From positions 1 through 64,000 of the IMG/VR virus record IMGVR_UViG_3300035698_017437: 64,000 nucleotides of DNA; one strand, 5' to 3'. Made by a program: the position numbers and the translations under genes. This document shows positions 1 to 64,000 of this stretch, one piece after another; the stretch's first letter is position 1, and every line of letters starts with the position of its first letter. Source of the stretch: a virus. The notes under the pieces were generated by a model. It was not told the origin of the DNA. It saw nothing but the letters and a program-made list of their open reading frames with translations, and searched no databases.

Positions 1-78
1 ACCGGAACCTGCACGCCTCAACATTAAAAAGATAGTAATAAATAAGAGAAACAAAGAACATAACTTCTCGGAGAATAC

Positions 79-1110
79 ATGTCATATATAGGATCAAATC
101 CAAGTTCAGTAACAAATAATTTCATTGCTGGTGGACTAAATTGGAATACAGTTTCAATTGATACAACAGTTGCTAAAACAAATGGATATCTATTTGATAC
201 AACAACTGAACCTCTTACAGCTACTTTGAATAGTTCTCCTACTGTTGGTGATCAGGTTGGAATTGGAGACTTAGCTGATACGTTTAGTACCAATAATCTT
301 ACTATCAATCGTAATGGAAAGAAAATCATGGGTCTTGAAGAGGATCTTATTCTAAATAATAAAGGAGAAAATATAACTCTTGTTTTCTCTGGAGATTCTT
401 TCGGTTGGAGAAAGGTAACCGAAAGATCGCATAAATTATATCCGTTGGCAGGAACGGTAATAACAGGAAATATAACTGGTCTTGAGTACAGCTATACGTC
501 AACTCATAGTATTACAGTTACCAAAGGCAACTGTTTTGATAGCCTGAATACTACTATACTTACAGGCTCTGCTTCCCAAGTGGTTACAATAGGGACTACG
601 ATTAATCAGATATACAACTTGTTCCTTTGTGATGATGGGTTGGTTAAGACTGATACTAACGTTGAAGGTACTACTTTGCTGGCTGGAAGTGTTACGGCTT
701 TGAGATGGATTGGATTTGTAAGGAATAACTCTGCTGGTGCTATTTGTAGGTTTAGCATGAGTGGGGGGATTGTTACATTTGGAAAGGCCAGTGATAATGT
801 AATCACAAATCTAACTACTACTTATGCTACAGTAAATCACAATTTGTCTCTTCCGGTTACACGTACAGAAGGGATAACTTATGGAGCACGTGACTCTAGT
901 GGGCCTTATTCCTATGCATATTCTTCGCTTGACGGAGTAAATCTGGATGCCCTTCATGGGTACGGAAACAGTGGAGACGATACTAATTCAGGTGCATGGG
1001 GTTCTGTTGCACAGGGGCAACATATAGCTTTCAATACCTCAAGAAAGTTTAAGGCGTACCTTGGAATCTCAGTAGGACTGCTGGTACACTCAGTAACACT
1101 CAAACGATAA
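79..1110 (+). CDS. Tail/baseplate-associated structural protein (fibre-like)
   Basis: Thr/Ser/Gly-rich beta protein; N-terminal GDQVGIGD..TFSTNNLTINRNG..I.G...DL.L..LVF...GW module typical of T4-like baseplate/fibre proteins; RBS GGAG. Confidence 0.6.
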   Translation: MSYIGSNPSSVTNNFIAGGLNWNTVSIDTTVAKTNGYLFDTTTEPLTATLNSSPTVGDQVGIGDLADTFSTNNLTINRNGKKIMGLEEDLILNNKGENITLVFSGDSFGWRKVTERSHKLYPLAGTVITGNITGLEYSYTSTHSITVTKGNCFDSLNTTILTGSASQVVTIGTTINQIYNLFLCDDGLVKTDTNVEGTTLLAGSVTALRWIGFVRNNSAGAICRFSMSGGIVTFGKASDNVITNLTTTYATVNHNLSLPVTRTEGITYGARDSSGPYSYAYSSLDGVNLDALHGYGNSGDDTNSGAWGSVAQGQHIAFNTSRKFKAYLGISVGLLVHSVTLKR

Positions 1111-1215
1111 CAAGGATAACAATATGAAATACGCATATAAACCAGATCACACAGTAACAATATACGATAAATAAGAATATACATCATACAAATTATATCC
1201 TAACGGAGAACAAAA

Positions 1216-1830
1216 ATGAAAGTAAGTTATATCGGTGAAGTAGTAACAGGTCTCAATCGAGGAGCCCAAGCAGGTGAATTAGAAACAACTATCACTCCTC
1301 AACAATTGGTTTGGGGAATGATTTCAGAATATTACAAAATGGTGAATGATGTTTTTACTTCTCTTGATCAATCCGAAAAGGATGCTGTAGAATCTGGCAA
1401 AGAAAAAGAATCAGTTTTTACATCATCTATAGACGAAGTAAATGAAACAGGAGCCAAAGCAAATCTTGAAGATTTTGTTTATGAATTGGTTGTTGATGAA
1501 CCTCATAATTATACTTCAGATAAAGATTCTATTCAAGCTGTACAGAATCAATGTCTGACAATGACAGGAACAGATCCTATTCCAGTACCTACTGGAGTAT
1601 GGAAAACTAATGATGTAGATGTAGATGGAATTACTCCTATCTATATTCCATTTACTGTTGAAGAATTCATTCCATTTACTACAGCATTTTATACAAGAAG
1701 TTCCGCTAACTTTGGAGTAAAAGAATTCCATAAAAATAATATCAAAGCGATTTATATTGATGATGTTATGACGGATGCTGAAAAGGTTGTTGCTATGACA
1801 GACTATGATTCCTCTGTTGGATGGAACTAA
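1216..1830 (+). CDS. Putative tail fibre assembly protein (DUF4376-like)
   Basis: Follows fibre-like gene; C-terminal WKT.D...F..EEF segment resembles DUF4376; RBS GGAG. Confidence 0.4.
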   Translation: MKVSYIGEVVTGLNRGAQAGELETTITPQQLVWGMISEYYKMVNDVFTSLDQSEKDAVESGKEKESVFTSSIDEVNETGAKANLEDFVYELVVDEPHNYTSDKDSIQAVQNQCLTMTGTDPIPVPTGVWKTNDVDVDGITPIYIPFTVEEFIPFTTAFYTRSSANFGVKEFHKNNIKAIYIDDVMTDAEKVVAMTDYDSSVGWN

Positions 1831-1847
1831 AATATACGGAGAATAAA

Positions 1848-2399
1848 ATGAAATTGTTATTGATTCCTATTTTATTGTTTCTATATGGTTGTGCTGATAA
1901 CACCCAATCATATATGAATACAATATCCTCAACTAATACATCTATAGCTCTGGCAGAGGCTTCCAAGTCAGAAGCTAGATCTTTAGAAACTCAAAAAATT
2001 CTTGAAGTGTTTAGAGATAGAAAGGATATTGATAGCACAAGTATTATTTTATTTTTAGCTATTAGGGATTTGACAGATAAACCTCAATTGGCACATTTTA
2101 TCACACCGGAAAGACCTAAAGCTGGATATGATGTTCTTGATACCGTTGCCGATAAAACCATACCTACTCTAATCAGATGGGGAGCGGGTACATGGGCTGT
2201 TGATTCTGTAGTTGGAGGCATGGGCACTACAATATCATCTTCTGGTTCTTCAACTTCATATATTTCTAGTGATATTGAATCTAGGAATACTCCTACTACA
2301 ATTCAAGATAGTTATAAAACAGAAAAGAATCCAATTACTGATGTTGTTCCTGAACCTGTTGTTCCTGAATCTGTTGTTCCTGAACCTGTAGAAATTTAA
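1848..2399 (+). CDS. Lipoprotein
   Basis: Signal peptide with lipobox LLFLYG-C; C-terminal VVPE repeats. Confidence 0.65.
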   Translation: MKLLLIPILLFLYGCADNTQSYMNTISSTNTSIALAEASKSEARSLETQKILEVFRDRKDIDSTSIILFLAIRDLTDKPQLAHFITPERPKAGYDVLDTVADKTIPTLIRWGAGTWAVDSVVGGMGTTISSSGSSTSYISSDIESRNTPTTIQDSYKTEKNPITDVVPEPVVPESVVPEPVEI

Positions 2400-2408
2400 G
2401 GAAAGATA

Positions 2409-2945
2409 ATGAAAAAAATATTGATATTACTAACAATTATACTTGTAGCTGTAGGTTGTACTAAAACTCAAGTAAGATATTCAATGGATATGGCAACAAT
2501 TTCTTCCAGTCTAATATCAGCAGAACAGAATTACAATCTTATAGCTGAAGTGGTGAAACTGAAATGGGATAAATTATCTGAATCAGAGAAACAAAATGTG
2601 CTGGTTATTGATGAGAATTCCCAAAACATTTTCAAAAAAATAACAGAAATGAAATCTTATAATTTCACAAATATAACTTTATCAGAAGTTGGATATTTTC
2701 ATGTGTTAGCTAAAGATTCTTATCTATTATCTGTTGAAATATATACAAATCACATCAATGATCTTTCACCTTCTGAGAAATTGAAAATAAAAATATTTGA
2801 TGATCAATTACAAACAACGGATGCTCTAATTGAAAATCTAATAAACAATCCTGATAATGATAATATCAATAACACAATGATGGATATCCTAAGTGTTGCT
2901 GGTAATGCTCTAAAATTATTAGGACCAATTCTTATAGCTCTATAA
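2409..2945 (+). CDS. Lipoprotein, helical
   Basis: MKK + hydrophobic stretch + lipobox VAVG-C. Confidence 0.7.
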   Translation: MKKILILLTIILVAVGCTKTQVRYSMDMATISSSLISAEQNYNLIAEVVKLKWDKLSESEKQNVLVIDENSQNIFKKITEMKSYNFTNITLSEVGYFHVLAKDSYLLSVEIYTNHINDLSPSEKLKIKIFDDQLQTTDALIENLINNPDNDNINNTMMDILSVAGNALKLLGPILIAL

Positions 2946-2957
2946 AGGAATCATATA

Positions 2958-3203
2958 ATGATCAAAGCAGGAAATAAAACTACAGAATTTTGGATAACTT
3001 CAGCAGTATCAGTTATAGGAGCTTGTGTTGGATTAGGCATAATTGATCCGGTAACAATAGCTGCCGCAAGCGGAAACATCGGAGCAATATTAGATTCTCT
3101 TGTAAAAATAGTTGGTATAGGAACAGCTGCCTTGGCAACATCATCTTATACTCAAAGCAGGGGTATTGCCAAGAGTAAAGAAGGCGAAAAAAATGAAGAA
3201 TAA
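2958..3203 (+). CDS. Holin-like membrane protein
   Basis: Small; G.KTTEFW N-terminus, two hydrophobic segments, charged C-tail. Confidence 0.5.
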   Translation: MIKAGNKTTEFWITSAVSVIGACVGLGIIDPVTIAAASGNIGAILDSLVKIVGIGTAALATSSYTQSRGIAKSKEGEKNEE

Positions 3204-3537
3204 AATTTTATTATTATTCATTTCATTTATGGCAATATTCTCCATAACTCTTGCTATTGCTGATGATAAAAAGTTTCTAGTAGAATGGAATTATAATATA
3301 GCAAAAAAAGATAATATAAAAGGATTCAGAATTTATAAAATTGTTGATAAAACTCCATTCCTTGTTTGGTCAACTACTGATGTATCTTTGAGAGAAATAG
3401 AAACATTATTGCATGTAAATAGAGGAGAGAATGATTTTATAATTGTTCCTCATGATAATGAAAATGAAGGTTCTCCAACAGAAACTAAAATCGTATATTT
3501 AGGAAAAACATCTAATCTCAAAATAACGGAAAAATAA
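3193..3537 (+). CDS. Secreted fibronectin type III-like protein
   Basis: Signal peptide; VEW...IKGFRIY...F.IVP.D...EG.P pattern. Confidence 0.5.
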   Translation: MKNKILLLFISFMAIFSITLAIADDKKFLVEWNYNIAKKDNIKGFRIYKIVDKTPFLVWSTTDVSLREIETLLHVNRGENDFIIVPHDNENEGSPTETKIVYLGKTSNLKITEK

Positions 3538-3995
3538 TGTGTGATAAAATGCCAGCTATGAGGGCTATACCTTGGGATTTCAAAGATAAGAATAAACTTC
3601 AACAGATCTGGCATTGGTTAAAAACTCCTAGAAGATATGAGCTTACTGAAGATTGGAAATATATTATTCCTACAGGAGAGAAACTTATAATAAGAAGTGG
3701 TTTTGATTTTGATGGAGCATCTATTCCTAGACCTTTTAGACCTTTTCTTTCTCCAACAGGTTTATTATTAGTAGGCGGTTTAGTTCATGATTTTGGTTAT
3801 AGATATAATAAATATATTCTAGCTGATGGAAGAGATTTTGCTGTAAGAGGAGGAAAATTCTTTGTAGATAATCTTTTTAGGATTATTGTGTATAAAGAAA
3901 CAGGATTCAAAATTCTTGCCAATATTGTTTATTATGCTGTAAGAATTGGTGGCAATAAAGCATGGAAAGGATATAGAGAAAATGATTCCATCTAA
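3537..3995 (+). CDS. DUF1353 family protein
   Basis: GFDFDGASIPR and VHDFGY motifs, C-terminal AVRIGG. Confidence 0.8.
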   Translation: MCDKMPAMRAIPWDFKDKNKLQQIWHWLKTPRRYELTEDWKYIIPTGEKLIIRSGFDFDGASIPRPFRPFLSPTGLLLVGGLVHDFGYRYNKYILADGRDFAVRGGKFFVDNLFRIIVYKETGFKILANIVYYAVRIGGNKAWKGYRENDSI

Positions 3996-4728
3996 TAGAA
4001 GTTCCTTTGCTGAATATTGTTTGAAAGAATTGGGAGCACCAGTTATTCAAATAAACATTGATGAAGACCAAATCGGAGATAGAATTGATGAAGCTATTCA
4101 ACTGTTTCAAGAATATCATTATGATGCTGTACAGCATGATTTCCTATTGAAACAAATCACTCAAACTGATATAGATAATCGATTCCTAGACATACCTAAA
4201 GATATTCTTGGTATCACTAAAGTAATGAAACCTGATAATACATATTCAGGTACATTCATGACTGATACATATCAATGGCAAAAAGATGTTGCCTATGATC
4301 TAGCTTTTAGATCTGTTGGAGATAGTCTAACAAATTATTTTATCACTACTCAATATAACAAAATGGTAAATGATATGTTGGGAAAATCCTCTGAATGGGA
4401 TTATAGCCAACATATGGATAAATTATTCATTCATCAAGAATGGGATGAATTTATAGCTGATTCATATATATTGATAGAAGTTTACAGAACTATAGATCCT
4501 GATCAATATGAAGATGTTTGGAATGATAGATGGCTCAAAAAATATGGAACAGCATTGATTGGTCGCCAATGGGGAGTGAATTTATCCAAATATGAGGGTG
4601 TGAATCTACCAGGAGGAATAACTCTTGATGGAGATAAATTGTATGATCGTTATAATGAGCAAGTAAATGATCTGGAAGAATTGTTAGAATCTAAATATTC
4701 CTTGCCCATAAACTTTATCACAGGTTGA
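3982..4728 (+). CDS. gp13: Neck protein gp13
   Basis: YCL..LGAPVIQINIDEDQ and QWG.NLSKYEGV.LPGG.TLDG motifs; synteny. Confidence 0.93.
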   Translation: MIPSNRSSFAEYCLKELGAPVIQINIDEDQIGDRIDEAIQLFQEYHYDAVQHDFLLKQITQTDIDNRFLDIPKDILGITKVMKPDNTYSGTFMTDTYQWQKDVAYDLAFRSVGDSLTNYFITTQYNKMVNDMLGKSSEWDYSQHMDKLFIHQEWDEFIADSYILIEVYRTIDPDQYEDVWNDRWLKKYGTALIGRQWGVNLSKYEGVNLPGGITLDGDKLYDRYNEQVNDLEELLESKYSLPINFITG

Positions 4729-4731
4729 TGA

Positions 4732-5037
4732 ATGAAAACATATAAACAATTCATCAACGAAGCACCTAGATCTTATAGATATGTTGTCGGATTCACTTTT
4801 GGGCAAAATATGGAACAGAAAGATAGAGTTTTTGCTTTCGTAAAATCTAAAAAATCTAAAAGTAATATTATAAATAAAGCAATAGAATTAACTGTAAATA
4901 TGGCCAGAGGAATCCAATCAGGACAAATAGAAACAAAGGTTTTCAAAGATGAAGATGAAATGGCTGATTATTGGATAGATATCAAGAAATATAAAGATGT
5001 TGTTTTTGATGGAATTAATAGAATGGAACTAATGTAA
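4732..5037 (+). CDS. Putative internal head protein
   Basis: N-terminus MKTYKQFINE matches the T4 internal-protein capsid-targeting sequence. Confidence 0.55.
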   Translation: MKTYKQFINEAPRSYRYVVGFTFGQNMEQKDRVFAFVKSKKSKSNIINKAIELTVNMARGIQSGQIETKVFKDEDEMADYWIDIKKYKDVVFDGINRMELM

Positions 5038-5645
5038 TGACTGTATCTAAATATTTCTCCTCTCACCAAAACACTGATGAATCCGATCTATTGAATGATT
5101 TGACTGTTGAAGTAATAAATCAAAGAGGTTTCGATTTCTCTTATATTCCTAGAGATACTCCAGGAATAGATTACTTATTCGGTGAGGATCCAACATCTGT
5201 TTTTTCTGAAGGTATCCTATTGGAAATGATGATTGATTCTGTTGAAGAATATGGTGGTGATGGTGAGTATATTATGAGATTAGGTCTAGATATAAGAGAT
5301 GAAATAACATTCATATTCGCAAAATCTAGATTTGTTGATGAAGTCACAAAAGCAAATAGTGAAATTCTTAGACCTAGAGAGGGAGATCTTATTGCCTCTC
5401 CTATGACCTCCTCTATATTTGAAATAACTTTTGTTGAACATGAGAAGCCTTTTTACCAATTAGGGATAAATCGTACCTATGAATGTCAATGTAAGAAATT
5501 AGAATATTCTCATGAACCTTTGAATACTGGAATTGAAGAAGTTGATGCCATTGAAGATTTGATCCCTGAAAATGATAAAACAGATATTGAAGCCGAATCT
5601 CCAATAGATTTCTCTGAAGATGATCCTTTTGGCATAAATTATTAA
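5037..5645 (+). CDS. gp14: Neck protein gp14
   Basis: YIPR..D.LFGED, RPREGDLI, FEITFVEHEKPFYQLG motifs. Confidence 0.93.
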   Translation: MTVSKYFSSHQNTDESDLLNDLTVEVINQRGFDFSYIPRDTPGIDYLFGEDPTSVFSEGILLEMMIDSVEEYGGDGEYIMRLGLDIRDEITFIFAKSRFVDEVTKANSEILRPREGDLIASPMTSSIFEITFVEHEKPFYQLGINRTYECQCKKLEYSHEPLNTGIEEVDAIEDLIPENDKTDIEAESPIDFSEDDPFGINY

Positions 5646-5711
5646 TTTTTATGAATAATATCAATAACTTAGAACGCTGTAGGATGCTCACTACAACAAA
5701 AGGAATGTATC

Positions 5712-6497
5712 GTGATATCTGACACACATTTTTTCCATAACTCAACTAGGAAGCTTATTACTGCTTTTGGTACCGTATTCTCAGGTCTTACTATAGAAAG
5801 ATCTGATGGAAATATAATCACTGTTCCTATTATGTATGGTAGTAAAGAAAAATGGTATTATAGACTCAAACAGAACTCTAATTTAGATAAACAACAAGCA
5901 ATAACTTTACCTAGATTGGGATTCTTTATTACAGATTGGCAATATAATGCTGAAAGAAAATTGAATTCCTCAGATAAAATAGTTTCAAAGAATGATGCCG
6001 ATAATCGCTATGTGAAAAAAACATTTCAACCTGTTCCTTATAATTTACCCTTTGAGTTATACCTTTGGGCAAAGAATATGGATGATGGATTACAAATTAT
6101 AGAACAAATATTACCTTTCTTCAAACCAAGCTTCAACATAACAATAACAGAATTAGTTGAACCTGAAATAAAAAGAGATGTTCCAATCACTCTAAACAAT
6201 ATATCCTTTGATGATAATGTTGAGGGTGGAATGGATTCAACAAGAATGCTACAATGGACATTATCTTTTGAAGTTGAAGGAAATTTCTATGGCCCTATTA
6301 GCGACACAGGAATAATTACCGAAGTGTTTGTGGATGTGAATATGGAAAGAGTCCAACCTGATGGAACAATAACAGATGCTACATCTTCTAGAATGAATTT
6401 GAATCCTGATCCTTTGACTGCCCAACCTGATGATCCTTTTGGTCTTGATTATGTGTGGGAGGATAATCCCGAAGGTGAAGCTGTACCAGAAGTATAA
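5712..6497 (+). CDS. gp15: Tail sheath stabiliser gp15
   Basis: AFGT.F, VPI.YG.KEK, LPR, PVPYN, DGLQIIEQILPFF.P motifs. Confidence 0.93.
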   Translation: MISDTHFFHNSTRKLITAFGTVFSGLTIERSDGNIITVPIMYGSKEKWYYRLKQNSNLDKQQAITLPRLGFFITDWQYNAERKLNSSDKIVSKNDADNRYVKKTFQPVPYNLPFELYLWAKNMDDGLQIIEQILPFFKPSFNITITELVEPEIKRDVPITLNNISFDDNVEGGMDSTRMLQWTLSFEVEGNFYGPISDTGIITEVFVDVNMERVQPDGTITDATSSRMNLNPDPLTAQPDDPFGLDYVWEDNPEGEAVPEV

Positions 6498-6500
6498 ATA
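6493..6500 (+). promoter_or_regulatory. T4-type late promoter TATAAATA (also at 9727, 15725, 15866, 19490, 48093)
   Basis: Exact gp55 late consensus upstream of virion genes; gp55 is encoded in the window. Confidence 0.75.
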
Positions 6501-6503
6501 ATA

Positions 6504-6623
6504 ATATGAAGATAAGGACCTCTCTCACCTTTATCTTCCATATAATCAAGAGCGAGCTATCCTCCCTCAATGCTCTTGATGCTAAAGCTCATTTTATCTT
6601 CGGATATCTTGAGCTTTTTCTTT
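6504..6623 (+). ncRNA. Candidate three-hairpin small RNA with CU-rich loops
   Basis: GAAGATAA/TTATCTTC stem (CCTCTCTC loop), ATCAAGAGC/GCTCTTGAT stem (TCCTCCC loop), terminator hairpin; directly after a late promoter. Confidence 0.45.
6584..6623 (+). terminator. Intrinsic terminator with C(UUCG)G loop
   Basis: AAAGCTCA..TATC-TTCG-GATA..TGAGCTTT then T-tract. Confidence 0.75.
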
Positions 6624-6750
6624 AACCTATATAAGCTCACTAGCGACATCTTTAGATCAGTATATACTATCTCTAAATAAATCTCTCCAGCAGTCTCCTA
6701 CAGTTACCTATAGGTATATCTATATGTAATCTCTAGAGAAACCTTAAAGG

Positions 6751-6834
6751 TTTTCTATGTGTAGTTTACCCTTAAATATTTTCTATGTGTAGTTTACCCT
6801 TAAATATTTTCTATGTGTAGTTTACCCTTAAATA
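6751..6834. repeat. 28-bp tandem repeat x3 (iteron-like)
   Basis: TTTTCTATGTGTAGTTTACCCTTAAATA at 6751, 6779, 6807, with degenerate flanking copies. Confidence 0.95.
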
Positions 6835-6882
6835 TTTCCATGAGTATTTCTTGAAGACCTAACTATATCTATATTTAAGGTT

Positions 6883-7130
6883 TATCTTGAATGTATTTTC
6901 TATACATAAACAATTGGATATTTTGAAGAATCAAGAATTGATTCTGATTGTTTCCTGAAGGGAAACTCAATATGTATATTACTGAAAGATTCTTTCGAAT
7001 CTTCTTATCAGAATCCTTTTGGGATTCTTCAATAATCTATTTTTGATATCTTGAATGTATTTTCTATACATAAACAATTGGATATTTTGAAGAATCAAGA
7101 ATTGATTCTGATTGTTTCCTGAAGGGAAAC
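6883..7130. repeat. 84-bp perfect direct repeat x2 containing hairpins
   Basis: Identical copies 6883-6966 and 7047-7130; each has AGAATCAA-GAA-TTGATTCT and GTTTCC-TGAAG-GGAAAC. Confidence 0.95.
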
Positions 7131-7179
7131 ATAATCAATCAAAAACTTAAATGAACCTTTAAGACTTTATTTAAATCTT

Positions 7180-7930
7180 TTACGTGACTACCTTAACAAT
7201 TTTTTGAATTGTAAGTAGACTAGACGTGATTCACCTCTTTGAGAGGAATATTTTTCTTTTTCAGTACTACTCCTAAGGCGAAGTTTATAGGAGTCAATAG
7301 AATTCTGACGAAAAATAATCACTTCTCAAATGTATGCCAATAACAGGTTTAGGGAAGATTAATTCATCCTTTACGGATGCCCGTTGTATTATAGTCTACC
7401 GATTTTATTCCACACCTGTGAAGTTAACACGGTGCTTACGTTTTATCCTGATATCCCAAACCTCAACACATTAAACCGAGGGTTATTTTCCGAATCTTAT
7501 CTTTTTGGTTATAAGTTACATACTTTCTATCAACTTGTGAACAACCAATCGAAATTAGGACAGAGCAGGGCTAGAGTGGGGCCTTTGTTCAACGCCGTTG
7601 TTAGAGCAAAAAGTATGATTGTATCAATACCTTAAGAACCTCTAACGCTCTCACTAGCAAAATAGACTTTTCCAATATAAGAACTTGAAATATGACTTGG
7701 ATGCAAACCTAAGATATTTCAGCGGTTGTAAAATAGAGCCAATATTATTTCTATTGACTCTCCTTGTTCCTCAATTCTACCTCTATAATTTTTGTTCTGT
7801 TAGAATACCGGATATATAGAAAGTATCCTAACGCATAAATTATTGAGAAATTTCAATAAGACATTTCAGTCCGTTTGGAACTACAATACTACTACTACTT
7901 TTCTATCACTATTTAGTCTACCTGTCTAGC
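7180..7930 (+). ncRNA. Candidate large structured ncRNA (~750 nt), family unknown
   Basis: No credible ORF; GC above flanks; many nested hairpins and long-range pairs (7291-7302 with 7749-7760); G-U wobbles favour + strand. Confidence 0.5.
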
Positions 7931-7952
7931 TCTATTTGATTTCTATCTATAT

Positions 7953-7981
7953 ACTATAACATCTTTATATCTATATGTCAA
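7953..7981 (-). promoter_or_regulatory. Sigma70-type promoter firing into the non-coding island
   Basis: Minus strand TTGACA-17 bp-TATAGT with TG extension; no ORF downstream. Confidence 0.75.
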
Positions 7982-8031
7982 GCTTTATTTTATTTTTCTC
8001 TCATTCTTACTTTATTTCTTTCTTGTTTATC

Positions 8032-8265
8032 CTACTCAGCTTTATTCTCTAACGATCCATATAATTTGATAAGATTTTGAGGTCTCTTTTTTCTGAGATA
8101 TAATTCTCTCAACAGTGGACCTTTACATTTTTTACCTTTATTATAAGATCGTCTATAAGATACTTTTCTTATTCTTTGAGATAATTCCTCTATTCCATCT
8201 TGAATGTTATTGAAATATGAGGATACATTGAAACCTTTTATTGCCTCAGAGATCATTTGCTTCAT
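8032..8265 (-). CDS. Hypothetical basic protein
   Basis: ORF preceded by minus-strand TTGACA/TATAAT promoters at 8280-8308 and 8323-8350. Confidence 0.55.
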   Translation of the reverse strand: MKQMISEAIKGFNVSSYFNNIQDGIEELSQRIRKVSYRRSYNKGKKCKGPLLRELYLRKKRPQNLIKLYGSLENKAE

Positions 8266-8346
8266 TGGATATACTCTCTATTATAATATTATTTTTTTCT
8301 TCTGTCAATAACTATTTTTTCTATTATAACACATTTATCATGTTTG

Positions 8347-8544
8347 TCAAGAGTTATTTTCACTATTTTCAATTTTAGTTTCCATGTCAACAATCTCTTC
8401 AATCAAATCTATCTCTTTTGCCATATCTTCTGCTAGAAATAATAAGCCTATATTCAAAACTTCATCTATAGACTTATCTAAAATTTCTGACATTTGTTCT
8501 AAAGCATTATAATCTTCTTTTGTGATTTCAAATTCCTTTAGCAT
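8347..8544 (-). CDS. Ribbon-helix-helix-like small DNA-binding protein
   Basis: FEITKEDYNALEQMSEILDKSIDEVLNIGL pattern (strand-helix-turn-helix); RBS GGAGG. Confidence 0.45.
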   Translation of the reverse strand: MLKEFEITKEDYNALEQMSEILDKSIDEVLNIGLLFLAEDMAKEIDLIEEIVDMETKIENSENNS

Positions 8545-8917
8545 TTTCGTTAGCCTCCACACTGTCCCTAAATTCTTGATTATCTTCTAACTCTTTATCA
8601 TATTTAGTGCCAAGGTATCCTTCAGTTAATTTGAAATCTTGGAATTTATTATTATAATAATATTCATAATCTTCTTTATAATAATTGAAATCCTCTCTCA
8701 ATGGTTCTCCATTTATAGTTTTCAAATCTTTCAAGGTATCAGGAAATAAATTATCATACATATTACCCATATCCGAAAAATCTATATTATCTAAACAATC
8801 TTTACATAAAGACACAAAATATGTTCCCTTCCATACTCCCACATTTAGACTAGATCCCATCAAATGAAATTGTTTGAATTCCGTTGCTTCTTTTGAACAT
8901 AGTTTACATTTACTCAT
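8528..8917 (-). CDS. Zinc-finger hypothetical protein
   Basis: CKLC...CKDC; RBS AGGA. Confidence 0.6.
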   Translation of the reverse strand: MSKCKLCSKEATEFKQFHLMGSSLNVGVWKGTYFVSLCKDCLDNIDFSDMGNMYDNLFPDTLKDLKTINGEPLREDFNYYKEDYEYYYNNKFQDFKLTEGYLGTKYDKELEDNQEFRDSVEANENAKGI

Positions 8918-9146
8918 TTTTTCTTCCTCTACAGTTATGTGTTATTCTACAATATTGGTGTTTATATACTACATATTTCCTATTATTTCTTATAGATAGG
9001 TTACCTTTTTTACTACATATTTGTTCAATAAAGTGTAGTAAAGTGGTGTATTTACTCTTATTTCAAGTTTATTCCAAGTTGTCATGGTTCTTGCTACTAT
9101 AATAGTATAAAGAGAAGTATAATAACAATTCAACAGGAGAAACAAA

Positions 9147-9338
9147 ATGAAAACAATGACACAAATTCAAACAAATGAAAATCTATCTGAAGAAGCGAGT
9201 CATTTTGCTCTAAAAGTAGGAATCACGTTTGCTGTTCTAGTAGGACTTTGGGGAACAGCTTGTTTATTCAGTGGTTTTCTTGCCGCTGGTAGTGTATCCG
9301 CTTTAGCTAAATCTTTGTTTCTCGCAATCTCAATATAA
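9147..9338 (+). CDS. Small membrane protein, Desulfobacterota-like
   Basis: Hydrophobic LVGLWGTACLFSG segment; RBS AGGAG; family resemblance recalled, not searched. Confidence 0.55.
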   Translation: MKTMTQIQTNENLSEEASHFALKVGITFAVLVGLWGTACLFSGFLAAGSVSALAKSLFLAISI

Positions 9339-9348
9339 AGGATATAAT

Positions 9349-9618
9349 ATGAAAAATATAATTTTACTCGCCATCGGATCTATTTTCTGTCTTTGGGCCT
9401 CTTCTGCTATAGTAGCTGGTATTGTTTCTGCTGGAGGTTTTGTTTCCTTTGCCTCAATGTTTATGAGTTCAATAGGTTTGACTACAACATGTTTCACTTT
9501 AGTAGACTTCTATACCTCCATAAAAGGAATAGAATATATCATCTGTGCTATGTTTTTTGTTGCTTTCCCTTTATTCTTCTCTTTTATAAACAAACCTGCC
9601 CTAAAAGTTGTAGCCTAA
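9349..9618 (+). CDS. Small membrane protein with HmcD-like C-terminal segment
   Basis: TLVDFYTSIKGIEYIICAMFFVAFPLFFSFINK resembles small subunits of sulfate-reducer Hmc-type complexes. Confidence 0.5.
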   Translation: MKNIILLAIGSIFCLWASSAIVAGIVSAGGFVSFASMFMSSIGLTTTCFTLVDFYTSIKGIEYIICAMFFVAFPLFFSFINKPALKVVA

Positions 9619-9623
9619 ACCAA

Positions 9624-9662
9624 TAAGGGATCTAAAATATCCTTAAAATTAGATCCCTTATT
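9624..9662. terminator. Inverted-repeat terminator (possibly bidirectional)
   Basis: TAAGGGATCTAA...TTAGATCCCTTA stem. Confidence 0.7.
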
Positions 9663-9767
9663 CATTCCTTATAATAACACATTCCTATTCCTTTGTCAAG
9701 CTTTATTATTCTCATTTCTAATCTTTTATAAATAGTATCAGACACTTAACTATAAGAGAGGAGAAAA

Positions 9768-10151
9768 ATGAAAAATGAACTAATAGAACATGACGGAAAC
9801 CCTTATGTTCCATCAATATATGAGAAAGATGCTGTTGCTGAGGACATAGATGATGCCAGTCAAACATACAAAACCCTTATAGAAAAGGGTGGAGAAGCAT
9901 TAGATATTGCCTTTGATATCCTTGAAGGAACGGAACATCCTAGAGCTGTGGAAACCTTCTCTGGTCTTATGAAAACAATATCAGATGTTACTTCCAAAAT
10001 GGTAGATCTTCAGATAACTAAAAAAGAGTTGGCTGGAGCTGGCGAGTCAAAATCTCCAAATGATGAAAAAACATCAAACACCCAAAACAATTTCTATGTT
10101 GGTACTCCAGCAGAACTCCAAGAATTATTAAGGAATGGCGATAATGAATGA
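9768..10151 (+). CDS. gp16: Terminase small subunit gp16
   Basis: EHPRAVE motif, NNFYVGTPAELQ C-terminus; late promoter upstream; synteny. Confidence 0.9.
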   Translation: MKNELIEHDGNPYVPSIYEKDAVAEDIDDASQTYKTLIEKGGEALDIAFDILEGTEHPRAVETFSGLMKTISDVTSKMVDLQITKKELAGAGESKSPNDEKTSNTQNNFYVGTPAELQELLRNGDNE

Positions 10152-10506
10152 TACAGGATTTAGAGGGAATACGAATCTAAAAAGATCTGGAGTAAAACAA
10201 GAATGGACAAAAAAACAGATCCTTGAATATAAAAAATCAATGAATGATCCGATTTATTTCGTAGAGAAATATATGAAAATTGTCCATATTGATAAAGGCG
10301 TTGTTCCATTCAAAATGTGGGATTTTCAGAAAGAATTGATCCAAACCCTCCATAATAATCGCTTTATTGTAGGCAAGTATCCGAGACAAACTGGTAAGTG
10401 CCTATTGTTTGAAACTGCTATAAATATACGTGATAAGAAGACGAAAGAGGTCAAACGTGTATCAATAGGAGAATTATATGAGAAAGTCAAGGAATGTGAA
10501 ATGTGA
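10135..10506 (+). CDS. gp17: Terminase large subunit N-part + split intein N-fragment (35 aa, 10399-10503)
   Basis: GNTNLKR, DPIYF, PRQTGK Walker A followed by CLLFETAINI (intein block A) then stop. Confidence 0.93.
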   Translation: MAIMNDTGFRGNTNLKRSGVKQEWTKKQILEYKKSMNDPIYFVEKYMKIVHIDKGVVPFKMWDFQKELIQTLHNNRFIVGKYPRQTGKCLLFETAINIRDKKTKEVKRVSIGELYEKVKECEM

Positions 10507-11669
10507 AATTTGTGGAATAGAGATTTCTGTATATAATATAGGAATGCATGTAAAGAAATATCATGATTGGGATCCTAAGGAATATAAACTAAAATATTTC
10601 AAGAAAGAGAAGAAAACTGTATCCTTTTGTGGAACAACTCATAAGAAGGGTATTATCAAGAGATATATTCTTGAATTTGAAAAGGCGTTAGGTAGGAAAT
10701 TATCACTTTCTGAGTTGAAATTTTATCTTATAGTAAGAACATCCAAAGGATGTAATGTTTTGATAATGAGAGATGTAATGGAGAATCCTGAGGTTGAGGT
10801 AAATGAATATGTTGATAGATATTATAGGATAATTACTTTTGAGGGTAATCCTCTTGATCCTCATTCAGGTTATATGAAACTGAGACATGGTAAAGTTTAT
10901 CATAAGAATCATATAAAAAGAATGTCTAAACAGATCAAGGGAGATAAAAATCCAGCATATCAACATGGAGGAAGGTTATCTCCATTTTCAAAAAAGTTTT
11001 TGAAAGGAGATATATCTGAACAAACGAAAGAAAAAGCAATACAGACAAAGAGAAGTAGACCTCACTCACAGAACACAAATATTGAATATTTCCTTCATAA
11101 TAAGACAAATGGTAATTGGGATCTTGCTCAACATCTTCTTTTTGAACGTCAAGCTGTAGGTAGAAAATCAAAATTCATAGAAAGATATGGAGAAGAGGAA
11201 GGCATAAAGAGATGGAAATCAAGACAAGAGAAATGGCAAACTACTCTGAAATCTAAATCTATAGAGGAAATAGCAGAAATAAACATGAAAAAGTGTTCGG
11301 CTGGTTATATTGAATCTAAAAAATGAAAAGGAATTGTTCAAGGAATTAAGGGAGAGATCTTGTAAGGATATCACAAAACAATTGAAAATCCCTTATGATG
11401 GAGTTCGTTATTTTAGTTATGATATTTCATATAAAAATAAATTGATAGAGTATAATGGAGATTTCTGGCATAGTAATCCATTATTATATGAGGAGAATTT
11501 TGTGAATCCTATAAGTAAAAGATCTGCTAAATATATTTGGAAGAATGATGCTAGAAAAAGGGATGTTGCTTTATCTAATGGATATGAGTTGCTTGTTATA
11601 TGGGAGAGTGATTATAATGATAATCCTGAAAAGGAAATACAAAAATGTTTGGAGTTTTTGAATGAATAA
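10478..11669 (+). mobile_element. Free-standing VSR/DUF559-like homing endonuclease between intein halves, frameshifted at the A6 run 11318-11323
   Basis: N-terminal C2H2 finger, ERYGEEEG repeat, C-terminal YD...IEYNGDFWH..D..K...GY..LVIWESD; removing one A joins ORFs 10478 and 11310 (SKNEKELF). Confidence 0.8.
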
Positions 11670-13416
11670 TTTATCAGATTCAATGGAAAGAAAATATATT
11701 GATTCCTTTGAGGTTGATGATTGGGAAATAGAATCAGATTCTGGCTGGATAGATATAAACTCTATATCAAAAACTATTGAATATGAAAAATTTATTATTA
11801 CTACAGAATCGGGCAAATATCTAGAATGTGCTGATGATCATATAATTTTTGATGAAAATATGAATGAGCTTTTTGTGAAAGATTGTGTATCAAATGGAAC
11901 AAAAATCATAACAAAAGATGGTCCTGAATTGGTTATATCTGTATTGAAAACTGATATATCTGAAAATATGTATGATTTATCAGTTCAAGGAGATAATAGA
12001 TTTTATTCTAATGATATTCTTTCTCATAATTCTACTACCGTTGCCGCTTATATTCTACACTATATTATATTCAATTCAGAGAAAACAGTAGCCATTCTTG
12101 CGAATAAAGCCGCAGGTGCTAGAGAGATTTTATCAAGAATTCAAATGGCGTATGAATTATTACCTGATTGGTTATCACATGGAATAAAGGATTGGAACAA
12201 AGGATCTATTATGTTAGAGAATGGATCAAGAGTAATTGCCTCGGCAACTTCTAGTTCTGCTATTCGTGGTATGTCTTTATCTATGATTCTATTAGATGAG
12301 TATGCTTTTGTTCCAAGAAATATCGCTGATGAGTTTATCAGGTCTGTGTATCCTACTATTACATCTGGTAAATATTCTAAAGTTGTAGCCATTTCTACTC
12401 CTTTTGGTATGAATCATTTCTATAAATTATGGGAAGATGCTAAAGCTGGTAGAAATGAATATGTTCCTTGTAAAGCTCATTGGCAAGATGTGCCCGGAAG
12501 AGATGAGAAGTGGAAACAAGAGACAATAAATAATATAGGAGAGGAAGCTTTCGGACAGGAAATGGCTTGCGAGTTCCAGGGCTCCTCGGGATCTTTGATA
12601 AATTCTTATACTTTGAAGAATCTATTTCATAAGATACCAATAAAAAATCAAGATTCTCTTATAATATATGAATTTCCTGAACTAGAAAGACAATATGTGA
12701 CTGTTGTTGATGTTGCCCAAGGTCAAGGATTAGATTATTCTGTAGCTAATGTTATAGATATTACATCTATGCCTTTCCGTCAAGTAGCTATTTTCAGAGA
12801 TAACACTATTGATCCTTTATTTCTTCCTGAAGTTTTATTCAATCTAGGAACTAGATATAACAATTCTTTTGTTTTAGTAGAAAGAAATGATCAAGGAACC
12901 CAAGTGGTTAATGATTTATATGAAGATTTTGAATATGATAATATAATCATGACCTCAATGAATGGGAGAAAAGGACAACAAGTTTCTGGAGGGTTCGGTA
13001 CACAAACAAGTTTAGGAGTGAAAACAACAAAACAAACAAAATCTTTGGGATGTTCAGGACTAAAATCTCTTATGGAACAACAAGAATTGATTGTTGTTGA
13101 TTTCAATACAATAGAGGAATTATCTGTATTTGTTAGAGATAGAACCAGTTATGCCGCAGAAGAAGGATATAATGATGATATTTCCATGACCTTAGTTCTT
13201 TTCTCTTGGTTAGTGAATCAAAAATATTTTAGAGAATCAATGGATCTTGATGCTAGAGCTAAACTAAGTGAAAAATATCATAAACAAATAGAAGAAGAAT
13301 TGTTGCCTTTTGGTTTTTTGAATGATGGATTAGAAGATCAAATTGATGACGAAATTGACCCAGAATTTGGAAATTCTGGAATTCAAATGCCTGGAACCCC
13401 ATTCACAAACTGGTAA
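11662..13416 (+). CDS. gp17: Split intein C-fragment (123 aa, 11662-12030) + terminase large subunit C-part
   Basis: LECADDH block B, MYDLSV, FYSNDILSHN|S splice junction; then LLDEYAF Walker B, STP.GMNHF, VDVA.G.G.DYS nuclease, DDISM. Confidence 0.95.
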   Translation: MNNLSDSMERKYIDSFEVDDWEIESDSGWIDINSISKTIEYEKFIITTESGKYLECADDHIIFDENMNELFVKDCVSNGTKIITKDGPELVISVLKTDISENMYDLSVQGDNRFYSNDILSHNSTTVAAYILHYIIFNSEKTVAILANKAAGAREILSRIQMAYELLPDWLSHGIKDWNKGSIMLENGSRVIASATSSSAIRGMSLSMILLDEYAFVPRNIADEFIRSVYPTITSGKYSKVVAISTPFGMNHFYKLWEDAKAGRNEYVPCKAHWQDVPGRDEKWKQETINNIGEEAFGQEMACEFQGSSGSLINSYTLKNLFHKIPIKNQDSLIIYEFPELERQYVTVVDVAQGQGLDYSVANVIDITSMPFRQVAIFRDNTIDPLFLPEVLFNLGTRYNNSFVLVERNDQGTQVVNDLYEDFEYDNIIMTSMNGRKGQQVSGGFGTQTSLGVKTTKQTKSLGCSGLKSLMEQQELIVVDFNTIEELSVFVRDRTSYAAEEGYNDDISMTLVLFSWLVNQKYFRESMDLDARAKLSEKYHKQIEEELLPFGFLNDGLEDQIDDEIDPEFGNSGIQMPGTPFTNW

Positions 13417-13418
13417 AT

Positions 13419-13658
13419 ATGAAAACATATACAGAACTAAATGAAGAACAAACAGAAAAAGAGCTTAGGTGTAGAAAACACCAATGGATACATTCTGGAG
13501 AATCTAGAACATATATACATTCTGGTCATGGTAAATATCTAGGAGTGAAACATAAACAAACATGTTTATCTTGTGGCGCTGTAAGATGGATAAATGGCTC
13601 AACAGGTAATAAAGCTTGTGATAATAATACAAAAGGTGTTTTCGGAGATACTGAATAA
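13419..13658 (+). CDS. Small zinc-binding protein, possible internal head protein
   Basis: MKTYTELNE targeting-like N-terminus; C..H.W and C..C. Confidence 0.5.
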   Translation: MKTYTELNEEQTEKELRCRKHQWIHSGESRTYIHSGHGKYLGVKHKQTCLSCGAVRWINGSTGNKACDNNTKGVFGDTE

Positions 13659-13737
13659 CAGATAGAAATTCAAATTCATAAATACATGTAGGAATGATTT
13701 TTGAATTCACTTTTTATAAAAATAAAGGAGAACATAT

Positions 13738-15720
13738 ATGCCGCTACATACCCAACTTTCACCTGGAGTTTCCTCTAGGGAGATAGACCTAACGAATATT
13801 GTACCTCAAACAGCGATCACAAATGGAGCTGTTGTTGGAGGATTCACTTGGGGTCCAGTAGATGATATTCAAACAATTAGTTCAGAAAATAAATTAGTAG
13901 ATCAATTTGGTATTCCAACAGACGATGTTTACATGCATTGGTTTGCCGCTAAGAATTTTCTGTCTTACTCAAGAAACCTAAAAGTTGTTCGTGTTGTTGA
14001 TACAACATCTGCTACTCCTGCTCTAAACGCAACAGCTATTGCTGGAGGAGAATTGATCAAAAATGAAACTGAATGGACAGATGATTATTCTTCTGGTAAT
14101 TCTGATGCTTTTGGAGTTTTTGCTGCCAAATATCCTGGCTCTCTAGGTAATGGCGTTGTTATTGAAATGGCAGATTCAGCAACATATACTTCCGTTGATG
14201 AAAGAACAATTGTTATTACTGATGCTGGTTCTGATTATACCTCAGCAGACGATCATGGAACAGTAGTAACCTTTTCAGCCCCTCCAGTGAATGGAGTTCA
14301 AGCTACAGGAACTCTAAATGTTGTTGCTGATATTGTAACTGGAATCACTGTTACAGAAGAAGGTTCAGGATATCTCGTTCCTCCTACTATCACTATTGGA
14401 CTCTCTACTGCTGGAGCATCAACAGCAACAGCAAATTCAGGATTATGGAAATATAGAGACCAATTCTTAACAACTCCTGGAACCTCAGATTATTGTGAAA
14501 GAAAAGGTGGAACAAACGATGAACTTCATATAATTATTATTGATGGATCTGGTTTATTTACCGGAGAAGCTGGTAATATAATGGAACGATTCTCTTTCGT
14601 ATCTAAAGCCTCTGATGCTATGTTTGACGATGGAACAAGAGCTTATTATGTTAATGTTCTAAGAGATAGATCAAAATATGTTTATTGGATGGATCATCCT
14701 TCTGTTGTAGATGCCACTTGGGGAACAACTGCTTCTCTAACTGATTTCGGTTCTCTTCCTCTTATTGAGAAAGCTACCCTTCAAGATGGAGTAAATGGCG
14801 AGTCTGTAACAAATAATGAACTATTCCCTGGTTGGGATATGTTCAGAAATAAAGAAGTAATTGATATTGGCGATGTAATTGTTTCCCCAACCCATCTCCA
14901 ATCAGACCAAGAAGCTAATGTTCTGAAAGATTATGTTATTCAAAATATTGGTGATATCCGAAGAGATTGTGTAGTCTTTATTTCTCCTAATCTTTCCGAT
15001 GTTGTGCATAATGTTGGAAATGAAGCCGAGGATTGTATCACAATGAGAAACGTTCTTACTTCTTCTTCTTATGCTTTCCTTGATTCAAATTGGAAATATC
15101 AATTTGATGTCCATAATGACACTTATAGATGGTTGCCTTGTTGTGCTGATATTGCTGGCATTTCTGCTAGAACCGATACTGATGCCGATCCTTGGTGGAG
15201 TATAGCAGGTTTCAATAGAGGTCACTTGAAAAATGTTGTGAAACTTGCTTGGAATCCTGATCATACCGATAGAGATGAATTATATCAAAATGGTATAAAT
15301 CCAGTGAATACTTTCGCAGGTGAAGGTACCCTACTTTACGGCGATAAAACGATGCTCACCAAACCTAGCGCCTTTGACCGCATTAATGTGCGAAAATTAT
15401 TTATTGTTTTAGAAAAGTCTATTGAGAAAGCTAGTAAATATATGCTATTTGAGTTCAATGATGAAATTACTAGATTGATGTTTGTACAAATGATTGAGCC
15501 TTTTCTCCGTGATGTCCAAGGTAGACGTGGTATCATAGACTTTCAAGTAATTTGTGATGAAACTAATAACACTCCGTATGTTGTGGATTCTAATAATTTT
15601 GTAGGGGATATTTTTATTAAGCCAGCCCGATCAATTAATTATATTTCCTTGAACTTTATCGCTACAGGAACTGGAATTGAGTTTACGATTGCTCAGGATA
15701 TGGTAAACAATACCTTGTAA
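13738..15720 (+). CDS. gp18: Tail sheath protein gp18
   Basis: LSPGV..REIDLT, F.WGPV, AKYPG.LGN, PWWS.AG.NRG, FDRINVR.LF, IKPARSINYI.LNF. Confidence 0.97.
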   Translation: MPLHTQLSPGVSSREIDLTNIVPQTAITNGAVVGGFTWGPVDDIQTISSENKLVDQFGIPTDDVYMHWFAAKNFLSYSRNLKVVRVVDTTSATPALNATAIAGGELIKNETEWTDDYSSGNSDAFGVFAAKYPGSLGNGVVIEMADSATYTSVDERTIVITDAGSDYTSADDHGTVVTFSAPPVNGVQATGTLNVVADIVTGITVTEEGSGYLVPPTITIGLSTAGASTATANSGLWKYRDQFLTTPGTSDYCERKGGTNDELHIIIIDGSGLFTGEAGNIMERFSFVSKASDAMFDDGTRAYYVNVLRDRSKYVYWMDHPSVVDATWGTTASLTDFGSLPLIEKATLQDGVNGESVTNNELFPGWDMFRNKEVIDIGDVIVSPTHLQSDQEANVLKDYVIQNIGDIRRDCVVFISPNLSDVVHNVGNEAEDCITMRNVLTSSSYAFLDSNWKYQFDVHNDTYRWLPCCADIAGISARTDTDADPWWSIAGFNRGHLKNVVKLAWNPDHTDRDELYQNGINPVNTFAGEGTLLYGDKTMLTKPSAFDRINVRKLFIVLEKSIEKASKYMLFEFNDEITRLMFVQMIEPFLRDVQGRRGIIDFQVICDETNNTPYVVDSNNFVGDIFIKPARSINYISLNFIATGTGIEFTIAQDMVNNTL

Positions 15721-15744
15721 TAAGTATAAATAGGTTATGATACA

Positions 15745-15864
15745 ATGATAAAGTGTGAGGAATAGGGTCATATTCCCGATAAGGAGTCAACCTAACTCTT
15801 TTCCTCACATCATTTTTATAATCGGATTTGGGATTGTGGTAATCAAGTTTGGGTTTTAGAATAA
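15745..15864 (+). mobile_element. Deleted endonuclease cassette (scar A): branched RNA + terminal codons YNRIWDCGNQVWVLE*
   Basis: TGTGAGGAA/TTCCTCACA stem enclosing two hairpins, then codons matching the C-terminus of the family of ORF 22053 (YRIYDCG). Confidence 0.7.
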
Positions 15865-15915
15865 GTATAAATAAGATAAACAAGAAATAATAACTTTCCA
15901 TAAAGGAGAAAATAT

Positions 15916-16422
15916 ATGAGTCTTTCCATATCAGAATTCAAAGCAAAATTGATTTCTGGAGCACGTCCAAATCTTTTCAAAGTTGAAATAGGAGAACTTG
16001 GAGCAAATCTTGCTTTTCTTTGTAAAGCTACTGAACTCCCAGGTTCCAATATAGGTGAAATAGAAGTTCCATATCAAGGTAGATCCCTAAAAGTTGCGGG
16101 AAATAGGACTTTTGACAATTGGGAGATAACAGTAATAAACGATGTTAATTTTGATATTCATAATCGGCTTATTGCTTGGATGGATAGTATCAATGCTCAC
16201 GAAGGTAATACTGGTGGTGGAGATCTTGCTTCTTATATGCGAGATGGAGCGGTAATCCAATTAGGAAGAGATGGTCAAGAGATCAAACGATATGATTTCA
16301 AAGATATTTGGCCTTCTGTTGTTGCTCCCCTTCCTCTAGATTGGGCCTCAAATGATGAACTGGAAGAGTTTCAATGTACTTTCACCATCGGTTCTTTTTG
16401 GGCTTCAGAGCAAACTAGTTAA
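15916..16422 (+). CDS. gp19: Tail tube protein gp19
   Basis: GARPNLFKV, FLCKA.ELPGS, GR.LKVAG.RTF..W..TVIND. Confidence 0.96.
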   Translation: MSLSISEFKAKLISGARPNLFKVEIGELGANLAFLCKATELPGSNIGEIEVPYQGRSLKVAGNRTFDNWEITVINDVNFDIHNRLIAWMDSINAHEGNTGGGDLASYMRDGAVIQLGRDGQEIKRYDFKDIWPSVVAPLPLDWASNDELEEFQCTFTIGSFWASEQTS

Positions 16423-16432
16423 AGTAAAATAT

Positions 16433-16524
16433 ATGAGGGCTTAGGGACTTAAGCCTGAAAGGTGATAATCCATCACTTGCCCTCATTTATATTGGGATTG
16501 TGGTAATCAAGTTTGGGTTTTATA
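16433..16524 (+). mobile_element. Deleted endonuclease cassette (scar B): branched RNA + codons WDCGNQVWVL*
   Basis: ATGAGGGC/GCCCTCAT stem with two inner hairpins; 31 bp TTGGGATTGTGGTAATCAAGTTTGGGTTTTA identical to scar A. Confidence 0.7.
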
Positions 16525-16540
16525 AAAACGAGGAAATAAT

Positions 16541-18175
16541 TTGAATATTTTTGGTTGGGAAATAAACAAGACTGATTTTGAGGAAGAGGTCCCAGAATCT
16601 CAAAACAGAGTTGATTTAGAATCTGATGGTTCTATGGATATTGTCTCCGCTGGTGGTCAAATGGTTTCTTATTTGGAAGACCATATTCCCCAAGAAGAAA
16701 TAGAACAAATTCTAACATATAGAAAAATTGCGTCTTATCCTGAAGTTGATAGAGCTATAACAGAAATTGTAGGAGATGCCGTTACTGTCAATGAAGACAA
16801 TGAGCCATTTCCTGTAAAATTGAATATGGATAATTGTGAAAAACTATCTGATAATATCAAAGAAAAGATAAATGATGAATTCAAAGAAATTCTTTATATG
16901 TTGAATTTTGATAAATTTATGGGAAAATATTTCCGTAAATGGTATATAGATTCTAGAATAGGGTTTCATCTTATTATAGATAAAAATAAAATGAAAGATG
17001 GTATTCAAGAAATAATTCAATTGGATTCTACTCGCCTAAAGAAATATAGAAAAATTGAAAAAGAAAAAAATGCGGAGGGTGTTGAGGTTGTAATATCTTC
17101 TAAAAATTATTTTATATATTTCCCAAAAGAGAATTGGGAACATAATCAAATATCTAACGTCAAATCATATCTAACAGCAAAAAATGTATTAAGGTTTGAG
17201 GAAGAAGTTATCACCTATGCGGATAGTGGTTTATTAGATGAAAATGATAACACAATATCTCATTTATATAAAGCAATTCGTCCAGCAAATCAATTGAACA
17301 TGTTAGAAGATGCTTTGGTTGTATATCGGCTAGTAAGAGCACCTGAGAAAAGAGCAATATATGTTGATGTTGGTTCATTACCCGCTCAAAAAGCAGAACA
17401 ATATCTTGCTAATACCATGAACAAATATAAGAATAAAATTTCTTATGATTCTAAAACAGGTAAGGTTAGGAATGGTACAGATGCTCTCTCAATGACTCAA
17501 GACTATTGGTTGGCTCGCCGGGAAGGTGGAAAAGGAACAGAAATAACAACTCTTTCTGGTGGAGAGAATCTTTCCCAAATTGAGGATGTTATATATTTCA
17601 GAAAGAAATTATATGAATCTTTGAATGTTCCTTCTTCAAGAATGGAATCAGAGACAATGTTTTCTCTAGGTAGAGAAGGTGAAATAACAAGAGATGAAGT
17701 CAAATTTTCTAAATTCATTACAGATCTAAGGAATTATTTCGGTTATTCTATCTTCAATGATATCCTAAGAAAACAAGTTATCCTTAAAAAGATTATGCGA
17801 ATTGATGAATGGAATAAAATAGAAAAGAGTATTTTATATGATTTCATTGAAGATTCCCATTTTTCTGAGATGAGAAATCTTGAGGTAATAAAGTCAAGAT
17901 TAGAAGTGTTGGATGGAATGAATGATTATGCTGAAGATTATTTTTCAAAGACAATGATTAGGAGAGAAATCCTCAATCAAACAGAAGAAGAAGTTACAGA
18001 TTTGAAAAAAGAACGAGATGAAGAATCTAAAGATCCAGAAGAAAACTCTATTGAAGATATGCCCATAAGGGGACAAAGTGAACCTGAAATAGAAGAGCCT
18101 GAAGAGCCTGAAGAGCCTGAAGAGCCCGAAGAGTCCGAAAACAATCCTAACGAGGTCCCTAAAGATGAAAAATAA
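16541..18175 (+). CDS. gp20: Portal protein gp20
   Basis: FRKWYIDSR, ANQL.MLEDALVVYR..RAPE, DYWL.RREGGKGTEITTL.GG, ITRDEVKF. Confidence 0.97.
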   Translation: MNIFGWEINKTDFEEEVPESQNRVDLESDGSMDIVSAGGQMVSYLEDHIPQEEIEQILTYRKIASYPEVDRAITEIVGDAVTVNEDNEPFPVKLNMDNCEKLSDNIKEKINDEFKEILYMLNFDKFMGKYFRKWYIDSRIGFHLIIDKNKMKDGIQEIIQLDSTRLKKYRKIEKEKNAEGVEVVISSKNYFIYFPKENWEHNQISNVKSYLTAKNVLRFEEEVITYADSGLLDENDNTISHLYKAIRPANQLNMLEDALVVYRLVRAPEKRAIYVDVGSLPAQKAEQYLANTMNKYKNKISYDSKTGKVRNGTDALSMTQDYWLARREGGKGTEITTLSGGENLSQIEDVIYFRKKLYESLNVPSSRMESETMFSLGREGEITRDEVKFSKFITDLRNYFGYSIFNDILRKQVILKKIMRIDEWNKIEKSILYDFIEDSHFSEMRNLEVIKSRLEVLDGMNDYAEDYFSKTMIRREILNQTEEEVTDLKKERDEESKDPEENSIEDMPIRGQSEPEIEEPEEPEEPEEPEESENNPNEVPKDEK

Positions 18176-18512
18176 AGAACTTCTCCAATCAGTATTACAA
18201 TCAAAACCTTCAAATGTTGCTAATAATTTCAATTCTATTATGAAAACTGCCATTACAAATAGAATTGAAATCAAAAAGGCAGAAATGGGAGCAAATCTCT
18301 TACAAAGAGAAAATGTGAATGAAGCTAAAATGTCGGATGAAGATGTCCTAAGTGCCGCTAAACTTTTAGCTAAAAATGGAGATGATAAAGCTAAAGAATT
18401 TGCCAATGGATTGATATCTTATCATAAAGAAAATAATTCCTTCCATCCAAATCAAGTTTCAGGTTTACAAAATATCATGAAAAAAGCAAGTTTCCAATTA
18501 GCTAAAAAATAA
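18165..18512 (+). CDS. Prohead core protein (gp67/68 position)
   Basis: Between gp20 and gp21; F...M...I..RIE.KK pattern. Confidence 0.5.
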   Translation: MKNKELLQSVLQSKPSNVANNFNSIMKTAITNRIEIKKAEMGANLLQRENVNEAKMSDEDVLSAAKLLAKNGDDKAKEFANGLISYHKENNSFHPNQVSGLQNIMKKASFQLAKK

Positions 18513-18817
18513 TGCTAAAAGAAAAATCTGTTACTCTAAAAACAGGAATAATCATTTCATTATGGTTGAACGAACAAACCAATAAATGGGTAGCAGATAA
18601 AATATTAGCCGAAAATTCTATCTGTAATTTCAATAGATATATTATACAAGGTGAATGTGAGGATAGAAAAATGTTAACCTCCATTTTAGAGCATTATAAT
18701 AAATCTGATAAATATCATAAAGAAAAGATAAAATCAATGATAGATGAGGACGTAAAGAAAATTTCTCTAGTATATGATAGCATCCTCACATCAATAATAA
18801 TTGGAAAACTGAAATGA
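18512..18817 (+). CDS. Hypothetical protein in head module
   Basis: Translationally coupled on both sides. Confidence 0.55.
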   Translation: MLKEKSVTLKTGIIISLWLNEQTNKWVADKILAENSICNFNRYIIQGECEDRKMLTSILEHYNKSDKYHKEKIKSMIDEDVKKISLVYDSILTSIIIGKLK

Positions 18818-19485
18818 AATTGATAACAGAAGAATTGTTCAATATCCAAGGTTCTGTAGAGATTCTTGATGAAGCCTCAGGAAAGAAAAACCATTTTCTA
18901 GAAGGAATTTATCTCCAATCAGAATCTAAAAATAGAAATGGAAGAATCTATCCTAAATCTATTCTGAAAAGGGAAGTAAATAGATATATCAAAGAATCAA
19001 TTGATACTAATATGGCTATCGGAGAACTTAATCATCCCAAATATCCTGAACCTAATCCTAAAGAAGCTTCTCATAGAATAATTTCTTTGAAAGAATCTGG
19101 TAATGACTGGATTGGTAAAGCTCTAATTCTCAATACTCCCAATGGAAATATTATCAAAGGACTTCTTGAAGGAGGAGTAAAACTTGGTGTATCCTCTAGA
19201 GGTCTTGGATCGTTGAAAGAAAGTAATGGAGTGAAAGTTATTCAAGAAGATTATTATCTATCAACTGTGGACGTAGTTTCTAATCCTTCCGCACCTAAAG
19301 CATTTGTAAACGGTTTGATGGAATCCAAAGAATGGTTATGGGAAAATGGTAAATGTATTGAATGTGAATTAGAATTATTGAAACGTAAAGTTGAAAAAAA
19401 TAGTGGTGTTATTACTCCGTTGGATGAAAGCTCCATTGTTGAAGATTTCAATAGAATCATGAAAGGATTTAGACTTAGAAACTAA
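18814..19485 (+). CDS. gp21: Prohead protease gp21
   Basis: MKLITE, NRNGRIYP, GELNHP, LGVSSRGLGSL, D.V..PSAP.AFV. Confidence 0.97.
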   Translation: MKLITEELFNIQGSVEILDEASGKKNHFLEGIYLQSESKNRNGRIYPKSILKREVNRYIKESIDTNMAIGELNHPKYPEPNPKEASHRIISLKESGNDWIGKALILNTPNGNIIKGLLEGGVKLGVSSRGLGSLKESNGVKVIQEDYYLSTVDVVSNPSAPKAFVNGLMESKEWLWENGKCIECELELLKRKVEKNSGVITPLDESSIVEDFNRIMKGFRLRN

Positions 19486-19549
19486 TTATTATAAATAATA
19501 CTAACGATTGAAAAATATCAGTCAATTATAAATTACTAAGGAGTAAAGA

Positions 19550-20539
19550 ATGGCTAAAAAAATGGAAAAAATTCTTTCCGACCTTCTCGAATCAAAGCTT
19601 GATGAGGAAGAGATTGTTGTGGATTCGGTTGATGAGGAATTGACTGATGAACAAATAGAAGAGGCAAAGAAAAACCCCTTCGAAAAGAAAGATAAAGATG
19701 ATGAAAAAGATCCTAAAGATAAAGATGATTCCGATGATGATGAAGAAAAGGATGAGGCTTTTGAAAAGAAAGATGATTCTGATGATGATTCTGATGATGA
19801 TTCTGATGATGATGAAGAAAAGGATGATATGAAAGAACATCTTGATGCTCTTTCTACTATCTTTGCTGGATCTAAACTTTCTGAAGATTCTGTCAAACAA
19901 ATTCAAACACTTTTCACTACCGCAGTAGGAGCTATTTCTACATCCCGGGTAGAGAAAGTTCAAGAATCTATGACTGATGAAATGTCCGAAGCTGTAGATA
20001 GCCTTTATGAAAAACTTGACGGGCGTATTTCAAAATATATTACTTATGTTGCTGATGAGTGGATGAATGAAAATGAGCTAGAAGTTGAGGATGGTATCAA
20101 ATCTGACCTCACAGAATCTTTTCTCATAGGAATGAAAGAATTGTTTGTTGAACATTATGTTGATATTCCAGAAGATAAAGTTGATGTTGTAGAATCTCTT
20201 GGTGTTCAACTTACTGAATCAGAAGAAAAATTGAATTCACTTATGGAATCAGAAATGAATCTCCAAGAGGAAGTCAATACTCTTAAAAAAGCTAACATTA
20301 TTTTTGATGTAACGGAATCTTTAGTGGATACTGATATAGAAAAAGTGATTTCTCTTTCTAAAGAAATTGTTTTTGAAAATGATGATCAATATAAAGAGGC
20401 TGTTTCTACTATTGTTGAAAATTATAAGTTCAATGCTGATAATAATCTAAATGAAGAAACGGTAGAGAAGAATGATAATAAGAGTCCATCGAATATGGAC
20501 CGATATCTTTCTGCTCTGAAATCTAAAAGTACTTTCTAA
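19550..20539 (+). CDS. gp22: Prohead scaffold gp22
   Basis: Acidic coiled coil; Y..YVADEWM.EN, F..GMKELFVEHY.DIPE.KVD. Confidence 0.93.
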   Translation: MAKKMEKILSDLLESKLDEEEIVVDSVDEELTDEQIEEAKKNPFEKKDKDDEKDPKDKDDSDDDEEKDEAFEKKDDSDDDSDDDSDDDEEKDDMKEHLDALSTIFAGSKLSEDSVKQIQTLFTTAVGAISTSRVEKVQESMTDEMSEAVDSLYEKLDGRISKYITYVADEWMNENELEVEDGIKSDLTESFLIGMKELFVEHYVDIPEDKVDVVESLGVQLTESEEKLNSLMESEMNLQEEVNTLKKANIIFDVTESLVDTDIEKVISLSKEIVFENDDQYKEAVSTIVENYKFNADNNLNEETVEKNDNKSPSNMDRYLSALKSKSTF

Positions 20540-20572
20540 ATAACTTAATAAACTCTAAAGGAGTAATAAAAT

Positions 20573-21919
20573 ATGTTGACTGTAGAACAGATTAACGAAA
20601 AATGGACCGATATTATCAATGAAGAGGAAGCTCCAAAAATTGATGATTCTTACCGTAAAAAAGTAACTGCTATAATTCTTGAACAACAAGAGAAAGTAAC
20701 TCTTGAAGAAGCGGGATTGATCAATGAAGCTCCAACTAATATTGCTGGCACCTCCGGTAATGGAGCTATTTCTAATTATGATCCTATCCTTATTTCTCTA
20801 GTTCGTAGAACTTTTCCAGTTTCTATTGCTTTTGATATCTTTGGCGTTCAACCAATGAAAATGCCTACTGGTCTTATCTTTGCGATGAAATCCAAGTATG
20901 CCGATAATGCTGATCTTAAATTAGCATCTGAAGCTCTTCATAATGAAGCAAATACAGGTTGGAGTGGAAACTCTGATTTTGATGGTGGTTCTGTATTTGA
21001 TGGAACAGGAAATGCTCCTAATGATCAAGCAGCCGCTGATATTGCTCTTGATGCTACTACTGCTCCTAATCCTTGGACAGTAAATAGTACAACTTATGGT
21101 GTTGGAACAGGTTATACTACTGCTGAAGCTGAACTTTTAGGTGATGCCTCTGGTACTGCTTGGAAAGAAATGGGCTTCTCTATTGAGAAGAAAACTGTTG
21201 AAGCTAAATCCAGAGGACTGAAAACCTCTTGGACTGTAGAAATGGCTCAAGATCTTAAGTCTGTTCATGGTCTGAATGCTGAAAGTGAGCTTGCTAATAT
21301 TCTTTCTAACGAGCTTACTGCTGAAATGAACCGTGAAATGGTTCGCAGATGTATGATCATGTCTAAACCTGGTGCTCAAACTGATACCACAACTCCTGGT
21401 GTTTTTGACCTTGATGTAGATTCAAATGGTCGTTGGTCTGTAGAGCGTTTTAAAGGTCTTATGTTTCAGATTGAACGAGATGCTAACGCTATTGCTATAG
21501 ATACTCGTAGAGGTAAAGGAAACTTTATTATCACTTCTGCTGATGTTGCTTCTGCTCTTGCAATGACTGGACTGCTTGATTCAAATCCAGCTTTCTTGAA
21601 TGGAACGGTAGATGTTGCGTCTAGTTCATATGTTGGTGTTCTGAATGGAACGACTAAAGTATTTGTTGATCCTTTTGTAACTTCTAATGGTGTTCTTGTT
21701 GGATATAAAGGATCCTCTCCGTATGATGCGGGCGCGTTTTATTGTCCTTATGTACCTTTCACGATGTACAAAGCTACTGGTGAAGATACCTTTCAACCTC
21801 GCATGGGTTTCAAGACTCGGGCAGGGTTCACAGTAAATCCATTTGTTAGTCTTACTGATGATATTGTAGCTTCCAATAATCCTTATTACAGGAAATTTGC
21901 TGTAGAGGGATTAATGTAA
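20573..21919 (+). CDS. gp23: Major capsid protein gp23
   Basis: DPILISLVRR, GVQPM..PTGLIFA, EMGFSIEK, E.AQDLK.VHGL.AE.EL, YDAG.FYCPYVP, FQP.MGFKTR. Confidence 0.98.
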   Translation: MLTVEQINEKWTDIINEEEAPKIDDSYRKKVTAIILEQQEKVTLEEAGLINEAPTNIAGTSGNGAISNYDPILISLVRRTFPVSIAFDIFGVQPMKMPTGLIFAMKSKYADNADLKLASEALHNEANTGWSGNSDFDGGSVFDGTGNAPNDQAAADIALDATTAPNPWTVNSTTYGVGTGYTTAEAELLGDASGTAWKEMGFSIEKKTVEAKSRGLKTSWTVEMAQDLKSVHGLNAESELANILSNELTAEMNREMVRRCMIMSKPGAQTDTTTPGVFDLDVDSNGRWSVERFKGLMFQIERDANAIAIDTRRGKGNFIITSADVASALAMTGLLDSNPAFLNGTVDVASSSYVGVLNGTTKVFVDPFVTSNGVLVGYKGSSPYDAGAFYCPYVPFTMYKATGEDTFQPRMGFKTRAGFTVNPFVSLTDDIVASNNPYYRKFAVEGLM

Positions 21920-21951
21920 AATATAGTACAGAAGTATCGTTGTAGAATATT

Positions 21952-21990
21952 AGCTCCCATAGAGATTTATTTCTTTATGGGAGCTTTTTT
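21952..21990 (+). terminator. Intrinsic terminator after gp23
   Basis: AGCTCCCATAGAGA...TCTTTATGGGAGCT + T-tract. Confidence 0.85.
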
Positions 21991-22052
21991 AGGTTGACAA
22001 TAATGAGAATTTATGATATAGTTGTATAACCAATATAAAGAGAGGATTTATA

Positions 22053-23735
22053 ATGACAGAATATATTCACATAAAAAACAAACCCATATCTAAGGATCAC
22101 TTGATTTATCTTTGGGTAGAGATGGAAATGTCTTTAGATGGAATAGGAAGGTTATTAGGAGTGAGAGGTCCAACAATCAAGGATCATTTGAAGAAAAATG
22201 ATATTTATGATTTGAGAGATTTCAATAAAAAGGTAGTAGATATACCAAAACAGAAATCTCAAGAACAGGAAATATTTGAGAAATTATATAATATTGACGG
22301 ATTGAGTATGATGGAAATATCCAGAAAGTTGGGAATGTCTAGAAAAATGGTTAAGTATAGGTTATTAAATTATGATCTAATAGATTCCTCTATTGATGCT
22401 AGATCTAGCAGGAAAATAGAAATATCAAAAGCTGATTTAGATTTTCTCTGGAATGAAAAAAAGATGGACTTTTCACAAATATCATCATTGTTGGAAGTTG
22501 GATCGGCATTAATAAAAAAGAGACTTTTAGAGTATGATATAATTGATAAGGATTTCAATCCTAGAAATCGGAATAGAAAAGGTACAAAAGAAGTCCTCTT
22601 CCATTTGTGGAATAAAGGACATTCAATGAAAGAAATCTGTAAAGAGATTGGAATAGGCAGGGAACTATTAAAGTCTGAATTGAAAAAATATGATATAATT
22701 GATCAAGACTTTCAAGGAACATTTATTGATATTGGTACTAAAGATGATTTAACTTTCTTGTATATAGAAAAGGTATTATCGGTGAGAGAGATTTCCGTAA
22801 TGATGGAAGTAGCAAAGTCTACTGTTATCGGAAGACTAAAGGGATATGATCTATGGGACTTACGACCACATGATAAGGGTAGGTCCGAATCAGAGATAGA
22901 AGTATCTGATTTCATAAAGAGTATATACAAAGATAAAGTGTTGGATAATGATAGGAAAGCTATAAGTCCTTTGGAATTAGACATATATCTTCCAGAGAAA
23001 AATTTTGCTATTGAGTATAATAGATTATATTGGCATTCAGAACTTTATAAAGATAAGAATTATCATTTAGATAAAACTTTAGCATGTGAAAAGAAAAATA
23101 TTCAATTATTCCATATTTTTGAAGATGATTGGAGAGATAAATCTGAAGTAATAAAACGTAAATTGAAATATTTATTATGTGGACATAGTAAAAGAGTTTA
23201 TGGGAGAAAGTGTGTTTCTAGAAAGATAAATTCTAATGAAGCTTCAGAGTTTTACAATAAACATCATATTCAAGGAGGCAGGTCTTCTCTGTTCTCTGTT
23301 TCATATGGTCTTTATTATGAGAACGAATTAGTATCTGTACAATCATACAAAAGGATGAAAGATAAATGGGATTTATGTAGATTTGCTACATCATACTCTG
23401 TTATTGGAGGATTTTCTAAATTATTGAAAGTTTTTGTGAAGGAGTATAATCCAGAATTTATAACATCTTTTGGCGATCTTACTTTGATAAATAGGAAATC
23501 TAATGTATATATTTCTTGTGGATTTGAAGAGGAATATGTTACTTCACCAGATTATAAATATATAGTGAATAACGAAAGAAGACATAAATTCGGTTTTAGA
23601 AAAAATAAATTAGAAAAAATGTTTCCGATGTATGATATAAAAAAATATACAGAGAAACAAATTTGTTATGAAAATGGATTGTATAGAATTTATGATTGTG
23701 GTAAAATCAAATATAAACTAAACCTTGTGGAATAA
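22053..23735 (+). mobile_element. Hef-like free-standing endonuclease (HTH repeats + DUF559/VSR-like nuclease + conserved C-domain)
   Basis: About five helical repeats; ELDIY.PE..AIEYN.LYWHS..YH..K...L.HIFEDDW; C-terminal H.QG, L.RFA, GGFSKL, RIYDCG; own promoter TTGACA-17-TATAGT at 21994. Confidence 0.85.
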
Positions 23736-23738
23736 TAT

Positions 23739-24275
23739 ATGTCAGCCTCCTTTGAAAAGAAAGATAATCTCAATATTACAGAAAGTTCAAATTATCGTTT
23801 AGTTATAGCTGAACTACCTCAAACATCTATGATGTGTCAAGGAATATCTTTACCTGGGATTTCAATAGGTCAAGCTAATGTACCTTCACCTCTTGTTGAT
23901 TATTCAAAATCAGGAGATAAAGTTGTTTTTGATCCTCTAAGAGTTGATTTTCTTGTAGATGAAGATTTGGGAAATTGGAAGGAGATTTGGAAATGGATAA
24001 TGTATCTAGGTTTTCCGATATCAACTAAACAATTCAAAAAATTGATTCTTGACAATACTGAATATAAAGAAGTCTCAGATATAGGTCTAATTCTCACAAC
24101 AAATAAAAAAAATCCTAATAATATTGTTACCTTTGTAGACGCTTTCCCTGTTGATTTAGCTGGTTTGGATTTCACAACAACTTCAGATGGAACAGTTCAT
24201 ATATCCTCTTCAATCACTTTCACTTATTCTTATTACTATTTCGGCAATCAATCAGAATATAATTCTGAAATATAA
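23739..24275 (+). CDS. gp3: Tail completion/tube terminator gp3
   Basis: CQ..SLPGIS.G, GDK..F..L.V.FLVDEDL.NW.EI..W, DAFP..L..L.F. Confidence 0.85.
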   Translation: MSASFEKKDNLNITESSNYRLVIAELPQTSMMCQGISLPGISIGQANVPSPLVDYSKSGDKVVFDPLRVDFLVDEDLGNWKEIWKWIMYLGFPISTKQFKKLILDNTEYKEVSDIGLILTTNKKNPNNIVTFVDAFPVDLAGLDFTTTSDGTVHISSSITFTYSYYYFGNQSEYNSEI

Positions 24276-24276
24276 C

Positions 24277-24305
24277 TTGACATTTTATTGGTTATATGTT
24301 ATAAT
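24277..24305 (+). promoter_or_regulatory. Sigma70-type promoter (similar sites at 21994, 27039, 33429, 37118, 39798, 48070, 52924)
   Basis: TTGACA-17 bp-TATAAT, often with TG extension. Confidence 0.8.
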
Positions 24306-24331
24306 TCTTATATAATAAAGGAGAATAATAT

Positions 24332-24586
24332 ATGATGATCAAAATTTCAGTTAGAAAAGTGAAAAATGTTATTAGATTATGGGAACAAGATAGACCAAGA
24401 GAAGAAAAATTATTATTGGAAGAATTGGAAAAATGTACAGGCTGGGCCACAGAAATATGTTCTCCTTATTTCAAAAAAAGTGACTTTTTGAATAAACTGA
24501 ATGTTCTTGTTGAAGAGGCAGAAGATACAGAATATCCATATATCTTCTTTGATTATAATGAATATAAATTATTTAGAGAATGCTAA
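24332..24586 (+). CDS. Hypothetical protein
   Basis: RBS AAGGAG, downstream of promoter. Confidence 0.65.
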   Translation: MMIKISVRKVKNVIRLWEQDRPREEKLLLEELEKCTGWATEICSPYFKKSDFLNKLNVLVEEAEDTEYPYIFFDYNEYKLFREC

Positions 24587-24589
24587 TAA

Positions 24590-25018
24590 ATGAATTTCAA
24601 AGAAATCAAGGAAGCTGTTGATAATGATCTAACAATAGATCCTTCAGATCTTACAGGAGAATCTATAAGAACTCCTATACTTCATAACAAATATTTGAGA
24701 GAATATTATGGAGCTAAAGATCAAAAAAAACGGATGGAAATAGAAGTTGATTCATTGAATAAACGTCTTTGGTTATATTATTCAGGTAAAGCAGATCCTA
24801 AAGTATATCTAAAAAGATCTTTAGATTTGAAAGTAATGAAAGGTGATGTGAAAATGTTTATTGATACAGATTCGGAAATGGTAGAGAAAACATATAAATT
24901 GAGTCAACTAACAGATAAAGTTTCTTTTCTGAAAAGGATTCTTGAGGAAATAAATAGAAGAACTTTCCATTTATCTAATGCGAATAAATCTAATTCCTTT
25001 CAGAATGGTGATTTCTAA
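24590..25018 (+). CDS. uvsY: Recombination mediator UvsY
   Basis: D..ID...L..ES..P.LH.KYL, YYSGKA; precedes uvsW. Confidence 0.9.
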   Translation: MNFKEIKEAVDNDLTIDPSDLTGESIRTPILHNKYLREYYGAKDQKKRMEIEVDSLNKRLWLYYSGKADPKVYLKRSLDLKVMKGDVKMFIDTDSEMVEKTYKLSQLTDKVSFLKRILEEINRRTFHLSNANKSNSFQNGDF

Positions 25019-26475
25019 TGGATATCATAGTATCTAAAATAAATGAATCATATCTCCGAGTTGATTGTTCAAGAGATATCGCTCTAGAGTTGTCTGATTT
25101 TTTCGCATTCTTCATGGATGGATATTTGTTTAGTCCTAAATTCAAAGCCAGAATGTGGGATGGTAAAATAAGACTGTTCAATTTACAATCTTGTACTATT
25201 CTTTCAGGACTGAAAAACCATCTTGAATATTTTGCTAAGAATAATAATTATGATATTCTATTTGAATATGATATTGATCCTCTACCTTTCAAAGGAGAAT
25301 CCTATCTCAAAGAATTAGATATACATTCTAAAGGAAATCCTATTACTCCGAGAGATTATCAAACCGCCTCATTTGAATATGGTATATCAAATCAAGGATC
25401 ATTGATAGTTTCTCCAACATCTTCAGGTAAATCTCTAGTAATTTATGCTCTAACAAGATACATCCAAGAAGAGGTCAAAGGGAAAATTCTTATTCTTGTT
25501 CCAACAATAAATCTTGTGACTCAATTATTTGAAGATTTCAGAGATTATTCATCTAATGTTGATTGGAATGTAGATGATAATTGTCACTTGATTATGGCAG
25601 GCAAAGATAAAAATTCAGATAAGCAAATTTACATATCTACCTGGCAATCAATTTATAAACAACCCGCTAAATATTTTCACCAGTTCAATGCGGCGATCAA
25701 TGATGAAGTACATTTAGCGGATGGTAAATCAATAACAGGTATTGTTTCTAAATGTGTAAATGCTAATTATAGAATTGGTCTTACTGGAACAATAAAAAAA
25801 GCTAAAGCATATATTCTCCAATTAGAAGGACTCTTTGGTAAACATAAAAAGATGATTTCAACAAAGAAATTGATTGATAGAGGAGAGATATCACCAATCA
25901 ATATCAATGCCGTTGTGTTGAAATATACAGCGAAAGAATGTTATCCTAAAAGAACATATCAAGAAGAGAAAACATTCATATTAGAGAATATGAGAAGAAA
26001 TAAATTTATTGTAAAATTGGTCAAATCCTTAAAAGGTAATACAGTAGTGATGTTTCAAATCATTTCCCATGGAAAACTGTTGAAAAGTCTTATAGAGAAA
26101 GTTGTTGATTGTCCTGTGTATTATATTGATGGATCTACTCCAGCAGAAGAAAGAGAGGAAATAAGAGGTTTTATTGGAAAACAAAAAAGATCAATTCTTA
26201 TAGGATCATTCGGAACAATTTCGGTGGGTTTGAACGTCCCAAAATTGGAAAATATGATTTTTGCCTCTAGTTATAAGTCCCAAATAAAAATACTTCAATC
26301 AATAGGTAGAATTCTTAGATTAGCTGAAGGAAAAACCTCTTGTACTCTTTATGATATTGTTGATGATTTGAAAAAGGGAAAAAGACAAAATTATCATTTG
26401 AATCATGCCTTACAGAGGTTTGAATATTATAGAGAAGAACAGTTTCCAGTAAAGTTTATAAAATTCAAAATATAG
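25018..26475 (+). CDS. uvsW: UvsW helicase
   Basis: WDGKIRLF, PRDYQ, SPTSSGKS, DEVH, GLTGT, LQSIGR.LR. Confidence 0.96.
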   Translation: MDIIVSKINESYLRVDCSRDIALELSDFFAFFMDGYLFSPKFKARMWDGKIRLFNLQSCTILSGLKNHLEYFAKNNNYDILFEYDIDPLPFKGESYLKELDIHSKGNPITPRDYQTASFEYGISNQGSLIVSPTSSGKSLVIYALTRYIQEEVKGKILILVPTINLVTQLFEDFRDYSSNVDWNVDDNCHLIMAGKDKNSDKQIYISTWQSIYKQPAKYFHQFNAAINDEVHLADGKSITGIVSKCVNANYRIGLTGTIKKAKAYILQLEGLFGKHKKMISTKKLIDRGEISPININAVVLKYTAKECYPKRTYQEEKTFILENMRRNKFIVKLVKSLKGNTVVMFQIISHGKLLKSLIEKVVDCPVYYIDGSTPAEEREEIRGFIGKQKRSILIGSFGTISVGLNVPKLENMIFASSYKSQIKILQSIGRILRLAEGKTSCTLYDIVDDLKKGKRQNYHLNHALQRFEYYREEQFPVKFIKFKI

Positions 26476-26485
26476 AGAGAGATCT

Positions 26486-27052
26486 ATGAAGAAAACAGCC
26501 AGACATTATGTGGATAATTTTACGTTTACTAAAGCTCTTGTTGATTATGATAAAGAGTGTAAATTATTGGAAGCTCAAAATTTACCAATCAATAAACCTA
26601 GTGATTATATAGGTAATTGTGTCCTTCTTATCTGTCATCATTTATCATATAGATATAATTTCTCAAGATATTCATGGAAACAAGAAATGGTTGCTGATGC
26701 CATTTTTACTTGTATAAAGGCTGTTCGTAAATTTGATCCAGAAAAATCAAATAATGCTTTTGCTTATCTTACTAGAATAGCATTCAATGCCTTTGTAGGT
26801 AGGATCAATATAGAGAAACGTCATACAGACACAAAAAATATGGTACTTTTCAATATTGATATTGATGATTTTATGTCCAACTCTTTTGATTCTGATGGAG
26901 CTCCCAAATATAATGAAATGGTCAAATATCTAAACGATATGGGACTCCAACATATTACAGAGAAAAATCTACCAAAAGCTAGAAAGAAAACAATTAGAAA
27001 AGTTCCCGTTTATGAGGGTAATACCTTAGATTCTTTTCTTGACAAAGAATAA
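26486..27052 (+). CDS. gp55: Late sigma factor gp55
   Basis: HYVDN, YIG.C...I, NF..Y...EM..D, FDPEKS.NAFAY.T.I. Confidence 0.93.
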   Translation: MKKTARHYVDNFTFTKALVDYDKECKLLEAQNLPINKPSDYIGNCVLLICHHLSYRYNFSRYSWKQEMVADAIFTCIKAVRKFDPEKSNNAFAYLTRIAFNAFVGRINIEKRHTDTKNMVLFNIDIDDFMSNSFDSDGAPKYNEMVKYLNDMGLQHITEKNLPKARKKTIRKVPVYEGNTLDSFLDKE

Positions 27053-27181
27053 ATATTGTGTTATATTACTAGTTTAGATGAGTCCTGTTTGGAGGATAGC
27101 TCAGGCAGAGAGATAATATGTTTTGTATACTAGCATATAGTCAACAAATTCAATTGCTTAGAAGAGAGGTTAGGTAGTTAT

Positions 27182-28252
27182 ATGAAGATATTGTTTGTTG
27201 GAGATTTACATTTCGGAGTTAGGAATGACAGTGATTTTTTTATACAAATACAGAAAGAATATTTTCGGGATTTCTTTTTTCCTTATGTGAAGAAAAACAA
27301 AATAAAACATATAATTTTTCTTGGTGATGTTTTTGATAAAAGAAGATATGTCAATTATAAAACTCTAAAACATATCCGGAAGAATTTTGTTTCTGGATTA
27401 TTGGAAATGGATGTAACTTGTCATTTTATTGTGGGAAATCATGACACATTTTTCAAAAATACATTATCTCTAAATGCGTATGGAGAAATATTCCCTCGTC
27501 CTATGCCAGTCAATTTCTTTGTATATTATGAACCTAAAGAAATAAAGATTGGTAAAACTTCTCTGTTGATGTGTCCTTGGATCAATAATGAAAATGAAAA
27601 AGAAATCAATGAAGCTATAGAATATTCCTCTTCTGATTTATGTATTGGACATTTTGAAATCAACGGTATAATAATGACAAAAGGGATATCATGCTCTTCT
27701 GGTATTACTCCAAAACTATTCCAAAATTTTGATAGAGTTTTCTCTGGACATCTTCATGGTCCTTCAGAAAAAGATAATATCACCTATGTTGGATCTCCTA
27801 TACAATATAATTGGAATGATTATGGAGATCCAAAACGTCTGATAGAATTTGATACTACCTCAAAAGAATATAAAAATGTTGAATTTTCAAAATCTCAACT
27901 TTTTGAAAAGTTGTCATATGATGATTCATATGAAGGATATACTCCTGTTCCACCCAATAATCTAAAAAATAAATTCTTGAAATTATTTGTTGTGAAGAAA
28001 TATTCTCCATTGGTATTTGAGAAGTATTGTAATACAATAAGGAATCAGAATCCAGAAAATTTTGAAATTATAGAATCATCTTCATATTCGGATGATTCTG
28101 TTGCTCCTGATGATATGATGGAAAGAGGCACAGAAGATTTGATAAATGAGACAATTGATGAAATAACAGAAATTTCTCCAATCCAGAGAGATGGACTAAA
28201 AAGATTGATGAGTGAATTACATTTAGAAGCAGAGGCATTGAGAAAAATATGA
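27182..28252 (+). CDS. gp47: Recombination nuclease gp47 (Mre11-like)
   Basis: GDLHFG, LGDVFD.R, GNHD, GHFE, SGH.H. Confidence 0.95.
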   Translation: MKILFVGDLHFGVRNDSDFFIQIQKEYFRDFFFPYVKKNKIKHIIFLGDVFDKRRYVNYKTLKHIRKNFVSGLLEMDVTCHFIVGNHDTFFKNTLSLNAYGEIFPRPMPVNFFVYYEPKEIKIGKTSLLMCPWINNENEKEINEAIEYSSSDLCIGHFEINGIIMTKGISCSSGITPKLFQNFDRVFSGHLHGPSEKDNITYVGSPIQYNWNDYGDPKRLIEFDTTSKEYKNVEFSKSQLFEKLSYDDSYEGYTPVPPNNLKNKFLKLFVVKKYSPLVFEKYCNTIRNQNPENFEIIESSSYSDDSVAPDDMMERGTEDLINETIDEITEISPIQRDGLKRLMSELHLEAEALRKI

Positions 28253-29949
28253 TAGTGTTTGAGAGAATCAGTTTCAAAAATTTATTATCTGTTGGGAACA
28301 CTCCAGAAGAAATTTCATTGAATGATTATAAAAATACCATAGTCTTTGGTAAAAATGGTGCAGGAAAAACAGTTTTATTAGATTCTATAACATTTGTTTT
28401 ATATGGAAAACCCTTCAGAAAAATAAAAACTGGTCAATTAGTAAACAATATCAACTCCAATGGAACAGTAGTAAAAATAAATTTTCATATTGGAGAAAAT
28501 TCTTATAAAGTTGTGAGAACTATAAAACCTAATTCTTTAGAAATATGGGTAAATGATGAATTACTTCCTCAAGATGCTTCTGTAAAAAATTACCAATCCA
28601 TATTAGAAGATCAAATTCTCAAAATAAATTACAAGAGTTTTATTCAAATTGTTATTTTAGGTTCCTCTAGTTATGCACCTTTCATGACATTGCCCAATAC
28701 AGCAAGAAAAAATATCATTGAAGATCTTCTGGATATCTCTATTTTCAGTTTGATGAATAAATGCCTAAAGGATAGAACAAATATACACAAAGAAAATAGA
28801 TTAGAGTTGAAATCTAAATTATCAACATTGAAAAGAGAATATACCATACATAAAGAACATCAAGACGAGGCTGAAGCAGATATATCCGATCAATTGAAGC
28901 AAATTGAGTCAAGAATCAAAATATATTTGGATGAAAATGTTGATTCACAACTAATAAAAGATTCTTTGAAACTAGAAATTCCCTTGAATAATGAGGATGA
29001 AATCCAATTAGGAAAGGATGTAGATAAATTTAGAGAATATGAAATCAAAATAGAAAGTAAGTTATCTAGATTAGAAAATGATATGAGTTTTATAGAGGAT
29101 AATAATAATTGTTCCAAATGTGAACAAGCCATATCTGAAGAATATAAAGAACAAAAACGCAATGAAGGTAGACAAAAAGTTCTTGAATTCAAAAAAGGCT
29201 TAAACCAAATATCTCCTAAATTGAAAAACCTTAGATGTAGACTAGAAGATGTGAAAAAATCTCAGATTGAGACTAGAAGAATCAAGAAAGAGATTTGGAG
29301 TTGCGAAACATCCATTGAAATGAATAATGGATATTTGAAAAATCTGAATGAAGATAAAAAAGATTTAGAGAATAAAGAACTCCAGGTATCAAATTTTGAC
29401 TTGATGGCTTTTGGTGATAAAATTTCTCAGAAGAAAGGAGAGATGGATAGGATAGTAGAGAAAGCAGAATTGTTGAAAATAGCAAATACCTTATTGAAAG
29501 ATGATGGAATAAAAACTAAGGTAGTGAAATATTTTCTTCCTATGATAAATCATTTACTCAATGGATATTTAGAAAAAATGAATTTTCCAATCTCTTTTGA
29601 GTTTGATGAATCTTTCAATGAGAGAATTAGTTCAGCAAATAGGACATCTTTTAGTTATGGTTCCTTTAGTGAAGGAGAGAAAACAAGAATAAATTTAGCT
29701 CTCTTATTCACATGGAGAGAAATATCCAAAATCAAAAATTCCGCAGCGACTAATTTACTCCTTATGGATGAAATTCTAGATTCTTCATTAGATGGAAGTG
29801 GATTAGACGATTTCCAGGAAATTATAAAAACCCTTGAAGATACAAATATCATAATTATAAGTCATAGGACCGAAACAACATCCGCTTCTTTTGATAGATC
29901 TATTGAGGTGATGAAATCAGGAAACTTTACCAAATATATCATAGAATGA
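28249..29949 (+). CDS. gp46: Recombination ATPase gp46 (Rad50-like)
   Basis: GKNGAGKT, CSKC hook, SFSEGEK.RI, MDEILDSSLD, ISH. Confidence 0.96.
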   Translation: MIVFERISFKNLLSVGNTPEEISLNDYKNTIVFGKNGAGKTVLLDSITFVLYGKPFRKIKTGQLVNNINSNGTVVKINFHIGENSYKVVRTIKPNSLEIWVNDELLPQDASVKNYQSILEDQILKINYKSFIQIVILGSSSYAPFMTLPNTARKNIIEDLLDISIFSLMNKCLKDRTNIHKENRLELKSKLSTLKREYTIHKEHQDEAEADISDQLKQIESRIKIYLDENVDSQLIKDSLKLEIPLNNEDEIQLGKDVDKFREYEIKIESKLSRLENDMSFIEDNNNCSKCEQAISEEYKEQKRNEGRQKVLEFKKGLNQISPKLKNLRCRLEDVKKSQIETRRIKKEIWSCETSIEMNNGYLKNLNEDKKDLENKELQVSNFDLMAFGDKISQKKGEMDRIVEKAELLKIANTLLKDDGIKTKVVKYFLPMINHLLNGYLEKMNFPISFEFDESFNERISSANRTSFSYGSFSEGEKTRINLALLFTWREISKIKNSAATNLLLMDEILDSSLDGSGLDDFQEIIKTLEDTNIIIISHRTETTSASFDRSIEVMKSGNFTKYIIE

Positions 29950-29958
29950 AATTAGATG

Positions 29959-30036
29959 TTGACTTTTTATTCTATACATGTTATAATTACATATACCAAA
30001 TGAGAAATACCAATTTAATATGAGGTTAGAATTATG
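29959..30036 (+). promoter_or_regulatory. PeSL-like cassette copy 1
   Basis: TTGACT-17-TATAAT inside an imperfect inverted repeat; RBS; ATG 75 bp after -35 start. Confidence 0.85.
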
Positions 30037-31872
30037 TCTGAATTAGAAAATATTGGAGATGAGAATTTGATTGATTTTGAAGCAATTCTCAAAAATTCAC
30101 TAAATGGAAAAACAACAAATAAGGATACTTCAATTCTTATTCGTCTTCTTGCCTCTGAAAGAATTTCCTTAATTGTGAAAGATATTCCTACCGCAATGTT
30201 TGATATAGAAAATAAGGTGTTATATATTCCTAATTGGAAAGATATCGGTACATCTTTGAAAGATATGTTCATTGGTCATGAAGTAGGCCATGTCTTATTT
30301 ACTCCTAATGATGAAACTCCTTGGAAAGGCGCTATTAGAGTTATAGAAGACCATAGAGTTGATATGCTGATCCAAAAAAGATATCCTGGCTTCAAAAAAG
30401 ATTATAACGAAGGAGCAAAAGAACTCATTTCAAGAGATTTCTTTCAGATTGACGGTAAAGAAATCAATGAAATGAGCTTTCTCAATAGATTGAATCTTTA
30501 CAGTAAAACAAATATTGATATCAATTTTTCTGATGAAGAAATGTTTTATGTCGGAAAAATGGATAATATTCTCACTTATGAAGATTCAAAAGAATTGGCC
30601 AGAAAAATTGATACTTGGTTGAATGAAGAATCCACTGAAGAATCCACTGAAGAATCCACTGAAGAATCCGGTGAAGAAAATGATGATCTTTCCACATTAG
30701 ATAATATGGAAGATTTTTCAGCAAGTAAAGTTCGTAGAGTTTTGGATGAGGAAGCCTTTTTAGATGGAAAACAAGATATAAAAGAGTTTGATATCTTGGA
30801 AGGTATTCGGAACATTAGTCGTTATCAAGGAGGATTGAAGTCTGCTTATTTGAAATCAATTTCAAAATATGTTGGTTCTCTAGTAAAAGAATTTGAAATG
30901 TTGAAGCAATCTGAGGAATTCAAAAACACAAAGATTAGTAAAACTGGTATTCTTGATCTGAATAGACTTATAAATTATAAAACTTCCGATGATATTTTCT
31001 TATCAAAGGAAATATCCACTGCTATAGTTCAAAACCATAGAGTTTTAACGTTTATAGATTTATCAACTTCTATGAAAGGTGGAAATATAAAGTATGCTTT
31101 AGATCAAGCTTTTAAATTGGCTCTATTTTTGAAAAGAGTTGGTGTGAAATTTACTATTTATGGTTTTGGTGGCCGTCCGTTCATTACAAACGATGGAATT
31201 GGAGAGATGGAAATATCGGAAAGAGGGAGAGAGAATGTTCCTATAATGTTTTCTGATAAAATGTCTATTGTTGATATCAATGAAAGGATTAGTCTCTTGA
31301 AGAAATTAAAAGTTAAGCAACTTCTCCTTGGAGCAACTCCTTTGTGTTCTACTATAGCCTTTTTGATCAAAAAAATATCTAATGAATTTTGTAATGAAAA
31401 GTTATCAATAATCTTTCTCACTGATGGAGATGCGACTGACGGATCAGATCATTCCATTTGGTTTAGGGGTAAACGTTATGATATTGATGATTATTCCTGT
31501 GATACTTCTAAAATGTTGAACATTCTTAGAGATATGAAAGAGGTCCATTCTGTAGTTGGTGTTTTCATTTCTTGCGACTTTGGTAGTTCTTTTTGGAGAC
31601 TTAGAGGTCCATTTAGAGAAATGTTTGCCAAGAAAGAGAAACATATTACTCGGGAAGAGTTTGATAGTTCAATAAAAAAAGATGGAATGCTTTCTGCTGA
31701 AAATACTGAATATGGATATTCTAAATATATTTTTGTTCCTATTCCAAAAAAAGTTTCAAAAATAAATGGTTCCTCAGGAGAAGAAGTTTTAGATAGTTTC
31801 AAAAATAACCTAAGGAGTGGTATCATAGAAAAACTAATGGGGAAATCAATTATTCAAAGTATTGCCTCATAA
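30034..31872 (+). CDS. Zincin-like + VWA (CobT-like) partner of MoxR ATPase
   Basis: HEVGH..T, IEDHRV; MIDAS DLSTSM...TPL...LTDG; EEST linker repeat. Confidence 0.8.
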   Translation: MSELENIGDENLIDFEAILKNSLNGKTTNKDTSILIRLLASERISLIVKDIPTAMFDIENKVLYIPNWKDIGTSLKDMFIGHEVGHVLFTPNDETPWKGAIRVIEDHRVDMLIQKRYPGFKKDYNEGAKELISRDFFQIDGKEINEMSFLNRLNLYSKTNIDINFSDEEMFYVGKMDNILTYEDSKELARKIDTWLNEESTEESTEESTEESGEENDDLSTLDNMEDFSASKVRRVLDEEAFLDGKQDIKEFDILEGIRNISRYQGGLKSAYLKSISKYVGSLVKEFEMLKQSEEFKNTKISKTGILDLNRLINYKTSDDIFLSKEISTAIVQNHRVLTFIDLSTSMKGGNIKYALDQAFKLALFLKRVGVKFTIYGFGGRPFITNDGIGEMEISERGRENVPIMFSDKMSIVDINERISLLKKLKVKQLLLGATPLCSTIAFLIKKISNEFCNEKLSIIFLTDGDATDGSDHSIWFRGKRYDIDDYSCDTSKMLNILRDMKEVHSVVGVFISCDFGSSFWRLRGPFREMFAKKEKHITREEFDSSIKKDGMLSAENTEYGYSKYIFVPIPKKVSKINGSSGEEVLDSFKNNLRSGIIEKLMGKSIIQSIAS

Positions 31873-31896
31873 AGTGAAAATAAATGTATTTTAGAG

Positions 31897-31974
31897 TTGA
31901 CTTCTCATTCTATACATGTTATAATAGTGTATAGCAAATGAGAAATATCTAATTCAAAATGGAGATTCAAAATG
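31897..31974 (+). promoter_or_regulatory. PeSL-like cassette copy 2
   Basis: TTGACTTCTCATTCTATACATGTTATAATAGTGTATAGCAAATGAGAA...GGAG..ATG. Confidence 0.9.
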
Positions 31975-33216
31975 AGTGTACTTAAAAGCGATATTACTGT
32001 TTCTGATTTTCTTGATAAATGTTATGAAGTTTATAGAGATAATTCTGTAACCCCTAAAGAAATAGAAGATATATCAAGAAGTTTAGGAGTCAGAAAGCCA
32101 GATTATGGTCCTTTTCTGAAACCTTTTAGAGTAGGCAGAGGAGAATATAAATTTAGATCCTCTTTTTCCTTCTCTAAAAACCCAACATTACGATTTTTAT
32201 CAAATAAATGTACAGTCCAAGAGCCTGTTTCTTTACCTGTTGAAAAGAAAGCAGTCTCTCCTAATGAAGTTGAACCAGAAAGAATTCTTGATTATAATCA
32301 AACAGGAGTTGCCATCACTTCTGCTATTCGTCAAGGAGATAATATTATCCCCGAAAAAGATAATATGTTTGTTCCTTATGGTATTTTCGGAGATTTGAAT
32401 AAAATTATCAAATCAAGACAATTTCTTCCAGTATATGTTTCAGGTGAAACTGGTATTGGTAAAACTTTAGCAACTATTCAATCATGTGCTAGAAACAAGA
32501 GGGAATTGATTCGTTTGAATATCACCGTAGATACTGATGAAGCTGATCTCATGGGATCTTTCCAATTAGTTGATGGAAATACTGTATTTGTAAAAGGTCC
32601 AGTTGTTGAGGCGATGGAGAGAGGAGCGATTCTTCTCCTTGATGAATTGAGTGTGGCTCATCCTTCTAGAATCATGGCAATTCAGGGAGTTATTGAAGGA
32701 AAATCTACATTTCTCAAAAAAGCTGGCGTTACTATTACTCCAAAAGAAGGATTCAATATTATCGCAACAGATAACTCCCTAGGTAGAGGATCATCCGATG
32801 GTCGTTATATTGGATTGAATGTATTGAATGAAGCTTTTCTTGATCGTTTTATTATCACATTGATTCATGGATATCCTTCAATCAAGAAAGAAACAGAGAT
32901 TTTGAATAATTTTGCTAAAACTATTCCCAATCATAAAGTTGATACAGAATTCATTGATCATCTTTGCTCTTGGGGTTCTATTATTCGTAAAACCTATAAT
33001 GAGGGAGCTATTGAGGATGTAATCTCAACTCGCCGCCTTGTGAGTATTTATAATGTGTTCTCAATATTTGATAATAAAGTGAAATCCATCAAAATGAGTA
33101 TTAGTAGATTTGATGAAATTGTAACCAAATCCTTTATCAATCTCTACTCTAAAATTGATGAGGGTGTAGATTTTTCAGAATATATTGAAAACGAGGAGAA
33201 TAATGATGAAAACTAA
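31972..33216 (+). CDS. MoxR/CobS-like AAA+ ATPase
   Basis: GETGIGKT, TDEADL.G, GPV.EAM.RG..LLLDE, NEAFLDRF, ISTRRL. Confidence 0.9.
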   Translation: MSVLKSDITVSDFLDKCYEVYRDNSVTPKEIEDISRSLGVRKPDYGPFLKPFRVGRGEYKFRSSFSFSKNPTLRFLSNKCTVQEPVSLPVEKKAVSPNEVEPERILDYNQTGVAITSAIRQGDNIIPEKDNMFVPYGIFGDLNKIIKSRQFLPVYVSGETGIGKTLATIQSCARNKRELIRLNITVDTDEADLMGSFQLVDGNTVFVKGPVVEAMERGAILLLDELSVAHPSRIMAIQGVIEGKSTFLKKAGVTITPKEGFNIIATDNSLGRGSSDGRYIGLNVLNEAFLDRFIITLIHGYPSIKKETEILNNFAKTIPNHKVDTEFIDHLCSWGSIIRKTYNEGAIEDVISTRRLVSIYNVFSIFDNKVKSIKMSISRFDEIVTKSFINLYSKIDEGVDFSEYIENEENNDEN

Positions 33217-33439
33217 AATTACTTGTGAGTATTATTGTAGTGGTAATTATTGGAGAAGCTTAGAATCAAAAGGTGTAAAACCCACAGGTCGTTGGGGTAT
33301 GATAGACGATCTTATAACTTTTGAAATTGAAAGTACTAGCTTTTTTGGATTGATCAAAAGTAAAAAATGGCTGGCTGATACCGAAGTCCGATTTTTAGAT
33401 ATGTTCCTTTTTGATTCAAAGAAACATCTTGACAAATGA
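33203..33439 (+). CDS. Hypothetical protein
   Basis: RBS GAGGAG; overlaps upstream stop. Confidence 0.6.
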   Translation: MMKTKITCEYYCSGNYWRSLESKGVKPTGRWGMIDDLITFEIESTSFFGLIKSKKWLADTEVRFLDMFLFDSKKHLDK

Positions 33440-33497
33440 TTGAAATTGTTGTATAATAACTGAAGGAAACAATATAAATTTAACAGAGAGAATTATT

Positions 33498-34181
33498 ATG
33501 GAAAATGTGGTATTATCTGAATCTACTATCAAAATTTTGAACAATTTTGCTTCAATCAATCCTTCTATTTTTATTCGGCCAGGGAATAAACTTATCACTG
33601 TAGCTGAAAATAAAGTGATTGTAGGACAAGCAGAAGTAAAGGAAACATTCCCTGTAGATTGTCCTATCTATGATCTATCAGAATTCCTCAACACAGTAGA
33701 CTTGTTCAATGAACCTGTTCTGGATTTCTCTACATCTGATATGGTCTATATTAGAGAGGCTAAAAGTAAAAAATCTGTAGCTTATCGGTTTGCTGATCCA
33801 AGTATTATTACTACAGTAAATAAAGAAATTACAATTCCTCAAACTAATGTAAATTTCATTCTGGATAAAGATGAATTTGTCCGTATGAATAAAACTGCTA
33901 GAGTTCTTCAACTTGATAATATGGTTATCACCGCTGCCAATGGTGGTCTTGCTGTAACTGTAGAATCTGTTGGTAATCCTACTGGAAATAATTATACTGT
34001 AACCATTGATACTGAAGATGTTCCGGAGGATGATTTTTCTCTTGTATTTCGTATGGAAAATATGAAAATGTTGGATATGGAATATGATATTGGTATTCAT
34101 AAAAATATTATTGCTCATTTCAATAATCCTGTAGTCCAGTATTATGTTGCTCTTGATTCTATTTCTGAGTATGGAGAATAA
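33498..34181 (+). CDS. gp45: Sliding clamp gp45
   Basis: LS..T..IL.NFASIN, IYDL.EFL, F..EN.K. Confidence 0.93.
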   Translation: MENVVLSESTIKILNNFASINPSIFIRPGNKLITVAENKVIVGQAEVKETFPVDCPIYDLSEFLNTVDLFNEPVLDFSTSDMVYIREAKSKKSVAYRFADPSIITTVNKEITIPQTNVNFILDKDEFVRMNKTARVLQLDNMVITAANGGLAVTVESVGNPTGNNYTVTIDTEDVPEDDFSLVFRMENMKMLDMEYDIGIHKNIIAHFNNPVVQYYVALDSISEYGE

Positions 34182-34183
34182 AA

Positions 34184-35104
34184 ATGAGTGAACATTTCCT
34201 TTGGATAGAAAAATATAGACCGACAAAGGTAGGAGATTGTATTCTATCTAAAAAAATGAAAGATGAACTCCAAGCTCAAGTTGACTCAGGAGATATCCAG
34301 AATATGCTCTTTCATGGCCCAGCAGGTACAGGAAAAACCTCAATTTCTAAGGCCATAGCAAAAGAGATTGATGCTGATTGTATCGTTATAAACTGTTCTG
34401 ATGAACGTGGTATCGATCTTCTCCGAGTGAAAATCAAACAGTTTGCCTCTACCATGAGTCTTGGAGGTAATAAAAAACTTGTTATCCTTGATGAGTTTGA
34501 GAATACTACAAAAGATCTTCAACTTGGTATGAGGAATTTTCTTGAGGAATATTCTAAAACCACTAGATTTATTGCTACTTGTAATTATCCTTCAAAGATC
34601 ATTCCGGCTCTCCATTCCAGGTTTGCTTCATATGATTTCAATGTTCCATCTGCTGAGAAAATGACTTTAGCAAAAGAGTTTTTTGATCGGGTAGAGGGAA
34701 TTCTTATTGAAAATGGAATTGAGTATAATAAACCTGTTCTTGGTGAGTTTATTGCCTCAACATTTCCAGACTTTCGGAAATGTTTGAATGAGCTTCAGAA
34801 ATATAGTCTCAATGGAAATATAGATGAAGGTATATTTGCTAGAGTAAAATATAAATATGAAGATTATATTGAGGCTTTGAAGAAAAAAGATTTCAAGAAA
34901 TCCCGAATATTTATTGGAGAGAATGATCTTGGTGAGGGTTTCTTCACAGGATTATATGGAAAATTATTGAAGGAATTGGATCCTGGTAAGATACCTCAAA
35001 TGATTCTGATTATAGCGGAGCACCAATATAAGTCAACCTCTGTAGCTGATCCTGAGTTGAATTTAGCATCCATGACAATTTCCCTTATGGCTGAGTGTTT
35101 TTAG
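34184..35104 (+). CDS. gp44: Clamp loader ATPase gp44
   Basis: LW.EKYRP, GPAGTGKT, ILDE, FI.TCN, PALHSR, FPDFR. Confidence 0.96.
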   Translation: MSEHFLWIEKYRPTKVGDCILSKKMKDELQAQVDSGDIQNMLFHGPAGTGKTSISKAIAKEIDADCIVINCSDERGIDLLRVKIKQFASTMSLGGNKKLVILDEFENTTKDLQLGMRNFLEEYSKTTRFIATCNYPSKIIPALHSRFASYDFNVPSAEKMTLAKEFFDRVEGILIENGIEYNKPVLGEFIASTFPDFRKCLNELQKYSLNGNIDEGIFARVKYKYEDYIEALKKKDFKKSRIFIGENDLGEGFFTGLYGKLLKELDPGKIPQMILIIAEHQYKSTSVADPELNLASMTISLMAECF

Positions 35105-35113
35105 GAGATTATT

Positions 35114-35497
35114 TTGAAAAAGGAAATAGGAACATTTGATTATATTACCGATATTTGTCAGAAGAATTTGAATATCACTGATTTTAGTAAATATTCAAAA
35201 TTTCTTGTTTTGAGGGGGTTGAGTAATTATTATGATACAGTATTATTGGCAAATGAAATGAATTTATATCCCAATATTCCAGGTGAATATCAATTCCATT
35301 TCTTGAAAAGTTTGATAACAAAAAAGAAGAGATGGAGTAAATGGTCAAAGAAGAAAAAGGTTGACAATATAGAAATAGTGAAACAATCATATAAAGTGAG
35401 TGACGATAAGGCTATAGGTATCCTTGAATTACTTAGTCCAGATCAATTAGATCAACTAACATATAACATGAGACATGGTGGAAGAGGTAAGAAATGA
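35114..35497 (+). CDS. gp62: Clamp loader subunit gp62
   Basis: R.LS..YDTVL.ANEMN, KKKRWSKW.K; synteny. Confidence 0.9.
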   Translation: MKKEIGTFDYITDICQKNLNITDFSKYSKFLVLRGLSNYYDTVLLANEMNLYPNIPGEYQFHFLKSLITKKKRWSKWSKKKKVDNIEIVKQSYKVSDDKAIGILELLSPDQLDQLTYNMRHGGRGKK

Positions 35498-35919
35498 AAG
35501 AAAAAATGAAAGTATCAGAATGGTATGAAAATTTCGCTCTTGAGGTAGAGCTTGAGGAAGGAAACTTTCTCAAAATCAAAGAAACCCTAACAAGAATTGG
35601 AATAACATCAAAAAAAGATAAATCTATTTTTCAATCTTGTCATATTCTTCAGAAAAAGGGAAAATTTTATATTGTACATTTTCTTGAATTATTCGCTCTT
35701 GATGGAAAAGAAACGTCTATATCAAAAGATGATATTATAAGACGAGATTCTATTATTATTCTTCTTCAAAAATGGGGATTATTGAAAGTTATTGATGAAC
35801 CAAAACTTTCTGAAAAGTCTGTATTTGTTAGAGTGATTCATTTCAATGATAAAGAAAATTGGAATTTAGTTCCAAAGTATTCTATTGGATCTGATAATAA
35901 ACCAAGAGGAGAGAAATAA
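35494..35919 (+). CDS. regA: Translational repressor RegA
   Basis: FLKIKETLTRIGI, QSCHIL.K.G.FYIVHF.ELF.LDG. Confidence 0.96.
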   Translation: MKEKMKVSEWYENFALEVELEEGNFLKIKETLTRIGITSKKDKSIFQSCHILQKKGKFYIVHFLELFALDGKETSISKDDIIRRDSIIILLQKWGLLKVIDEPKLSEKSVFVRVIHFNDKENWNLVPKYSIGSDNKPRGEK

Positions 35920-36446
35920 TGAAATTGAAATGTTATAAAATAAATGAAGAAGCAAAACTTCCAACATATGGATCAACATATGCCGCTTGTTTTGATATTT
36001 CTGTTTGTTTACCTAAAGGTGGAATGCCAGTATTAGTTGATAAAAATAGAACAGCTTTAGTGAATGGTGAGGATTCTTCTAGATATATTGTTATTCATCC
36101 TGGAGAGGTTGCTCTAGTTCCTACAGGACTTATATTTGATATTCCAGAAGGATACCAAATGAAGATTTTACCTAGGTCAGGTCTAGCATGGAAAAATAGT
36201 ATTACAGTTTTGAATAGTCCAGGTACAATTGACGAAGATTATTATAATGAAACTTTCGTTCTTTTATATAATTCTTCAAGAAATTTACCTTTCAGAATTC
36301 AACATGGAGATAGAATTGCTCAAGGCGAAATAATGAAATGTAATATGATACAGTTTGAAGAGATATCTGAATTGGAATTGGGTATATCTAAAGAACTTCT
36401 AGAATCCTCTAGAGATGGTGGATTAGGTTCCACTGGAATGAAATAA
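35919..36446 (+). CDS. dut: Trimeric dUTPase
   Basis: A.FD, PRSGL, NSPGTID.DY, GDRIAQ, R.GGLGSTG. Confidence 0.93.
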   Translation: MKLKCYKINEEAKLPTYGSTYAACFDISVCLPKGGMPVLVDKNRTALVNGEDSSRYIVIHPGEVALVPTGLIFDIPEGYQMKILPRSGLAWKNSITVLNSPGTIDEDYYNETFVLLYNSSRNLPFRIQHGDRIAQGEIMKCNMIQFEEISELELGISKELLESSRDGGLGSTGMK

Positions 36447-36467
36447 TAAAAAAGTAAAGGAGAATTT

Positions 36468-36758
36468 ATGAAAATTGGTGAAATGTTAGAATGTATTATT
36501 GAAGGACTGAAATGCGCTAGATCCGGTTGGAACGGTAAAAATCAATTCGTTGTTTATATGTCTGCTCTAAATCTACCACCTTTCAATACCCAAGATACAA
36601 ATAGGAAGGTTAATGATAGGACTGCCAAGTGGATTGGAGAAGATAAACCCTTAAATTCTCAACCATATATTGCTTTATATAATACTCAGGGATTATGGCA
36701 ACCTGGTTGGGTTCCATCTATATCCGATCTCCTAGCTGAAGATTGGGAGGTTGTATAA
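36468..36758 (+). CDS. tad2: DUF2829 / Tad2-like signal-sponge protein
   Basis: AR.GWNGK..FV ... GW.PS..D.LAEDW motifs. Confidence 0.8.
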   Translation: MKIGEMLECIIEGLKCARSGWNGKNQFVVYMSALNLPPFNTQDTNRKVNDRTAKWIGEDKPLNSQPYIALYNTQGLWQPGWVPSISDLLAEDWEVV

Positions 36759-37114
36759 TGTTTAGAATGGAAGATATTGGAAGAATTTGCTATTTAGCAA
36801 ATAAGATGTATTGTGAATCTATAGGAGATAAATCCCAAACATCTTGGGCTTTGTGTGGACCAGAAATTCAAAAATCTGTTGTAAATGGTGTTAAATATAG
36901 ACTTGTAAATCCTCTTGCCACTCCAGAAGGAACTCATGAGAATTGGTACAAATACAAGAAAGATCATGGATGGGTATATGGAGAAGTGAAAGATGGTGAA
37001 AGGAAAACCCATCCTTGTATGTTACCATATGATGAATTGCCTATAGATCAAAAAATTAAAGATGATATTTATGTTTCTGTCTGCGATGCTATGATTCCAT
37101 TTCTTGAAAAATAA
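36758..37114 (+). CDS. RyR-domain protein
   Basis: HENW...K...GWVYG..KD...KTHPC.LPYDELP..QK.KD. Confidence 0.9.
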   Translation: MFRMEDIGRICYLANKMYCESIGDKSQTSWALCGPEIQKSVVNGVKYRLVNPLATPEGTHENWYKYKKDHGWVYGEVKDGERKTHPCMLPYDELPIDQKIKDDIYVSVCDAMIPFLEK

Positions 37115-37143
37115 GAGTTGATATTTTTCTTGAATTATGTTAT

Positions 37144-37181
37144 ATTGAAGGAAACAATATTATTTTATTGTTTCCTTCAAT
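37144..37181 (+). promoter_or_regulatory. 16-bp perfect hairpin in the gp43 leader (operator/attenuator candidate)
   Basis: ATTGAAGGAAACAATA / TATTGTTTCCTTCAAT between promoter and RBS. Confidence 0.65.
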
Positions 37182-37200
37182 TCGTTTTTAAGGAGTATAT

Positions 37201-39801
37201 ATGTCCAATTTCACATTCGTGGGTAAAAGGGGGAATTCCTTCCTTGTCAGAGAAGTATCAAAGTCTTGTCGCAAAACTCATAAAATAAAAAGCTCAAATT
37301 TATCTCTATATTTGCCATCAAAAGAGGAATCTGAATATAAATCTTTTGATGGGAAAAGAAATCTGGAGAAGGTTGAGTTTGATTCTATTATAGATATGAG
37401 AGAGTTCATAGAGGATAATGGAGGAATTTCAAATTATCCTTTATATGGACAATCAAATCCGGTGGCTCAATGTATAGAAAATCGTTTCGGTAAACAAACA
37501 TTTGATATAAATGATTATCTTATATATGTTATTGATATTGAAACTGGTAGAGATCCAGAAAGGGGATATGCTCCTTCTATGGAACCTTTCAATGAAATAA
37601 CTCTAATCCAACTTCATAATAGCAAGACAAATACATATATTGTTTTTGGTACTGAACCTAATTTCACTCCAAATAAAATGGAAGGAAAGAATATTGTTTA
37701 TCGTTCTTGTGAAGATGAAAGAGAAATGTTGTTGAAATTTGTTCAATATTGGATGGGAGATTATCCGGATATCATTACAGGATGGAATATAGATTCATAT
37801 GATATGACCTATATATCTAATCGTTTGTTGGTCGTGTTTGGAGAAGAAAAAGGAACGAGTCTACGAAAGAATCTTAGTCCATTCAATAATGTTTGGATGA
37901 GAGAAGTGAAAAATTCATTTGGACAAAAAGAAGAGAAATGGACATGGACAGGAATAGTTTGTCTTGATTATCTGGCTCTATATAAAAAGTTTTCTCAAAA
38001 CAGTAGAGATTCATATAAGTTGGATAATATTGCCAATCTTGAATTGGGAACAAAGAAAATTGATTATTCTGAAGTTGAAAATCTTGAAGTTTTGAGATTG
38101 ACAAATTATCCCAAGTTTGTAGAATATGGTATCATTGATTTAGATCTTATTCTTGACTTACAGAAAAAATTGAAATTTCTCAATATTGCTATATCTCTTT
38201 CTTATAAAGCTGGTATCAATTTGGAAGATTCTATGGGAACAGTAGTTCTATGGGAAACAATGTTTCATAATAGATTATCAAGAGATAAAAAATTTATACC
38301 AATTGAACGACCCAAAAGACCTCATGTACCATATATTGGAGCATATGTACAAGATGTTGTCCCTGGTAGATATGATTGGATATTGAGTGTAGATCTTGCT
38401 TCATTGTATCCTCATTGTCAGATGCAATCCAATATCTCTCCTGATAAATTGATTGAAAATCCTCACCAAGAGTTATTGGATTTTCGGGATCAATTGAATA
38501 GTCAACCTATAAATGATCCTATTCATGGAAAAGTCTTAGGTTCTATAGATATGTTGTTACATAAAAAGATGGATACTTCTATATTACGCAAGTATCAGGT
38601 ATCTTTGACACCTAATGGACAATTCTATAAAAAAGATGATATTGGCTTTATTCCTAAAATTCTTAAGGAAGTTTATGCTGAAAGAAAAGCCATAAAGATA
38701 GAAATGATCAAAAAGAAACAAGAGTTGGAAGATACAACAGATCCTATTTCAAAACATAAATTGGATTTTGAAATATCTGCTCTTGATGCTGAACAGATGG
38801 CATTGAAAATTATGATTAATAGCGCATATGGAGCATTAGGAACAAAATATTTCAGATTTTATGATCCAAGAAATGCTGAAGCGATTACTTCATTGGGTAG
38901 AGTAGCAATCCAATGGGTGGCAAGGGATATCAATAATTATATAAAAAGTATTGTTCCTGATATTACTACCGATTCTGTTGTATATACAGATACAGATTCA
39001 AATCTCATTTGTCTTTCTCCTTTAGTGGAGAAATTCTTCAAGGGGAAATCAAATGCTTTCATTAGGGATGCTTTAGTTTCTTTTGGTAAAGAAAAACTTC
39101 AACCTATTATGGATGAAAGTTACAAGAAGTTAGCCATATATCTCAACTCTTATGAACAAGCAATGATCATGAAAATGGAAGTTGTTTCAGATAAAAATAT
39201 CTTCCTCTCCAAAAAGAGATATATAATGTCAAAGTTGTGGGATGAAGGAGTGACTTTCACTGAACCTAAAATGAAAATTATGGGTATAGATGCTATCAAA
39301 TCATCTACACCACCTCTTTGTAGGAAATATTTGACAGATATTATCAAAATCATTTTACATGGAGATGAGGAATCTGTCCAAGATTTTGTAAAAGATTTCA
39401 AAGAGAAATTTTATTCTGCTGATATTTCAGAAATATCATTCCCTAGGTCAGTAAATAACATGGAAAAATATGAAGATTCTATGTTGATATGTAAGAAAGG
39501 AACTCCTATTGCTGTTAGAGGAGCTCTTGTGTATAATCACTTCCTCAATAAACTGAATATCACAGAAATTGAAACAATTAAAAGTAGGGATAAAGTTAAG
39601 TTTATTTATTTGAAAATTCCTAATCATTATAAACATAATGTGATTTCATATGTAAATTCTATACCGAAAGAATTCCCTCATGTTCCTATTGATTATGATA
39701 TCCAATTTTATAAATCCTTTTTGAAACCTGTGGAGGGTATTCTAAATCCTATCGGATGGGAACATGAAAAGACAAATACATTAGAATCATTTTTCAGTTG
39801 A
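37201..39801 (+). CDS. gp43: Family B DNA polymerase gp43
   Basis: DIET, GWN..YD exonuclease; DLASLYP, K...NS.YG, YTDTDS, KKRY; C-terminal clamp-binding LESFF. Confidence 0.98.
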   Translation: MSNFTFVGKRGNSFLVREVSKSCRKTHKIKSSNLSLYLPSKEESEYKSFDGKRNLEKVEFDSIIDMREFIEDNGGISNYPLYGQSNPVAQCIENRFGKQTFDINDYLIYVIDIETGRDPERGYAPSMEPFNEITLIQLHNSKTNTYIVFGTEPNFTPNKMEGKNIVYRSCEDEREMLLKFVQYWMGDYPDIITGWNIDSYDMTYISNRLLVVFGEEKGTSLRKNLSPFNNVWMREVKNSFGQKEEKWTWTGIVCLDYLALYKKFSQNSRDSYKLDNIANLELGTKKIDYSEVENLEVLRLTNYPKFVEYGIIDLDLILDLQKKLKFLNIAISLSYKAGINLEDSMGTVVLWETMFHNRLSRDKKFIPIERPKRPHVPYIGAYVQDVVPGRYDWILSVDLASLYPHCQMQSNISPDKLIENPHQELLDFRDQLNSQPINDPIHGKVLGSIDMLLHKKMDTSILRKYQVSLTPNGQFYKKDDIGFIPKILKEVYAERKAIKIEMIKKKQELEDTTDPISKHKLDFEISALDAEQMALKIMINSAYGALGTKYFRFYDPRNAEAITSLGRVAIQWVARDINNYIKSIVPDITTDSVVYTDTDSNLICLSPLVEKFFKGKSNAFIRDALVSFGKEKLQPIMDESYKKLAIYLNSYEQAMIMKMEVVSDKNIFLSKKRYIMSKLWDEGVTFTEPKMKIMGIDAIKSSTPPLCRKYLTDIIKIILHGDEESVQDFVKDFKEKFYSADISEISFPRSVNNMEKYEDSMLICKKGTPIAVRGALVYNHFLNKLNITEIETIKSRDKVKFIYLKIPNHYKHNVISYVNSIPKEFPHVPIDYDIQFYKSFLKPVEGILNPIGWEHEKTNTLESFFS

Positions 39802-39858
39802 CAAGTGATATCTAATATGTTATAATGATTGAAATGATTCTAATATAAGGAGAATGAA

Positions 39859-40161
39859 ATGCTAAAGGAAGATAGTTATCCTCAAGAGGGAAATTTGGTT
39901 ACAAGGGCAAGGACTAGAGTAGCTGATGAGATTATGGAAGAGTTGGATGATATGGCAGAATATTCAGATAATTTATCTGATATGGTAGGAGAGAGATTGT
40001 CGCCTATTAGTAGGCAAAATAATAATAAAGTTCTGGCTGAAAAAGATAAAGTATTACTAGAAGAATATCCTCCATTGTTTGATGAAATGAGAACTCTCAT
40101 GGTAAGGATCCAACTAAATCTTACCAGAATTGAAGCTTCTATGGGGAGATTAGAGATATGA
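39859..40161 (+). CDS. Hypothetical helical protein
   Basis: Promoter and RBS AAGGAG. Confidence 0.65.
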   Translation: MLKEDSYPQEGNLVTRARTRVADEIMEELDDMAEYSDNLSDMVGERLSPISRQNNNKVLAEKDKVLLEEYPPLFDEMRTLMVRIQLNLTRIEASMGRLEI

Positions 40162-41228
40162 GTAATTTTTTGAAAGGAATGTTGAAATCTACAGGAAATA
40201 TATATGGCGGAATAGCATCTGAAGGATTAGTTGCTGGAGATATCACAGGATATCTTGATACAGGATCGTATCGTCTAAATGCTCTTGTCTCTGGATCTGT
40301 GTTCAAAGGTTGGCCACGAGGTAAAATTAGTATCCTTGGAGCACCTTCAGGAACAGGAAAAACCTTTTTACTTTTATCAGCTATCAAAGAGTTTCTAAAT
40401 GCTGAACCTGATGGAGCTGTTATTCTTTTTGAATCTGAATCAGCTCTTACAAAAGATATGCTAGTTCAAAGAGAAATTGATATTGATAGAGTTTTGATTT
40501 TACCTATTGTAACTGTGGAGGATTTGAAATTTCAAGCAGTTTCTATTATAGATAGATATCAAGCAACTCCAGAAGATGAAAGAATTCCTATTCTCCTTGG
40601 TCTTGATTCAATAGGTATGTTATCAACAGAAAAGGAAATTGGTGATGCTTCTGATGGAAAGGCTACTTTAGATATGACCCGAGCAAAAATGCTCAAAGCA
40701 GTATTTCGTATCCTTACTTTGAAATTGGGTCTATGTGATATTCCTTTCTTAGCCACCAATCATACTTACCAGGAACTTTCCCTCTATCCTAAAACCATCC
40801 AAAGTGGAGGAACAGGATTAGTTTATGCTGGAAGTACAATAATGGCGTTTTCTAAGGCCCAAGAAAAAGAAGGAAAGGAAAAAGTTGGGGCGATAATCAC
40901 AGCAACTCTTCAGAAAGGTCGTCTAACAAAAGAAAACTCTAAAGGTAAATGTCTTATCAATTTTGAAAATGGTTTAGATCGTTATTTTGATTTGATTGAA
41001 CCAGCCGTGGAATCAGGAATTTGGCAGAAAGATGGTAAACGTTTTATAACTACTGTAAATGAGAAACCTGTTTGGGCAAAGACTATAGCTAAAGATCCTG
41101 AAACATATTTTACCAAAGAAGTATTAGAAGCTATTGATAAAGTTTTAGCGAGACAATACCTTTATGGAATAACTAAAACAGAAGATGAAAATTTTGATGA
41201 ATTAGATGGAGAAGAAATTGACCACTGA
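40158..41228 (+). CDS. uvsX: UvsX recombinase
   Basis: DTGSY.LNAL.SG, APSGTGKT, LDSIG.L, DMTRAK, TNHTY, SGG.G. Confidence 0.95.
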   Translation: MSNFLKGMLKSTGNIYGGIASEGLVAGDITGYLDTGSYRLNALVSGSVFKGWPRGKISILGAPSGTGKTFLLLSAIKEFLNAEPDGAVILFESESALTKDMLVQREIDIDRVLILPIVTVEDLKFQAVSIIDRYQATPEDERIPILLGLDSIGMLSTEKEIGDASDGKATLDMTRAKMLKAVFRILTLKLGLCDIPFLATNHTYQELSLYPKTIQSGGTGLVYAGSTIMAFSKAQEKEGKEKVGAIITATLQKGRLTKENSKGKCLINFENGLDRYFDLIEPAVESGIWQKDGKRFITTVNEKPVWAKTIAKDPETYFTKEVLEAIDKVLARQYLYGITKTEDENFDELDGEEIDH

Positions 41229-41874
41229 TAATGGAAGAATAGAAACTATTATCATAAATCAACTCATATTCAATCGGGAATATTTCTCCAAATGTGTACC
41301 TTTTATCTCAGAAGAGTATTTTGACCTCAGACCAGAAAAGATAATTGTCAAACATATTGAATCATATTTTCAGAAATATGATTCAAGGATTCCTGATCCT
41401 TCAGTTCTGAAAGTGATGTTAGAACAAGATACCACTATTGGAGAGAAAGAAATTGGAGAAATAAATGAATATGTTGATAATCATTGTTCCTCTACAGGAA
41501 AATATGATTATGACTGGTTATTGATAGAAAGTGAATCCTTTTGCCAAGAGAAAGCAGTTTATAATGGTATAGTTGATTCTATCAATATTATTGAAGGAAG
41601 AGACAAGAATAGGAATAAAGAGGGTATTCCTGAAATATTGAGCGATGCCCTTGGTGTTAATTTTGATGTGAATATTGGACATGATTATTTTGGTCATGCT
41701 AAAGAAAGATTTGAATCTTATAATAATGCTGAAGCCAAGTTTCCATGTGGTCTAGAAATGATTGATAAAATCACTCATGGCGGGTTTGAGGAGAAGACGA
41801 TAAATCTATTAATTGGGGGCCCTGGCTGTGTTTTTTTCAAGACTAAAATACATGTCAGGATCACTGGGAAATAA
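41206..41874 (+). CDS. gp41: Replicative helicase gp41 N-part + 15-aa split intein N-fragment (41827-41871)
   Basis: E.FCQ.KA.YN, IPEILSDAL.V.FD..IGHDY, D.IT.GG; Walker A start GGPG then CVFFKTKIHVRITGK stop. Confidence 0.92.
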   Translation: MEKKLTTDNGRIETIIINQLIFNREYFSKCVPFISEEYFDLRPEKIIVKHIESYFQKYDSRIPDPSVLKVMLEQDTTIGEKEIGEINEYVDNHCSSTGKYDYDWLLIESESFCQEKAVYNGIVDSINIIEGRDKNRNKEGIPEILSDALGVNFDVNIGHDYFGHAKERFESYNNAEAKFPCGLEMIDKITHGGFEEKTINLLIGGPGCVFFKTKIHVRITGK

Positions 41875-42112
41875 TATTTAGTGTATTTCCCTTGTTATCC
41901 ATAATCCAGATGATATGATCATAGTCAAGATCAATACAAAAATTGTGTTTTGCTATGTTCATATCGTAATGTAGTTTTAAGGTCCATTCAGATTTTATTT
42001 CTATCATTATCCGGTAGATGAAGATTGTACTTTTGAAGAATTCAAGGAGAGGATGAGTATAATGGCAATTGATTTGATAAAATTTGTTGATAAAAAGCTA
42101 TAGAGATAATAT

Positions 42113-43282
42113 ATGGAAAAAGATATAGAAATACATGAAGTAAAGGAATTGTTGGAACATGGATATAAAGTTGAGGTCTCTTCTCCTAACGGTTTTGTGG
42201 AGATTACAGATTTTATAGAAAAGGGATATTTTGAGGTATATCATCTAAACACTTTCACTAAAAAAATAGGATGTAATATAAATCACAAATGGTTGACTTC
42301 TGAGGGATTCAAGAAAACTTCGGAATTACTAGATGGACCATTTCTTGTTGCTGGAGAGGATGAAAAGTTTATTCCTGCCCATATAACAAAATCTGATAAA
42401 ATAGAAAGGATTGTTGACGTTACAGTTGACCATCCTTCTCATACATATTTCACTGATGGAATCGCAAGCCACAATTCCTGTAAAACTTTGACAATGTGTT
42501 CTATGGCTACTCATTATCTCCAACAGGGATATGATGTCCTTTATATCACCATGGAGATGGCTGAAACCAAAATTGCCTCTAGAATTGATGCCAACTTGTT
42601 GGATGTTGATATCAATCGTGTTACTGGTTTATCTGAACAAGATTTCATGGGAAGAATAAATTTAGTCAAGACGAAAGGTATGGGACAATTAGTTATCAAA
42701 GAATATCCTACTGGCTCTGCTCATTGTGGTCATTTTGATTCATTGATGAAGGAATTGAAGATAAAGAAGAATTTTGTTCCAAAGATTATTTTTGTTGATT
42801 ATTTGGGTATTTGTTCGTCTAAATTAGTATCTCCTACTGTTGGTATGTATTCATATGTAAAGAGTATTGCTGAAGAGTTGAGATCGTTCATGGGTAAACA
42901 TAATGCTGTTGGATTTTCTGTTGCTCAATTCAATAGAGGTGGAACAAATAATACCGATGCTGATTATAGTAATATTGCGGAGAGTACAGGAATCCAACAG
43001 ACGGCAGATTTCATTGCTGGTTTAATCCTTACTGAGGAGCTAGAAGAAAAAAAGGTCATTTTGGTGAAACAAATCAAGAATAGATATGGAGATGTTGCCC
43101 ATTATAAAAAATTCTTGGTTGGTCTTGATAAAACAAGGATGAGAGTATACGACACTGAACAAGATTGGGATGAAGATAATGATTCTGTGGATGATGAAGA
43201 TGATATTCCAGAATTTGACAAGGCAACTAAAGGTAGAACCTTAGAAAAAGATGGACCTATGATGGGTGGAATAAGTTTCTAA
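42113..43282 (+). CDS. gp41: Split intein C-fragment (121 aa, 42113-42475) + gp41 helicase C-part
   Basis: CNINH block B, IVDVTV.HP.H.YF.DGI.SHN|S; then KT, YITMEMAE, IKEYPT, FVDYL.IC, IAEELR, Q.NR, KNRYGD. Confidence 0.94.
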   Translation: MEKDIEIHEVKELLEHGYKVEVSSPNGFVEITDFIEKGYFEVYHLNTFTKKIGCNINHKWLTSEGFKKTSELLDGPFLVAGEDEKFIPAHITKSDKIERIVDVTVDHPSHTYFTDGIASHNSCKTLTMCSMATHYLQQGYDVLYITMEMAETKIASRIDANLLDVDINRVTGLSEQDFMGRINLVKTKGMGQLVIKEYPTGSAHCGHFDSLMKELKIKKNFVPKIIFVDYLGICSSKLVSPTVGMYSYVKSIAEELRSFMGKHNAVGFSVAQFNRGGTNNTDADYSNIAESTGIQQTADFIAGLILTEELEEKKVILVKQIKNRYGDVAHYKKFLVGLDKTRMRVYDTEQDWDEDNDSVDDEDDIPEFDKATKGRTLEKDGPMMGGISF

Positions 43283-43539
43283 CTTCCGTAAATATGAACC
43301 TGAGGATCTTTCACTCCTGTGATTGAGTCCTCAAGTTCATTCCTATGGATAAGCACCTCTCCTTTTCCTGTGGAAAATCTTCCTTCAATAATAATATCTC
43401 CTATATGAACCTTATCGTGACATGAGGAACATATTACGGCTATATTATTGGATGAGTTTGATCCGCCATATCTTTTGGATTGGATATGATGTTTATTTAT
43501 TACCTTGAATTTTTCTGAACAAATTTCACACAAAGACAT
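43279..43539 (-). CDS. Small HNH endonuclease
   Basis: CEIC, HHI....GG.N...N...IC..CH..VH. Confidence 0.85.
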   Translation of the reverse strand: MSLCEICSEKFKVINKHHIQSKRYGGSNSSNNIAVICSSCHDKVHIGDIIIEGRFSTGKGEVLIHRNELEDSITGVKDPQVHIYGS

Positions 43540-43557
43540 TTTATCTCTCTTTTAGTA

Positions 43558-43594
43558 TTGACTTCTCATTCTATATATGTTATAATTACTTATG
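43558..43594 (+). promoter_or_regulatory. Truncated PeSL-like promoter (copy 3), leaderless configuration
   Basis: TTGACTTCTCATTCTATATATGTTATAAT; ATG 5 nt after -10. Confidence 0.75.
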
Positions 43595-43726
43595 ACGAAA
43601 ACAAAAAACATAATCATTATTTCTATCTTAGTTATTTCAGCTATCGTTTGTAATGGAATGAGTAAAAAAGTTATGTATTATGTTGATGAATCAAAACCTA
43701 TTTACACAACATGGAGAACAATATGA
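43592..43726 (+). CDS. Small membrane/secreted peptide (44 aa), not in ORF track
   Basis: MTKTKNIIIISILVISAIVC...; stop overlaps next ATG (ATGA). Confidence 0.5.
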   Translation: MTKTKNIIIISILVISAIVCNGMSKKVMYYVDESKPIYTTWRTI

Positions 43727-43938
43727 GAATATCTGAGTTGATCAAAAATCTTGAGGTTTCTTTATCTTTACATGGAGATCTTGAATGTGTTATTATTCCA
43801 CAGAACACTTCAAGAGTTGTAGATGTCCAGATTGCCACGGAACAAGTAGCGGAAGAATTTATGTCTGAGGAAGATATTCAAATATTTGATGCTGAAGATT
43901 TAGATAAGTTTCTCACTATTGAAGGAGAAATAGTGTAA
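43723..43938 (+). CDS. Hypothetical protein
   Basis: MRISELIK.L....HGDL.. phage small-protein pattern; RBS GGAG. Confidence 0.65.
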   Translation: MRISELIKNLEVSLSLHGDLECVIIPQNTSRVVDVQIATEQVAEEFMSEEDIQIFDAEDLDKFLTIEGEIV

Positions 43939-43945
43939 ATAAGTG

Positions 43946-44023
43946 TTGACTTCTCATTCTATACATGTTATAATAGTGTATAGCAAATGAGAAATACCTA
44001 ATTCAAAATGGAGATTCAAAATG
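43946..44023 (+). promoter_or_regulatory. PeSL-like cassette copy 4
   Basis: Differs from copy 2 at a single base. Confidence 0.9.
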
Positions 44024-44209
44024 AGTAGATATAAAACGAAAAATAAGCATATAAGCCTTATTCGCCAAGGAGACACAATTTTACATAATGGAGAGGAAAG
44101 GACCGTATGTGATAGTGATATATTGATAAGTAGTTTTATGGGTATTTCTATATTTGGAGATTCCTATTCTATGGGAAGAAAGTTGGTAAAGGAAATAACA
44201 TACTTTTAA
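44021..44209 (+). CDS. Hypothetical early protein
   Basis: HIS.I..GDTI.H.G..RTV, F.G..IFGDSY..G.K.V small phage protein pattern. Confidence 0.7.
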   Translation: MSRYKTKNKHISLIRQGDTILHNGEERTVCDSDILISSFMGISIFGDSYSMGRKLVKEITYF

Positions 44210-44217
44210 AAAGGATA

Positions 44218-44385
44218 ATGATAATGAAAGACTTAGAAAAGAAAGTTAAACGATTGTTGATCAAATGGGGAAATTCTGAAGATTCTGTAAATAAAATGAT
44301 TTCTGATAATTATACTCAGGCTGTAAAAATGTATCCAGAGGCAAGAGCCGCAAAAATAGCTGAGGTTATTAGCTCCTTAAGATAA
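44218..44385 (+). CDS. Hypothetical 55-aa protein, not in ORF track
   Basis: MIMKDLEKKVKRLLIKWGNS...AKIAEVISSLR; RBS AAGGA. Confidence 0.6.
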   Translation: MIMKDLEKKVKRLLIKWGNSEDSVNKMISDNYTQAVKMYPEARAAKIAEVISSLR

Positions 44386-44534
44386 TTATTGATTTTCAGC
44401 AAGGTCAAGTACTGAAGTGAAGTCTATCCCATTAGAACTGATAATATAATGAGGATGAGATGAGACTATAACGGGTTATCAGATCTGTTGTCTTGAGTAA
44501 GTATCAACCCTTACACCTTGCTGAAAATCAATAA
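44386..44534 (+). ncRNA. Candidate structured RNA / MITE with 20-bp perfect terminal inverted repeats
   Basis: TTATTGATTTTCAGCAAGGT / ACCTTGCTGAAAATCAATAA enclosing 109 nt with further helices. Confidence 0.55.
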
Positions 44535-44548
44535 ATATAAAATAAGTG

Positions 44549-44636
44549 TTGACTTCTCATTCTATACATGATATAATAGTGTATACAGAATGAAAAACAC
44601 CTAATTCAATATGGAGATTTTGGAATTTTTGATATG
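44549..44636 (+). promoter_or_regulatory. PeSL-like cassette copy 5 (drives purZ-like gene)
   Basis: TTGACTTCTCATTCTATACATGATATAATAGTGTATACAGAATGAAAA. Confidence 0.85.
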
Positions 44637-45626
44637 AAAATTGAAAAAGGAAAACTAAATATCATTATTGATGGTCAGTTTGGTAGCACCGGCAAGGGAG
44701 TTCTTGCGAGTTATATTGGATCAAAGAACTTTATTGATTTAGCTATAACAAACAGTAGTCCTAATGCTGGACATACATTTTATATAGATGGAAAGAAATG
44801 TGTTGTCAAGCATTTACCTGTTTCTGGAATAATCAATAAATGTAGCGTTATTTATCTTTGTGCTGGAGCTATTATTCATCCGAAAACTCTTTTAGATGAA
44901 ATCAAAAAATTCAATATAGATAAAGATAGAATTTTCATTCATCCTAGAGCCGCAATAATAACTCAAAATGATAAGATTTCGGAGGAGAATTCCAGAGGTA
45001 TAATGCAAGAAATCTCTTCAACCCAAAATGGAGTTGGTAGAGCATTATCTAGGAAAATAAATAGGACTGCTGATCTTGCTGAGGATATTCCAGAGTTATC
45101 CCATTTCATAAGAGATGTTGATGTTGAAGCACTTTTGGATGTAGGATGTAAAGCTCTAATGGAAGTCCCTCAGGGAATGGATTTGAGTATCAATTCAGGA
45201 TTATCCTATCCTTATTGTACTTCTAGAGAAATTTCTGTTAGTTCTTCATTATCTGATGTTGGAATACATCCTTCATATCTCGGTAAAGTATGTGTGAGTA
45301 TTAGAACCTTTCCCATTAGAGTTGGAAATCTTGAGGGAGGTAATTCGGGGCCATTTTATCCAGATTCAAAAGAAATTACTTGGGATAATCTTGGTGTAAA
45401 GCCAGAATATACAACAAATACAGATAGAATAAGAAGAGTCTCCACATTTAGTATGATACAATACAGAAAAATGTTGAAGAAATTCAAACCTGATTGTATA
45501 TTTCTAAATTTCTGTAATTATCTTCATCCAGAAGAATTGATGGATTTATTAGAACATCTTCCCGCAGTGACCCATTTAGGATTCGGTAGGGCCAAAGAAG
45601 ATATATTAGTTCGTAATGGAATTTGA
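44634..45626 (+). CDS. purZ: PurZ-type adenylosuccinate synthetase paralog (dSMP synthetase)
   Basis: GQFGSTGKG (Ser for the PurA catalytic Asp), NAGHT, YPYCTSR, RTFPIRVGN, T.R.RRV..FS, LNFCNY instead of PurA TKLD. Confidence 0.8.
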   Translation: MKIEKGKLNIIIDGQFGSTGKGVLASYIGSKNFIDLAITNSSPNAGHTFYIDGKKCVVKHLPVSGIINKCSVIYLCAGAIIHPKTLLDEIKKFNIDKDRIFIHPRAAIITQNDKISEENSRGIMQEISSTQNGVGRALSRKINRTADLAEDIPELSHFIRDVDVEALLDVGCKALMEVPQGMDLSINSGLSYPYCTSREISVSSSLSDVGIHPSYLGKVCVSIRTFPIRVGNLEGGNSGPFYPDSKEITWDNLGVKPEYTTNTDRIRRVSTFSMIQYRKMLKKFKPDCIFLNFCNYLHPEELMDLLEHLPAVTHLGFGRAKEDILVRNGI

Positions 45627-45654
45627 AATAAAAGAAAACCTTTAGGAGGAGAAA

Positions 45655-45867
45655 ATGAAAGTATTCAAATCTAAAATAGAATATGATCCTAGGTCCACTT
45701 CAAAAGAGTTAGCTCTATTAACTTCAGAAAGCCAGATAGCTCTGGAAGTAATAAGTTATTTGAGAGGGAAGGAGATTAAGTGGATGAAAGTTCATTCCTA
45801 TACTAATCCCTTAGAGAATAACTTTCTCAGTGTGGCCAAGACTATAATTAAGATACAGGAATCCTAA
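45655..45867 (+). CDS. Hypothetical protein
   Basis: RBS AGGGAG. Confidence 0.55.
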   Translation: MKVFKSKIEYDPRSTSKELALLTSESQIALEVISYLRGKEIKWMKVHSYTNPLENNFLSVAKTIIKIQES

Positions 45868-46000
45868 AATGTTGTCCATATTGTGAATCTAGATGGTATT
45901 TTGCTGTTCAAGATTATGAAACATATTTTGATTTCATTGTTTGAAAATATCAATGTAATACTTGCGATAAACTTTTTGAAATGAATTATAAGTCTTTTTT

Positions 46001-46345
46001 ATGACAAATGGGAGAATGATAATGAGTAACTGCTTGAGAATACAATTCTATGATAATGATTTTTGTTTGATTGCCAAAGGAGCAATGGATGCTATTTCTT
46101 GGACTTCACATAAAGAACTGAAAGATTCTGCTAATGATGAATCTATTCTCCTAATGTTTATAAAGCTGATGAATGATCTTTCTGATTGGAGAAAGTCCTT
46201 ACAAAAGTATGGAATGCCATTCAAAAGAGATCCTAAATATTTTGATGATTGTGATTTGGATAGATTAGAAGAGATTCCCTCAGAAAACAATAATAGTGAA
46301 TCGGTTATTTACGTTTATAAAACAGGAAAGGTATTTGTATTATGA
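46001..46345 (+). CDS. Hypothetical protein
   Basis: Coupled to downstream gene (ATGA); start probably a few codons in. Confidence 0.6.
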   Translation: MTNGRMIMSNCLRIQFYDNDFCLIAKGAMDAISWTSHKELKDSANDESILLMFIKLMNDLSDWRKSLQKYGMPFKRDPKYFDDCDLDRLEEIPSENNNSESVIYVYKTGKVFVL

Positions 46346-47292
46346 GTAACAATAGAAAGATCCAAGGAATTTTTCATTTTGATTGCGACGGGGCAGTTTC
46401 GGAGATAATTATGAAACGGTTCATTCCCAACATTTATTCTTATAGTTGTGGATATTCTAAGATAGATGCTTGGATCAAGAAATTGAAAAAGAATGATAAA
46501 GTTATTGTTGCTGATATTTCTCTTTCTCCAGATCAAGTGGAATCTATTAGAGAAAAAACGGATCAATGGTTCATTATTGATCATCATCAAGATACAGAGG
46601 AAATTCAAAATAATTATCCAGATCATGTTCTTTATGCTTCTGATAAATGTGGTGCTGAACTTTGTGTTGATTTTTGTGAAGAGCGATTTCCAGAAACTTT
46701 TGATGAATTGTATCGGAAAAACGGAAAAATGAGAGTTCTAGTTATGTTGACTGGTATTTATGATCTATGGAAAACAGATCATGAATTGTTTCCGAAAGCT
46801 TACAATCTCAATTATCTTTATTGGGATTTAGTCCATTGGAATTTTGTAAAACGTTTTGCTAATGGTTGGGATGGTTACTCTATATCTGAAGTGGAAACAA
46901 TCAAGAAAAAGCAGGAAGAAAAGGAAATTCTTTGGAATGAGGCAGAATTTGTTGATATTGATGATAAAACCATCGTTTGTTTGGGTAGTCCTGAAATCAC
47001 AAATGATCTAACCTTGAGACTTCCAGAAAAGGAATTATTTTTTGCTATTGTCCACCAACATGATGAATTATCTCTTAGAGTCCGGTATTCTGGAGAGACA
47101 GGTAATGTAGGAGAGGTTCTAGATGAACTAGAACACATGGAAACAGGAATAGGCGCTTATACTCATAGAGCTGGAGGCCATCCTAAGGCTGGAGGAGCAT
47201 CATTCTATCCTGAAGCTGATTTAGATTATATTTTTGAGGTCTGTGAGTATATTTTCGAGTATATGAAAAATTCCTCTGATGTTCCATTTTAG
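46342..47292 (+). CDS. DHH/DHHA1 phosphoesterase
   Basis: H.DCDG, VADIS, IIDHH, YDLW, GGHPKAGG. Confidence 0.88.
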   Translation: MSNNRKIQGIFHFDCDGAVSEIIMKRFIPNIYSYSCGYSKIDAWIKKLKKNDKVIVADISLSPDQVESIREKTDQWFIIDHHQDTEEIQNNYPDHVLYASDKCGAELCVDFCEERFPETFDELYRKNGKMRVLVMLTGIYDLWKTDHELFPKAYNLNYLYWDLVHWNFVKRFANGWDGYSISEVETIKKKQEEKEILWNEAEFVDIDDKTIVCLGSPEITNDLTLRLPEKELFFAIVHQHDELSLRVRYSGETGNVGEVLDELEHMETGIGAYTHRAGGHPKAGGASFYPEADLDYIFEVCEYIFEYMKNSSDVPF

Positions 47293-47302
47293 GAGAATAT
47301 GA

Positions 47303-47890
47303 ATGAAAGCTATTATATTGAATAAAAACCAGCGGAAGTTTCTTGAAGCGGCATTGAAAAAGTTTAGGGATGAAGAGGTTACCTTGAAGCAATTGAGAGG
47401 ATTTTGTAGCTCAAATGATCTTATCCTTTCCCAAACAATTCTCAAGAAATATTGTTCAACAGATAAGCGGGGTAAATATAATCTTTCTGGTTGTGGATTA
47501 GATATTCCAGAAGAAGAAAAACAATCAGAAGGTTTAGAAGATTTCTTGAATGTTGAAAATGATACCCTTGGTGATGTTTCATCTTTTGTTGAACGAAAGT
47601 CTGTTAAAAATGTAATGAAAAAGGCTCTAAAGACCGAATATAATATCAATAAAGATATGGCTAATCCCATATACGTTGTTATGAATGATAATGAGGTTAC
47701 AATTAGAGGTGTTTGTGATAATTTTGATTCCGCTTGGAAATTAGTAGATCAAGTATTACATGCTATTCCATCGGTATCTAAAGAAGAAGCGAGGGCTCAC
47801 CTAGAAAAATATTGTTTTGTGTATTTGAATAGTAATAATGTAAGAAAATTGGTTGCCTCAATTACTGTAAGAGATTTAAACATAAAATAG
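47303..47890 (+). CDS. Hypothetical protein (possible N-terminal winged helix)
   Basis: Long ORF with RBS AGGAG; N-terminus resembles that of the AAA protein 31972 (RG.Y). Confidence 0.6.
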   Translation: MKAIILNKNQRKFLEAALKKFRDEEVTLKQLRGFCSSNDLILSQTILKKYCSTDKRGKYNLSGCGLDIPEEEKQSEGLEDFLNVENDTLGDVSSFVERKSVKNVMKKALKTEYNINKDMANPIYVVMNDNEVTIRGVCDNFDSAWKLVDQVLHAIPSVSKEEARAHLEKYCFVYLNSNNVRKLVASITVRDLNIK

Positions 47891-47901
47891 GAGAATGAAT
47901 A

Positions 47902-48060
47902 ATGAAAGAGGTAATATCTGCTTTAGCCTCAATTGTGCTGATTATTGGATTTGTTTATGGAATTTATTGGGTAGGTAAAACTGTAAGTTATGCGGTTTTC
48001 TATCAGGATATGGTAGAACAAACAATTACTGATATGGTGAAACCTGAATACCTGAAATGA
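47902..48060 (+). CDS. Small single-pass membrane protein, not in ORF track
   Basis: MKEVISALASIVLIIGFVYGIYWVGK...VKPEYLK. Confidence 0.55.
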   Translation: MKEVISALASIVLIIGFVYGIYWVGKTVSYAVFYQDMVEQTITDMVKPEYLK

Positions 48061-48139
48061 TTTTTTTTGTTGACATTATATTCCTAAAATGTTATAAATA
48101 TAAATATAAATATACAAATTTAACCTTAAAAGGAATATC

Positions 48140-48475
48140 ATGAATAAAATGAAAATAACAACCCTATTAGAAAGAAAAAGTCCTTATGTAATATATCACG
48201 ATACCTATTCCGGCGCTATTCAAGAAGTTGAAAACTATATGAACAAGAAAAAATTCATTCTTGATCCTGAGGAAATGTCAAGATCTATTGGAATGGGGCC
48301 CTCAAAGCCAGGTGCAGGCAAGACAAACAGATTTTCTCTGAAGTTATATAAAACGCAAAAAGATCTTGACAATTTCAAAGAACAAAAAAGACATGTTCAT
48401 TTTCAAGTGTATGGAATGGGTTCCCTTAATAATCTATCCTCAGATAGGTATGAGCTAAATTGTTACATAAGTTGA
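48140..48475 (+). CDS. Late hypothetical protein, likely virion-internal
   Basis: After TATAAATA; MKITTLLE N-terminus; C-terminal YELNCYIS. Confidence 0.6.
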   Translation: MNKMKITTLLERKSPYVIYHDTYSGAIQEVENYMNKKKFILDPEEMSRSIGMGPSKPGAGKTNRFSLKLYKTQKDLDNFKEQKRHVHFQVYGMGSLNNLSSDRYELNCYIS

Positions 48476-48481
48476 TTCAAA

Positions 48482-49162
48482 ATGAAAACATATAATGACT
48501 TTATGAACGAGAATACTCCTAGGATAAAAAATGGAGTATTCTCACGTGAATTGAATAAAGTAAAATCTAAAGTTGTGTCTAGGGATTTATCACCTCAAAA
48601 GTTTACTGATATTATTGCTGGTGTTCTTGATAATTGGTCAATTGAGGTAGATAAATTTGTTGATCCTAATGTAGATTCTGGTACGGTAAATGTAGATGCT
48701 GGATTCGTAGAACCTGATGATGAGAGTGAATCTGGAGTAGATTTGAATGTTGTATTTAGTCCTGAAGATAAGACAATTCAATTAGATGCTAAATCTTGGA
48801 AGGTATTTGTTAATCTTGTTTCTGATGCTTTGGTGCATGAGTTTCTACATTCTGCCCAAAAATCATCTAGAGGAAGTAAAAGTCAAAGAGAATTGACAGG
48901 TAAAGAATTGAAAGGAGTGAACTCTAATGATTCTGATTTTTCTTATTACGGTAATCAAGATGAAATGGAAGCCTTTGCTGTAAATGCCGCATCTGAACTA
49001 AAAAGAAAGTTTGGTTCCAAAAAACGTGTAATGAAAAAGCTTTCCAATTATTCAAAAATAACACTAAAAGATTCTCCATCTTTTGATTCATACCTAGAAC
49101 ATTTCAAAAAAGATAGCATTCTCATGAAAAAATTTGTGAAGATGGTTATCAAATATCTATAA
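48482..49162 (+). CDS. Internal head protein with zincin-like HExxH domain
   Basis: MKTYNDFMNE targeting sequence; HEFLH..Q, YY...DEMEAFA. Confidence 0.65.
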   Translation: MKTYNDFMNENTPRIKNGVFSRELNKVKSKVVSRDLSPQKFTDIIAGVLDNWSIEVDKFVDPNVDSGTVNVDAGFVEPDDESESGVDLNVVFSPEDKTIQLDAKSWKVFVNLVSDALVHEFLHSAQKSSRGSKSQRELTGKELKGVNSNDSDFSYYGNQDEMEAFAVNAASELKRKFGSKKRVMKKLSNYSKITLKDSPSFDSYLEHFKKDSILMKKFVKMVIKYL

Positions 49163-49206
49163 GTAATACCAGAACGCAAAATAATAACCTATATTAGGAG
49201 ATAATA

Positions 49207-49734
49207 ATGGGAACGTCAAAAACTCAACCAGCTGGTTGGATGTATAATAACGGTAATGGATCCACAGCGGTTGGTGATGTAATTGCCACTGAACGAGGAT
49301 GGGAACTAAAAAATCCTGATGGAGAAAATGAGGTACTTCAATGTATGTCAGGACTTCTTGATGCTGTTGTAAACGCAATTGTCACAGGATATAGTACTCC
49401 TGCTGGCGAATATGATGTAACTGCTGGAGACATTGTTTCTTTCTCCTTCTCTTTCAATGAAGCTGTAACAGTTGTTGGAGTACCTCAAATCACTTTCAAT
49501 GCTAATTCTATTCCTGTGGTTGCTGATTATAGTTTTGTAGAAAGTGATGATAATACTTTAGTATTTGAATGGACTGCTGTAGGATTAGCAGGACCGATTG
49601 ATACTGTAGTTACTTCAATCTCACTGAATAGTGGAACAATCCAAGATTCTGATTTGAATAATGTTGAACTTTCATTTGCTACTGTTAGGGGATCTGCTTA
49701 TGTTCAACCTATAGCGACTGTGATAGTATCATAA
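49207..49734 (+). CDS. Ig-like virion protein
   Basis: ATERGW motif; FNEAVTV.G.P Ig-like beta sandwich. Confidence 0.6.
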   Translation: MGTSKTQPAGWMYNNGNGSTAVGDVIATERGWELKNPDGENEVLQCMSGLLDAVVNAIVTGYSTPAGEYDVTAGDIVSFSFSFNEAVTVVGVPQITFNANSIPVVADYSFVESDDNTLVFEWTAVGLAGPIDTVVTSISLNSGTIQDSDLNNVELSFATVRGSAYVQPIATVIVS

Positions 49735-49737
49735 TAG

Positions 49738-50088
49738 ATGATTCTAACTAAAGAAAACTATACATTCTATGCCATGAGGAATTATAATAATTCTTGCGTC
49801 AATTCTATTGAAGAGTTTCAAAGTGATTTAAATAGGATTGAATGTATGAAAAGGATATTCGGAAAATATACAAATACTGGCAAGATAAATGTCAGATTGA
49901 CAATAAATCATTTCATTATTCTAACGAATGTGTTTGGAAAGTTTGCTGTTGATTTGATATATCTTTTGATTTCTGGATATCCATTATGTGTAAATTCTTT
50001 ATTGCTTTCTATGTCATATCTTGATTTAGAGAAGAATGTGGAATTTGATGTGGAATTATATAGATTGATAAAAGAGGAAATCCGATAA
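49738..50088 (+). CDS. Conserved T4-like hypothetical protein
   Basis: LT.EN...YA..NY.N.C....EEF..DL.R...KR...Y...RL..NH.IIL.NVFG. Confidence 0.75.
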   Translation: MILTKENYTFYAMRNYNNSCVNSIEEFQSDLNRIECMKRIFGKYTNTGKINVRLTINHFIILTNVFGKFAVDLIYLLISGYPLCVNSLLLSMSYLDLEKNVEFDVELYRLIKEEIR

Positions 50089-50089
50089 T

Positions 50090-50776
50090 ATGTCTACGGC
50101 AATTGATACATATTTTGCATATAGGTTAGTAAGAACTATTGCTACTCCTTGGGTAAAACAGCCAGCATATAAGGCAGGAATAATCAATGAAAAAGGTCAG
50201 GTAATAAAACCAGCTTCAGAAAGATCTGGCGAAGATAATAAAATTTATAATTCTTTTACAAAATTGGGATTTTCTATTAAGCGAATTATAGAAAAAATGC
50301 CTGGTGGTAAAAGTAAAGTTGCTTCCTATGCGTCGGCCATGTTTTTATTGAAAGAAGCATATGAAACTGGTCTATTGAATTCTTTGAATGAAGAAAGTAT
50401 TGTTATGGTAGCTGGCGCTTTACCTTCAGTAGATTTACCTTTAGATGCTCGTTTAGCTAGAAGAAAAACGAAAAAGAAAAACTCCAATAAAGAGGAAGGA
50501 AGAGGAATGAAACTCTTAGATAGAATAAAAAACATATCCATAAAAGATGAAGATATTGATGAGACAGTAGAAACCGTATTCAGGGATGGCAAAAGGATCA
50601 AGAGAACTAAACCTAAAAAATCCCAAGCAAATAAAAATTCTGGAATGTCTAAAGCTGCTAGAAAAGTTTCAGCAAGAAAAGCTGCCAAGACAAAAAAGAA
50701 TAACCCATCTGGACAAAAGAAAGCCCTCAAAAAAAGGAAGAAAACCAATAAGAAGAGATCCCTCTCAGGACTATAA
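50090..50776 (+). CDS. Conserved T4-like protein with basic gp68-like C-tail
   Basis: D....YR......TPW....AYK.GII.E.G; C-terminal RK..ARKAAKTKK...KRKKT.KKR..GL. Confidence 0.65.
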   Translation: MSTAIDTYFAYRLVRTIATPWVKQPAYKAGIINEKGQVIKPASERSGEDNKIYNSFTKLGFSIKRIIEKMPGGKSKVASYASAMFLLKEAYETGLLNSLNEESIVMVAGALPSVDLPLDARLARRKTKKKNSNKEEGRGMKLLDRIKNISIKDEDIDETVETVFRDGKRIKRTKPKKSQANKNSGMSKAARKVSARKAAKTKKNNPSGQKKALKKRKKTNKKRSLSGL

Positions 50777-50781
50777 TTGTA

Positions 50782-50818
50782 TTGACTTCTAGTTCTATAC
50801 ATGATATAATACATTATG
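50782..50818 (+). promoter_or_regulatory. Truncated PeSL-like promoter (copy 6), leaderless start of MTase
   Basis: TTGACT-17-TATAAT; ATG 5 nt later; no SD. Confidence 0.75.
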
Positions 50819-51619
50819 ATAAAATCAGACAAACATTATACAAGTGGAGTTTTAGTAGAAGAATGCCTGTCCTTATTGAATATAGAGTCTTTTGATGTGA
50901 TCATTGAACCTTCTGCTGGTAATGGGATGTTTTTGAAACAATTGCCTGAGAATACAATAGCTTTTGATATTCTGCCAGAAATGGATGGAATTATAGAAGG
51001 AGATTTCTTAAAGTCAAAAAGTTTAGTTCCGAAAGGAAAAAACGTGTTGACTGTGGGAAATCCTCCTTTTGGTTATAGAAGTCAGTTAGCTATTGAATTT
51101 TTCAATTATGCATCTATCTTCTCTCATACTATAGCTTTCATCCTTCCAAGATCTTTCAGAAAAGTTTATATTCAAAACCAATTAGTTTCTAATTTCCATT
51201 TAGTAAAAGATATTGATTTAGAATCTGATTTCCACACGGGAACAACAGCTAGAACATGTTTTCAAATCTGGACAAAATATCCATACAAAAGAAAGAAAAT
51301 CATATTAGATAAAGAATGTTCAGATTTTAGTATAGTATCTCAAGGAAATTCTTTTGATATATCCAAAGCAGATTTTTCTATTAGAAGAACAGGATGGAAA
51401 GATGTGGGCGAGGTATATTCTTCAGAAGAATCTTTACCAATAACACAGTTTATTTTTATAAATAGTAATATTGATATTGATTTATTGAAAGATAGATTAT
51501 TATCTTTACCTATGATGGAAGTTGCTTTGAATACTTCCATGGCTCCTACTTTCACTATAGGAGAATTATTCACAGAATATAATAAAAAATACTCCTCAAA
51601 CATATTGAAATTCCTATGA
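50816..51619 (+). CDS. Amino-(N6-adenine-type) DNA methyltransferase
   Basis: D.HYT, IEPSAGNG.F (motif I), GNPPFG (motif IV), IAFILP. Confidence 0.88.
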   Translation: MIKSDKHYTSGVLVEECLSLLNIESFDVIIEPSAGNGMFLKQLPENTIAFDILPEMDGIIEGDFLKSKSLVPKGKNVLTVGNPPFGYRSQLAIEFFNYASIFSHTIAFILPRSFRKVYIQNQLVSNFHLVKDIDLESDFHTGTTARTCFQIWTKYPYKRKKIILDKECSDFSIVSQGNSFDISKADFSIRRTGWKDVGEVYSSEESLPITQFIFINSNIDIDLLKDRLLSLPMMEVALNTSMAPTFTIGELFTEYNKKYSSNILKFL

Positions 51620-51644
51620 AAAATTTAAACATTTTCTATCTGAA

Positions 51645-52913
51645 ATGACTCTTGTAGACAGAACTCAAGGTTCTTATGAAGCAGGAACAAAAATAAAGTT
51701 CTCCTCTTCAATCAATAAAACAGTGAAAGGAGCTTTATTATCTGTTCCTGGTTTTGATATAAAAAATGGTCTTGAAATATCAGATATGTCTATAAATGAT
51801 ATTGAAACTGGTTCAGGAGAGCGTTTCATTTTCTTGAAAAATGGAAAGATCCATATCAAATTGTTTGGCAACTCTTCGGAATTGAATAATGCTTTCAATA
51901 AAATGGGAGGCGGAAAGTCAGATACACATAGACTCACAAGAGTAAAAGAAGCCGCTTCCTTGATAGTATTCAAAGCATATCAAGAAGGCGATTCTACTCC
52001 ATCTTTTGATGAAGTTGAAGCAGATCTACCTTTCTATAATGCGGATCCTAAATTATTTATTGAAAAACATTATACTTCTGCTATTCTCCAATTAACATCT
52101 TATAAGAAAATAGGTGTTCTAAGAGGTGGATCTTATCTATTTGAATTTCAAGGAGATAAATTTTCAAAACCAATATACACCTTAGCAAAAAAGTTGTCTG
52201 GAATAGGTTCTGCTGATAATTGGAATCCTGCTGATTTATGGATATTCCAACATGGATTCACCGGACAGATTCAAGAAGAGTTATCAAGAATAAACAATAT
52301 CGCTCAATTGAATTTTTGGATTAGAGAAAATTTTGTCAAGGGAAATTTATGTCCAATATCACTCAAACAAGCATCTGGGAAATCTATCATTGAATTGGTA
52401 AATCCCATAAAATATAAAAATAGAAAATTGAAATATGATTTTACGTTATCTTCAATAAAAATTACTCCAACAATGAAAGCAATGTTTATTGAGACTAAAT
52501 CTGGATATACTCTCAAAACAAACGCAAGAGCTAAAGAGAATGATCCTACTTTATATTTTGAAGGGACATTCACTAAAGAAAATTTCTCTATGGGAGCTAT
52601 TGGAGCTAAAGAATGGAAACGATACACAAATAATAAATTGAGAAATGGTAAGAAATTTAAATTCAATGATATGGATCTATTCAAAGCAACTTCCATATTT
52701 CTCAAATATAAAAAATATATTCAAATAAAAAAATCTGTGGGATTGTTTGATCCAGATTTTGATTCTTTAGGTGATATCCAGAAACGTCTATATATATCCC
52801 AAGCAGATGTATTGGAGTTTGTGATGAAAGATTATCATGATGTTATCAAATATTCATTTTTTAGTGCGATGAAAGTAACTGACCTCAACTCTATGTATAT
52901 TAAGATCAAGTAA
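51645..52913 (+). CDS. Putative PD-(D/E)XK nuclease
   Basis: T...E, DNWNPADLW and ISLK motifs; adjacent to MTase. Confidence 0.55.
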   Translation: MTLVDRTQGSYEAGTKIKFSSSINKTVKGALLSVPGFDIKNGLEISDMSINDIETGSGERFIFLKNGKIHIKLFGNSSELNNAFNKMGGGKSDTHRLTRVKEAASLIVFKAYQEGDSTPSFDEVEADLPFYNADPKLFIEKHYTSAILQLTSYKKIGVLRGGSYLFEFQGDKFSKPIYTLAKKLSGIGSADNWNPADLWIFQHGFTGQIQEELSRINNIAQLNFWIRENFVKGNLCPISLKQASGKSIIELVNPIKYKNRKLKYDFTLSSIKITPTMKAMFIETKSGYTLKTNARAKENDPTLYFEGTFTKENFSMGAIGAKEWKRYTNNKLRNGKKFKFNDMDLFKATSIFLKYKKYIQIKKSVGLFDPDFDSLGDIQKRLYISQADVLEFVMKDYHDVIKYSFFSAMKVTDLNSMYIKIK

Positions 52914-53024
52914 AAATACATCTTGACAGACGGAAAGAAATCATGTATAATAGATATACATTGGAGCTAAGGCTTATAGAGAACATCTTTATAGACCTTT
53001 TTATTTTAAAAAATAGGAGAAATT

Positions 53025-53333
53025 ATGAGTGAAGAATTTACTGGACTAGGAGAATTTGTAGTCCAGAAAACAGGAAATAGGCAAAGAAAAACGGATATTC
53101 ATTGGCAAGATATGCCTGAATTTGTTCAAGAAAAGGAAGAACCTTATGCTAAGATAATTGTCCGATTTGAAACAAAAGAAGACCTAGACGATTTCTCCTC
53201 TAAAATTGGTCAAGATGTTCCTAAAGGCAATCCTTCTATTTGGCATCCAAAACTTCAAAGAGGGAAAAATTCAAATAAACGTTATGTTGATGATACTCCT
53301 TTTATTGGTGAAACTTTAACAGAGGATGATTGA
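53025..53333 (+). CDS. Small partner of TAGT glycosyltransferase
   Basis: W.DMPEF.Q, IVRFET.ED...F...IGQ, SIWHP. Confidence 0.65.
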   Translation: MSEEFTGLGEFVVQKTGNRQRKTDIHWQDMPEFVQEKEEPYAKIIVRFETKEDLDDFSSKIGQDVPKGNPSIWHPKLQRGKNSNKRYVDDTPFIGETLTEDD

Positions 53334-54211
53334 TGATATTAGATCCTAATCAGCCCAGATATCCCATTTACGTTGTTTCGAAAGGTAGATGGGAATCAAG
53401 ACTAACAGGCAAAGCTTTAGAAAAATTGAATCTATTTTACTATATGGTAATTGAAGAACAAGAATATGATCAATATGCCGCAGTAATGGATGAAAATAAG
53501 TTACTTGTCCTTGATAAACAATATCAAGTTGATTATGAAACTCTTGACGATTTAGGAGACACAAAAAGTAAAGGGCCTGGACCAGCAAGAAATTTCTGTT
53601 GGAATCATTCTTTAGAGAATGGAGATAAACGCCATTTTGTAATGGATGATAATTTCTCAGCGTTTTATCGCTTGAATAGAAACGTCAGAGTTGAGGTTAC
53701 TTCAGGAAATATATTCAGAGCCGCTGAAGATTTTGTGGATAGATATACTAATGTTCCAATCTCAGGACTCAATTATAGATTCTTCTGTATTCCTACAGAA
53801 TATTATCCTCCTTATGTAACAAACACTAGGATTTATTCTTGTTTGCTTATTGAAAATGATATTCCTTATCGTTGGAGAGGAAGATATAATGAAGATACGA
53901 TAATTTGTCTTGATGTATTGAAAGATGGATTATGTACAATTCAATTCAACGCATTTCTTTGCGGCAAAGTTGGCACCCAGACCCTGAAAGGTGGTAATAC
54001 AGAGGCTTTTTATGATAAGGAAGGCACATTAGCAAAATCTCAAATGTTAGAAGATGTTCATCCCGATGTTGCTAGAGTTGCCTGGAAATTCCGGCGTTGG
54101 CACCATGAGGTCAATTATCGTCCATTCAAGAAGAATATCTTGATAAAAAAAGAAGATATTATTGTTCCTAAAGGGATTAATAATTATAATATGAAACTTA
54201 CGGAGATATAA
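53330..54211 (+). CDS. TET-associated glycosyltransferase (TAGT/GREB1-like)
   Basis: YPIYVVSKGR, GPGPARNF.W, H.VMDDN, NTRIYSC.LI, WRGRYNEDT, GGNT. Confidence 0.82.
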   Translation: MMILDPNQPRYPIYVVSKGRWESRLTGKALEKLNLFYYMVIEEQEYDQYAAVMDENKLLVLDKQYQVDYETLDDLGDTKSKGPGPARNFCWNHSLENGDKRHFVMDDNFSAFYRLNRNVRVEVTSGNIFRAAEDFVDRYTNVPISGLNYRFFCIPTEYYPPYVTNTRIYSCLLIENDIPYRWRGRYNEDTIICLDVLKDGLCTIQFNAFLCGKVGTQTLKGGNTEAFYDKEGTLAKSQMLEDVHPDVARVAWKFRRWHHEVNYRPFKKNILIKKEDIIVPKGINNYNMKLTEI

Positions 54212-54212
54212 A

Positions 54213-54737
54213 ATGAAACAACCCACAGGTAAGATAAATTTTCATTATCAAACGACAAGATGTATTGGATCCGATGGAGAGGTGTTCTCTTATTCAGGGA
54301 CATGGGCATACAAGGGATTTGATCCAGATAAATCTTTTGATTGTCAATGTGGAACAGAAGATATTTCAGAATGTAAATGTGGAAAGGGCCAAACTCCTTG
54401 GTTGAAACCTGATTTGAATCATATCAAAAGATATGGTAGAAAATATCAATCCTTCATGGCAAAAGAATGTGATAATACATGGGAAGATCATGGAAAAGCT
54501 GTTCATGATCCAATTCTTACTTTTGAGTTTATATGTAGAAATGGAACAAAAAGTTTATTTGTTGCTGAAAATAGAATTGAAGCTGAAAACGAGCTTGATA
54601 GAATGAATAGGGAATTTTTGATTCCTTTCTGGTCAGTTGAAGAAAAAACAGAATTTAATAAACCATTAAAGATTGCTAGAAAAACGTTCAATATTATGGT
54701 ACGTGACTGGGAAGACCAGAAAAATATGGAATTATAA
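54213..54737 (+). CDS. Hypothetical Cys-containing protein
   Basis: Long ORF; RBS GGAG. Confidence 0.6.
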   Translation: MKQPTGKINFHYQTTRCIGSDGEVFSYSGTWAYKGFDPDKSFDCQCGTEDISECKCGKGQTPWLKPDLNHIKRYGRKYQSFMAKECDNTWEDHGKAVHDPILTFEFICRNGTKSLFVAENRIEAENELDRMNREFLIPFWSVEEKTEFNKPLKIARKTFNIMVRDWEDQKNMEL

Positions 54738-54738
54738 A

Positions 54739-55761
54739 ATGAACTCGTCTGTTAGTATAGACCTCAAGTATATATTATTAACAAGTAATAGATTATTACT
54801 CTTCAGAAAAAATTCTGATGGAATTTATAATTGTAGATGTCCGATTTGTCATGAAAATCCTGTGAATCCTTATACTAAGAGATTTTATTTTCTAAGGCAA
54901 CCTACTCATTGGGTAGCATTTTGTCACCGCTGTGGATATGAGGGTAATATTTACTCATATCTACTGAAATGTTTTCCTGACCTACTCAAACAATATAATT
55001 TTGATTGTGTCAAGTCAAAGATAACTTCTCCTAAAAAGGACACTGCAACCATAGACGTTACAAAATTCAAGAATACTCTAAAGAAAATAGTTTATGGTAG
55101 ATTTGAATATGATGATCTAATAAAATTTGAAGATTTGAAAGATGGACATCCAGCAAAAGAATATGTGAGAGGTAGAGGATTATTAGGAAAACCTATATAT
55201 CTCTGTATGAATTTCTTTGAGTTTTTGAGGTCTCAAAAGATTCATGGAGAATATGTTAATTTAAAATATAATAAAGAGCCAAGATTGATTATTCCATTTT
55301 ATAATGAGAATGGAGAAAGTGATATTTTTCAAGGTAGATCATTCTCAAAAAAGGGAATTAGATACTTGACTATTAAATCCAATAATGATATACTAAAGAT
55401 ATATGGATTAGAAAGAGTTGATTGGAATAAGCCGGTATATTGTTTAGAAGGACCCATTGACTCTTTATTCATAGACAATAGCATAGCATTAGCTGGCTCT
55501 GTTTGTGGAGATTCAATGTTTGATGATAAACATGTTGTATTCATTTTTGATAATGAGCCTCGGAGTAGAGAAATAATAAAACAGATGGAAGCTAGGAGGA
55601 TTCAAGGCCATTCAATATTCATTCCTGAATCTGATTGGACATATAATGATATAAATGATGCGGTAATTGCTGGAGTAAAAGATACTCAATCCTATATTGA
55701 TGCTCACATCTATTCTGGATTGAAGGCAAAATTGGAGATGATAAAATGGAAAAAGATTTAG
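54739..55761 (+). CDS. gp61: DNA primase gp61
   Basis: CRCPIC..CHRCG zinc domain, RLIIPF, FQGRS, EGPIDSLF, DNEPR, DIND. Confidence 0.95.
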   Translation: MNSSVSIDLKYILLTSNRLLLFRKNSDGIYNCRCPICHENPVNPYTKRFYFLRQPTHWVAFCHRCGYEGNIYSYLLKCFPDLLKQYNFDCVKSKITSPKKDTATIDVTKFKNTLKKIVYGRFEYDDLIKFEDLKDGHPAKEYVRGRGLLGKPIYLCMNFFEFLRSQKIHGEYVNLKYNKEPRLIIPFYNENGESDIFQGRSFSKKGIRYLTIKSNNDILKIYGLERVDWNKPVYCLEGPIDSLFIDNSIALAGSVCGDSMFDDKHVVFIFDNEPRSREIIKQMEARRIQGHSIFIPESDWTYNDINDAVIAGVKDTQSYIDAHIYSGLKAKLEMIKWKKI

Positions 55762-56015
55762 ATTTGGATTTTACTTGTGAAGAGATAATTCCTGAGCCTG
55801 ATATGTGCGGTTGCGAGGAGTGTGATTGGCAAGGAAGAATTGAGGATTGCGAGAAGGAAATGGACTCTGAGGGTTGGGACTATCCAGAATATACTGTATG
55901 GAAATGTCCGGCTTGTGAGGATGGTTATATATCTGATTGGTGGAATAGTGAAGATATTCCAGACTTTGAAGATGGTCCAGAATTTGAGGGATGGGAGGAA
56001 AGAAGTGGGAAATAA
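55746..56015 (+). CDS. Acidic zinc-ribbon protein
   Basis: C..CDW.G, CPAC. Confidence 0.6.
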   Translation: MEKDLDLDFTCEEIIPEPDMCGCEECDWQGRIEDCEKEMDSEGWDYPEYTVWKCPACEDGYISDWWNSEDIPDFEDGPEFEGWEERSGK

Positions 56016-56244
56016 TATGAAGTGTGTATTGCCAAAAGAAATGTGGTATTCTTATAATAAATCTACCACCTTTCAAAACTGTATACTTTTCTTATAATAT
56101 GGCAAGATTGACAACTACAATAAAGGAAGATATTTCATGTTACGGATATTCACTTAGTGATAGAGGTCGAGTCAGAGAAGGTTATCATAATTGTTGGGAA
56201 AGAGAATTTATCTTCGACAAAGTGAAATAATATGAAGAATAGTG

Positions 56245-56322
56245 TTGACTTCTCATTCTATACATGTTATAATAGTGTATAGCAAATGAGAAATACCTAA
56301 TTCAAAATGAGGATTCAAAATG
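56245..56322 (+). promoter_or_regulatory. PeSL-like cassette copy 7
   Basis: Near-identical to copy 4; ATG at +75. Confidence 0.9.
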
Positions 56323-56535
56323 AAAATAACCAAAACAGTAAAATTAGAAAGACTTCCTATTTATGCCTCTGCTACTGCCTCTAATGGCAAGATTATAGAA
56401 CGAAAAGTTTCTTTTGATACCGAAAAGGAAGTTGCTATTATCAATCCTGGCAAAAATCAAAAAGTTATGAGTTTTAGTCCTACCCATAACATCCTTGAGA
56501 CTTCTACATTGAAATATCAAATCATCAATTTCTAA
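56320..56535 (+). CDS. Hypothetical early protein
   Basis: Starts at the cassette ATG. Confidence 0.65.
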   Translation: MKITKTVKLERLPIYASATASNGKIIERKVSFDTEKEVAIINPGKNQKVMSFSPTHNILETSTLKYQIINF

Positions 56536-56621
56536 TAGGAGAGAAAATCAAATATGATTCAGAGAATAAAGAAACGATAACTGAACTTTGTGACATAATT
56601 TCCACAGGGAGAGTATAACTA

Positions 56622-57794
56622 ATGAGTGTTAAAATTGATTCTATTGTAAAATATCAAAAAGATAAGAAAGATAAAATTCGCCTGTGGGAAATCTGGGTAG
56701 AAGGTAATGAAGATGAAACAGCAACAATCTGTTCAAAATCTGGTCTTCTTACAGGAAAACAGAATATAAAAAAAACTCCAATCAAAAAGGGAACTAATAT
56801 CGGAAGAGCGAATGAAAAAACACCTCTTCAAGTTGCTATCGCTAAAATGGAGAAAAAGGCAAAAGAGAAATATGAAGACAACTGGGTAGGGAATATTGAG
56901 GATGTTGATTTGCCTCGAGAATTCACTAAACCTCAGTTGGCTAATAAGATGAAAGATAGTAAAATTGATCCTGATTCTACTCTTTCTCCTAAGATGGACG
57001 GAATTAGAGGAACTCAATTTCTTCATATTGGAGAAAGAGAATTAGTATCAAGAGATAGGAATCAATTTGTAAATGTTCCTCATATTGAGAAAGCTTTATT
57101 AGAAGTGTTTGGTGAATATTCGCCTGATGGGGAGATTTATAAACATGGTCATGTATTTCAGGAGATTAGTAGTAGAGTAAAGAAAGTTCATAATGATCCA
57201 AATGAGGTCAATGATGAAGGTTGGGAACTAATGACAAAGGATCTTGAATTTTGGATATTTGATCTTGCTATTCCTGACAAAACATATATTGAGCGTAAAG
57301 CTATTATTCAAGATCTTGTTCCTGAAGACCATCCTATTATCAAAATTGTTCCATCAATTCCTTATGAAAACTTTGATCAGATGGAAGATTATCATGATGA
57401 AATGTTTCGTCTTGGATTTGAGGGATGTATGATCAATAAGAATCAAGCTGAATATGGATTCAATGATCGTTCTTGGGATCTCCAGAAATATAAAAAATTC
57501 TTTGATAGAGAATATGAAATTGTAGGTGTCTCATATGAAGATTATCATGATGTGTTGAAGGATACTTTTCATAAATCTGTAAAATGGGTATGTGTTACTC
57601 CTGAAGGTATTGAATTTGATGTTCGACCTAAAGGATCTCATGCTTCTAGAATCAAAATTTATGAGAATAATCCAGAACAATTTATTGGATCTGAGGTTAC
57701 GGTTAGATATCAAGAATTATCTGAAGATTTAGTTCCAAGATTTGGTCAGGGAGTTGGAATTATTGAAAGTGAGGGGTTTAGAGATTATGAATAA
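56622..57794 (+). CDS. ATP-dependent DNA ligase
   Basis: PKMDGIR (motif I), DGEIY, F.IFD, EGCMI, LQKYK, TVRYQ...VPRF. Confidence 0.92.
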   Translation: MSVKIDSIVKYQKDKKDKIRLWEIWVEGNEDETATICSKSGLLTGKQNIKKTPIKKGTNIGRANEKTPLQVAIAKMEKKAKEKYEDNWVGNIEDVDLPREFTKPQLANKMKDSKIDPDSTLSPKMDGIRGTQFLHIGERELVSRDRNQFVNVPHIEKALLEVFGEYSPDGEIYKHGHVFQEISSRVKKVHNDPNEVNDEGWELMTKDLEFWIFDLAIPDKTYIERKAIIQDLVPEDHPIIKIVPSIPYENFDQMEDYHDEMFRLGFEGCMINKNQAEYGFNDRSWDLQKYKKFFDREYEIVGVSYEDYHDVLKDTFHKSVKWVCVTPEGIEFDVRPKGSHASRIKIYENNPEQFIGSEVTVRYQELSEDLVPRFGQGVGIIESEGFRDYE

Positions 57795-58065
57795 TAGCTA
57801 TCTAGCCTTACATAAACGAGTATTATCGGTAATGGATTCTGTTCGGATAGATCTTCCTTTTGATAAAAAAAAGATCTCCTTAGATATGGCAAAAAGATAT
57901 TCCTTTATGTATATCAAAAAATGGGAAAATGATCAAGAAAATAGCCTTACGGCAGTCACGGTTTCTAGAGATTTGAAAGATTGTATCATGTATATCCATT
58001 ATGCGAAGCTATTTGCTCCAAGAGACCTTATAGATTTGAATCAGACTAAAGAAAAGTCAATTTAG
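57787..58065 (+). CDS. Hypothetical protein
   Basis: Overlaps ligase stop. Confidence 0.55.
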   Translation: MNNSYLALHKRVLSVMDSVRIDLPFDKKKISLDMAKRYSFMYIKKWENDQENSLTAVTVSRDLKDCIMYIHYAKLFAPRDLIDLNQTKEKSI

Positions 58066-58067
58066 TG

Positions 58068-58145
58068 TTGACTTCTTATTCTATACATGATATAATAGTG
58101 TATACAGAATGAAGAATACCTAATTCAAAGAGAGGATCCAAAATG
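58068..58145 (+). promoter_or_regulatory. PeSL-like cassette copy 8
   Basis: TTGACTTCTTATTCTATACATGATATAATAGTGTATACAGAATGAAGAA; ATG at +75. Confidence 0.88.
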
Positions 58146-58274
58146 AATTATTGTGAAGATTGTGATTTTTTTACTGGTGAAGAATGTGATGGTGAGTATG
58201 AAGGAACTGAAGTTTATAACGATGATGAAGCTTGTGATTTTTTTGAAGAGTTTGAGGAGGGATCATGGATTTAG
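58143..58274 (+). CDS. 43-aa acidic Cys4 peptide, not in ORF track
   Basis: MNYCEDCDFF..EC...ACDFFEE; starts at the cassette ATG. Confidence 0.65.
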   Translation: MNYCEDCDFFTGEECDGEYEGTEVYNDDEACDFFEEFEEGSWI

Positions 58275-58678
58275 AAAAGATAAAGAATATTCAAAGGATA
58301 GCTTCAGAGATTGGCAACTTTAGAGATTGTTATACAGATTGTAATGTTCCTGTCGTGAATGGTCAGGTTCAAATGGAAAGTATTCTCGCTTGGCTTATTG
58401 AGAATCCCCATATGGCTAAGATTGCTATTGATATCAAAAAACTAGATAATGAAACTAAAAATAAAATGAAACTAAAAAATAAAATGAAACTAAAAAATAA
58501 AATGCCAACAGAAGGACAGTTCATAGCAATATGGCATTTTAAGGGTGAGGTGTGGAGTAGGGTATATAAATGGAAAGCTGATGATCTTTTTATTTATGAT
58601 GGTTCTGATGAGGTTGATTCTTTTGTGAATGTATCTGAACCTCCTTTTCCCGAGACAGCAAAATTCATCATAAAATAA
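58265..58678 (+). CDS. Hypothetical protein, apparent fusion of two ORFs via a tandem repeat
   Basis: 17/18/18-bp repeat at 58448-58500. Confidence 0.55.
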   Translation: MDLEKIKNIQRIASEIGNFRDCYTDCNVPVVNGQVQMESILAWLIENPHMAKIAIDIKKLDNETKNKMKLKNKMKLKNKMPTEGQFIAIWHFKGEVWSRVYKWKADDLFIYDGSDEVDSFVNVSEPPFPETAKFIIK

Positions 58679-58679
58679 T

Positions 58680-58913
58680 ATGGACACTCAAACAGCAAAA
58701 GATAATATAGGTAAGCTAGTTATGAGTCGTGATGCTGGATATAAAATGATATATTCTGTTGGAACTTCTCATGGACCTTATAAATTGCTTCAAATAACAA
58801 AAGCAGGTTTAGATATTCTTGAAGGTAGGGAAGAATTTAGAGTTCCACCAACATTACTAAGATTGCCATATGAGGATGAATTGGTTGAAAACTGGATATT
58901 ACCGTGGGAATAA
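58680..58913 (+). CDS. Hypothetical protein
   Basis: Operonic spacing. Confidence 0.6.
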   Translation: MDTQTAKDNIGKLVMSRDAGYKMIYSVGTSHGPYKLLQITKAGLDILEGREEFRVPPTLLRLPYEDELVENWILPWE

Positions 58914-58930
58914 TATACGGAGAACAAAGT

Positions 58931-59308
58931 ATGATTTATGACGTTATAAAGAGTGATATGAAAGAATGTATGAAAAATAGGTTGAAAGAAAAAACACCTA
59001 TTCTAAAACTTCTTGTTTCAGATATTCAAAGAGATCCTTATAAGGATTATTCAGATAGTAAATGTATAAAGGTTATTAAGAAAACGATTGGCTACATGAA
59101 AGAGAACGCAGATAATTATGGAATTGCTGTTATATCGGTATATCTGCCTTTCGCTATTACAGAAAATGAGATCAGAACATTCATGAAAACTATTGATTTT
59201 TCTAAGTTGAAGAATCCTAAACAAGCTATTGGTATGGCAATGAAACACTTTCCTGAAGGTTCTGTGGACGGTTCAATTATAAATAAAATTCTAGGAGAAT
59301 TCATATGA
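58931..59308 (+). CDS. GatB/YqeY-like protein
   Basis: IK.DMK..MK.......LK.L..., YLP....E.EI, IG.AMK. Confidence 0.7.
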   Translation: MIYDVIKSDMKECMKNRLKEKTPILKLLVSDIQRDPYKDYSDSKCIKVIKKTIGYMKENADNYGIAVISVYLPFAITENEIRTFMKTIDFSKLKNPKQAIGMAMKHFPEGSVDGSIINKILGEFI

Positions 59309-59683
59309 AGAAATTAAGTGAATTGAAAGTCGGGGATTATGTATACCACGTGGTATGTGGTTGGGTGAAGATAAGAAGTATGGTCGTGAGGAAGCATATC
59401 TGCACTGAAGGGGTTATAGGAAGTTTCCGTATGCCCTTTGGGAAGTTTGATTCAAATGATGTAAACCCCAACGATCTACACGTATAATCCATTTGATAAG
59501 GATGACACACCTCCTTGTAAGTTCAAGAAAGGTGAGGTTATTATGGTGACTGATGATGGTGATGAGCATTGGATTATGGCAAAATTTAAAGAATTTGATG
59601 GTTGCTTTTATATGGATAAACGTAATGCGAAGTGGGACATGGCACGTAAGTTAACCGCTGAAGAACGAGGAGAAACTCCATGA
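59305..59683 (+). pseudogene. Frameshifted tandem paralog of 59680-60060
   Basis: Colinear with the downstream copy; extra C in AAACCCCA (59463-59470) breaks the frame. Confidence 0.8.
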
Positions 59684-60060
59684 AGAAATTAGAAGAATTG
59701 GAAGTGGGAGATTATGTATACCATGCGATACGTGGTTGGAAGAAGATGTTACATATAAACGGAAGATATATCTCTATCGAAGGGACCATGGGAAGTTTCC
59801 ATACATCTTCTGGGAAGTTTGAGCCAAATAATCTAAACCCAACGATCTACCCGTATAACCCTTTCGATGAGAATGACACGCCTCCTCAAGAGTTCAAGAA
59901 AGGTGAGGTTATTATGGTTCAAGATATAGAGGATGATGATAATGATTGGTCCACTGTTAAGTTTGATAATTTCAATGGCGATTATTATATAGACTCCCGT
60001 GAGACTGTTTGGGACAGAGCACGTAAGTTAAACTCCATAGAACGAGGAGAAACAACATGA
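59680..60060 (+). CDS. Hypothetical protein (intact paralog)
   Basis: VGD.VYH...GW, FKKGE.I.V.D....W, W..ARK. Confidence 0.7.
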   Translation: MKKLEELEVGDYVYHAIRGWKKMLHINGRYISIEGTMGSFHTSSGKFEPNNLNPTIYPYNPFDENDTPPQEFKKGEVIMVQDIEDDDNDWSTVKFDNFNGDYYIDSRETVWDRARKLNSIERGETT

Positions 60061-60353
60061 AAAAATATGGAGGTACACTGAAAAACTGGAAGATTCATAA
60101 TTTGGATTTTACAAAAGAGCAAATAGAAACAGTCTATCCTGGTTGTGGTGCTTTACCTAAAGTTATTACTGCTGAAGTTGTAGAAGATGCCAGGGGTGGA
60201 TGGATTCCAGGTGATACTATGAGATCCTCTCTAATTACACATCTTGATAGAAATTACCGTAAACTTGAAACAATGAATACTTTTTATGATTTGGAAGGTC
60301 CCGAGAGTGATGATCCTGATCTAGGTAACATAGTTCTGACTATGTTCTTCTAA
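60057..60353 (+). CDS. Hypothetical phage protein
   Basis: L.NW, D.RG.W..G...RSS.I, ET.NT.Y.L pattern. Confidence 0.65.
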   Translation: MKKYGGTLKNWKIHNLDFTKEQIETVYPGCGALPKVITAEVVEDARGGWIPGDTMRSSLITHLDRNYRKLETMNTFYDLEGPESDDPDLGNIVLTMFF

Positions 60354-60403
60354 TCCTCAATAAATACCTCTATCGTTAACCAATACTTTAGAGGTATTTT
60401 TTC

Positions 60404-60712
60404 ATGGCAGGATTTTTCAGAGAACAAATAGTAAAAAGAGCTACAAGATCCAATGGATGGAGAAAGATTAGAAATAATCATGTAAGTAAATTTGGATATT
60501 GTGCTGTATGTGGTAAAGATAAAAGTCTTCAAGTTCATCATATTGAAGACTTTTCCACGTCTCCAGAGAAAGAATTGGAATCAACTAATTTGATTACATT
60601 ATGTCAAAAACATCATATTTTGTTCGGACACTTAGGAAATTGGAAAAGTATCAATCCTACAGTAGTTCAAGATAGTAGTTATTTTTTAGAGAAGATTAGA
60701 AACAGAAGATAA
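60404..60712 (+). CDS. HNH endonuclease
   Basis: W...R, CAVCG, LQVHHI, NLITLC..HH. Confidence 0.85.
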   Translation: MAGFFREQIVKRATRSNGWRKIRNNHVSKFGYCAVCGKDKSLQVHHIEDFSTSPEKELESTNLITLCQKHHILFGHLGNWKSINPTVVQDSSYFLEKIRNRR

Positions 60713-60743
60713 TTGATTCCAACCTCAGATAATAAAGGTTTCT

Positions 60744-61649
60744 ATGCGTTCAGAAATAATCGTCCTTTCAGGTGCCAATCATCTAAATATAAAATCAACC
60801 TGTGAATTTGAATCAGGACTTTTTGCTTGTGGTGAAAGTTCTTTTCGTCTTTTATGTTCGGTAAGATATAAACCAGTAACAATTATCCAATCATTTCCAA
60901 ACACAAACAATAATCTAATGGAGTTGATCTTGGCTATTGATTCAGCAAAAAGGTCAGGAGCATCAAATATAAATGTTATCTTGATGATATTTCCTTATTC
61001 AAGACAAGATAAGAAACATAAGTCTGGAGTTCCAATCTCCGCAAAGATTGTGTGTGATATGTTGCGAGAAGCCCAAGCAGATCGTGTTATTACTTTTGAT
61101 CTTCATAATGAGGCTATAGAGGGTTTCATGCACCCATCGGTAGTATTTGATCATATAGAATTGACGTCATTCTTAGCATACAATCTCAAAGAGAATATAA
61201 ACGACATTTCAGATTGGACTTTTGTATCTCCTGATGCTGGAGCTATCAAGAGGACGAAAAAATTGATGGATGCTTGTGGAGCATCTAAAATGGCAGTTGT
61301 AGATAAGACGAGAACAACTCCTGGTGTAGTTGATGAAGTGAATCTTATAGGATCAGTAGAATACCAGAATTGTATTGTTGTGGATGATATGGTCTCAAGC
61401 GGAGGAACATTGCTTGCTGTAGAAAAGGAATTGATACATAAAGGCGCTTTATCAGTAACATTATGTTGCTCTCATGGAATATTTACATCAGGTGAGGAAA
61501 TGTTTAGGGAGAGTAATATTTTTGTAACTAATACTCTCCCTCTGAGTGGGCTGGTAGACTTTTTTGATATATCTCCCTTGATAAAAAAATTGGTTATATC
61601 TATAGATAGTGGAACAGATTTAAGGAGTTTTTTCAGATATTCTTCCTAA
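60744..61649 (+). CDS. prs: Ribose-phosphate pyrophosphokinase family protein
   Basis: F..GE, PYSRQDK, DLH, VSPDAG, VVDDMVSSGGTL, SHGIF. Confidence 0.88.
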   Translation: MRSEIIVLSGANHLNIKSTCEFESGLFACGESSFRLLCSVRYKPVTIIQSFPNTNNNLMELILAIDSAKRSGASNINVILMIFPYSRQDKKHKSGVPISAKIVCDMLREAQADRVITFDLHNEAIEGFMHPSVVFDHIELTSFLAYNLKENINDISDWTFVSPDAGAIKRTKKLMDACGASKMAVVDKTRTTPGVVDEVNLIGSVEYQNCIVVDDMVSSGGTLLAVEKELIHKGALSVTLCCSHGIFTSGEEMFRESNIFVTNTLPLSGLVDFFDISPLIKKLVISIDSGTDLRSFFRYSS

Positions 61650-61791
61650 TACCCATCCTAGGGACAAATATTCTTCTATTTTATATTTTGGGATACTTTT
61701 CTGTTTGAAGGTCGATACATTGATTTGGTGTCTTTGTATGAGGCGTTTTTATTTCTTATGTACATATATCTATAGTAATTGAATTTTAGTG

Positions 61792-61871
61792 TTGACTTCT
61801 TATTCTATACATGTTATAATAGTGTATACCGTAAATGAGAAATATCTATTCAATATGAGGTTAGAATAATG
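61792..61871 (+). promoter_or_regulatory. PeSL-like cassette copy 9
   Basis: Same core; 3' end AATATGAGGTTAGAAT shared with copy 1. Confidence 0.88.
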
Positions 61872-63236
61872 TTTGAAGTTCCAAATAAAGAAAGAGGAAT
61901 CATTGAATGTCTTGAATCTAACGGATATGAGACATATTTGGTGGGAGGAGCTGTAAGGGATTATTTCCTAGGACAGACTCCTCATGATTTTGATATTTCC
62001 ACCAATGCTCGTCCTGAGCAGATTATTGAAATTTTCAAAAAAGAATCCTTTATCACAAATATTGATCTTGTTGGAGAATCTTTTGGAGTTGTTCTTATTG
62101 ATGGAATTGAAGTAGCGACATTCAGAGGGGATCATTATTCAGGTACGGGTTCTCAAAAAGATGTTGAAATCACTTATTGTGATACAATTGAGGAAGACCT
62201 TTCCAGAAGAGATTTCACTGTCAACTCAATGGCTATTGATCTGTCTGGTGATTTGATTGATCCTTTCGGAGGCCAAAGAGATTGTGAAGATATGATTCTT
62301 CGTTTTGTTGGTTCTGCTGATAAGAGAATCAAAGAAGATTCAAACCGAATTCTTCGGGCCTTTCGGTTTTCAGCTAAAGGTTTTAAACTTCAGCTTGATC
62401 TAAAGATCGCAATTGTAAGGAATCTTTCTTCTGTAAAGAATATTGCTCCTGAAAGAATTCGTCTTGAACTCTTAAAAACGATGGAATATGAGAAACCTTC
62501 CATCTTCTTTGAAAATGCTTATAAACTTGGAGTTCTTGAGTATATATTTCCTGAATTATGTCTTTCATGGGAACATGATGGAGGAAATCATCATCCTGAA
62601 TCTGTTTGGGAACATGTTATGATTGCTGGAGATTCGGCTTCTCCTAAGTTTCCATTACAACGCCTTGCCGCTTATCTTCATGACATTGCCAAACCTGAAT
62701 GTTTCAAAAGAAATGATGATAGGACCTTTTCCCGTCACGATGTTGTGGGATATAAGATTCTCCAGAAAAATCTTAAATCACTGAAATTCTCTAATGAAGA
62801 AATTGAAAAAGTTTCTGGTTTGTCTAGAATTCATATGAGACATGGGTTTTATGGTGATGATAAAGGAAGTCATAAAGCTTTTCGTAAAACTCTGAGGGCT
62901 CTTTCTGAATTCGGTGTTTCTTGGAGAGAATTTATCCGATTGAGAATTGCTGATACTAAAGGAAACCTTGGAGTTGAAGATCTTACTTTTACTCAATTGA
63001 GAACCATTATCACTCCTTTTGTAAATGGATTATATGCTGATACTCCATTTACTGCTCATGCTCTGGCATTATCTGGTGGAGATATCAAGGATCTTTTTCA
63101 TTTGGAAGGCAAAGAAATTGGAGAGCTTCAGAAACATTTACTCCATTTGGTTGTTGAGGATGGAGTGGAGAATGCTAGGAACGTTTTGATGGAAGTATCT
63201 TTGGATTTCATCAAGGAATCTAAAGTTCGAGAATAA
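61869..63236 (+). CDS. cca: CCA-adding tRNA nucleotidyltransferase with HD domain
   Basis: LVGGAVRD, DFDI, DL.RRDFT.N, ED..RILRA.RF, ERI..EL, H...LHDIAKP. Confidence 0.9.
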   Translation: MFEVPNKERGIIECLESNGYETYLVGGAVRDYFLGQTPHDFDISTNARPEQIIEIFKKESFITNIDLVGESFGVVLIDGIEVATFRGDHYSGTGSQKDVEITYCDTIEEDLSRRDFTVNSMAIDLSGDLIDPFGGQRDCEDMILRFVGSADKRIKEDSNRILRAFRFSAKGFKLQLDLKIAIVRNLSSVKNIAPERIRLELLKTMEYEKPSIFFENAYKLGVLEYIFPELCLSWEHDGGNHHPESVWEHVMIAGDSASPKFPLQRLAAYLHDIAKPECFKRNDDRTFSRHDVVGYKILQKNLKSLKFSNEEIEKVSGLSRIHMRHGFYGDDKGSHKAFRKTLRALSEFGVSWREFIRLRIADTKGNLGVEDLTFTQLRTIITPFVNGLYADTPFTAHALALSGGDIKDLFHLEGKEIGELQKHLLHLVVEDGVENARNVLMEVSLDFIKESKVRE

Positions 63237-63255
63237 ATTTTATTGGAGAAGAAAA

Positions 63256-63438
63256 ATGATTGAACTTATATTGGTTTTTATGTCTGGTAGTCCCTGGCTA
63301 ACTTTCTGTTTGATTTTTATCTTCTTGTGTAGCATTGACGAGTTATACAAGAAAACTATTAGAGGATTAAATATTAGAAAACATGGATGGCCGCCACTCA
63401 ATTGCGATGCTGATGGAGATTTCAGAGGAGAGGAGTAA
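63256..63438 (+). CDS. Small membrane protein
   Basis: Hydrophobic N-half; GWPP..CDADGDF tail. Confidence 0.6.
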   Translation: MIELILVFMSGSPWLTFCLIFIFLCSIDELYKKTIRGLNIRKHGWPPLNCDADGDFRGEE

Positions 63439-63451
63439 CTTTATTGAAATA

Positions 63452-63531
63452 ACTATTGACTTCTCATTTATTATATGTTATAATAGTGTATGAGAAGTCA
63501 ATAGTCAATTTAAAATGAGGAGAATCAAATG
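63452..63531 (+). promoter_or_regulatory. PeSL-like cassette copy 10 with 16-bp perfect inverted repeat
   Basis: ACTATTGACTTCTCAT / ATGAGAAGTCAATAGT around the -10. Confidence 0.85.
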
Positions 63532-64000
63532 AGTAATCTATTGAAATCAATGAAGGAAGATATGGTAATATCCCCTCCTGAGTGGATTCCGTCATCTACT
63601 ATATATCTGACCAAGATGGGTAGTCAAGCGTATGGAGTAGCAAATTCAGGCTCTGATATAGATTTATATGGAATTTGTGTTCCACCAAAAGAGATTATTT
63701 TTCCTAACCTGAAAGGTCTTATTTCTGGATTTGATGAGATTCCCTCCTTTAATCAATTCCAACAACATGGAATAAATGGATATAAAGGAAAGGATTATGA
63801 TGTTGTAATTTTCAATATCATAAAATTTTTCAAGTTGACAATGGCAAACAATCCAAATATGCTTGATTCTATTTTTACTCCTGATAATTGTGTTATTCAC
63901 ATGAATGAAGTTGGTAAACATATCAGGGATAATAGAAAACTCTTTCTACATAAAGGGTCTTTCCATAAAATGATTGGATATTCATATAGTCAGTTACATA
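63529..64000 (+). CDS. Pol-beta-type nucleotidyltransferase (RlaP/YcgL-like), truncated by the window end; not in ORF track
   Basis: Manual translation: MGSQAYG....SDIDLYG, KFF.L...NNPN.LD. Confidence 0.82.
   Translation, partial: MSNLLKSMKEDMVISPPEWIPSSTIYLTKMGSQAYGVANSGSDIDLYGICVPPKEIIFPNLKGLISGFDEIPSFNQFQQHGINGYKGKDYDVVIFNIIKFFKLTMANNPNMLDSIFTPDNCVIHMNEVGKHIRDNRKLFLHKGSFHKMIGYSYSQLH

Follow-up and report, generated by a model that had tools for sequence, protein, structure and literature searches.

Between the late genes gp15 and gp16 of what is by its sequence a distant T4-like phage, positions 7180-7981 make up the unique portion of a non-coding region (about 6500-8031) that is the largest in the phage. 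We found that the stretch 7136-8031 is non-coding. The practical result of the analysis is a correction: a sequence-only reading had proposed a large, ornate plus-strand RNA, which is not supported, and any RNA here belongs to the minus strand. Our preferred reading, to which we assign a probability of about 0.35, is that an untranslated early minus-strand RNA enters a block of iteron-like and longer repeats and acts in cis, either at a replication origin or as a regulatory leader. We consider an origin or control region most likely because the iterons, the early promoter, the small early genes and the switch of strand and skew correspond in their arrangement to oriE of phage T4.

The source record comprises 141,960 bp with a GC content of 32.7% and is estimated to be 78% complete. 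The window, i.e. the whole stretch that was analysed, is its first 64 kb. In the window the T4 late-gene order was recognised from PHROG matches (Table 1). TerL is 44-53% identical to its nearest counterparts, which come from cyanophages, the Methylophilales phage Melnitz and IMG/VR contigs. For gp15 the best identity among 5.8 billion proteins was about 50-55%, and gp15 led to no locus in IMG/VR. In 47 relatives with both genes, gp15 directly adjoins gp16, and the small ORFs that separate them here have no counterpart in these relatives. Positions 6498-9767 (3.27 kb) therefore represent a lineage-specific insert. The insert is mosaic with modules that run both ways, and its locus is one of only two blocks of negative GC skew in the 142-kb record. 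Negative skew is indicative of minus-strand genes, and such genes lie at 8032-8917, surrounded by plus-strand genes. The DNA occurs in salt-lake metagenome runs, and parts of it were found in 13 salt-lake or marine DNA runs; the listing of runs that contain it included no RNA run. Since Logan contigs from four salt-lake runs tile the stretch with zero differences or variants, it is real and not an assembly artefact.

Table 1. Features of the gp15-gp16 insert and its surroundings (window coordinates; a dot marks features without strand).
Feature	Position	Strand	Basis or remark
head-tail adaptor	3946-4728		PHROG
head closure protein	5037-5645		PHROG
tail sheath stabilizer gp15	5712-6497		PHROG
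intrinsic terminator (hairpin and T-run) predicted to close the gp13-gp15 late unit	6584-6625	+	inverted repeat
three tandem 28-bp direct repeats, iteron-like	6752-6837	.	20-mer core
two 89-bp direct repeats with palindromes	6883-7135	.	98% identical, 164-bp period
unique ORF-free stretch, presumed untranslated early transcript	7136-7945	-	non-coding tests, folding, composition
imperfect nested hairpin, 97 nt	7226-7322	.	inverted-repeat check and minus-strand fold
short GC-containing hairpin with T-rich tail	7234-7256	+	terminator-like
3' arms of predicted closing helices	7336-7396	-	partners at 7920-7930 and 7879-7889
10-bp hairpin (pair probability 0.99) and then UAUUUUAC	7728-7761	-	fold and sequence
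5' arms of predicted closing helices	7879-7930	-	begin ~15 nt past the presumed transcription start
copy of GTAGACTA	7914-7921	-	other copies at 7215 (+) and 7392 (-)
early (sigma-70 type) promoter TTGACA-17-TATAGT	7953-7981	-	11/12 positions
77-aa orphan early gene	8032-8265	-	ends 51 nt upstream of the 7981 promoter
two perfect-consensus early promoters of the 77-aa gene	8280-8350	-	consensus scan
small terminase gp16	9768-10151		PHROG
large terminase gp17	11662-13416		PHROG
tail sheath gp18	13738-15720		PHROG

The absence of ORFs, as described in the sequence-only reading, was borne out over the wider stretch 7136-8031, in which the six frames hold 14-32 stop codons each, of all three kinds. 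Between 6498 and 8031 no start codon preceded by an SD sequence opens at least 15 codons, except in one TTG-started frame of 53 codons (6549-6388), most of which overlaps with gp15 in antisense orientation. The only open frame of some length, 90 codons at 7363-7632 on the plus strand, starts with TTG and has no ribosome-binding site. No homologue of it was found, and the collection does not list it as a called protein, unlike the real neighbouring genes. Period-3 power was 0.1 in 7136-8031, whereas most neighbouring genes reached 4-44 and the 77-aa ORF 0.8. Comparing the stop-to-stop frames with Pfam and PHROG gave no match with an E-value below 0.06, and tblastn of all ORFs of the phage and of the relatives' loci against the stretch returned only noise. 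With no credible frame, no periodicity and no remnant of homology, we rejected a protein-coding gene or pseudogene. Recoding of stop codons was likewise rejected, as TAA, TAG and TGA occur in every frame and the 13 tRNAs include no suppressor.

Untranslated DNA of this length is conspicuous in the record. Only about 7% of it lies outside ORFs of at least 60 aa and tRNAs, and after masking ORFs of 50-60 aa and tRNAs the longest uncovered stretches, by far, were those within 6571-8031. The GC content is 0.36-0.37 at 7200-7800 compared to 0.33 for the genome and 0.26-0.30 for the flanks.

A near-consensus minus-strand promoter, TTGACA-17-TATAGT, had been noticed from the sequence, and we located it at 7981-7953. 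It carries a TG ahead of the -10 element (extended -10) and an A-rich upstream tract. To place it among the promoters of the phage, we scanned the whole record for TTGACA-16/18-TATAAT with 11 or 12 of 12 positions matching. Most of the 48 sites obtained are on the plus strand, 19-135 nt (mostly about 25-45 nt) ahead of an ORF, and three precede tRNA clusters. The aligned early promoters share the extended consensus TTGACw-N11-ATGTTATAAT as well as A-rich upstream tracts. The site at 7981-7953 fits this consensus of the phage's own and is therefore very probably a real early promoter. That it lacks an ORF was also correct: it is the sole promoter of its class with clearly neither an ORF nor tRNAs downstream, the first ATGs opening two or three codons. 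For the promoters at 114020 and 131082 the first called ORF is 1518 and 419 nt away, and those at 8308 and 8350 precede the 77-aa ORF that the automatic ORF rule had missed. Since neither an ORF nor tRNAs follow the promoter at 7981-7953, its product would be an untranslated minus-strand RNA. On the plus strand the best promoter at the element reached 9/12 (7858-7887). Promoter-like sites numbered 22 compared to a shuffle expectation of 19.6 ± 4.7.

About 25 of the sites are near-identical cassettes, in which an inverted repeat spans the promoter and the leader is conserved. They resemble the PeSL (promoter-early stem-loop) cassettes, which mediate indels in T4-like phages (PMC2839356, PMC4122927), and the insert is a hyperplastic region of the kind that such cassettes shuffle. 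The 7981 promoter was rejected as a copy of such a cassette (local alignment, P=0.52). The repeats were also rejected as decayed promoter cassettes, as the alignments were not significant: the cassette gave P above 0.9 against the iterons and P=0.04 against the 89-bp repeat, the latter for a different part only.

Downstream of the promoter on the minus strand, the unique DNA is followed by the 89-bp repeats, the 28-bp repeats and then the back of the gp15 terminator. The 20-mer core of the 28-bp repeat occurs in the whole genome only at 6752, 6780 and 6808. The 89-bp repeat block (6883-7135) is the A+T-richest part of the spacer with a GC content of 0.26. Folding in 200-nt windows gave z-scores of -4 to -4.8 for both of its strands, which marks palindromes at the DNA level. 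One of the Logan contigs connects 6882 with 7047, which corresponds to a one-copy form of the 164-bp unit and indicates that the neighbourhood is plastic. Upstream of the promoter lie orphan early genes of 129, 71 and 77 aa with perfect-consensus promoters. A search of 1.84 billion representative proteins gave no relative for the 77-aa protein, nor was one found for its 129-aa neighbour. AlphaFold models predicted from single sequences are all-helical for the 71-aa and 77-aa proteins (pLDDT 88 and 70); these predictions neither support nor oppose a DNA-binding fold.

Termination was considered on both strands. The hairpin of the gp15 terminator (-8 kcal/mol) is followed by TTTTTCTT and is predicted to function on the plus strand only. 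The terminator-like hairpin at 7234-7256 resembles a back-up terminator that would stop read-through on the plus strand. On the minus strand no strong intrinsic terminator was found that would bound the RNA. The hairpin at 7761-7728 is a possible weak terminator, which would yield an RNA of about 215 nt; the corresponding segment 7728-7945 folds on the minus strand with z=-2.09. Further candidate 3' ends are a weak terminator-like element at 7379-7365 and hairpins with T-rich tails inside the repeats.

The complementary segments on which the proposal of an ornate RNA had been built all exist. The nested stem of GTGAT/TATTTTTC with GAAAAATA/ATCAC around ACTCCTA/TAGGAGT is present at 7226-7322, as are the perfect 12-bp pair 7291-7302/7749-7760, the hairpin 7563-7590, GTAGACTA at 7215 with its complements at 7392 and 7914, and the pairs GTTAGAG/CTCTAAC and TGAAATAT/ATATTTCA. 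Compared to 1000 dinucleotide shuffles, such pairings are each borderline: a perfect 12-bp inverted repeat has P=0.045, the 17 inverted repeats of 8 bp compare to 9.5 ± 4 in the shuffles (P=0.058), and an 8-mer occurring three times has P of about 0.05. Besides its three local copies GTAGACTA has only one more in the record, i.e. four in the whole 142 kb. A trans-antisense role was rejected, the longest matches elsewhere in the genome being A+T-rich 14-17-mers of the chance type.

We then compared the folding of both strands with that of dinucleotide shuffles. The plus strand, described in the sequence-only reading as densely base-paired, folds no better than its shuffles, with z-scores for the minimum free energy (MFE) of -0.33 in a first estimate, -0.60 for the 802 nt and +0.45 for 7330-7945. 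Its centroid (-78 kcal/mol) is far from the MFE (-158 kcal/mol), and its ensemble diversity exceeds the shuffle mean, i.e. the ensemble is more diffuse than that of the shuffles. G-U wobbles had been taken to favour the plus strand; it is instead the minus strand that folds better, with z=-2.39 in the first estimate, z=-3.17 for the 802 nt (0 of 40 shuffles as low) and z=-2.69 for 7330-7945 (0 of 60 shuffles as low). The minus-strand ensemble is comparatively well defined, with a diversity of 92 compared to 160 ± 35 for the shuffles (z=-1.9) and a centroid near the MFE. Judged by folding energy against dinucleotide shuffles, the proposed RNA is thus refuted on the plus strand and escapes marginally on the minus strand.

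To calibrate these values we folded both strands of 17 further 616-nt windows taken from elsewhere in the genome. The resulting 34 z-scores had a mean of about -0.5, and the three lowest were -2.66, -2.55 and -2.36, such that the minus-strand value of -2.69 lies barely under the background minimum. Minus-strand sub-domains gave z of -1.3 to -2.5, and 200-nt windows over 7300-8000 gave -0.1 to -1.65. Among the 200-nt windows only 6900-7400 stands out, which contains the repeat palindromes and the 7226-7322 hairpin. This hairpin is the only local structure inside the element that beats the shuffles (7215-7330: minus strand z=-3.18, with 1 of 300 shuffles as low; plus strand z=-1.55). In the predicted minus-strand fold two long-range helices, 7930-7920/7348-7336 and 7889-7879/7396-7386 with pair probabilities of 0.91-0.97, close about ten hairpins, which are followed by the hairpin 7322-7226. 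Overall, the minus-strand folding signal is strand-specific and weak, and we regard it as suggestive.

A functional plus-strand RNA of ~750 nt, to which the minus-strand promoter would supply an antisense partner, is thus extremely improbable, even though its complementary segments exist and the 7226-7322 hairpin can form on the plus strand too. In addition to the shuffle-like energies and the diffuse ensemble, it would have to start from a promoter of 9/12 at best, and the terminator-like hairpin at 7234-7256 would halt transcripts arriving from the left. The supposed likeness to GOLLD or ROOL failed together with it, as the plus strand folds like shuffles and has no Rfam match. The Rfam 15 scan, which includes GOLLD, ROOL, HEARO, OLE, raiA, group I and II introns, tmRNA and RNase P, gave no match at gathering score in the 64-kb window and none inside 7180-7981 at E<=10. 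With lax filters at E<=10 three chance-level matches appeared, all outside 7180-7981. Membership in GOLLD, ROOL or the introns therefore fails at the level of the covariance models.

Searches for relatives of the region were also negative. With blastn, 6600-8100 (word size 11) had no match among 50,697 GenBank phages, and 6500-9767 (word size 7) gave only chance matches of 18-45 nt in 80 IMG/VR loci of TerL relatives. A 22-mer probe had no match in IMG/VR and a 20-mer probe none in the JGI metagenomes. One 20-mer match in GTDB, to a Verrucomicrobia MAG of 61% GC, was rejected: it ends at 20 nt, and about one such match is expected by chance in 596 Gb.

From these results we propose the following scheme. 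Host RNA polymerase would start at the early promoter 7981-7953, the RNA beginning near 7945, and the untranslated minus-strand RNA would extend 0.2-0.8 kb towards and into the A+T-rich repeats at 7135-6752. There it may prime or open a replication origin in cis; alternatively it may serve in cis as a regulatory leader. The RNA would be moderately folded: several hairpins would form a closed domain (7930-7336), and the 7322-7226 hairpin would come after it. The transcription, the end point of the RNA and its role at an origin or in priming are inferred from sequence.

The closest precedent is oriE of T4, reviewed by Kreuzer and Brister 2010 (PMC3016281), who cite Vaiskunaite et al. 1999. It combines iterons with dependence on early-mode promoters and a switch of the transcription strand, and transcripts from the early promoters are thought to prime or open the origin (PMC3016281). 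The element studied here shares with oriE its occurrence in a T4-type phage, direct repeats that are clustered and evenly spaced (3 x 28 bp and 2 x 89 bp), a sigma-70 type promoter of the early and not the middle mode that by its sequence points at the repeats, small early genes of unknown fold alongside, and a location at which both the transcribed strand and the nucleotide skew switch. It differs from oriE in the length of the repeats (12-nt iterons in oriE), in its position between gp15 and gp16, in the absence of sequence similarity and in the about 810 nt of unique non-coding DNA between promoter and repeats.

Two other systems offer partial parallels. At T4 oriF and oriG the RNA made from a promoter remains in a hybrid with A+T-rich DNA and serves as primer for the leading strand; the minimal origins are about 100 bp long with the unwinding element right after the promoter (PMC3016281). 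A promoter-driven transcript that enters A+T-rich DNA, where an RNA-DNA hybrid could persist, may occur here as well. However, transcription at oriF and oriG starts from a middle promoter that depends on MotA, and the unwinding element comes directly after it. An R-loop origin of this type was rejected, since the TTGACA -35 element is of the early type and the block of lowest GC (0.26) lies at least 810 nt downstream. The second parallel is ColE1 RNA II/RNA I, the model behind the switchable primer/antisense pair of the sequence-only reading. Like RNA II, the predicted RNA would be an untranslated, folded pre-primer of several hundred nt directed towards an origin, but the element lies in a phage and not in a plasmid and has no sequence or Rfam similarity. 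An RNA that acts on the repeats stays plausible for the minus strand, given its promoter class and the direction towards the repeats. The ColE1-type antisense control was rejected, as the best plus-strand promoter that faces the 5' part (7858-7887) reaches only 9/12.

Four further points favour the cis-acting RNA. The repeats and iterons lie directly downstream on the minus strand where the GC content is locally lowest, only the minus strand outfolds its shuffles, and the locus with its early-class promoter sits both in a negative-skew block and in a lineage-specific insert. Set against this, no relative carrying the region was found, the minus-strand z-score is barely outside the 34 background values, and the promoter is ~810 nt from the repeats compared to the ~100 bp of a minimal oriF or oriG. 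An initiator protein was not recognised among the small neighbours, which are orphans with uninformative helical models, and a strong intrinsic terminator is missing on the minus strand. In T4 itself the role of the oriE iterons is unproven (PMC3016281).

The region may instead be a functionless spacer, either cargo from modular shuffling or a gene decayed beyond recognition, with an orphaned promoter that yields at most a short-lived read-through RNA. The mosaic, lineage-specific nature of the whole 3.27-kb insert would agree with this, as would the wealth of portable PeSL-type promoter cassettes in the phage, the one-copy form of the 164-bp unit in a Logan contig, the marginal folding excess over the genome background and the P of about 0.05 of each of the previously noted pairings. 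Yet 0.9-1.5 kb of idle DNA would be exceptional in this record because so little of it is free of ORFs and tRNAs. Traces of a former gene are absent in period-3, family and tblastn comparisons, the promoter is intact including its extended -10 and A-rich upstream tract, and the repeats have no significant likeness to the promoter cassette. We regard a functionless spacer as possible but doubtful. Another candidate is an RNA that works independently of the repeats: a new autonomous, structured minus-strand RNA of 0.6-0.75 kb (7945 to ~7230), made early and acting in trans or in a ribonucleoprotein, with no described family. For such an RNA speak the two minus-strand z-scores of -3.17 and -2.69 that lie under all 34 background strand-windows, the well-defined ensemble, the two long-range closing helices with pair probabilities >0.9, the GC content above that of genome and flanks, and a dedicated strong promoter of a class that also drives tRNA clusters. 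GOLLD (RF01998) and ROOL (RF03087) are comparable in their size of 0.5-0.8 kb, their occurrence in phages or prophages and the lack of an ORF. In contrast to these families no conserved set of sequences defines a structure here, and the fold excess is marginal and located on the strand opposite to the one first proposed. The small margin (-2.69 versus -2.66), the modest values of the 200-nt windows and sub-domains, the lack of an Rfam match or any homologue and the lack of a clear 3' end make an autonomous RNA unlikely in our view. The more specific version of it, in which 7945 to ~7230 encodes a new family of large structured early RNAs that would be closed by the two long-range helices and might double as a folded pre-primer controlling the firing of the adjacent iteron origin, we consider distinctly unlikely.

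Finally, the early minus-strand RNA, whose own fold would then be of no importance, could read through the repeats into gp15 and the late unit in antisense direction and thereby damp premature late expression or collide with plus-strand read-through transcription. T4 produces an early 'anti-late' RNA. In the phage studied here the promoter is convergent with the gp13-gp15 unit, by prediction the gp15 terminator acts in plus-strand transcription only, and a further early promoter at 9699-9671 is also antisense, running through two small plus-strand ORFs. From promoter to gp15, however, the RNA would have to cover about 1.45 kb including the T-tailed minus-strand hairpins of the repeat block. 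Rho-dependent termination threatens untranslated RNA of such length in most hosts, and an untranslated RNA of ~1.45 kb would be exposed to it. Moreover, no sequence feature requires this reading, and we judge it very unlikely.

Returning to the cis-acting RNA, we think that the element is best filed as one more case of a phage origin or control region that is non-coding and has an early, untranslated transcript. If the origin reading is true, a T4-like lineage far removed from T4 would possess an origin or control region of the oriE type. The interplay of iterons and early transcripts at oriE is unresolved in T4, and a second, independent example would help. If the minus-strand RNA truly folds, the phage would carry a large non-coding RNA of no known family.

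For the minus-strand promoter that reads into the ORF-free stretch 7136-7945, we found a 13-15-nt A+T-rich motif, TATATCTATATGT, within the -35 element and spacer. The same motif occurs on both sides of the array of three tandem 28-bp direct repeats (iterons). Its copies could represent a shared binding site for a protein, but a chance match is not unlikely at such a composition. Within the neighbouring repeat block, one Logan contig assembled from a salt-lake metagenome run joined position 6882 to 7047. In this contig the 164-bp repeat unit is present only once, owing either to natural variation or to collapse during assembly.

A second early promoter on the minus strand reads through two small plus-strand ORFs at 9147-9618 in antisense, over about 750 nt, before it reaches the orphan 129-aa gene. 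The first bases transcribed from it form a strong hairpin, which is at the same time the plus-strand terminator of the two small ORFs.

Positions of promoters and motif copies (G000, coordinates on the whole record)
Feature	Position	Strand or location
Consensus early promoter	9671-9699	minus strand
A+T-rich motif TATATCTATATGT	6715-6729, 6864-6878, 7966-7980	
Early promoter cassettes, copies in the window	31897, 43946, 44549, 56245, 58068, 61792	plus strand
Early promoter cassettes, further copies	G000 65822-116181	
Second promoter subclass	G000 79511, 81498, 81639	beyond the window

The terminase gene is split in two ORFs, because a 123-aa ORF (10135-10506) matched the N-terminal part of TerL in 80 of 80 related loci while a 584-aa ORF (11662-13416) carries the remainder. 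An unrelated 282-aa ORF separates the two.

Only one other block of the record (G000 120000-124000) has a negative GC skew; it contains a minus-strand consensus promoter at 122053 followed by an 804-aa ORF. The second promoter subclass, TTGACAAGTGAT...AATATGTTATAAT, is found ahead of tRNA clusters. ARAGORN detected 13 tRNAs, located at 78.2-86.8 kb, and none inside the window.

Across the record, about 25 near-identical early promoter cassettes were found. Every cassette has the -35 element TTGACT, an inverted repeat spanning the promoter, a conserved leader and a Shine-Dalgarno motif, the ORF starting about 39 nt downstream of the -10 element. The 29-nt core had zero exact matches in IMG/VR. 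In their organization the cassettes are similar to PeSLs (promoter-early stem-loops), the mobile regulatory cassettes of T4-like phages.

Follow-up and report, generated by a model that had tools for sequence, protein, structure and literature searches.

The tail-tube gene gp19 of an uncultured T4-like salt-lake phage is bracketed by two spacers of the same build, each with a hairpin followed by an identical stretch of 31 nucleotides, which raises the question of where these twin composites came from and whether they are mobile. They lie within the window, the whole 64,000-nt stretch of DNA analysed here, which belongs to a record of 141,960 bp. The identities of the neighbouring genes gp18 and gp20 are upheld by their Pfam families. 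The element in the gp18-gp19 spacer is referred to as e1 and that in the gp19-gp20 spacer as e2 (Table 1). Taken together, they look like twin decay scars beside the tail-tube gene, with no sign of an active miniature mobile element.

The gp18 stop codon lies at 15718-15720, and the spacers measure 195 nt between gp18 and gp19 and 118 nt between gp19 and gp20. In distant relatives, the gp18-gp19 spacer spans 4-46 nt (measurable in 11 of 20 rows of the comparison) and that from gp19 to the next open reading frame -1 to 68 nt (16 of 20 rows). With spacers larger than in these distant relatives, both inserts are best read as insertions, of approximately 141 nt after gp18 and 95-100 nt after gp19. 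Excision of the 141 nt between the 14-nt direct repeats that flank e1 would leave a gp18-gp19 spacer of 54 nt. This 14-mer, AATAAGTATAAATA, has just two occurrences genome-wide, and each holds a box, TATAAATA, which we take to be T4-type late-promoter-like after the T4 late-promoter consensus; the right-hand box is found 50 nt 5' of the gp19 start. The left-hand box (15725) stands just 5' of e1, an odd placement for a terminator. With regard to e2, its flanks carry a direct repeat of at most about 5 nt (TAAAA, by eye) as against the 14 nt at e1, and the 12-mer at its 5' edge has only one other copy in the genome, in the gp19 start region. The ribosome-binding site of gp20 and the expression signals of gp19 fall outside both coding remnants, and the idea that a remnant provides the downstream ribosome-binding site was rejected on this ground.

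The search for relatives yielded little. No match to the phage came from megablast against 50,697 phage records, a distant blastn search matched just short pieces inside gp19, and the gp19 protein had no match above 41% identity in IMG/VR and the JGI metagenomes, while the best cultured relatives of the portal protein are cyanomyophages, at 42%. In four salt-lake runs (Logan contigs) the element sequences appear without differences where covered, the contigs breaking at the 31-mer, as from a k-31 assembler, and containing no joints.

Table 1. Features of the two elements, their surroundings and the intact endonuclease gene (positions in the window).
Feature	Position	Strand	Details
14-nt direct repeat AATAAGTATAAATA, left copy	15719..15732	+	overlaps the gp18 stop; holds box TATAAATA (15725-15732)
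e1 structured core	15753..15810	+	closing stem 15756-15762/15801-15807 (UGAGGAA/UUCCUCA); covariance model 70.5 bits
e1 inner hairpins	within 15753..15810	+	hairpin 1 weak; hairpin 2 GGAGU-CAACCUA-ACUCU
T-rich linker CATTTT, running into TTTATAAT	15811..15816	+	e1, hairpin to remnant; terminator-like tail
e1 remnant YNRIWDCGNQVWVLE, then stop	15817..15864	+	last 15 codons and stop of a lost Hef-like endonuclease gene
31-mer TTGGGATTGTGGTAATCAAGTTTGGGTTTTA, copy 1	15828..15858	+	exact match
14-nt direct repeat, right copy	15860..15873	+	holds the stop codon of the e1 remnant and box TATAAATA (15866-15873)
gp19 tail-tube gene	15916..16422	+	PF06841, E 6e-7; bracketed by e1 and e2
12-mer AAAATATATGAG	16426..16437	+	5' edge of e2; same as gp19 start region 15909-15920
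e2 structured core	16431..16488	+	closing stem 16434-16440/16479-16485 (UGAGGGC/GCCCUCA); covariance model 72.8 bits
e2 inner hairpins	within 16431..16488	+	hairpin 1; hairpin 2 GGUGAU-AAUCC-AUCACU
31-mer TTGGGATTGTGGTAATCAAGTTTGGGTTTTA, copy 2	16492..16522	+	exact match; ends 7 nt short of the gp20 ribosome-binding site (GAGG)
e2 remnant WDCGNQVWVL, then stop	16493..16525	+	last 10 codons and stop, same lost gene type
Canonical terminator (14-bp stem and T-run), then TTGACA-17-TATAGT	21952..22022	+	directly 5' of the intact endonuclease gene
Intact Hef-like homing endonuclease gene	22053..23735	+	560 aa; ends ...GLYRIYDCGKIKYKLNLVE, then stop

An earlier note on this DNA had reported an identical 31-mer at 15828 and 16492 and had translated both regions as the end of an endonuclease. 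The match is indeed exact at both places, 664 nt apart, the translations were borne out, and identity between the copies extends to 35 of 37 nt around the 31-mer. No third match with three mismatches or fewer was found in the window, nor any in 100 shuffles, and the same holds for the 26-nt core in the whole 141,960-bp record. Moreover, the exact 26-mer has no match in IMG/VR, and a degenerate pattern coding for WDCGNQVW has none in IMG/VR or the GTDB species genomes.

The coding nature of this stretch was assessed with a profile of the 25 C-terminal columns from 116 of the 120 listed Hef-like homologues, scored on all 7,754 peptides from the six-frame translation of the genome. In this ranking, the intact gene at 22053 comes first (1.7e-13), followed by e1 (2.1e-6, covering positions 11-25 of the 25 columns) and e2 (0.014), with the next best peptide at 0.75; a second profile, built from 53 unique NRIWDCGN-type genes, gave 8.8e-7 for e1 and 0.1 for e2. 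Since the spacer peptides rank second and third after the intact gene, the 31-mer, together with 11 nt upstream of it in e1, is supported as the 3' coding end of a lost Hef-like endonuclease gene. The e2 match is the same 31-mer as that of e1 and is thus not independent evidence. Both remnants match the C-terminal family motif (Y/N)RI(Y/W)DCG(N/T/K)xx(Y/W), and their stop codons follow DCG after 7 (e1) and 6 residues (e2), within the family range of 6-23 (mode 8-9); among 120 members, five stop after 7 residues and four after 6. Upstream, the e1 frame is closed by a TAA at 15793. With a 300-column profile, matches were confined to profile positions 282-298 (e1) and 289-297 (e2), the rest of both spacers giving none, and no further endonuclease fragment was detected by profile search within the hairpin regions. 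As the nuclease core and the DNA-binding modules are absent, e1 and e2 are remnants and not genes.

The intact gene at 22053 matches the 'homing endonuclease' family phrog_3339 (E 7e-103), and one of its homologues (P0108) bears the source name 'Hef-like homing endonuclease'; the family is of the DUF7487 type. Its 3' end has only GATTGTGGTAA (11 nt) in common with the 31-mer, and the remnants are shown, on their encoded residues, to belong to an '...NRIWDCGN...' subtype distinct from it. The match to the RIYDCG end of this gene, as previously claimed, stands with respect to a Hef-like C-terminus; the gene itself, as far as its 3' end indicates, is a paralogue of the lost gene and not its parent. 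It is situated approximately 5.5 kb from the elements, directly behind the gp23 terminator and a sigma-70-like promoter with 11 of 12 matches. This is the intact form of a 'hairpin then endonuclease gene' layout; a hairpin of the e1/e2 type was not found at the 22053 gene, where this ordinary terminator and promoter stand.

Just 5' of each copy of the 31-mer lies a 52-nt hairpin core with a three-way layout, and the spacers contain the corresponding inverted repeats I4 (15754-15768/15795-15809, in e1) and I5 (16426-16440/16479-16493, in e2). A closing stem with two inner hairpins had been proposed for both spacers, with CAACCT and AATCC as the last loops. For e2, the RNA minimum-free-energy fold is indeed this three-way junction (-24.3 kcal/mol, z -4.4), and 0 of 200 shuffles were as good. 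For e1, RNA parameters favour a rod-like hairpin (core -16.1 kcal/mol), and the three-way form (last loop CAACCUA) reaches -13.2 kcal/mol as RNA and is the optimum only under DNA parameters; the fold of e1 is modestly better than shuffles (z -2.5). RNAalifold, applied to an ungapped MAFFT alignment of both cores, returns the three-way form with 16 pairs, five of them compensated on both sides and none broken. Between e1 and e2, 27 of 58 columns differ, 19 of them unpaired and eight paired, and the latter make up four complete pairs that are still complementary (permutation P 3e-4, with the covariation counted on the very two sequences that defined the structure). As all eight paired changes are compensated, the hairpin structure itself seems to be under selection. 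Furthermore, only 5 of 283,818 genome windows match the e1 core at 29 of 52 positions or better, including e1 itself and e2, and no other genome window matches the e2 core at that level. On this comparison, e1 and e2 are shown to be homologous across the hairpin as well, with divergence in loops or compensated pairs only. By eye, the hairpin-2 loops, AACCU in e1 and AAUCC in e2, can both pair with GGGUU in the 31-mer. A Shine-Dalgarno-like GAGG in the 5' arm of the closing stem is paired with CCUC.

A covariance model of the hairpin, run on the genome and the loci of 14 relatives, recovered only e1 and e2 (next best E 0.44), and nothing convincing was found beside 80 related endonuclease loci (best E 0.1). 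None of the Rfam families reaches its gathering threshold, the best one scoring 21.8 bits where 43 would be needed (E 0.31). The terminator scan calls neither hairpin, owing to loops that are too large, and the T-runs that follow the hairpins are short. On the + strand, the promoter scan found no promoter-like site at 15811-15865 or 16488-16530. The best candidate by eye near the hairpins, TTGTGG-17-TAGAAT or TATAAA, has 8 of 12 matches, and the 31-mer, considered as a sigma-70 promoter, was rejected as lying under the scan threshold.

The two parts of the elements have diverged to very different extents, with 31 of 31 positions identical between e1 and e2 in the 31-mer as against 29 of 52 (56%) in the adjoining hairpin core (Fisher p 2e-6). 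Such a difference is not expected from plain neutral decay of a single duplicated scar. To account for the identity of the 31-mer would take gene conversion, a common origin of the coding end in the very recent past, or constraint at the level of sequence.

The NRIWDCGN motif is encoded in 114 IMG/VR stretches, and in 57 unique full-length relatives the synonymous codon use within it equals the background of the same genes. The idea that the 3' coding end is also a cis-acting signal is thus not sustained by its own synonymous-site check, which showed no excess conservation in the motif codons of these 57 relatives. The 100 nt upstream fold with z < -2 in 21 of 54 full-length relatives, compared with 11 of 54 interior controls, and the 'hairpin then endonuclease gene' layout appears to be a usual one. 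The hairpin of e1 and e2, however, had been put forward as a defined end of the cassette, and both the intact 22053 gene and the 80 related loci are without it. Of 80 NRIWDCGN loci examined, six have short frames uncut by a contig end, in a search that was anchored on the 3' motif and cannot show a 3' bias: one keeps approximately 30 codons of the 3' end (L052), one an N-terminal module (E 6e-15 to P0089) and the last 20-31 codons (L077), and one two pieces (L073), while two are frameshifted (L041, L065) and one is truncated at its 5' end (L103). Decay of such endonuclease genes by internal deletion is recurrent, judging from these sequences. The deletion endpoints differ among the decayed copies in other phages, and none of the 80 related loci has the hairpin beside it, which speaks against the proposed movement as an element with defined ends. 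Random deletion endpoints or a one-off local duplication, the findings that the earlier note had named as contrary to its proposal, are largely what is seen, with the caveat that the 31-mer is better conserved than the hairpin.

The account that probably applies is that each spacer flanking gp19 is the scar of one or more free-standing Hef-like cassettes that sat behind terminator-like hairpins, the latter probably being kept as terminators or attenuators, and that the scars are not mobile. According to this account, the endonuclease gene or genes would have been located directly behind a terminator-like hairpin, as the 22053 gene is behind the gp23 terminator, and the full-length gene would have ended in ...NRIWDCGNQVWVLE. 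An internal deletion would then have removed the open reading frame, a fate like that seen in L052, L073 and L077, and the hairpins may have survived because they are functional as structures. Their likeliest role would be that of intercistronic terminators, attenuators or 3'-end stabilisers between the abundant sheath and tube messages and the portal gene. The second copy could have been produced by local copying of an element that had collapsed before, or it could derive from another copy of that gene, and the identity of the 31-mer would reflect a recent common origin or gene conversion between the copies. The hairpins may either have arrived with the cassette or be native to the spacers. 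A microhomology model of the deletion is speculation: TTTATAAT is found both ahead of the intact gene's start and at the e1 junction, and with 22 and 26 occurrences of this 8-mer on the two genome strands, the coincidence at the junction is weak.

A rather unlikely alternative is that the hairpin, constrained in its structure, and the 31-mer, constrained in its sequence, form a co-opted regulatory module, an RNA or DNA signal before gp19 and gp20 that might serve as a protein operator or processing site and whose endonuclease origin is merely historical. Compensated pairs with zero one-sided changes, beside a perfect 31-mer, are the pattern of a structure joined to a sequence-specific site; both copies stand in the same distance class 5' of gene expression signals, and the by-eye pairing of both loops with GGGUU would also fit. 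Nonetheless, gene conversion is equally able to produce the identity of the 31-mer, the two elements are followed by different sequences (e1 by a late-promoter-like box, e2 directly by the gp20 ribosome-binding site), and nothing comparable appears elsewhere in the genome or in Rfam.

Still less likely is a non-autonomous mobile element, in which hairpin and 3' codons would be the cis-acting ends of a cassette and the mini-element would have been copied, for instance through trans-homing by a Hef-like enzyme such as that at 22053. The presence of two homologous copies at different intergenic sites that are short in relatives, a 31-mer far better conserved than the remainder of the element and a nearly identical junction of T-run and coding end agree with this, and T4 offers a precedent in a defunct endonuclease element mobilised in trans by an active neighbour, as described in PMC2790892. 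However, the 142 kb contain just this pair of copies, separated by 664 nt, and the exact 26-mer is absent from IMG/VR, as is the WDCGNQVW pattern from IMG/VR and the GTDB species genomes. I4 and I5, the inverted repeats detected, are internal stems and not terminal repeats, and the flanking direct repeats are unequal. The intact 22053 gene lacks the hairpin and has 11 nt of the 31-mer in common, the family motif displays no excess synonymous conservation, and deletion endpoints vary among other phages. The MITE-like mobility of the earlier note is hence not supported, the elements having two copies only and lacking both terminal inverted repeats and a consistent target duplication, and at present they do not move on their own.

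It is improbable that hairpin and 31-mer together represent a functional two-part cis element that has outlived its endonuclease gene. In one version, it would be the recognition site of a Hef-like protein, with the collapsed cassettes copied in trans as non-autonomous homing elements; in another, it would be a PeSL-like pair of direct repeats that would make the promoter-gp19 unit an exchangeable module of 664 bp. If true, the identity of the 31-mer, next to a hairpin altered through compensated pairs only, would be due to purifying selection and not to recent conversion. Finally, a chance resemblance of a locally duplicated non-coding sequence to an endonuclease end is very improbable, since even though the match is short (10-15 residues) and that of e2 rests wholly on the 31-mer common to e1, two profiles gave E values of 2e-6 and 9e-7 corrected for 7,754 six-frame peptides, the match falls at the very C-terminus of the profile with a stop at a family-typical distance, and NRIWDCGN is identical to the motif of the 114 IMG/VR stretches, with an intact paralogue in the same genome.

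At present, the reading as scars of decayed cassettes makes this locus a well-documented curiosity and not a new mechanism. Mosaicism in T4-type phages is driven in large part by free-standing homing endonuclease genes, whose remains after decay have been poorly catalogued. Here, a scar is recognisable from just 10-15 terminal codons through a C-terminal profile of the family, such scars recur in other phages as internal-deletion derivatives, and the hairpin beside the scar behaves like a structure under selection. Provided that the hairpins arrived with the cassette, selfish endonuclease genes would supply new intercistronic regulatory hairpins to the part of a phage genome that is most conserved; if the 31-mer is constrained, it would be a first hint of a cis-acting end in intronless homing.

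Several known systems invite comparison. Like MITEs, the elements are short non-coding derivatives that keep the end of an 'autonomous' gene cassette and occur in more than one copy; unlike MITEs, they number only two, lack terminal inverted repeats and a constant target duplication, and have neither a matching autonomous partner nor a transposase-type mechanism. The trans-homing of the defunct I-TevIII by MobE in T4 (PMC2790892) likewise indicates that an endonuclease element, though defunct, is still able to spread when an active endonuclease cleaves in its vicinity, whereas the Hef-like gene of this phage is about 5.5 kb away. The T-even endonuclease genes regulated by hairpins (I-TevI, I-TevII, I-TevIII, segB and mobE of Aeh1), described in PMC2988022, share with this locus a late-promoter-like box followed by a stable RNA hairpin 5' of the presumed start of the frame, as well as a Shine-Dalgarno-like GAGG paired with CCUC in the closing stem. 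Unlike in these leaders, the GAGG is located in the 5' arm, approximately 45 nt from the presumed start, the promoter box is wholly upstream of the hairpin and the reading frame has been deleted.

PeSL cassettes of T4-type phages, described in PMC2839356 and PMC4122927, carry a strong sigma-70-like early promoter and are found mostly in hyperplastic regions among non-essential genes. Like these, e1 and e2 are small intergenic composites, situated between a stop codon and the expression signals of the following gene, with a stem-loop that may act as a terminator, and they provide repeats in direct orientation as a potential recombination substrate to insert, delete or circularise the DNA that they bracket; in addition, e1 is itself flanked by the 14-nt 'stop plus promoter box' repeat. 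In contrast to PeSL cassettes, no promoter above the scan threshold stands beside their hairpins, and they lie in a core virion module and carry endonuclease codons.

The closest parallel is the decay phase of the homing-endonuclease life cycle, in which a gene, once fixed, is lost by degeneration or deletion, as outlined in PMC2988022, which also covers the free-standing seg, mob and hef genes of T4-type phages. As with the latter, a selfish gene between conserved phage genes would have been lost, and an intact paralogue is present elsewhere in the genome. No description of paired scars of such a kind was found in the open-access literature searched. Compared with this known decay, the scar seen here is a tiny one of two parts, a structured hairpin and the last 10-15 codons; it occurs twice, bracketing one essential gene, and it combines compensated changes in the hairpin with a coding tail that is identical in both copies.

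The source phage is a T4-like myovirus with a linear record of 141,960 bp (32.7% G+C, estimated to be about 78% complete), the window being its first 64 kb. A megablast search against 50,697 phage records returned no close relative, and the best identity is 41% for gp19 (IMG/VR and JGI metagenomes) and 42% for the portal, the latter to cyanomyophage portals. The two elements beside gp19, e1 in the gp18–gp19 spacer and e2 in the gp19–gp20 spacer, each made of a hairpin core and a 31-mer, are most likely scars left by the decay of homing-endonuclease cassette(s), and show one odd feature.

Coordinates of the features discussed (positions in the record)
Feature	Position	Remarks
ORF, 123 aa	10135-10506	terminase start up to ...PRQTGKC
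ORF	10478-11326	
ORF	11310-11669	Vsr/PD-(D/E)XK-like nuclease; PF18741 E 2.5e-4; Hef-type profile E 0.0013
Terminase gp17	11662-13416	
Sheath gp18	13738-15720	
e1 core	15753-15810	
e1 31-mer	15828-15858	
Tube gp19	15916-16422	
e2 core	16431-16488	
e2 31-mer	16492-16522	
Portal gp20	16541-18175	TTG start
Major capsid protein	20573-21919	
PeSL-like composite ahead of the intact endonuclease gene	21952-22022	14-bp terminator, then TTGACA-17-TATAGT
Homing endonuclease gene, 560 aa	22053-23735	phrog_3339 'homing endonuclease', E 7e-103
Perfect TTGACA-17-TATAAT with upstream TG, directly past the gene following the endonuclease	24277-24305	
Tandem of three overlapping TATAAATA boxes	48093-48112	TATAAATATAAATATAAATA

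Both spacers beside gp19 are evidently insertions. They measure 195 nt (gp18–gp19) and 118 nt (gp19–gp20); the corresponding spacers of distant relatives span 4 to 46 nt (11 of 20 rows measurable) and, to the next ORF, -1 to 68 nt (16 of 20), several contigs among these 20 loci being counted in two collections. e1 is bracketed by two copies of AATAAGTATAAATA, a 14-mer confined to these two genome sites, every copy of which holds a stop codon and a T4-type late-promoter-like box, TATAAATA; removal of one 14-nt repeat with the intervening DNA (141 nt) leaves a 54-nt spacer. No comparable flanking repeat was found around e2. Its 5' edge carries AAAATATATGAG (16426-16437), a 12-mer identical to the gp19 start region (15909-15920) and present in two copies in all of the 142-kb genome; it is a possible trace of the recombination joint from which e2 arose. 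The element region is unchanged, with zero differences, in contigs of four 'salt lake metagenome' runs (Logan), which are uninformative about alleles; none of the runs listed is of RNA. Unitigs of one such run (X1) end or start at both 31-mer copies (15829-15857 and 16493-16521), and one unitig of another (X2) begins at the second copy, as is expected of a 31-mer de Bruijn graph; assemblies of this phage could drop or mis-join gp19 at these copies.

The identical 31-mer described in the earlier note was confirmed as two exact copies, with no others in the window at up to 3 mismatches (0 in 100 shuffles) or, for its 26-nt core, in the whole record, and the identity around it extends to 35/37 nt. 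From the sequence comparisons, its origin in an endonuclease gene is well supported. The family of the 22053 endonuclease is very large: of 4,969 candidates, 4,071 proteins pass E <= 0.001, one of them named 'Hef-like homing endonuclease' (P0108) and another 'DUF7487 domain-containing protein' (P0063) by their sources. A 25-column C-terminal profile was built from 116 of the 120 family members listed, leaving out the four in which the motif is followed by under 7 residues, and was run with all filters off against 7,754 stop-to-stop peptides of at least 10 residues from the six frames of the whole genome. The intact gene scored 1.7e-13, the e1 peptide (15796-15861) 2.1e-6 over profile positions 11-25, the e2 peptide (16469-16522) 0.014 and the next best peptide 0.75; the e2 score depends entirely on the 31-mer common with e1 and is therefore not independent of it. 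A second, independent profile (300 columns, 53 unique genes encoding NRIWDCGN) matched e1 at 8.8e-7 over positions 282-298 and no additional endonuclease fragment in either spacer. The e1 peptide, YNRIWDCGNQVWVLE up to its stop, resembles gene ends in IMG/VR such as GYNRIWDCGNDVWVWSS, and the stop codons lie 7 (e1) and 6 (e2) residues past DCG, within the family range. The earlier attribution to a Hef-like endonuclease thus holds. The only nucleotide stretch common to the 31-mer and the intact 22053 paralogue is GATTGTGGTAA, which indicates that the lost gene was a different family member.

An inverted repeat lies directly upstream of each 31-mer copy. As RNA, e2 has its energy minimum in the three-way junction proposed for both (z -4.4). 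The RNA optimum of e1 is rod-like, the junction being 2.9 kcal/mol less stable; with DNA parameters the junction is the e1 optimum. The 52-nt cores align without gaps in MAFFT (29/52 identical), with TTTATA and the 31-mer set in register beyond them, e2 being without 14 nt between the two. From this alignment RNAalifold returns a three-way junction of 16 pairs, five compensated on both sides and none broken. The 27 differing columns comprise 19 unpaired and 8 paired ones, the latter forming four complete pairs that are still complementary, with no one-sided change (permutation P 3e-4), and sliding the partners by 1-3 columns lowers pairing from 100% to 46-57%; the structure derives from the same two sequences and the power is low, as 31/500 column shuffles reach the observed score. 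Within the low power of two sequences, this pattern argues for selection on the hairpin structure from the time the two copies diverged. Judged by eye, the hairpin 2 loops, AACCU in e1 and AAUCC in e2, can each form five pairs with GGGUU in the 31-mer, a possible pseudoknot (15783-15799 with 15851-15855; 16461-16477 with 16515-16519). A 58-nt covariance model found no copies beyond e1 and e2 in the genome or in 14 relatives' loci, which makes the hairpin a two-copy element and not a general terminator motif here; no convincing match was seen beside 80 endonuclease loci, and Rfam gave none to the core.

Decay of this kind has occurred in other phages. Among the 80 NRIWDCGN loci fetched from 114 IMG/VR matches, 67 have frames of at least 363 aa, 7 are cut short by contig ends and the other 6 have short frames within the locus itself. 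L052 retains just its last ~30 codons; L073, likewise a small 3'-end remnant, keeps two pieces; L077 (2315-2645) joins an N-terminal DNA-binding module (~95 aa, E 6e-15 to the homologue P0089) to the last 20-31 codons in a different frame; L041 and L065 carry frameshifts, and L103 is truncated at its 5' end. Decay by internal deletion thus recurs and its endpoints vary, which goes against the defined ends suggested for the family; as the 3' motif was the anchor by which the loci were found, these counts do not measure survival of the 3' against the 5' end. In the present phage, one or more endonuclease cassettes would formerly have followed terminator-like hairpins downstream of gp18 and of gp19. 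A pair of long direct repeats flanking an essential gene would be unstable, and the reading frames would then have been deleted while the hairpins stayed, presumably because they act as structures. Most plausibly they would serve as attenuators or 3'-end stabilisers, separating abundant sheath and tube messages from the low-copy portal gene.

The 31-mers are identical at 31/31 positions and the adjoining cores at 29/52 (Fisher p 2e-6), for which gene conversion, a very recent common origin of the coding ends and sequence-level constraint on the 31-mer are candidates. The last of these keeps two further readings alive: that the 31-mer is constrained as a co-opted signal, which we consider improbable, and that e1 and e2 are mobilised in trans, which seems similarly doubtful. 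Synonymous codons of the motif match the same-gene background in 57 unique full-length NRIWDCGN genes (GAT 43/57 vs 0.77; TGT 50/57 vs 0.75; GGT 24/57 vs 0.40), so that the conservation expected of a nucleotide-level signal is missing there in the family. A MITE-like mechanism is not supported, there being two adjacent copies alone, unequal flanking repeats and no terminal inverted repeats in a repeat scan.

Within the terminase region, the large terminase gene looks interrupted (10135-13416). The first ORF is followed by two others, and a 584-aa ORF has a weak N-terminal match to intein splicing (PF14890, E 6e-5, below the cut-off) ahead of the terminase domains; the arrangement resembles an intein, perhaps a split one, with free-standing nuclease genes lying inside the terminase.

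Upstream of the intact 22053 gene stand a canonical terminator and TTGACA-17-TATAGT in place of the e1/e2 hairpin, which goes against a mobile mini-element. Unusually stable upstream folds occur in 21/54 full-length relatives vs 11/54 interior controls, both being biased low by mononucleotide shuffles. Together with the intact copy here, these folds indicate that a hairpin followed by an endonuclease gene is a common layout. The open-access literature searched yielded reviews on endonuclease decay, on PeSLs and on trans-homing, and no description of paired hairpin-plus-terminal-codon scars. PeSLs are terminator/promoter composites around movable cassettes in T4-type phages (PMC2839356, PMC4122927), and T-even hairpins control endonuclease genes (PMC2988022); the layout of a hairpin and then an endonuclease gene agrees with both.

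What the first reader, a model, noticed from the sequence alone, without database searches (positions are those of the whole stretch)
44549..45626. PurZ-type enzyme in a T4-like myovirus: possible 2-aminoadenine (Z) genome copied by a family-B replisome
Seen: PurA fold with GSTGKG in place of GDEGKG and NFCN in place of the GTP-binding TKLD, under its own strong early cassette promoter. Known: these substitutions mark PurZ, which makes the dZMP precursor from dGMP; the characterised Z-phages I know of are sipho/podoviruses with DatZ/MazZ helpers. Inference: no clear DatZ or MazZ lies in this window, so helpers are elsewhere, are replaced (candidates: DHH phosphoesterase 46342, dUTPase 35919), or substitution is partial. 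A Z-containing, very AT-rich T4-type genome that still uses TATAAATA/TATAAT promoters would be new biology.
Basis: partly seen in the sequence, partly recalled or inferred. Interest (0 to 1): 0.88.

Follow-up and report, generated by a model that had tools for sequence, protein, structure and literature searches.

The report
Orphan PurZ gene in T4-like phage
An uncultured marine T4-like phage carries an intact, early-promoter-driven copy of PurZ, the enzyme small phages use to replace adenine with 2-aminoadenine (Z) in DNA. None of the helper enzymes that make that replacement complete were found, so Z in its DNA is plausible, probably partial, and untested.

Summary
ORF 44634-45626 (330 aa) has the PurA fold, GSTGKG instead of GDEGKG, and FLNFCNYL where PurA has TKLD. 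It matches 11 of 12 checked PurZ signature positions. Its best solved-structure matches are phiVC8 and S-2L PurZ. In my trees it sits inside the ATP-type PurZ clade, apart from PurZ0 and Asp-type PurA. It has its own copy of a conserved early promoter, found 15 times on the + strand against 0.1 expected.

The contig is a marine T4-like myovirus (gp17, 18, 20, 23, 41, 43, 46, RegA, UvsW), 142 kb and about 78% complete.

I found no DatZ, MazZ/DUF550, DUF5664, DmtZ, DpoZ, PurB or guanylate kinase in it. The proposed stand-ins are not supported. The dUTPase is an ordinary Dut, and the DHH protein has no link to PurZ elsewhere.

Orphan status looks typical of big carriers. Among IMG/VR PurZ contigs, 0 of 7 large ones had a DatZ-type HD_3 domain, against 23 of 29 smaller ones. 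Three of the large ones are at least 91% complete.

The enzyme most likely makes the dZ precursor, and the DNA is probably mixed A/Z. No chemistry was tested. This scan has flagged orphan PurZ genes in other large phages before. I found no paper linking PurZ to T4-like or family-B-polymerase phages.

The parts
44549..44577 (+). Sigma-70-type early promoter (TTGACT, 17 nt, TG-n-TATAAT) dedicated to purZ. It is one copy of a conserved ~45-nt promoter cassette.
   Evidence: One search gives 11 of 12 matches plus TG. One search shows near-identical cassettes at 43558, 43946 and 44549, and 15 such sites on the + strand against 0.1 expected.
44634..45626 (+). purZ-like gene, 330 aa. It belongs to the PurZ clade of N6-succino-2-amino-2'-deoxyadenylate synthases, with GSTGKG as the P-loop and NFCNY as the ATP-base motif.
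37201..39801 (+). T4 gp43-type family-B DNA polymerase (866 aa). It is the only replicative polymerase found, so it would have to copy any Z-containing DNA.
   Evidence: PF00136; phrog_262, E 3.9e-263. No phmmer hit to phiVC8 DpoZ in the record.
35919..36446 (+). dUTPase (175 aa) between regA and gene 43. I evaluated it as a possible DutZ-like dATP/dGTP hydrolase. It looks like an ordinary Dut, so its membership in the system is not shown.
   Evidence: NF001862 scores 118 bits against a cut-off of 103; nearest relatives are dUTPases of phiM12-type rhizobiophages; only weak similarity to actinophage dUTPases (1.2e-5 and 4e-3).
46342..47292 (+). DHH/DHHA1 phosphoesterase (316 aa), three ORFs downstream of purZ. 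I evaluated it as a possible helper and found no evidence that links it to PurZ.
   Evidence: PF01368, phrog_4771; only weak RecJ-like matches; no homologue beside purZ in 12 other loci; no tblastn hit in the phage collection.

Best explanation
The ORF encodes a working PurZ. Early in infection it is transcribed by host sigma-70 RNA polymerase from its own promoter. It condenses dGMP with aspartate, using ATP, to give N6-succino-2-amino-dAMP. Host adenylosuccinate lyase, guanylate kinase and nucleoside-diphosphate kinase then carry this on to dZTP. The phage's T4-type family-B replisome inserts Z opposite T. I found no dATP-destroying enzyme, so dZTP has to compete with dATP. The DNA is therefore most likely a mixed A/Z polymer, not a fully substituted one.

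Shown: gene identity, signature residues, clade, fold, promoter, T4-like context and the absence of every known helper family.

Inferred: substrate and product, use of host enzymes, incorporation by PolB, and the degree of substitution.
For: Residues: 11 of 12 checked PurZ signature positions are kept. In phiVC8 numbering these are F12, S14, T15, P233, Y244, W252, G256, T262, N294, F295, N297 and Y298; they map to query F16, S18, T19, P227, Y242, W250, G254, T260, N292, F293, N295 and Y296. The exception is P144, which is T145 here. PurZ0 differs at T15E, Y244N/S, F295M and Y298Q. The roles of these residues come from bioRxiv 10.1101/2025.10.22.683976.

Phylogeny: all Ser-type sequences form a clade (support 0.834) that is sister to archaeal Asp-type short PurA. 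The query lies in a 133-member clade (0.996) with Ochrobactrum phage OH PurZ, which has DpoZ, MazZ and DatZ-like neighbours. That clade is sister to phiVC8, S-2L, SH-Ab 15497 and PMBT28 PurZ. PurZ0 is basal.

Fold: the AlphaFold2 model has pLDDT 88.6. Top Foldseek hits are phiVC8 DgsS (TM 0.88) and S-2L PurZ (0.85).

Conservation: the P-loop Ser is present in 263 of 264 aligned relatives. PurZ is 57-63% identical between phages whose other shared genes are only 25-45% identical. This argues for a selected, mobile function.

Expression: the gene has a dedicated early promoter.

Polymerases: most DNA polymerases do not discriminate A from Z, and an incomplete Z cluster gives lower substitution (PMC8342488).
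Against: - NCBIfam's PurZ model is the best hit but scores 215.5 bits, below its cut-off of 300. That is only 24 bits above the archaeal PurA model. Characterised PurZ and PurZ0 proteins score 325-421.
- Clade-specific changes lie near the substrate sites: EVPQGMD for EGAQGFS, TTNTD for TTVTK, a 4-residue insert in the RVG...SG loop, and one extra residue before YPYCTSRE.
- No known helper was found.
- The genome is 32.7% G+C, so full substitution would need a very large dZTP supply. Z-associated contigs in the literature are G+C-richer.
- Sigma factors are reported to be sensitive to A-to-Z changes, yet this phage relies on many TATAAT promoters.
- In the metaGPA preprint, 3 of 17 PF00709 proteins from restriction-sensitive contigs did not fall in the PurA clade. 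Carrying a PurZ-like gene may therefore not guarantee Z-DNA.
Confidence: 0.5

Rival explanations
1. The genome is fully Z-substituted. The phage replaces all A with Z, as S-2L and phiVC8 do. It removes dATP with an enzyme unrelated to DatZ, MazZ, DutZ or DUF5664, or with one encoded in the roughly 22% of the genome that is missing.
For: Every cultured PurZ phage tested so far is reported as fully substituted (PMC13128860; PMC12884076). Helper sets have been replaced independently several times. CheckV puts the record at 78% complete. Many small ORFs around purZ have no assignable function.
Against: No helper was found in 142 kb by Pfam models or by phmmer with helper proteins from six Z-phages. 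In known Z-phages the helpers sit next to purZ; here they do not. Large carriers that are 91-100% complete also lack HD_3. No gene is conserved beside purZ across large carriers.
Confidence: 0.15
2. This is a PurZ-fold enzyme with another job. It acts on a guanine nucleotide, but the product does not end up in virion DNA. Possible roles include pool manipulation, host takeover, counter-defence, or a ribonucleotide or otherwise modified substrate.
For: The sub-cut-off NCBIfam score and the clade-specific loop changes. The systematic loss of the whole helper set in large phages. The preprint's exceptions among restriction-sensitive contigs. One relative pairs PurZ with 7-deazaguanine genes. A related Ser-type lineage is common in bacterial chromosomes.
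Against: Residues for the 2-amino pocket, for aspartate and for the ATP base are all retained. The query is nested among PurZ proteins of phages with full Z clusters. dZTP, once made, is accepted by most polymerases, so excluding it from DNA would need an extra mechanism.
Confidence: 0.27
3. It is an ordinary PurA used as an auxiliary metabolic gene. The protein makes adenylosuccinate from IMP and GTP to boost AMP supply.
For: It belongs to PF00709, and it is fairly close to the archaeal short PurA model (191 bits).
Against: The catalytic Asp13 equivalent is Ser, and the GTP-specific (T/S)KxD motif is NFCN. The protein lies outside both PurA clades. In PurA-clade sequences Asp13 is 99% conserved (PMC12884076).
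Confidence: 0.03

Closest known systems
PurZ (DgsS) of Vibrio phage phiVC8 (PDB 6FM1/6FKO/6TNH) and PurZ of cyanophage S-2L (PDB 7ODX)
   Same: Same fold (TM 0.85-0.88). Same GSTGKG P-loop, same FLNFCNYL / NF(C/A)(N/Q)Y ATP motif and same 2-amino pocket residues. Both belong to the ATP-type PurZ clade.
   Different: Only 35-36% identical. Those phages are ~40-45 kb with PolA or PrimPol, and they have DatZ (S-2L also MazZ) close to purZ. Here the host genome is a 142-kb+ T4-like PolB phage with no helper. The query also has a 4-residue loop insert and altered Asp-loop residues.
PurZ of Ochrobactrum phage vB_OspP_OH (closest cultured-phage homologue)
   Same: 41.7% identity, the best among 50,697 phage records. 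It lies in the same 133-member subclade. It too falls below the NCBIfam PurZ cut-off (241 bits).
   Different: OH is a 41-kb podovirus. Its purZ is flanked by PolA, a MazG-type pyrophosphohydrolase and a DatZ-like '5'-nucleotidase'.
Orphan PurZ genes on large uncultured viral contigs (IMG/VR and metagenomes, 67-512 kb)
   Same: 50-63% identity. The genes are solitary and sit among small early-type ORFs. No DatZ-type HD_3 domain was found. Most of these contigs are AT-rich.
   Different: Most are not T4-like. Three use PolA, and none has a gp23 homologue of this phage. Only one other contig (67 kb, 26% G+C) has a T4-type PolB, at about 30% identity.
PurZ0 of actinophages (Wayne, Ghobes, Archimedes and Cholula type; PDB 7VF6)
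   Same: Ser in the P-loop and the same overall fold.
   Different: PurZ0 has GSEAKG, and M/Q instead of F/Y in the nucleotide-base motif. It is basal in the tree and always comes with DutZ. The query shows the PurZ states, not the PurZ0 states.
Archaeal short adenylosuccinate synthetase (P. horikoshii PurA, PDB 5K7X/2D7U; NCBIfam NF003295)
   Same: Similar length, and the fold matches at TM 0.87. It is the sister group of all Ser-type enzymes.
   Different: It keeps GDEGKG and a GTP-type T-G-(I/L)-D-K-L-D motif. The query scores 191 bits against a cut-off of 368.

Membership tests
PurZ (ATP-type succino-amino-deoxyadenylate synthase) | Adenylosuccinate-synthetase fold | tested here: met
   PF00709, E 5.8e-28. 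The AF2 model has pLDDT 88.6 and matches PurZ structures at TM 0.85-0.88.
PurZ (ATP-type succino-amino-deoxyadenylate synthase) | Catalytic Asp13 of PurA replaced by Ser (GSTGKG), plus the 2-amino pocket residues F12 and T262 (phiVC8 numbering) | tested here: met
   Query S18, F16 and T260. Residue roles are from bioRxiv 10.1101/2025.10.22.683976.
PurZ (ATP-type succino-amino-deoxyadenylate synthase) | ATP-base motif N-F-x-N-Y (F295, Y298) in place of the GTP motif (T/S)KxD | tested here: met
   Query N292-F293-C294-N295-Y296 aligns with E. coli TKLD.
PurZ (ATP-type succino-amino-deoxyadenylate synthase) | Placement inside the PurZ clade, apart from PurZ0 and PurA | tested here: met
   FastTree LG+G trees of 190 and 202 sequences. 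The query is in a clade with support 0.996 together with OH PurZ, sister to phiVC8, S-2L, SH-Ab and PMBT28. PurZ0 is basal and the Asp-type PurAs are outside.
PurZ (ATP-type succino-amino-deoxyadenylate synthase) | Score above the curated cut-off of NCBIfam NF038379 | tested here: not met
   215.5 bits against a cut-off of 300. It is the best-scoring model. Characterised PurZ proteins score 350-421, PurZ0 325-365, and OH PurZ, which has a full Z cluster, only 241.
PurZ (ATP-type succino-amino-deoxyadenylate synthase) | dGMP + Asp + ATP activity | not testable with these tools
   This needs a purified-enzyme assay.
Z-genome cluster (PurZ + DatZ + MazZ/DUF550, often DpoZ) | DatZ: an HD_3/YfbR-like dATP triphosphohydrolase | tested here: not met
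   No PF13023 match in the 142-kb record. No phmmer hit to four DatZ proteins. The two HD-domain proteins present are a CCA-adding enzyme and a SpoT-like HD_4 protein.
Z-genome cluster (PurZ + DatZ + MazZ/DUF550, often DpoZ) | MazZ (MazG-type) or DUF550/DUF5664 dGTP/dATP pyrophosphohydrolase | tested here: not met
   No match to PF03819 or PF04447. No phmmer hit to S-2L MazZ, OH MazZ or SH-Ab DUF5664-DUF550.
Z-genome cluster (PurZ + DatZ + MazZ/DUF550, often DpoZ) | DpoZ, a Z-selective family-A polymerase | tested here: not met
   No phmmer hit to phiVC8 DpoZ. The polymerase present is T4 gp43-type PolB.
Z-genome cluster (PurZ + DatZ + MazZ/DUF550, often DpoZ) | 2-aminoadenine present in virion DNA | not testable with these tools
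PurZ0 system (PurZ0 + DutZ +/- DmtZ) | PurZ0 residue states (GSE-KG; M and Q in the base motif) with a linked DutZ/DmtZ | tested here: not met
   The query has the PurZ states. No NDT/DmtZ was found. The dUTPase passes the ordinary Dut equivalog model, and its nearest relatives are phiM12-type rhizobiophage dUTPases.
Canonical PurA | GDEGKG with the catalytic Asp, and the GTP motif (T/S)KxD | tested here: not met
   Ser and NFCN instead. The query scores 126 bits on TIGR00184 against a cut-off of 395.
T4-like (Tevenvirinae-type) myovirus | Core genes gp17, gp18, gp20, gp23, gp41, gp43, gp46, UvsW and RegA | tested here: met
   PHROG and Pfam hits. The major capsid protein is about 52% identical to those of cyanomyoviruses, Pelagibacter phage Mosig and Methylophilales phage Melnitz.

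The most novel reading that the evidence does not exclude
Large AT-rich phages, including this T4-like one, may keep a solitary PurZ not to erase adenine but to top up the 'A' pool. Surplus dGMP would be turned into dZTP, an A-surrogate that pairs with T. This would be the purine counterpart of the dCMP-to-dTMP shunt. It would give a mixed A/Z genome copied by an ordinary family-B replisome and transcribed from TATAAT and T4-late promoters. That would explain three observations: no dATPase is kept, most large carriers are 26-39% G+C, and in the query's sister contig purZ overlaps thyX.
Probability: 0.2. Interest if true: 0.85.

Novelty: new variant of a known kind. Interest (0 to 1): 0.6.

Why it matters
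Z-DNA biology has been built on small sipho- and podoviruses that carry a compact PurZ-DatZ-MazZ(-DpoZ) cluster and replace adenine completely.

A PurZ-clade gene on a T4-like backbone with a family-B replisome raises several open questions:
- Does the Z base reach the largest and most abundant marine phage group?
- Do natural mixed A/Z genomes exist?
- How would AT-rich promoters, origins and T4-type late transcription tolerate a third hydrogen bond and a minor-groove amino group?

The pattern is wider than this one contig. Solitary PurZ genes sit on several large, mostly AT-rich viral contigs, including near-complete ones. The question is therefore general. It can be tested by enzyme assay, by nucleoside mass spectrometry, or by kinetic Z-calling on metagenomic HiFi reads.

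If the answer is 'no Z in DNA', homology-based counts of 'Z-genome viruses' are too high.

Tried and rejected
- DatZ, MazZ, DpoZ, DUF5664-DUF550, DmtZ-DutZ and neighbouring ORFs from phiVC8, S-2L, SH-Ab 15497, Ochrobactrum OH, Cholula and Archimedes were searched with phmmer (--max) against all stop-to-stop ORFs of the 142-kb record. Only PurZ and a weak dUTPase match came back.
- Pfam searches of the record found nothing for HD_3, MazG, DUF550, NDT, NUDIX, Lyase_1 (PurB), guanylate kinase or dCMP deaminase.
- The two HD hits are a CCA-adding tRNA nucleotidyltransferase and a SpoT-like HD_4 protein. I tested HD_4 as a possible DatZ substitute. It occurs in this genome and in 2 of 7 other large carriers, once beside purZ, and in 0 of 29 smaller ones. 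That is too thin to build on, and an alarmone hydrolase is the more natural reading. I keep it only as a lead.
- dUTPase as a DutZ-like helper: rejected as unsupported.
- DHH phosphoesterase as a helper: rejected as unsupported.
- A search for any gene conserved beside purZ across 12 carrier loci found only a YqeY-like protein next to purZ in two contigs, and a dUTPase about 5 kb away in the same two. Nothing was general.
- Megablast of the locus against phage records gave no match.
- Literature searches for PurZ together with myovirus, T4-like, family B or Myoviridae found no report of such a phage.
Full report
**What is there.** Window 44634-45626 (+) is a 330-aa ORF. It matches Pfam Adenylsucc_synt (5.8e-28) and PHROG 1211, '2-aminooxy adenylosuccinate synthetase' (3.3e-57). 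By sequence, its best solved relatives are phiVC8 PurZ/DgsS (6FM1, 6FKO, 6TNH; 1e-53) and S-2L PurZ (7ODX; 1e-45). These come ahead of Pyrococcus PurA (7.5e-36), PurZ0 (7VF6; 1e-27) and bacterial PurAs (1e-19 or weaker). GSTGKG is at residues 17-22. FLNFCNYL is at 290-297 and is letter-for-letter the phiVC8 sequence. In a 202-sequence alignment, NFCN falls on E. coli TKLD and on archaeal TG(I/L)D.

**Residue-level test.** A 2025 preprint that enriched Z-DNA from aquatic viromes lists the positions that separate PurZ from PurA, in phiVC8 numbering: F12, S14, T262, F295, Y298, W252, Y244, S273, P144, I34, P233 and G256 (bioRxiv 10.1101/2025.10.22.683976). The query keeps F, S, T, F, Y, W, Y, P and G at the corresponding positions, and has T where phiVC8 has S273, as S-2L and PMBT28 do. 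Only P144 differs (T145). At the four positions where PurZ0 departs from PurZ (T15E, Y244N/S, F295M, Y298Q), the query has the PurZ state. Among 264 aligned relatives, 263 have the P-loop Ser.

**Phylogeny and fold.** I built two FastTree (LG+gamma) trees.
- The first had 190 sequences: the query, five phage PurZ, two PurZ0, metagenomic representatives, GTDB hits, four bacterial PurAs and one Asp-type enzyme from a 735-kb phage.
- The second added 12 archaeal Asp-type short PurAs.
- In the second tree, all Ser-type proteins form one clade (0.834), sister to the archaeal short PurAs (0.987). PurZ0 is basal.
- The query sits in a 133-member clade (0.996) that also holds Ochrobactrum phage OH PurZ. 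That clade is sister to the group with phiVC8, S-2L, SH-Ab 15497 and PMBT28.
- An AlphaFold2 model (pLDDT 88.6, pTM 0.88) superposes best on phiVC8 DgsS (TM 0.88) and S-2L PurZ (0.85). Pyrococcus PurA is almost as close (0.87) and PurZ0 scores 0.82. The fold therefore agrees with PurZ but does not discriminate.

**Caveat on membership.** NCBIfam's PurZ model (NF038379) is the top hit, but at 215.5 bits it is under the 300-bit cut-off and only 24 bits above the archaeal PurA model. For calibration, characterised PurZ proteins score 350-421 and PurZ0 325-365. OH PurZ, which sits in a textbook Z cluster, scores 241, and two clade mates of the query score 218-238. This lineage is therefore outside the model's seed diversity, not contradicted by it. 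The clade also has its own changes near the substrate sites: EVPQGMD for EGAQGFS, TTNTD for TTVTK, a 4-residue insert after RVG, and one extra residue before YPYCTSRE.

**Context.** The record is an IMG/VR viral contig of 141,960 bp. It is linear, about 78% complete by CheckV, and 32.7% G+C. The window encodes:
- large terminase, tail sheath, portal and major head protein;
- UvsW-type helicase, gp46-like SbcC, and CobT/CobS-type proteins;
- RegA, a dUTPase, a gp43-type PolB (phrog_262, 3.9e-263) and a DnaB/gp41-type helicase.

The capsid protein is about 52% identical to those of cyanomyoviruses, Pelagibacter phage Mosig and Methylophilales phage Melnitz. This is a distant marine T4-like myovirus.

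**Promoter.** purZ lies in a stretch of small ORFs downstream of gene 41. It follows a TTGACT-17-TG-TATAAT promoter at 44549-44577. That promoter is one of three nearly identical ~45-nt cassettes within 1 kb. It is also one of 15 + strand sites in the window with at least 11 of 12 matches plus TG, against 0.1 expected. Early, host-polymerase-driven expression is what one would expect of a nucleotide-pool enzyme.

**Helpers.** None was found.
- phmmer with DatZ (four phages), MazZ (two), DpoZ, DUF5664-DUF550, DmtZ-DutZ and neighbouring ORFs found only PurZ and a weak dUTPase match across all ORFs of the record.
- Pfam HD_3, MazG, DUF550, NDT and NUDIX gave nothing.
- Downstream enzymes that some phages carry are absent too: PurB, guanylate kinase and dCMP deaminase. 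ThyX is present at 68.7 kb.
- The two HD-domain proteins are a CCA-adding enzyme and a SpoT-like HD_4 protein.
The dUTPase passes the curated Dut equivalog model, and its nearest phage relatives are the dUTPases of phiM12-type T4-like rhizobiophages. The DHH/DHHA1 protein has intact-looking motifs but no homologue beside purZ elsewhere, and no hit in the phage collection.

**Is the orphan state an artefact of an incomplete contig?** Probably not.
- The family is large: 1,722 50%-identity clusters at E <= 1e-10, and more than 1,400 proteins in the 90% collection.
- The nearest relatives (50-63% identity) often sit on very long contigs of 111-512 kb.
- Across 36 IMG/VR PurZ contigs of at least 30 kb, a DatZ-type HD_3 domain was found in 23 of 29 contigs of 30-91 kb. 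It was found in 0 of 7 large contigs carrying the query's nearest PurZ relatives (67-287 kb). Three of those seven are rated 91%, 93% and 100% complete.
- By my hand-computed hypergeometric calculation, drawing seven contigs with none positive has a chance of about 2e-4. Two of the seven are near-duplicates, so the contigs are not fully independent.
- Within the same PurZ subclade (about 50% identity), three small phages do carry HD_3.
- The large carriers are diverse. Three have PolA, one has a T4-type PolB about 30% identical to this one, and none has this phage's capsid protein.
- PurZ is far better conserved between these phages (57-63%) than any other shared gene (25-45%). This points to a mobile, selected cassette.
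- Six of nine large orphan-PurZ loci are 26-39% G+C, whereas the small cluster-bearing phages are 42-63%.

**Mechanism.** By homology, the enzyme should make succino-2-amino-dAMP from dGMP, aspartate and ATP. Host PurB and kinases would finish dZTP; that route is established for S-2L and phiVC8 and I state it from general knowledge of those papers. Most polymerases accept dZTP. In E. coli, incomplete Z clusters still give Z in DNA, but less of it, and the losses of datZ and mazZ are synergistic (PMC8342488). The most likely outcome here is therefore partial substitution. Full substitution would need an unrecognised dATP-removing activity. A third possibility is that this divergent lineage does something else with a guanine nucleotide. 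Two neighbourhoods are suggestive but not decisive. In the query's sister contig, purZ overlaps thyX. In another relative, purZ sits beside queD, queE and folE, the 7-deazaguanine genes.

**Novelty.** The Z-phage literature I could search describes sipho- and podoviruses, 'at least seven' groups of NCBI Z-phages, and more than 2,000 viruses predicted by PurZ homology. It never mentions T4-like, family-B-polymerase or jumbo carriers. No cultured phage in the 50,697-record collection has a PurZ more than 41.7% identical to this one, and every PurZ-bearing record I listed except one 735-kb uncultured phage is under 70 kb. This scan has flagged solitary PurZ genes in other large phages at least eight times. 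Those are unchecked AI notes, but they match what I measured in IMG/VR. I class this as a new variant of a known kind: a genuine PurZ-clade gene in an unexpected chassis and without its usual partners, with its chemical consequence untested.

Noticed in passing
window 44380-44545: The ORF-free stretch between the upstream small ORF and the purZ promoter folds into a long hairpin closed by a ~20-bp perfect stem (-53.2 kcal/mol, z = -7.3 against shuffles). Followed by the early promoter, it resembles the promoter-early stem-loop units that flank mobile cassettes in T4-type phages (that comparison is from memory).
   Followed up: partly
window 43530-44600: Three nearly identical ~45-nt promoter cassettes (AGTrTTGACTTCTCATTCTATAyATGwTATAAT...) start at 43558, 43946 and 44549. 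Across the window, 15 + strand sites have at least 11 of 12 matches plus TG, against 0.1 expected.
   Followed up: yes
window 41206-43282: The gp41/DnaB-type helicase appears to be in two ORFs. The second ORF's helicase domain starts only at residue ~123.
   Followed up: no
window 43279-43539 (-): A small minus-strand ORF (86 aa) with CxxC...HH...CxxCH spacing, like an HNH endonuclease, lies between gene 41 and the purZ cassette region.
   Followed up: no
window 61869-63236; G000 103209-103811: The phage encodes a CCA-adding tRNA nucleotidyltransferase with an HD domain, and a 201-aa SpoT-like HD_4 hydrolase. HD_4 homologues occur in 2 of 7 other large orphan-PurZ contigs, once directly upstream of purZ (L115 8309-9019), and in 0 of 29 smaller PurZ contigs.
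   Followed up: partly
L198 10001-12026: On the contig carrying the query's closest PurZ (63% identity, 28% G+C), purZ overlaps a downstream thyX by a few bases. A CCA-adding enzyme lies 7 kb upstream.
   Followed up: partly
L199 10001-20876: A 60%-identical PurZ sits about 6-10 kb from queD (PTPS), two radical-SAM genes and GTP cyclohydrolase I. This phage may modify both G (7-deazaguanine) and A.
   Followed up: no
L020 / G004 (Micavibrio MAG, 1-Mb contig); L024 / G005: Ser-type PurZ-like genes (47-48% identical to the query) occur in MAGs that also encode a canonical PurA. In G004 both genes lie on the same 1-Mb contig. They may be prophages or cellular copies. A separate Ser-type lineage is widespread in Acidobacteriota, Myxococcota and other chromosomes.
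   Followed up: partly
G011 (IMG/VR contig of L115) 19069-23397: The T4-type PolB of this 26% G+C PurZ-bearing contig has three in-frame TGA codons in its C-terminal part. Recoding (TGA read as an amino acid), a split gene or sequencing errors are all possible.
   Followed up: no
window 36743-37114; L007 11489-12334: A RyR-domain protein lies between the dUTPase and gene 43. It has a 48%-identical homologue directly downstream of purZ in a 33-kb DatZ-bearing phage contig.
   Followed up: no
window 22053-23735: A 560-aa HNH-type homing endonuclease gene lies immediately after the major capsid gene.
   Followed up: no
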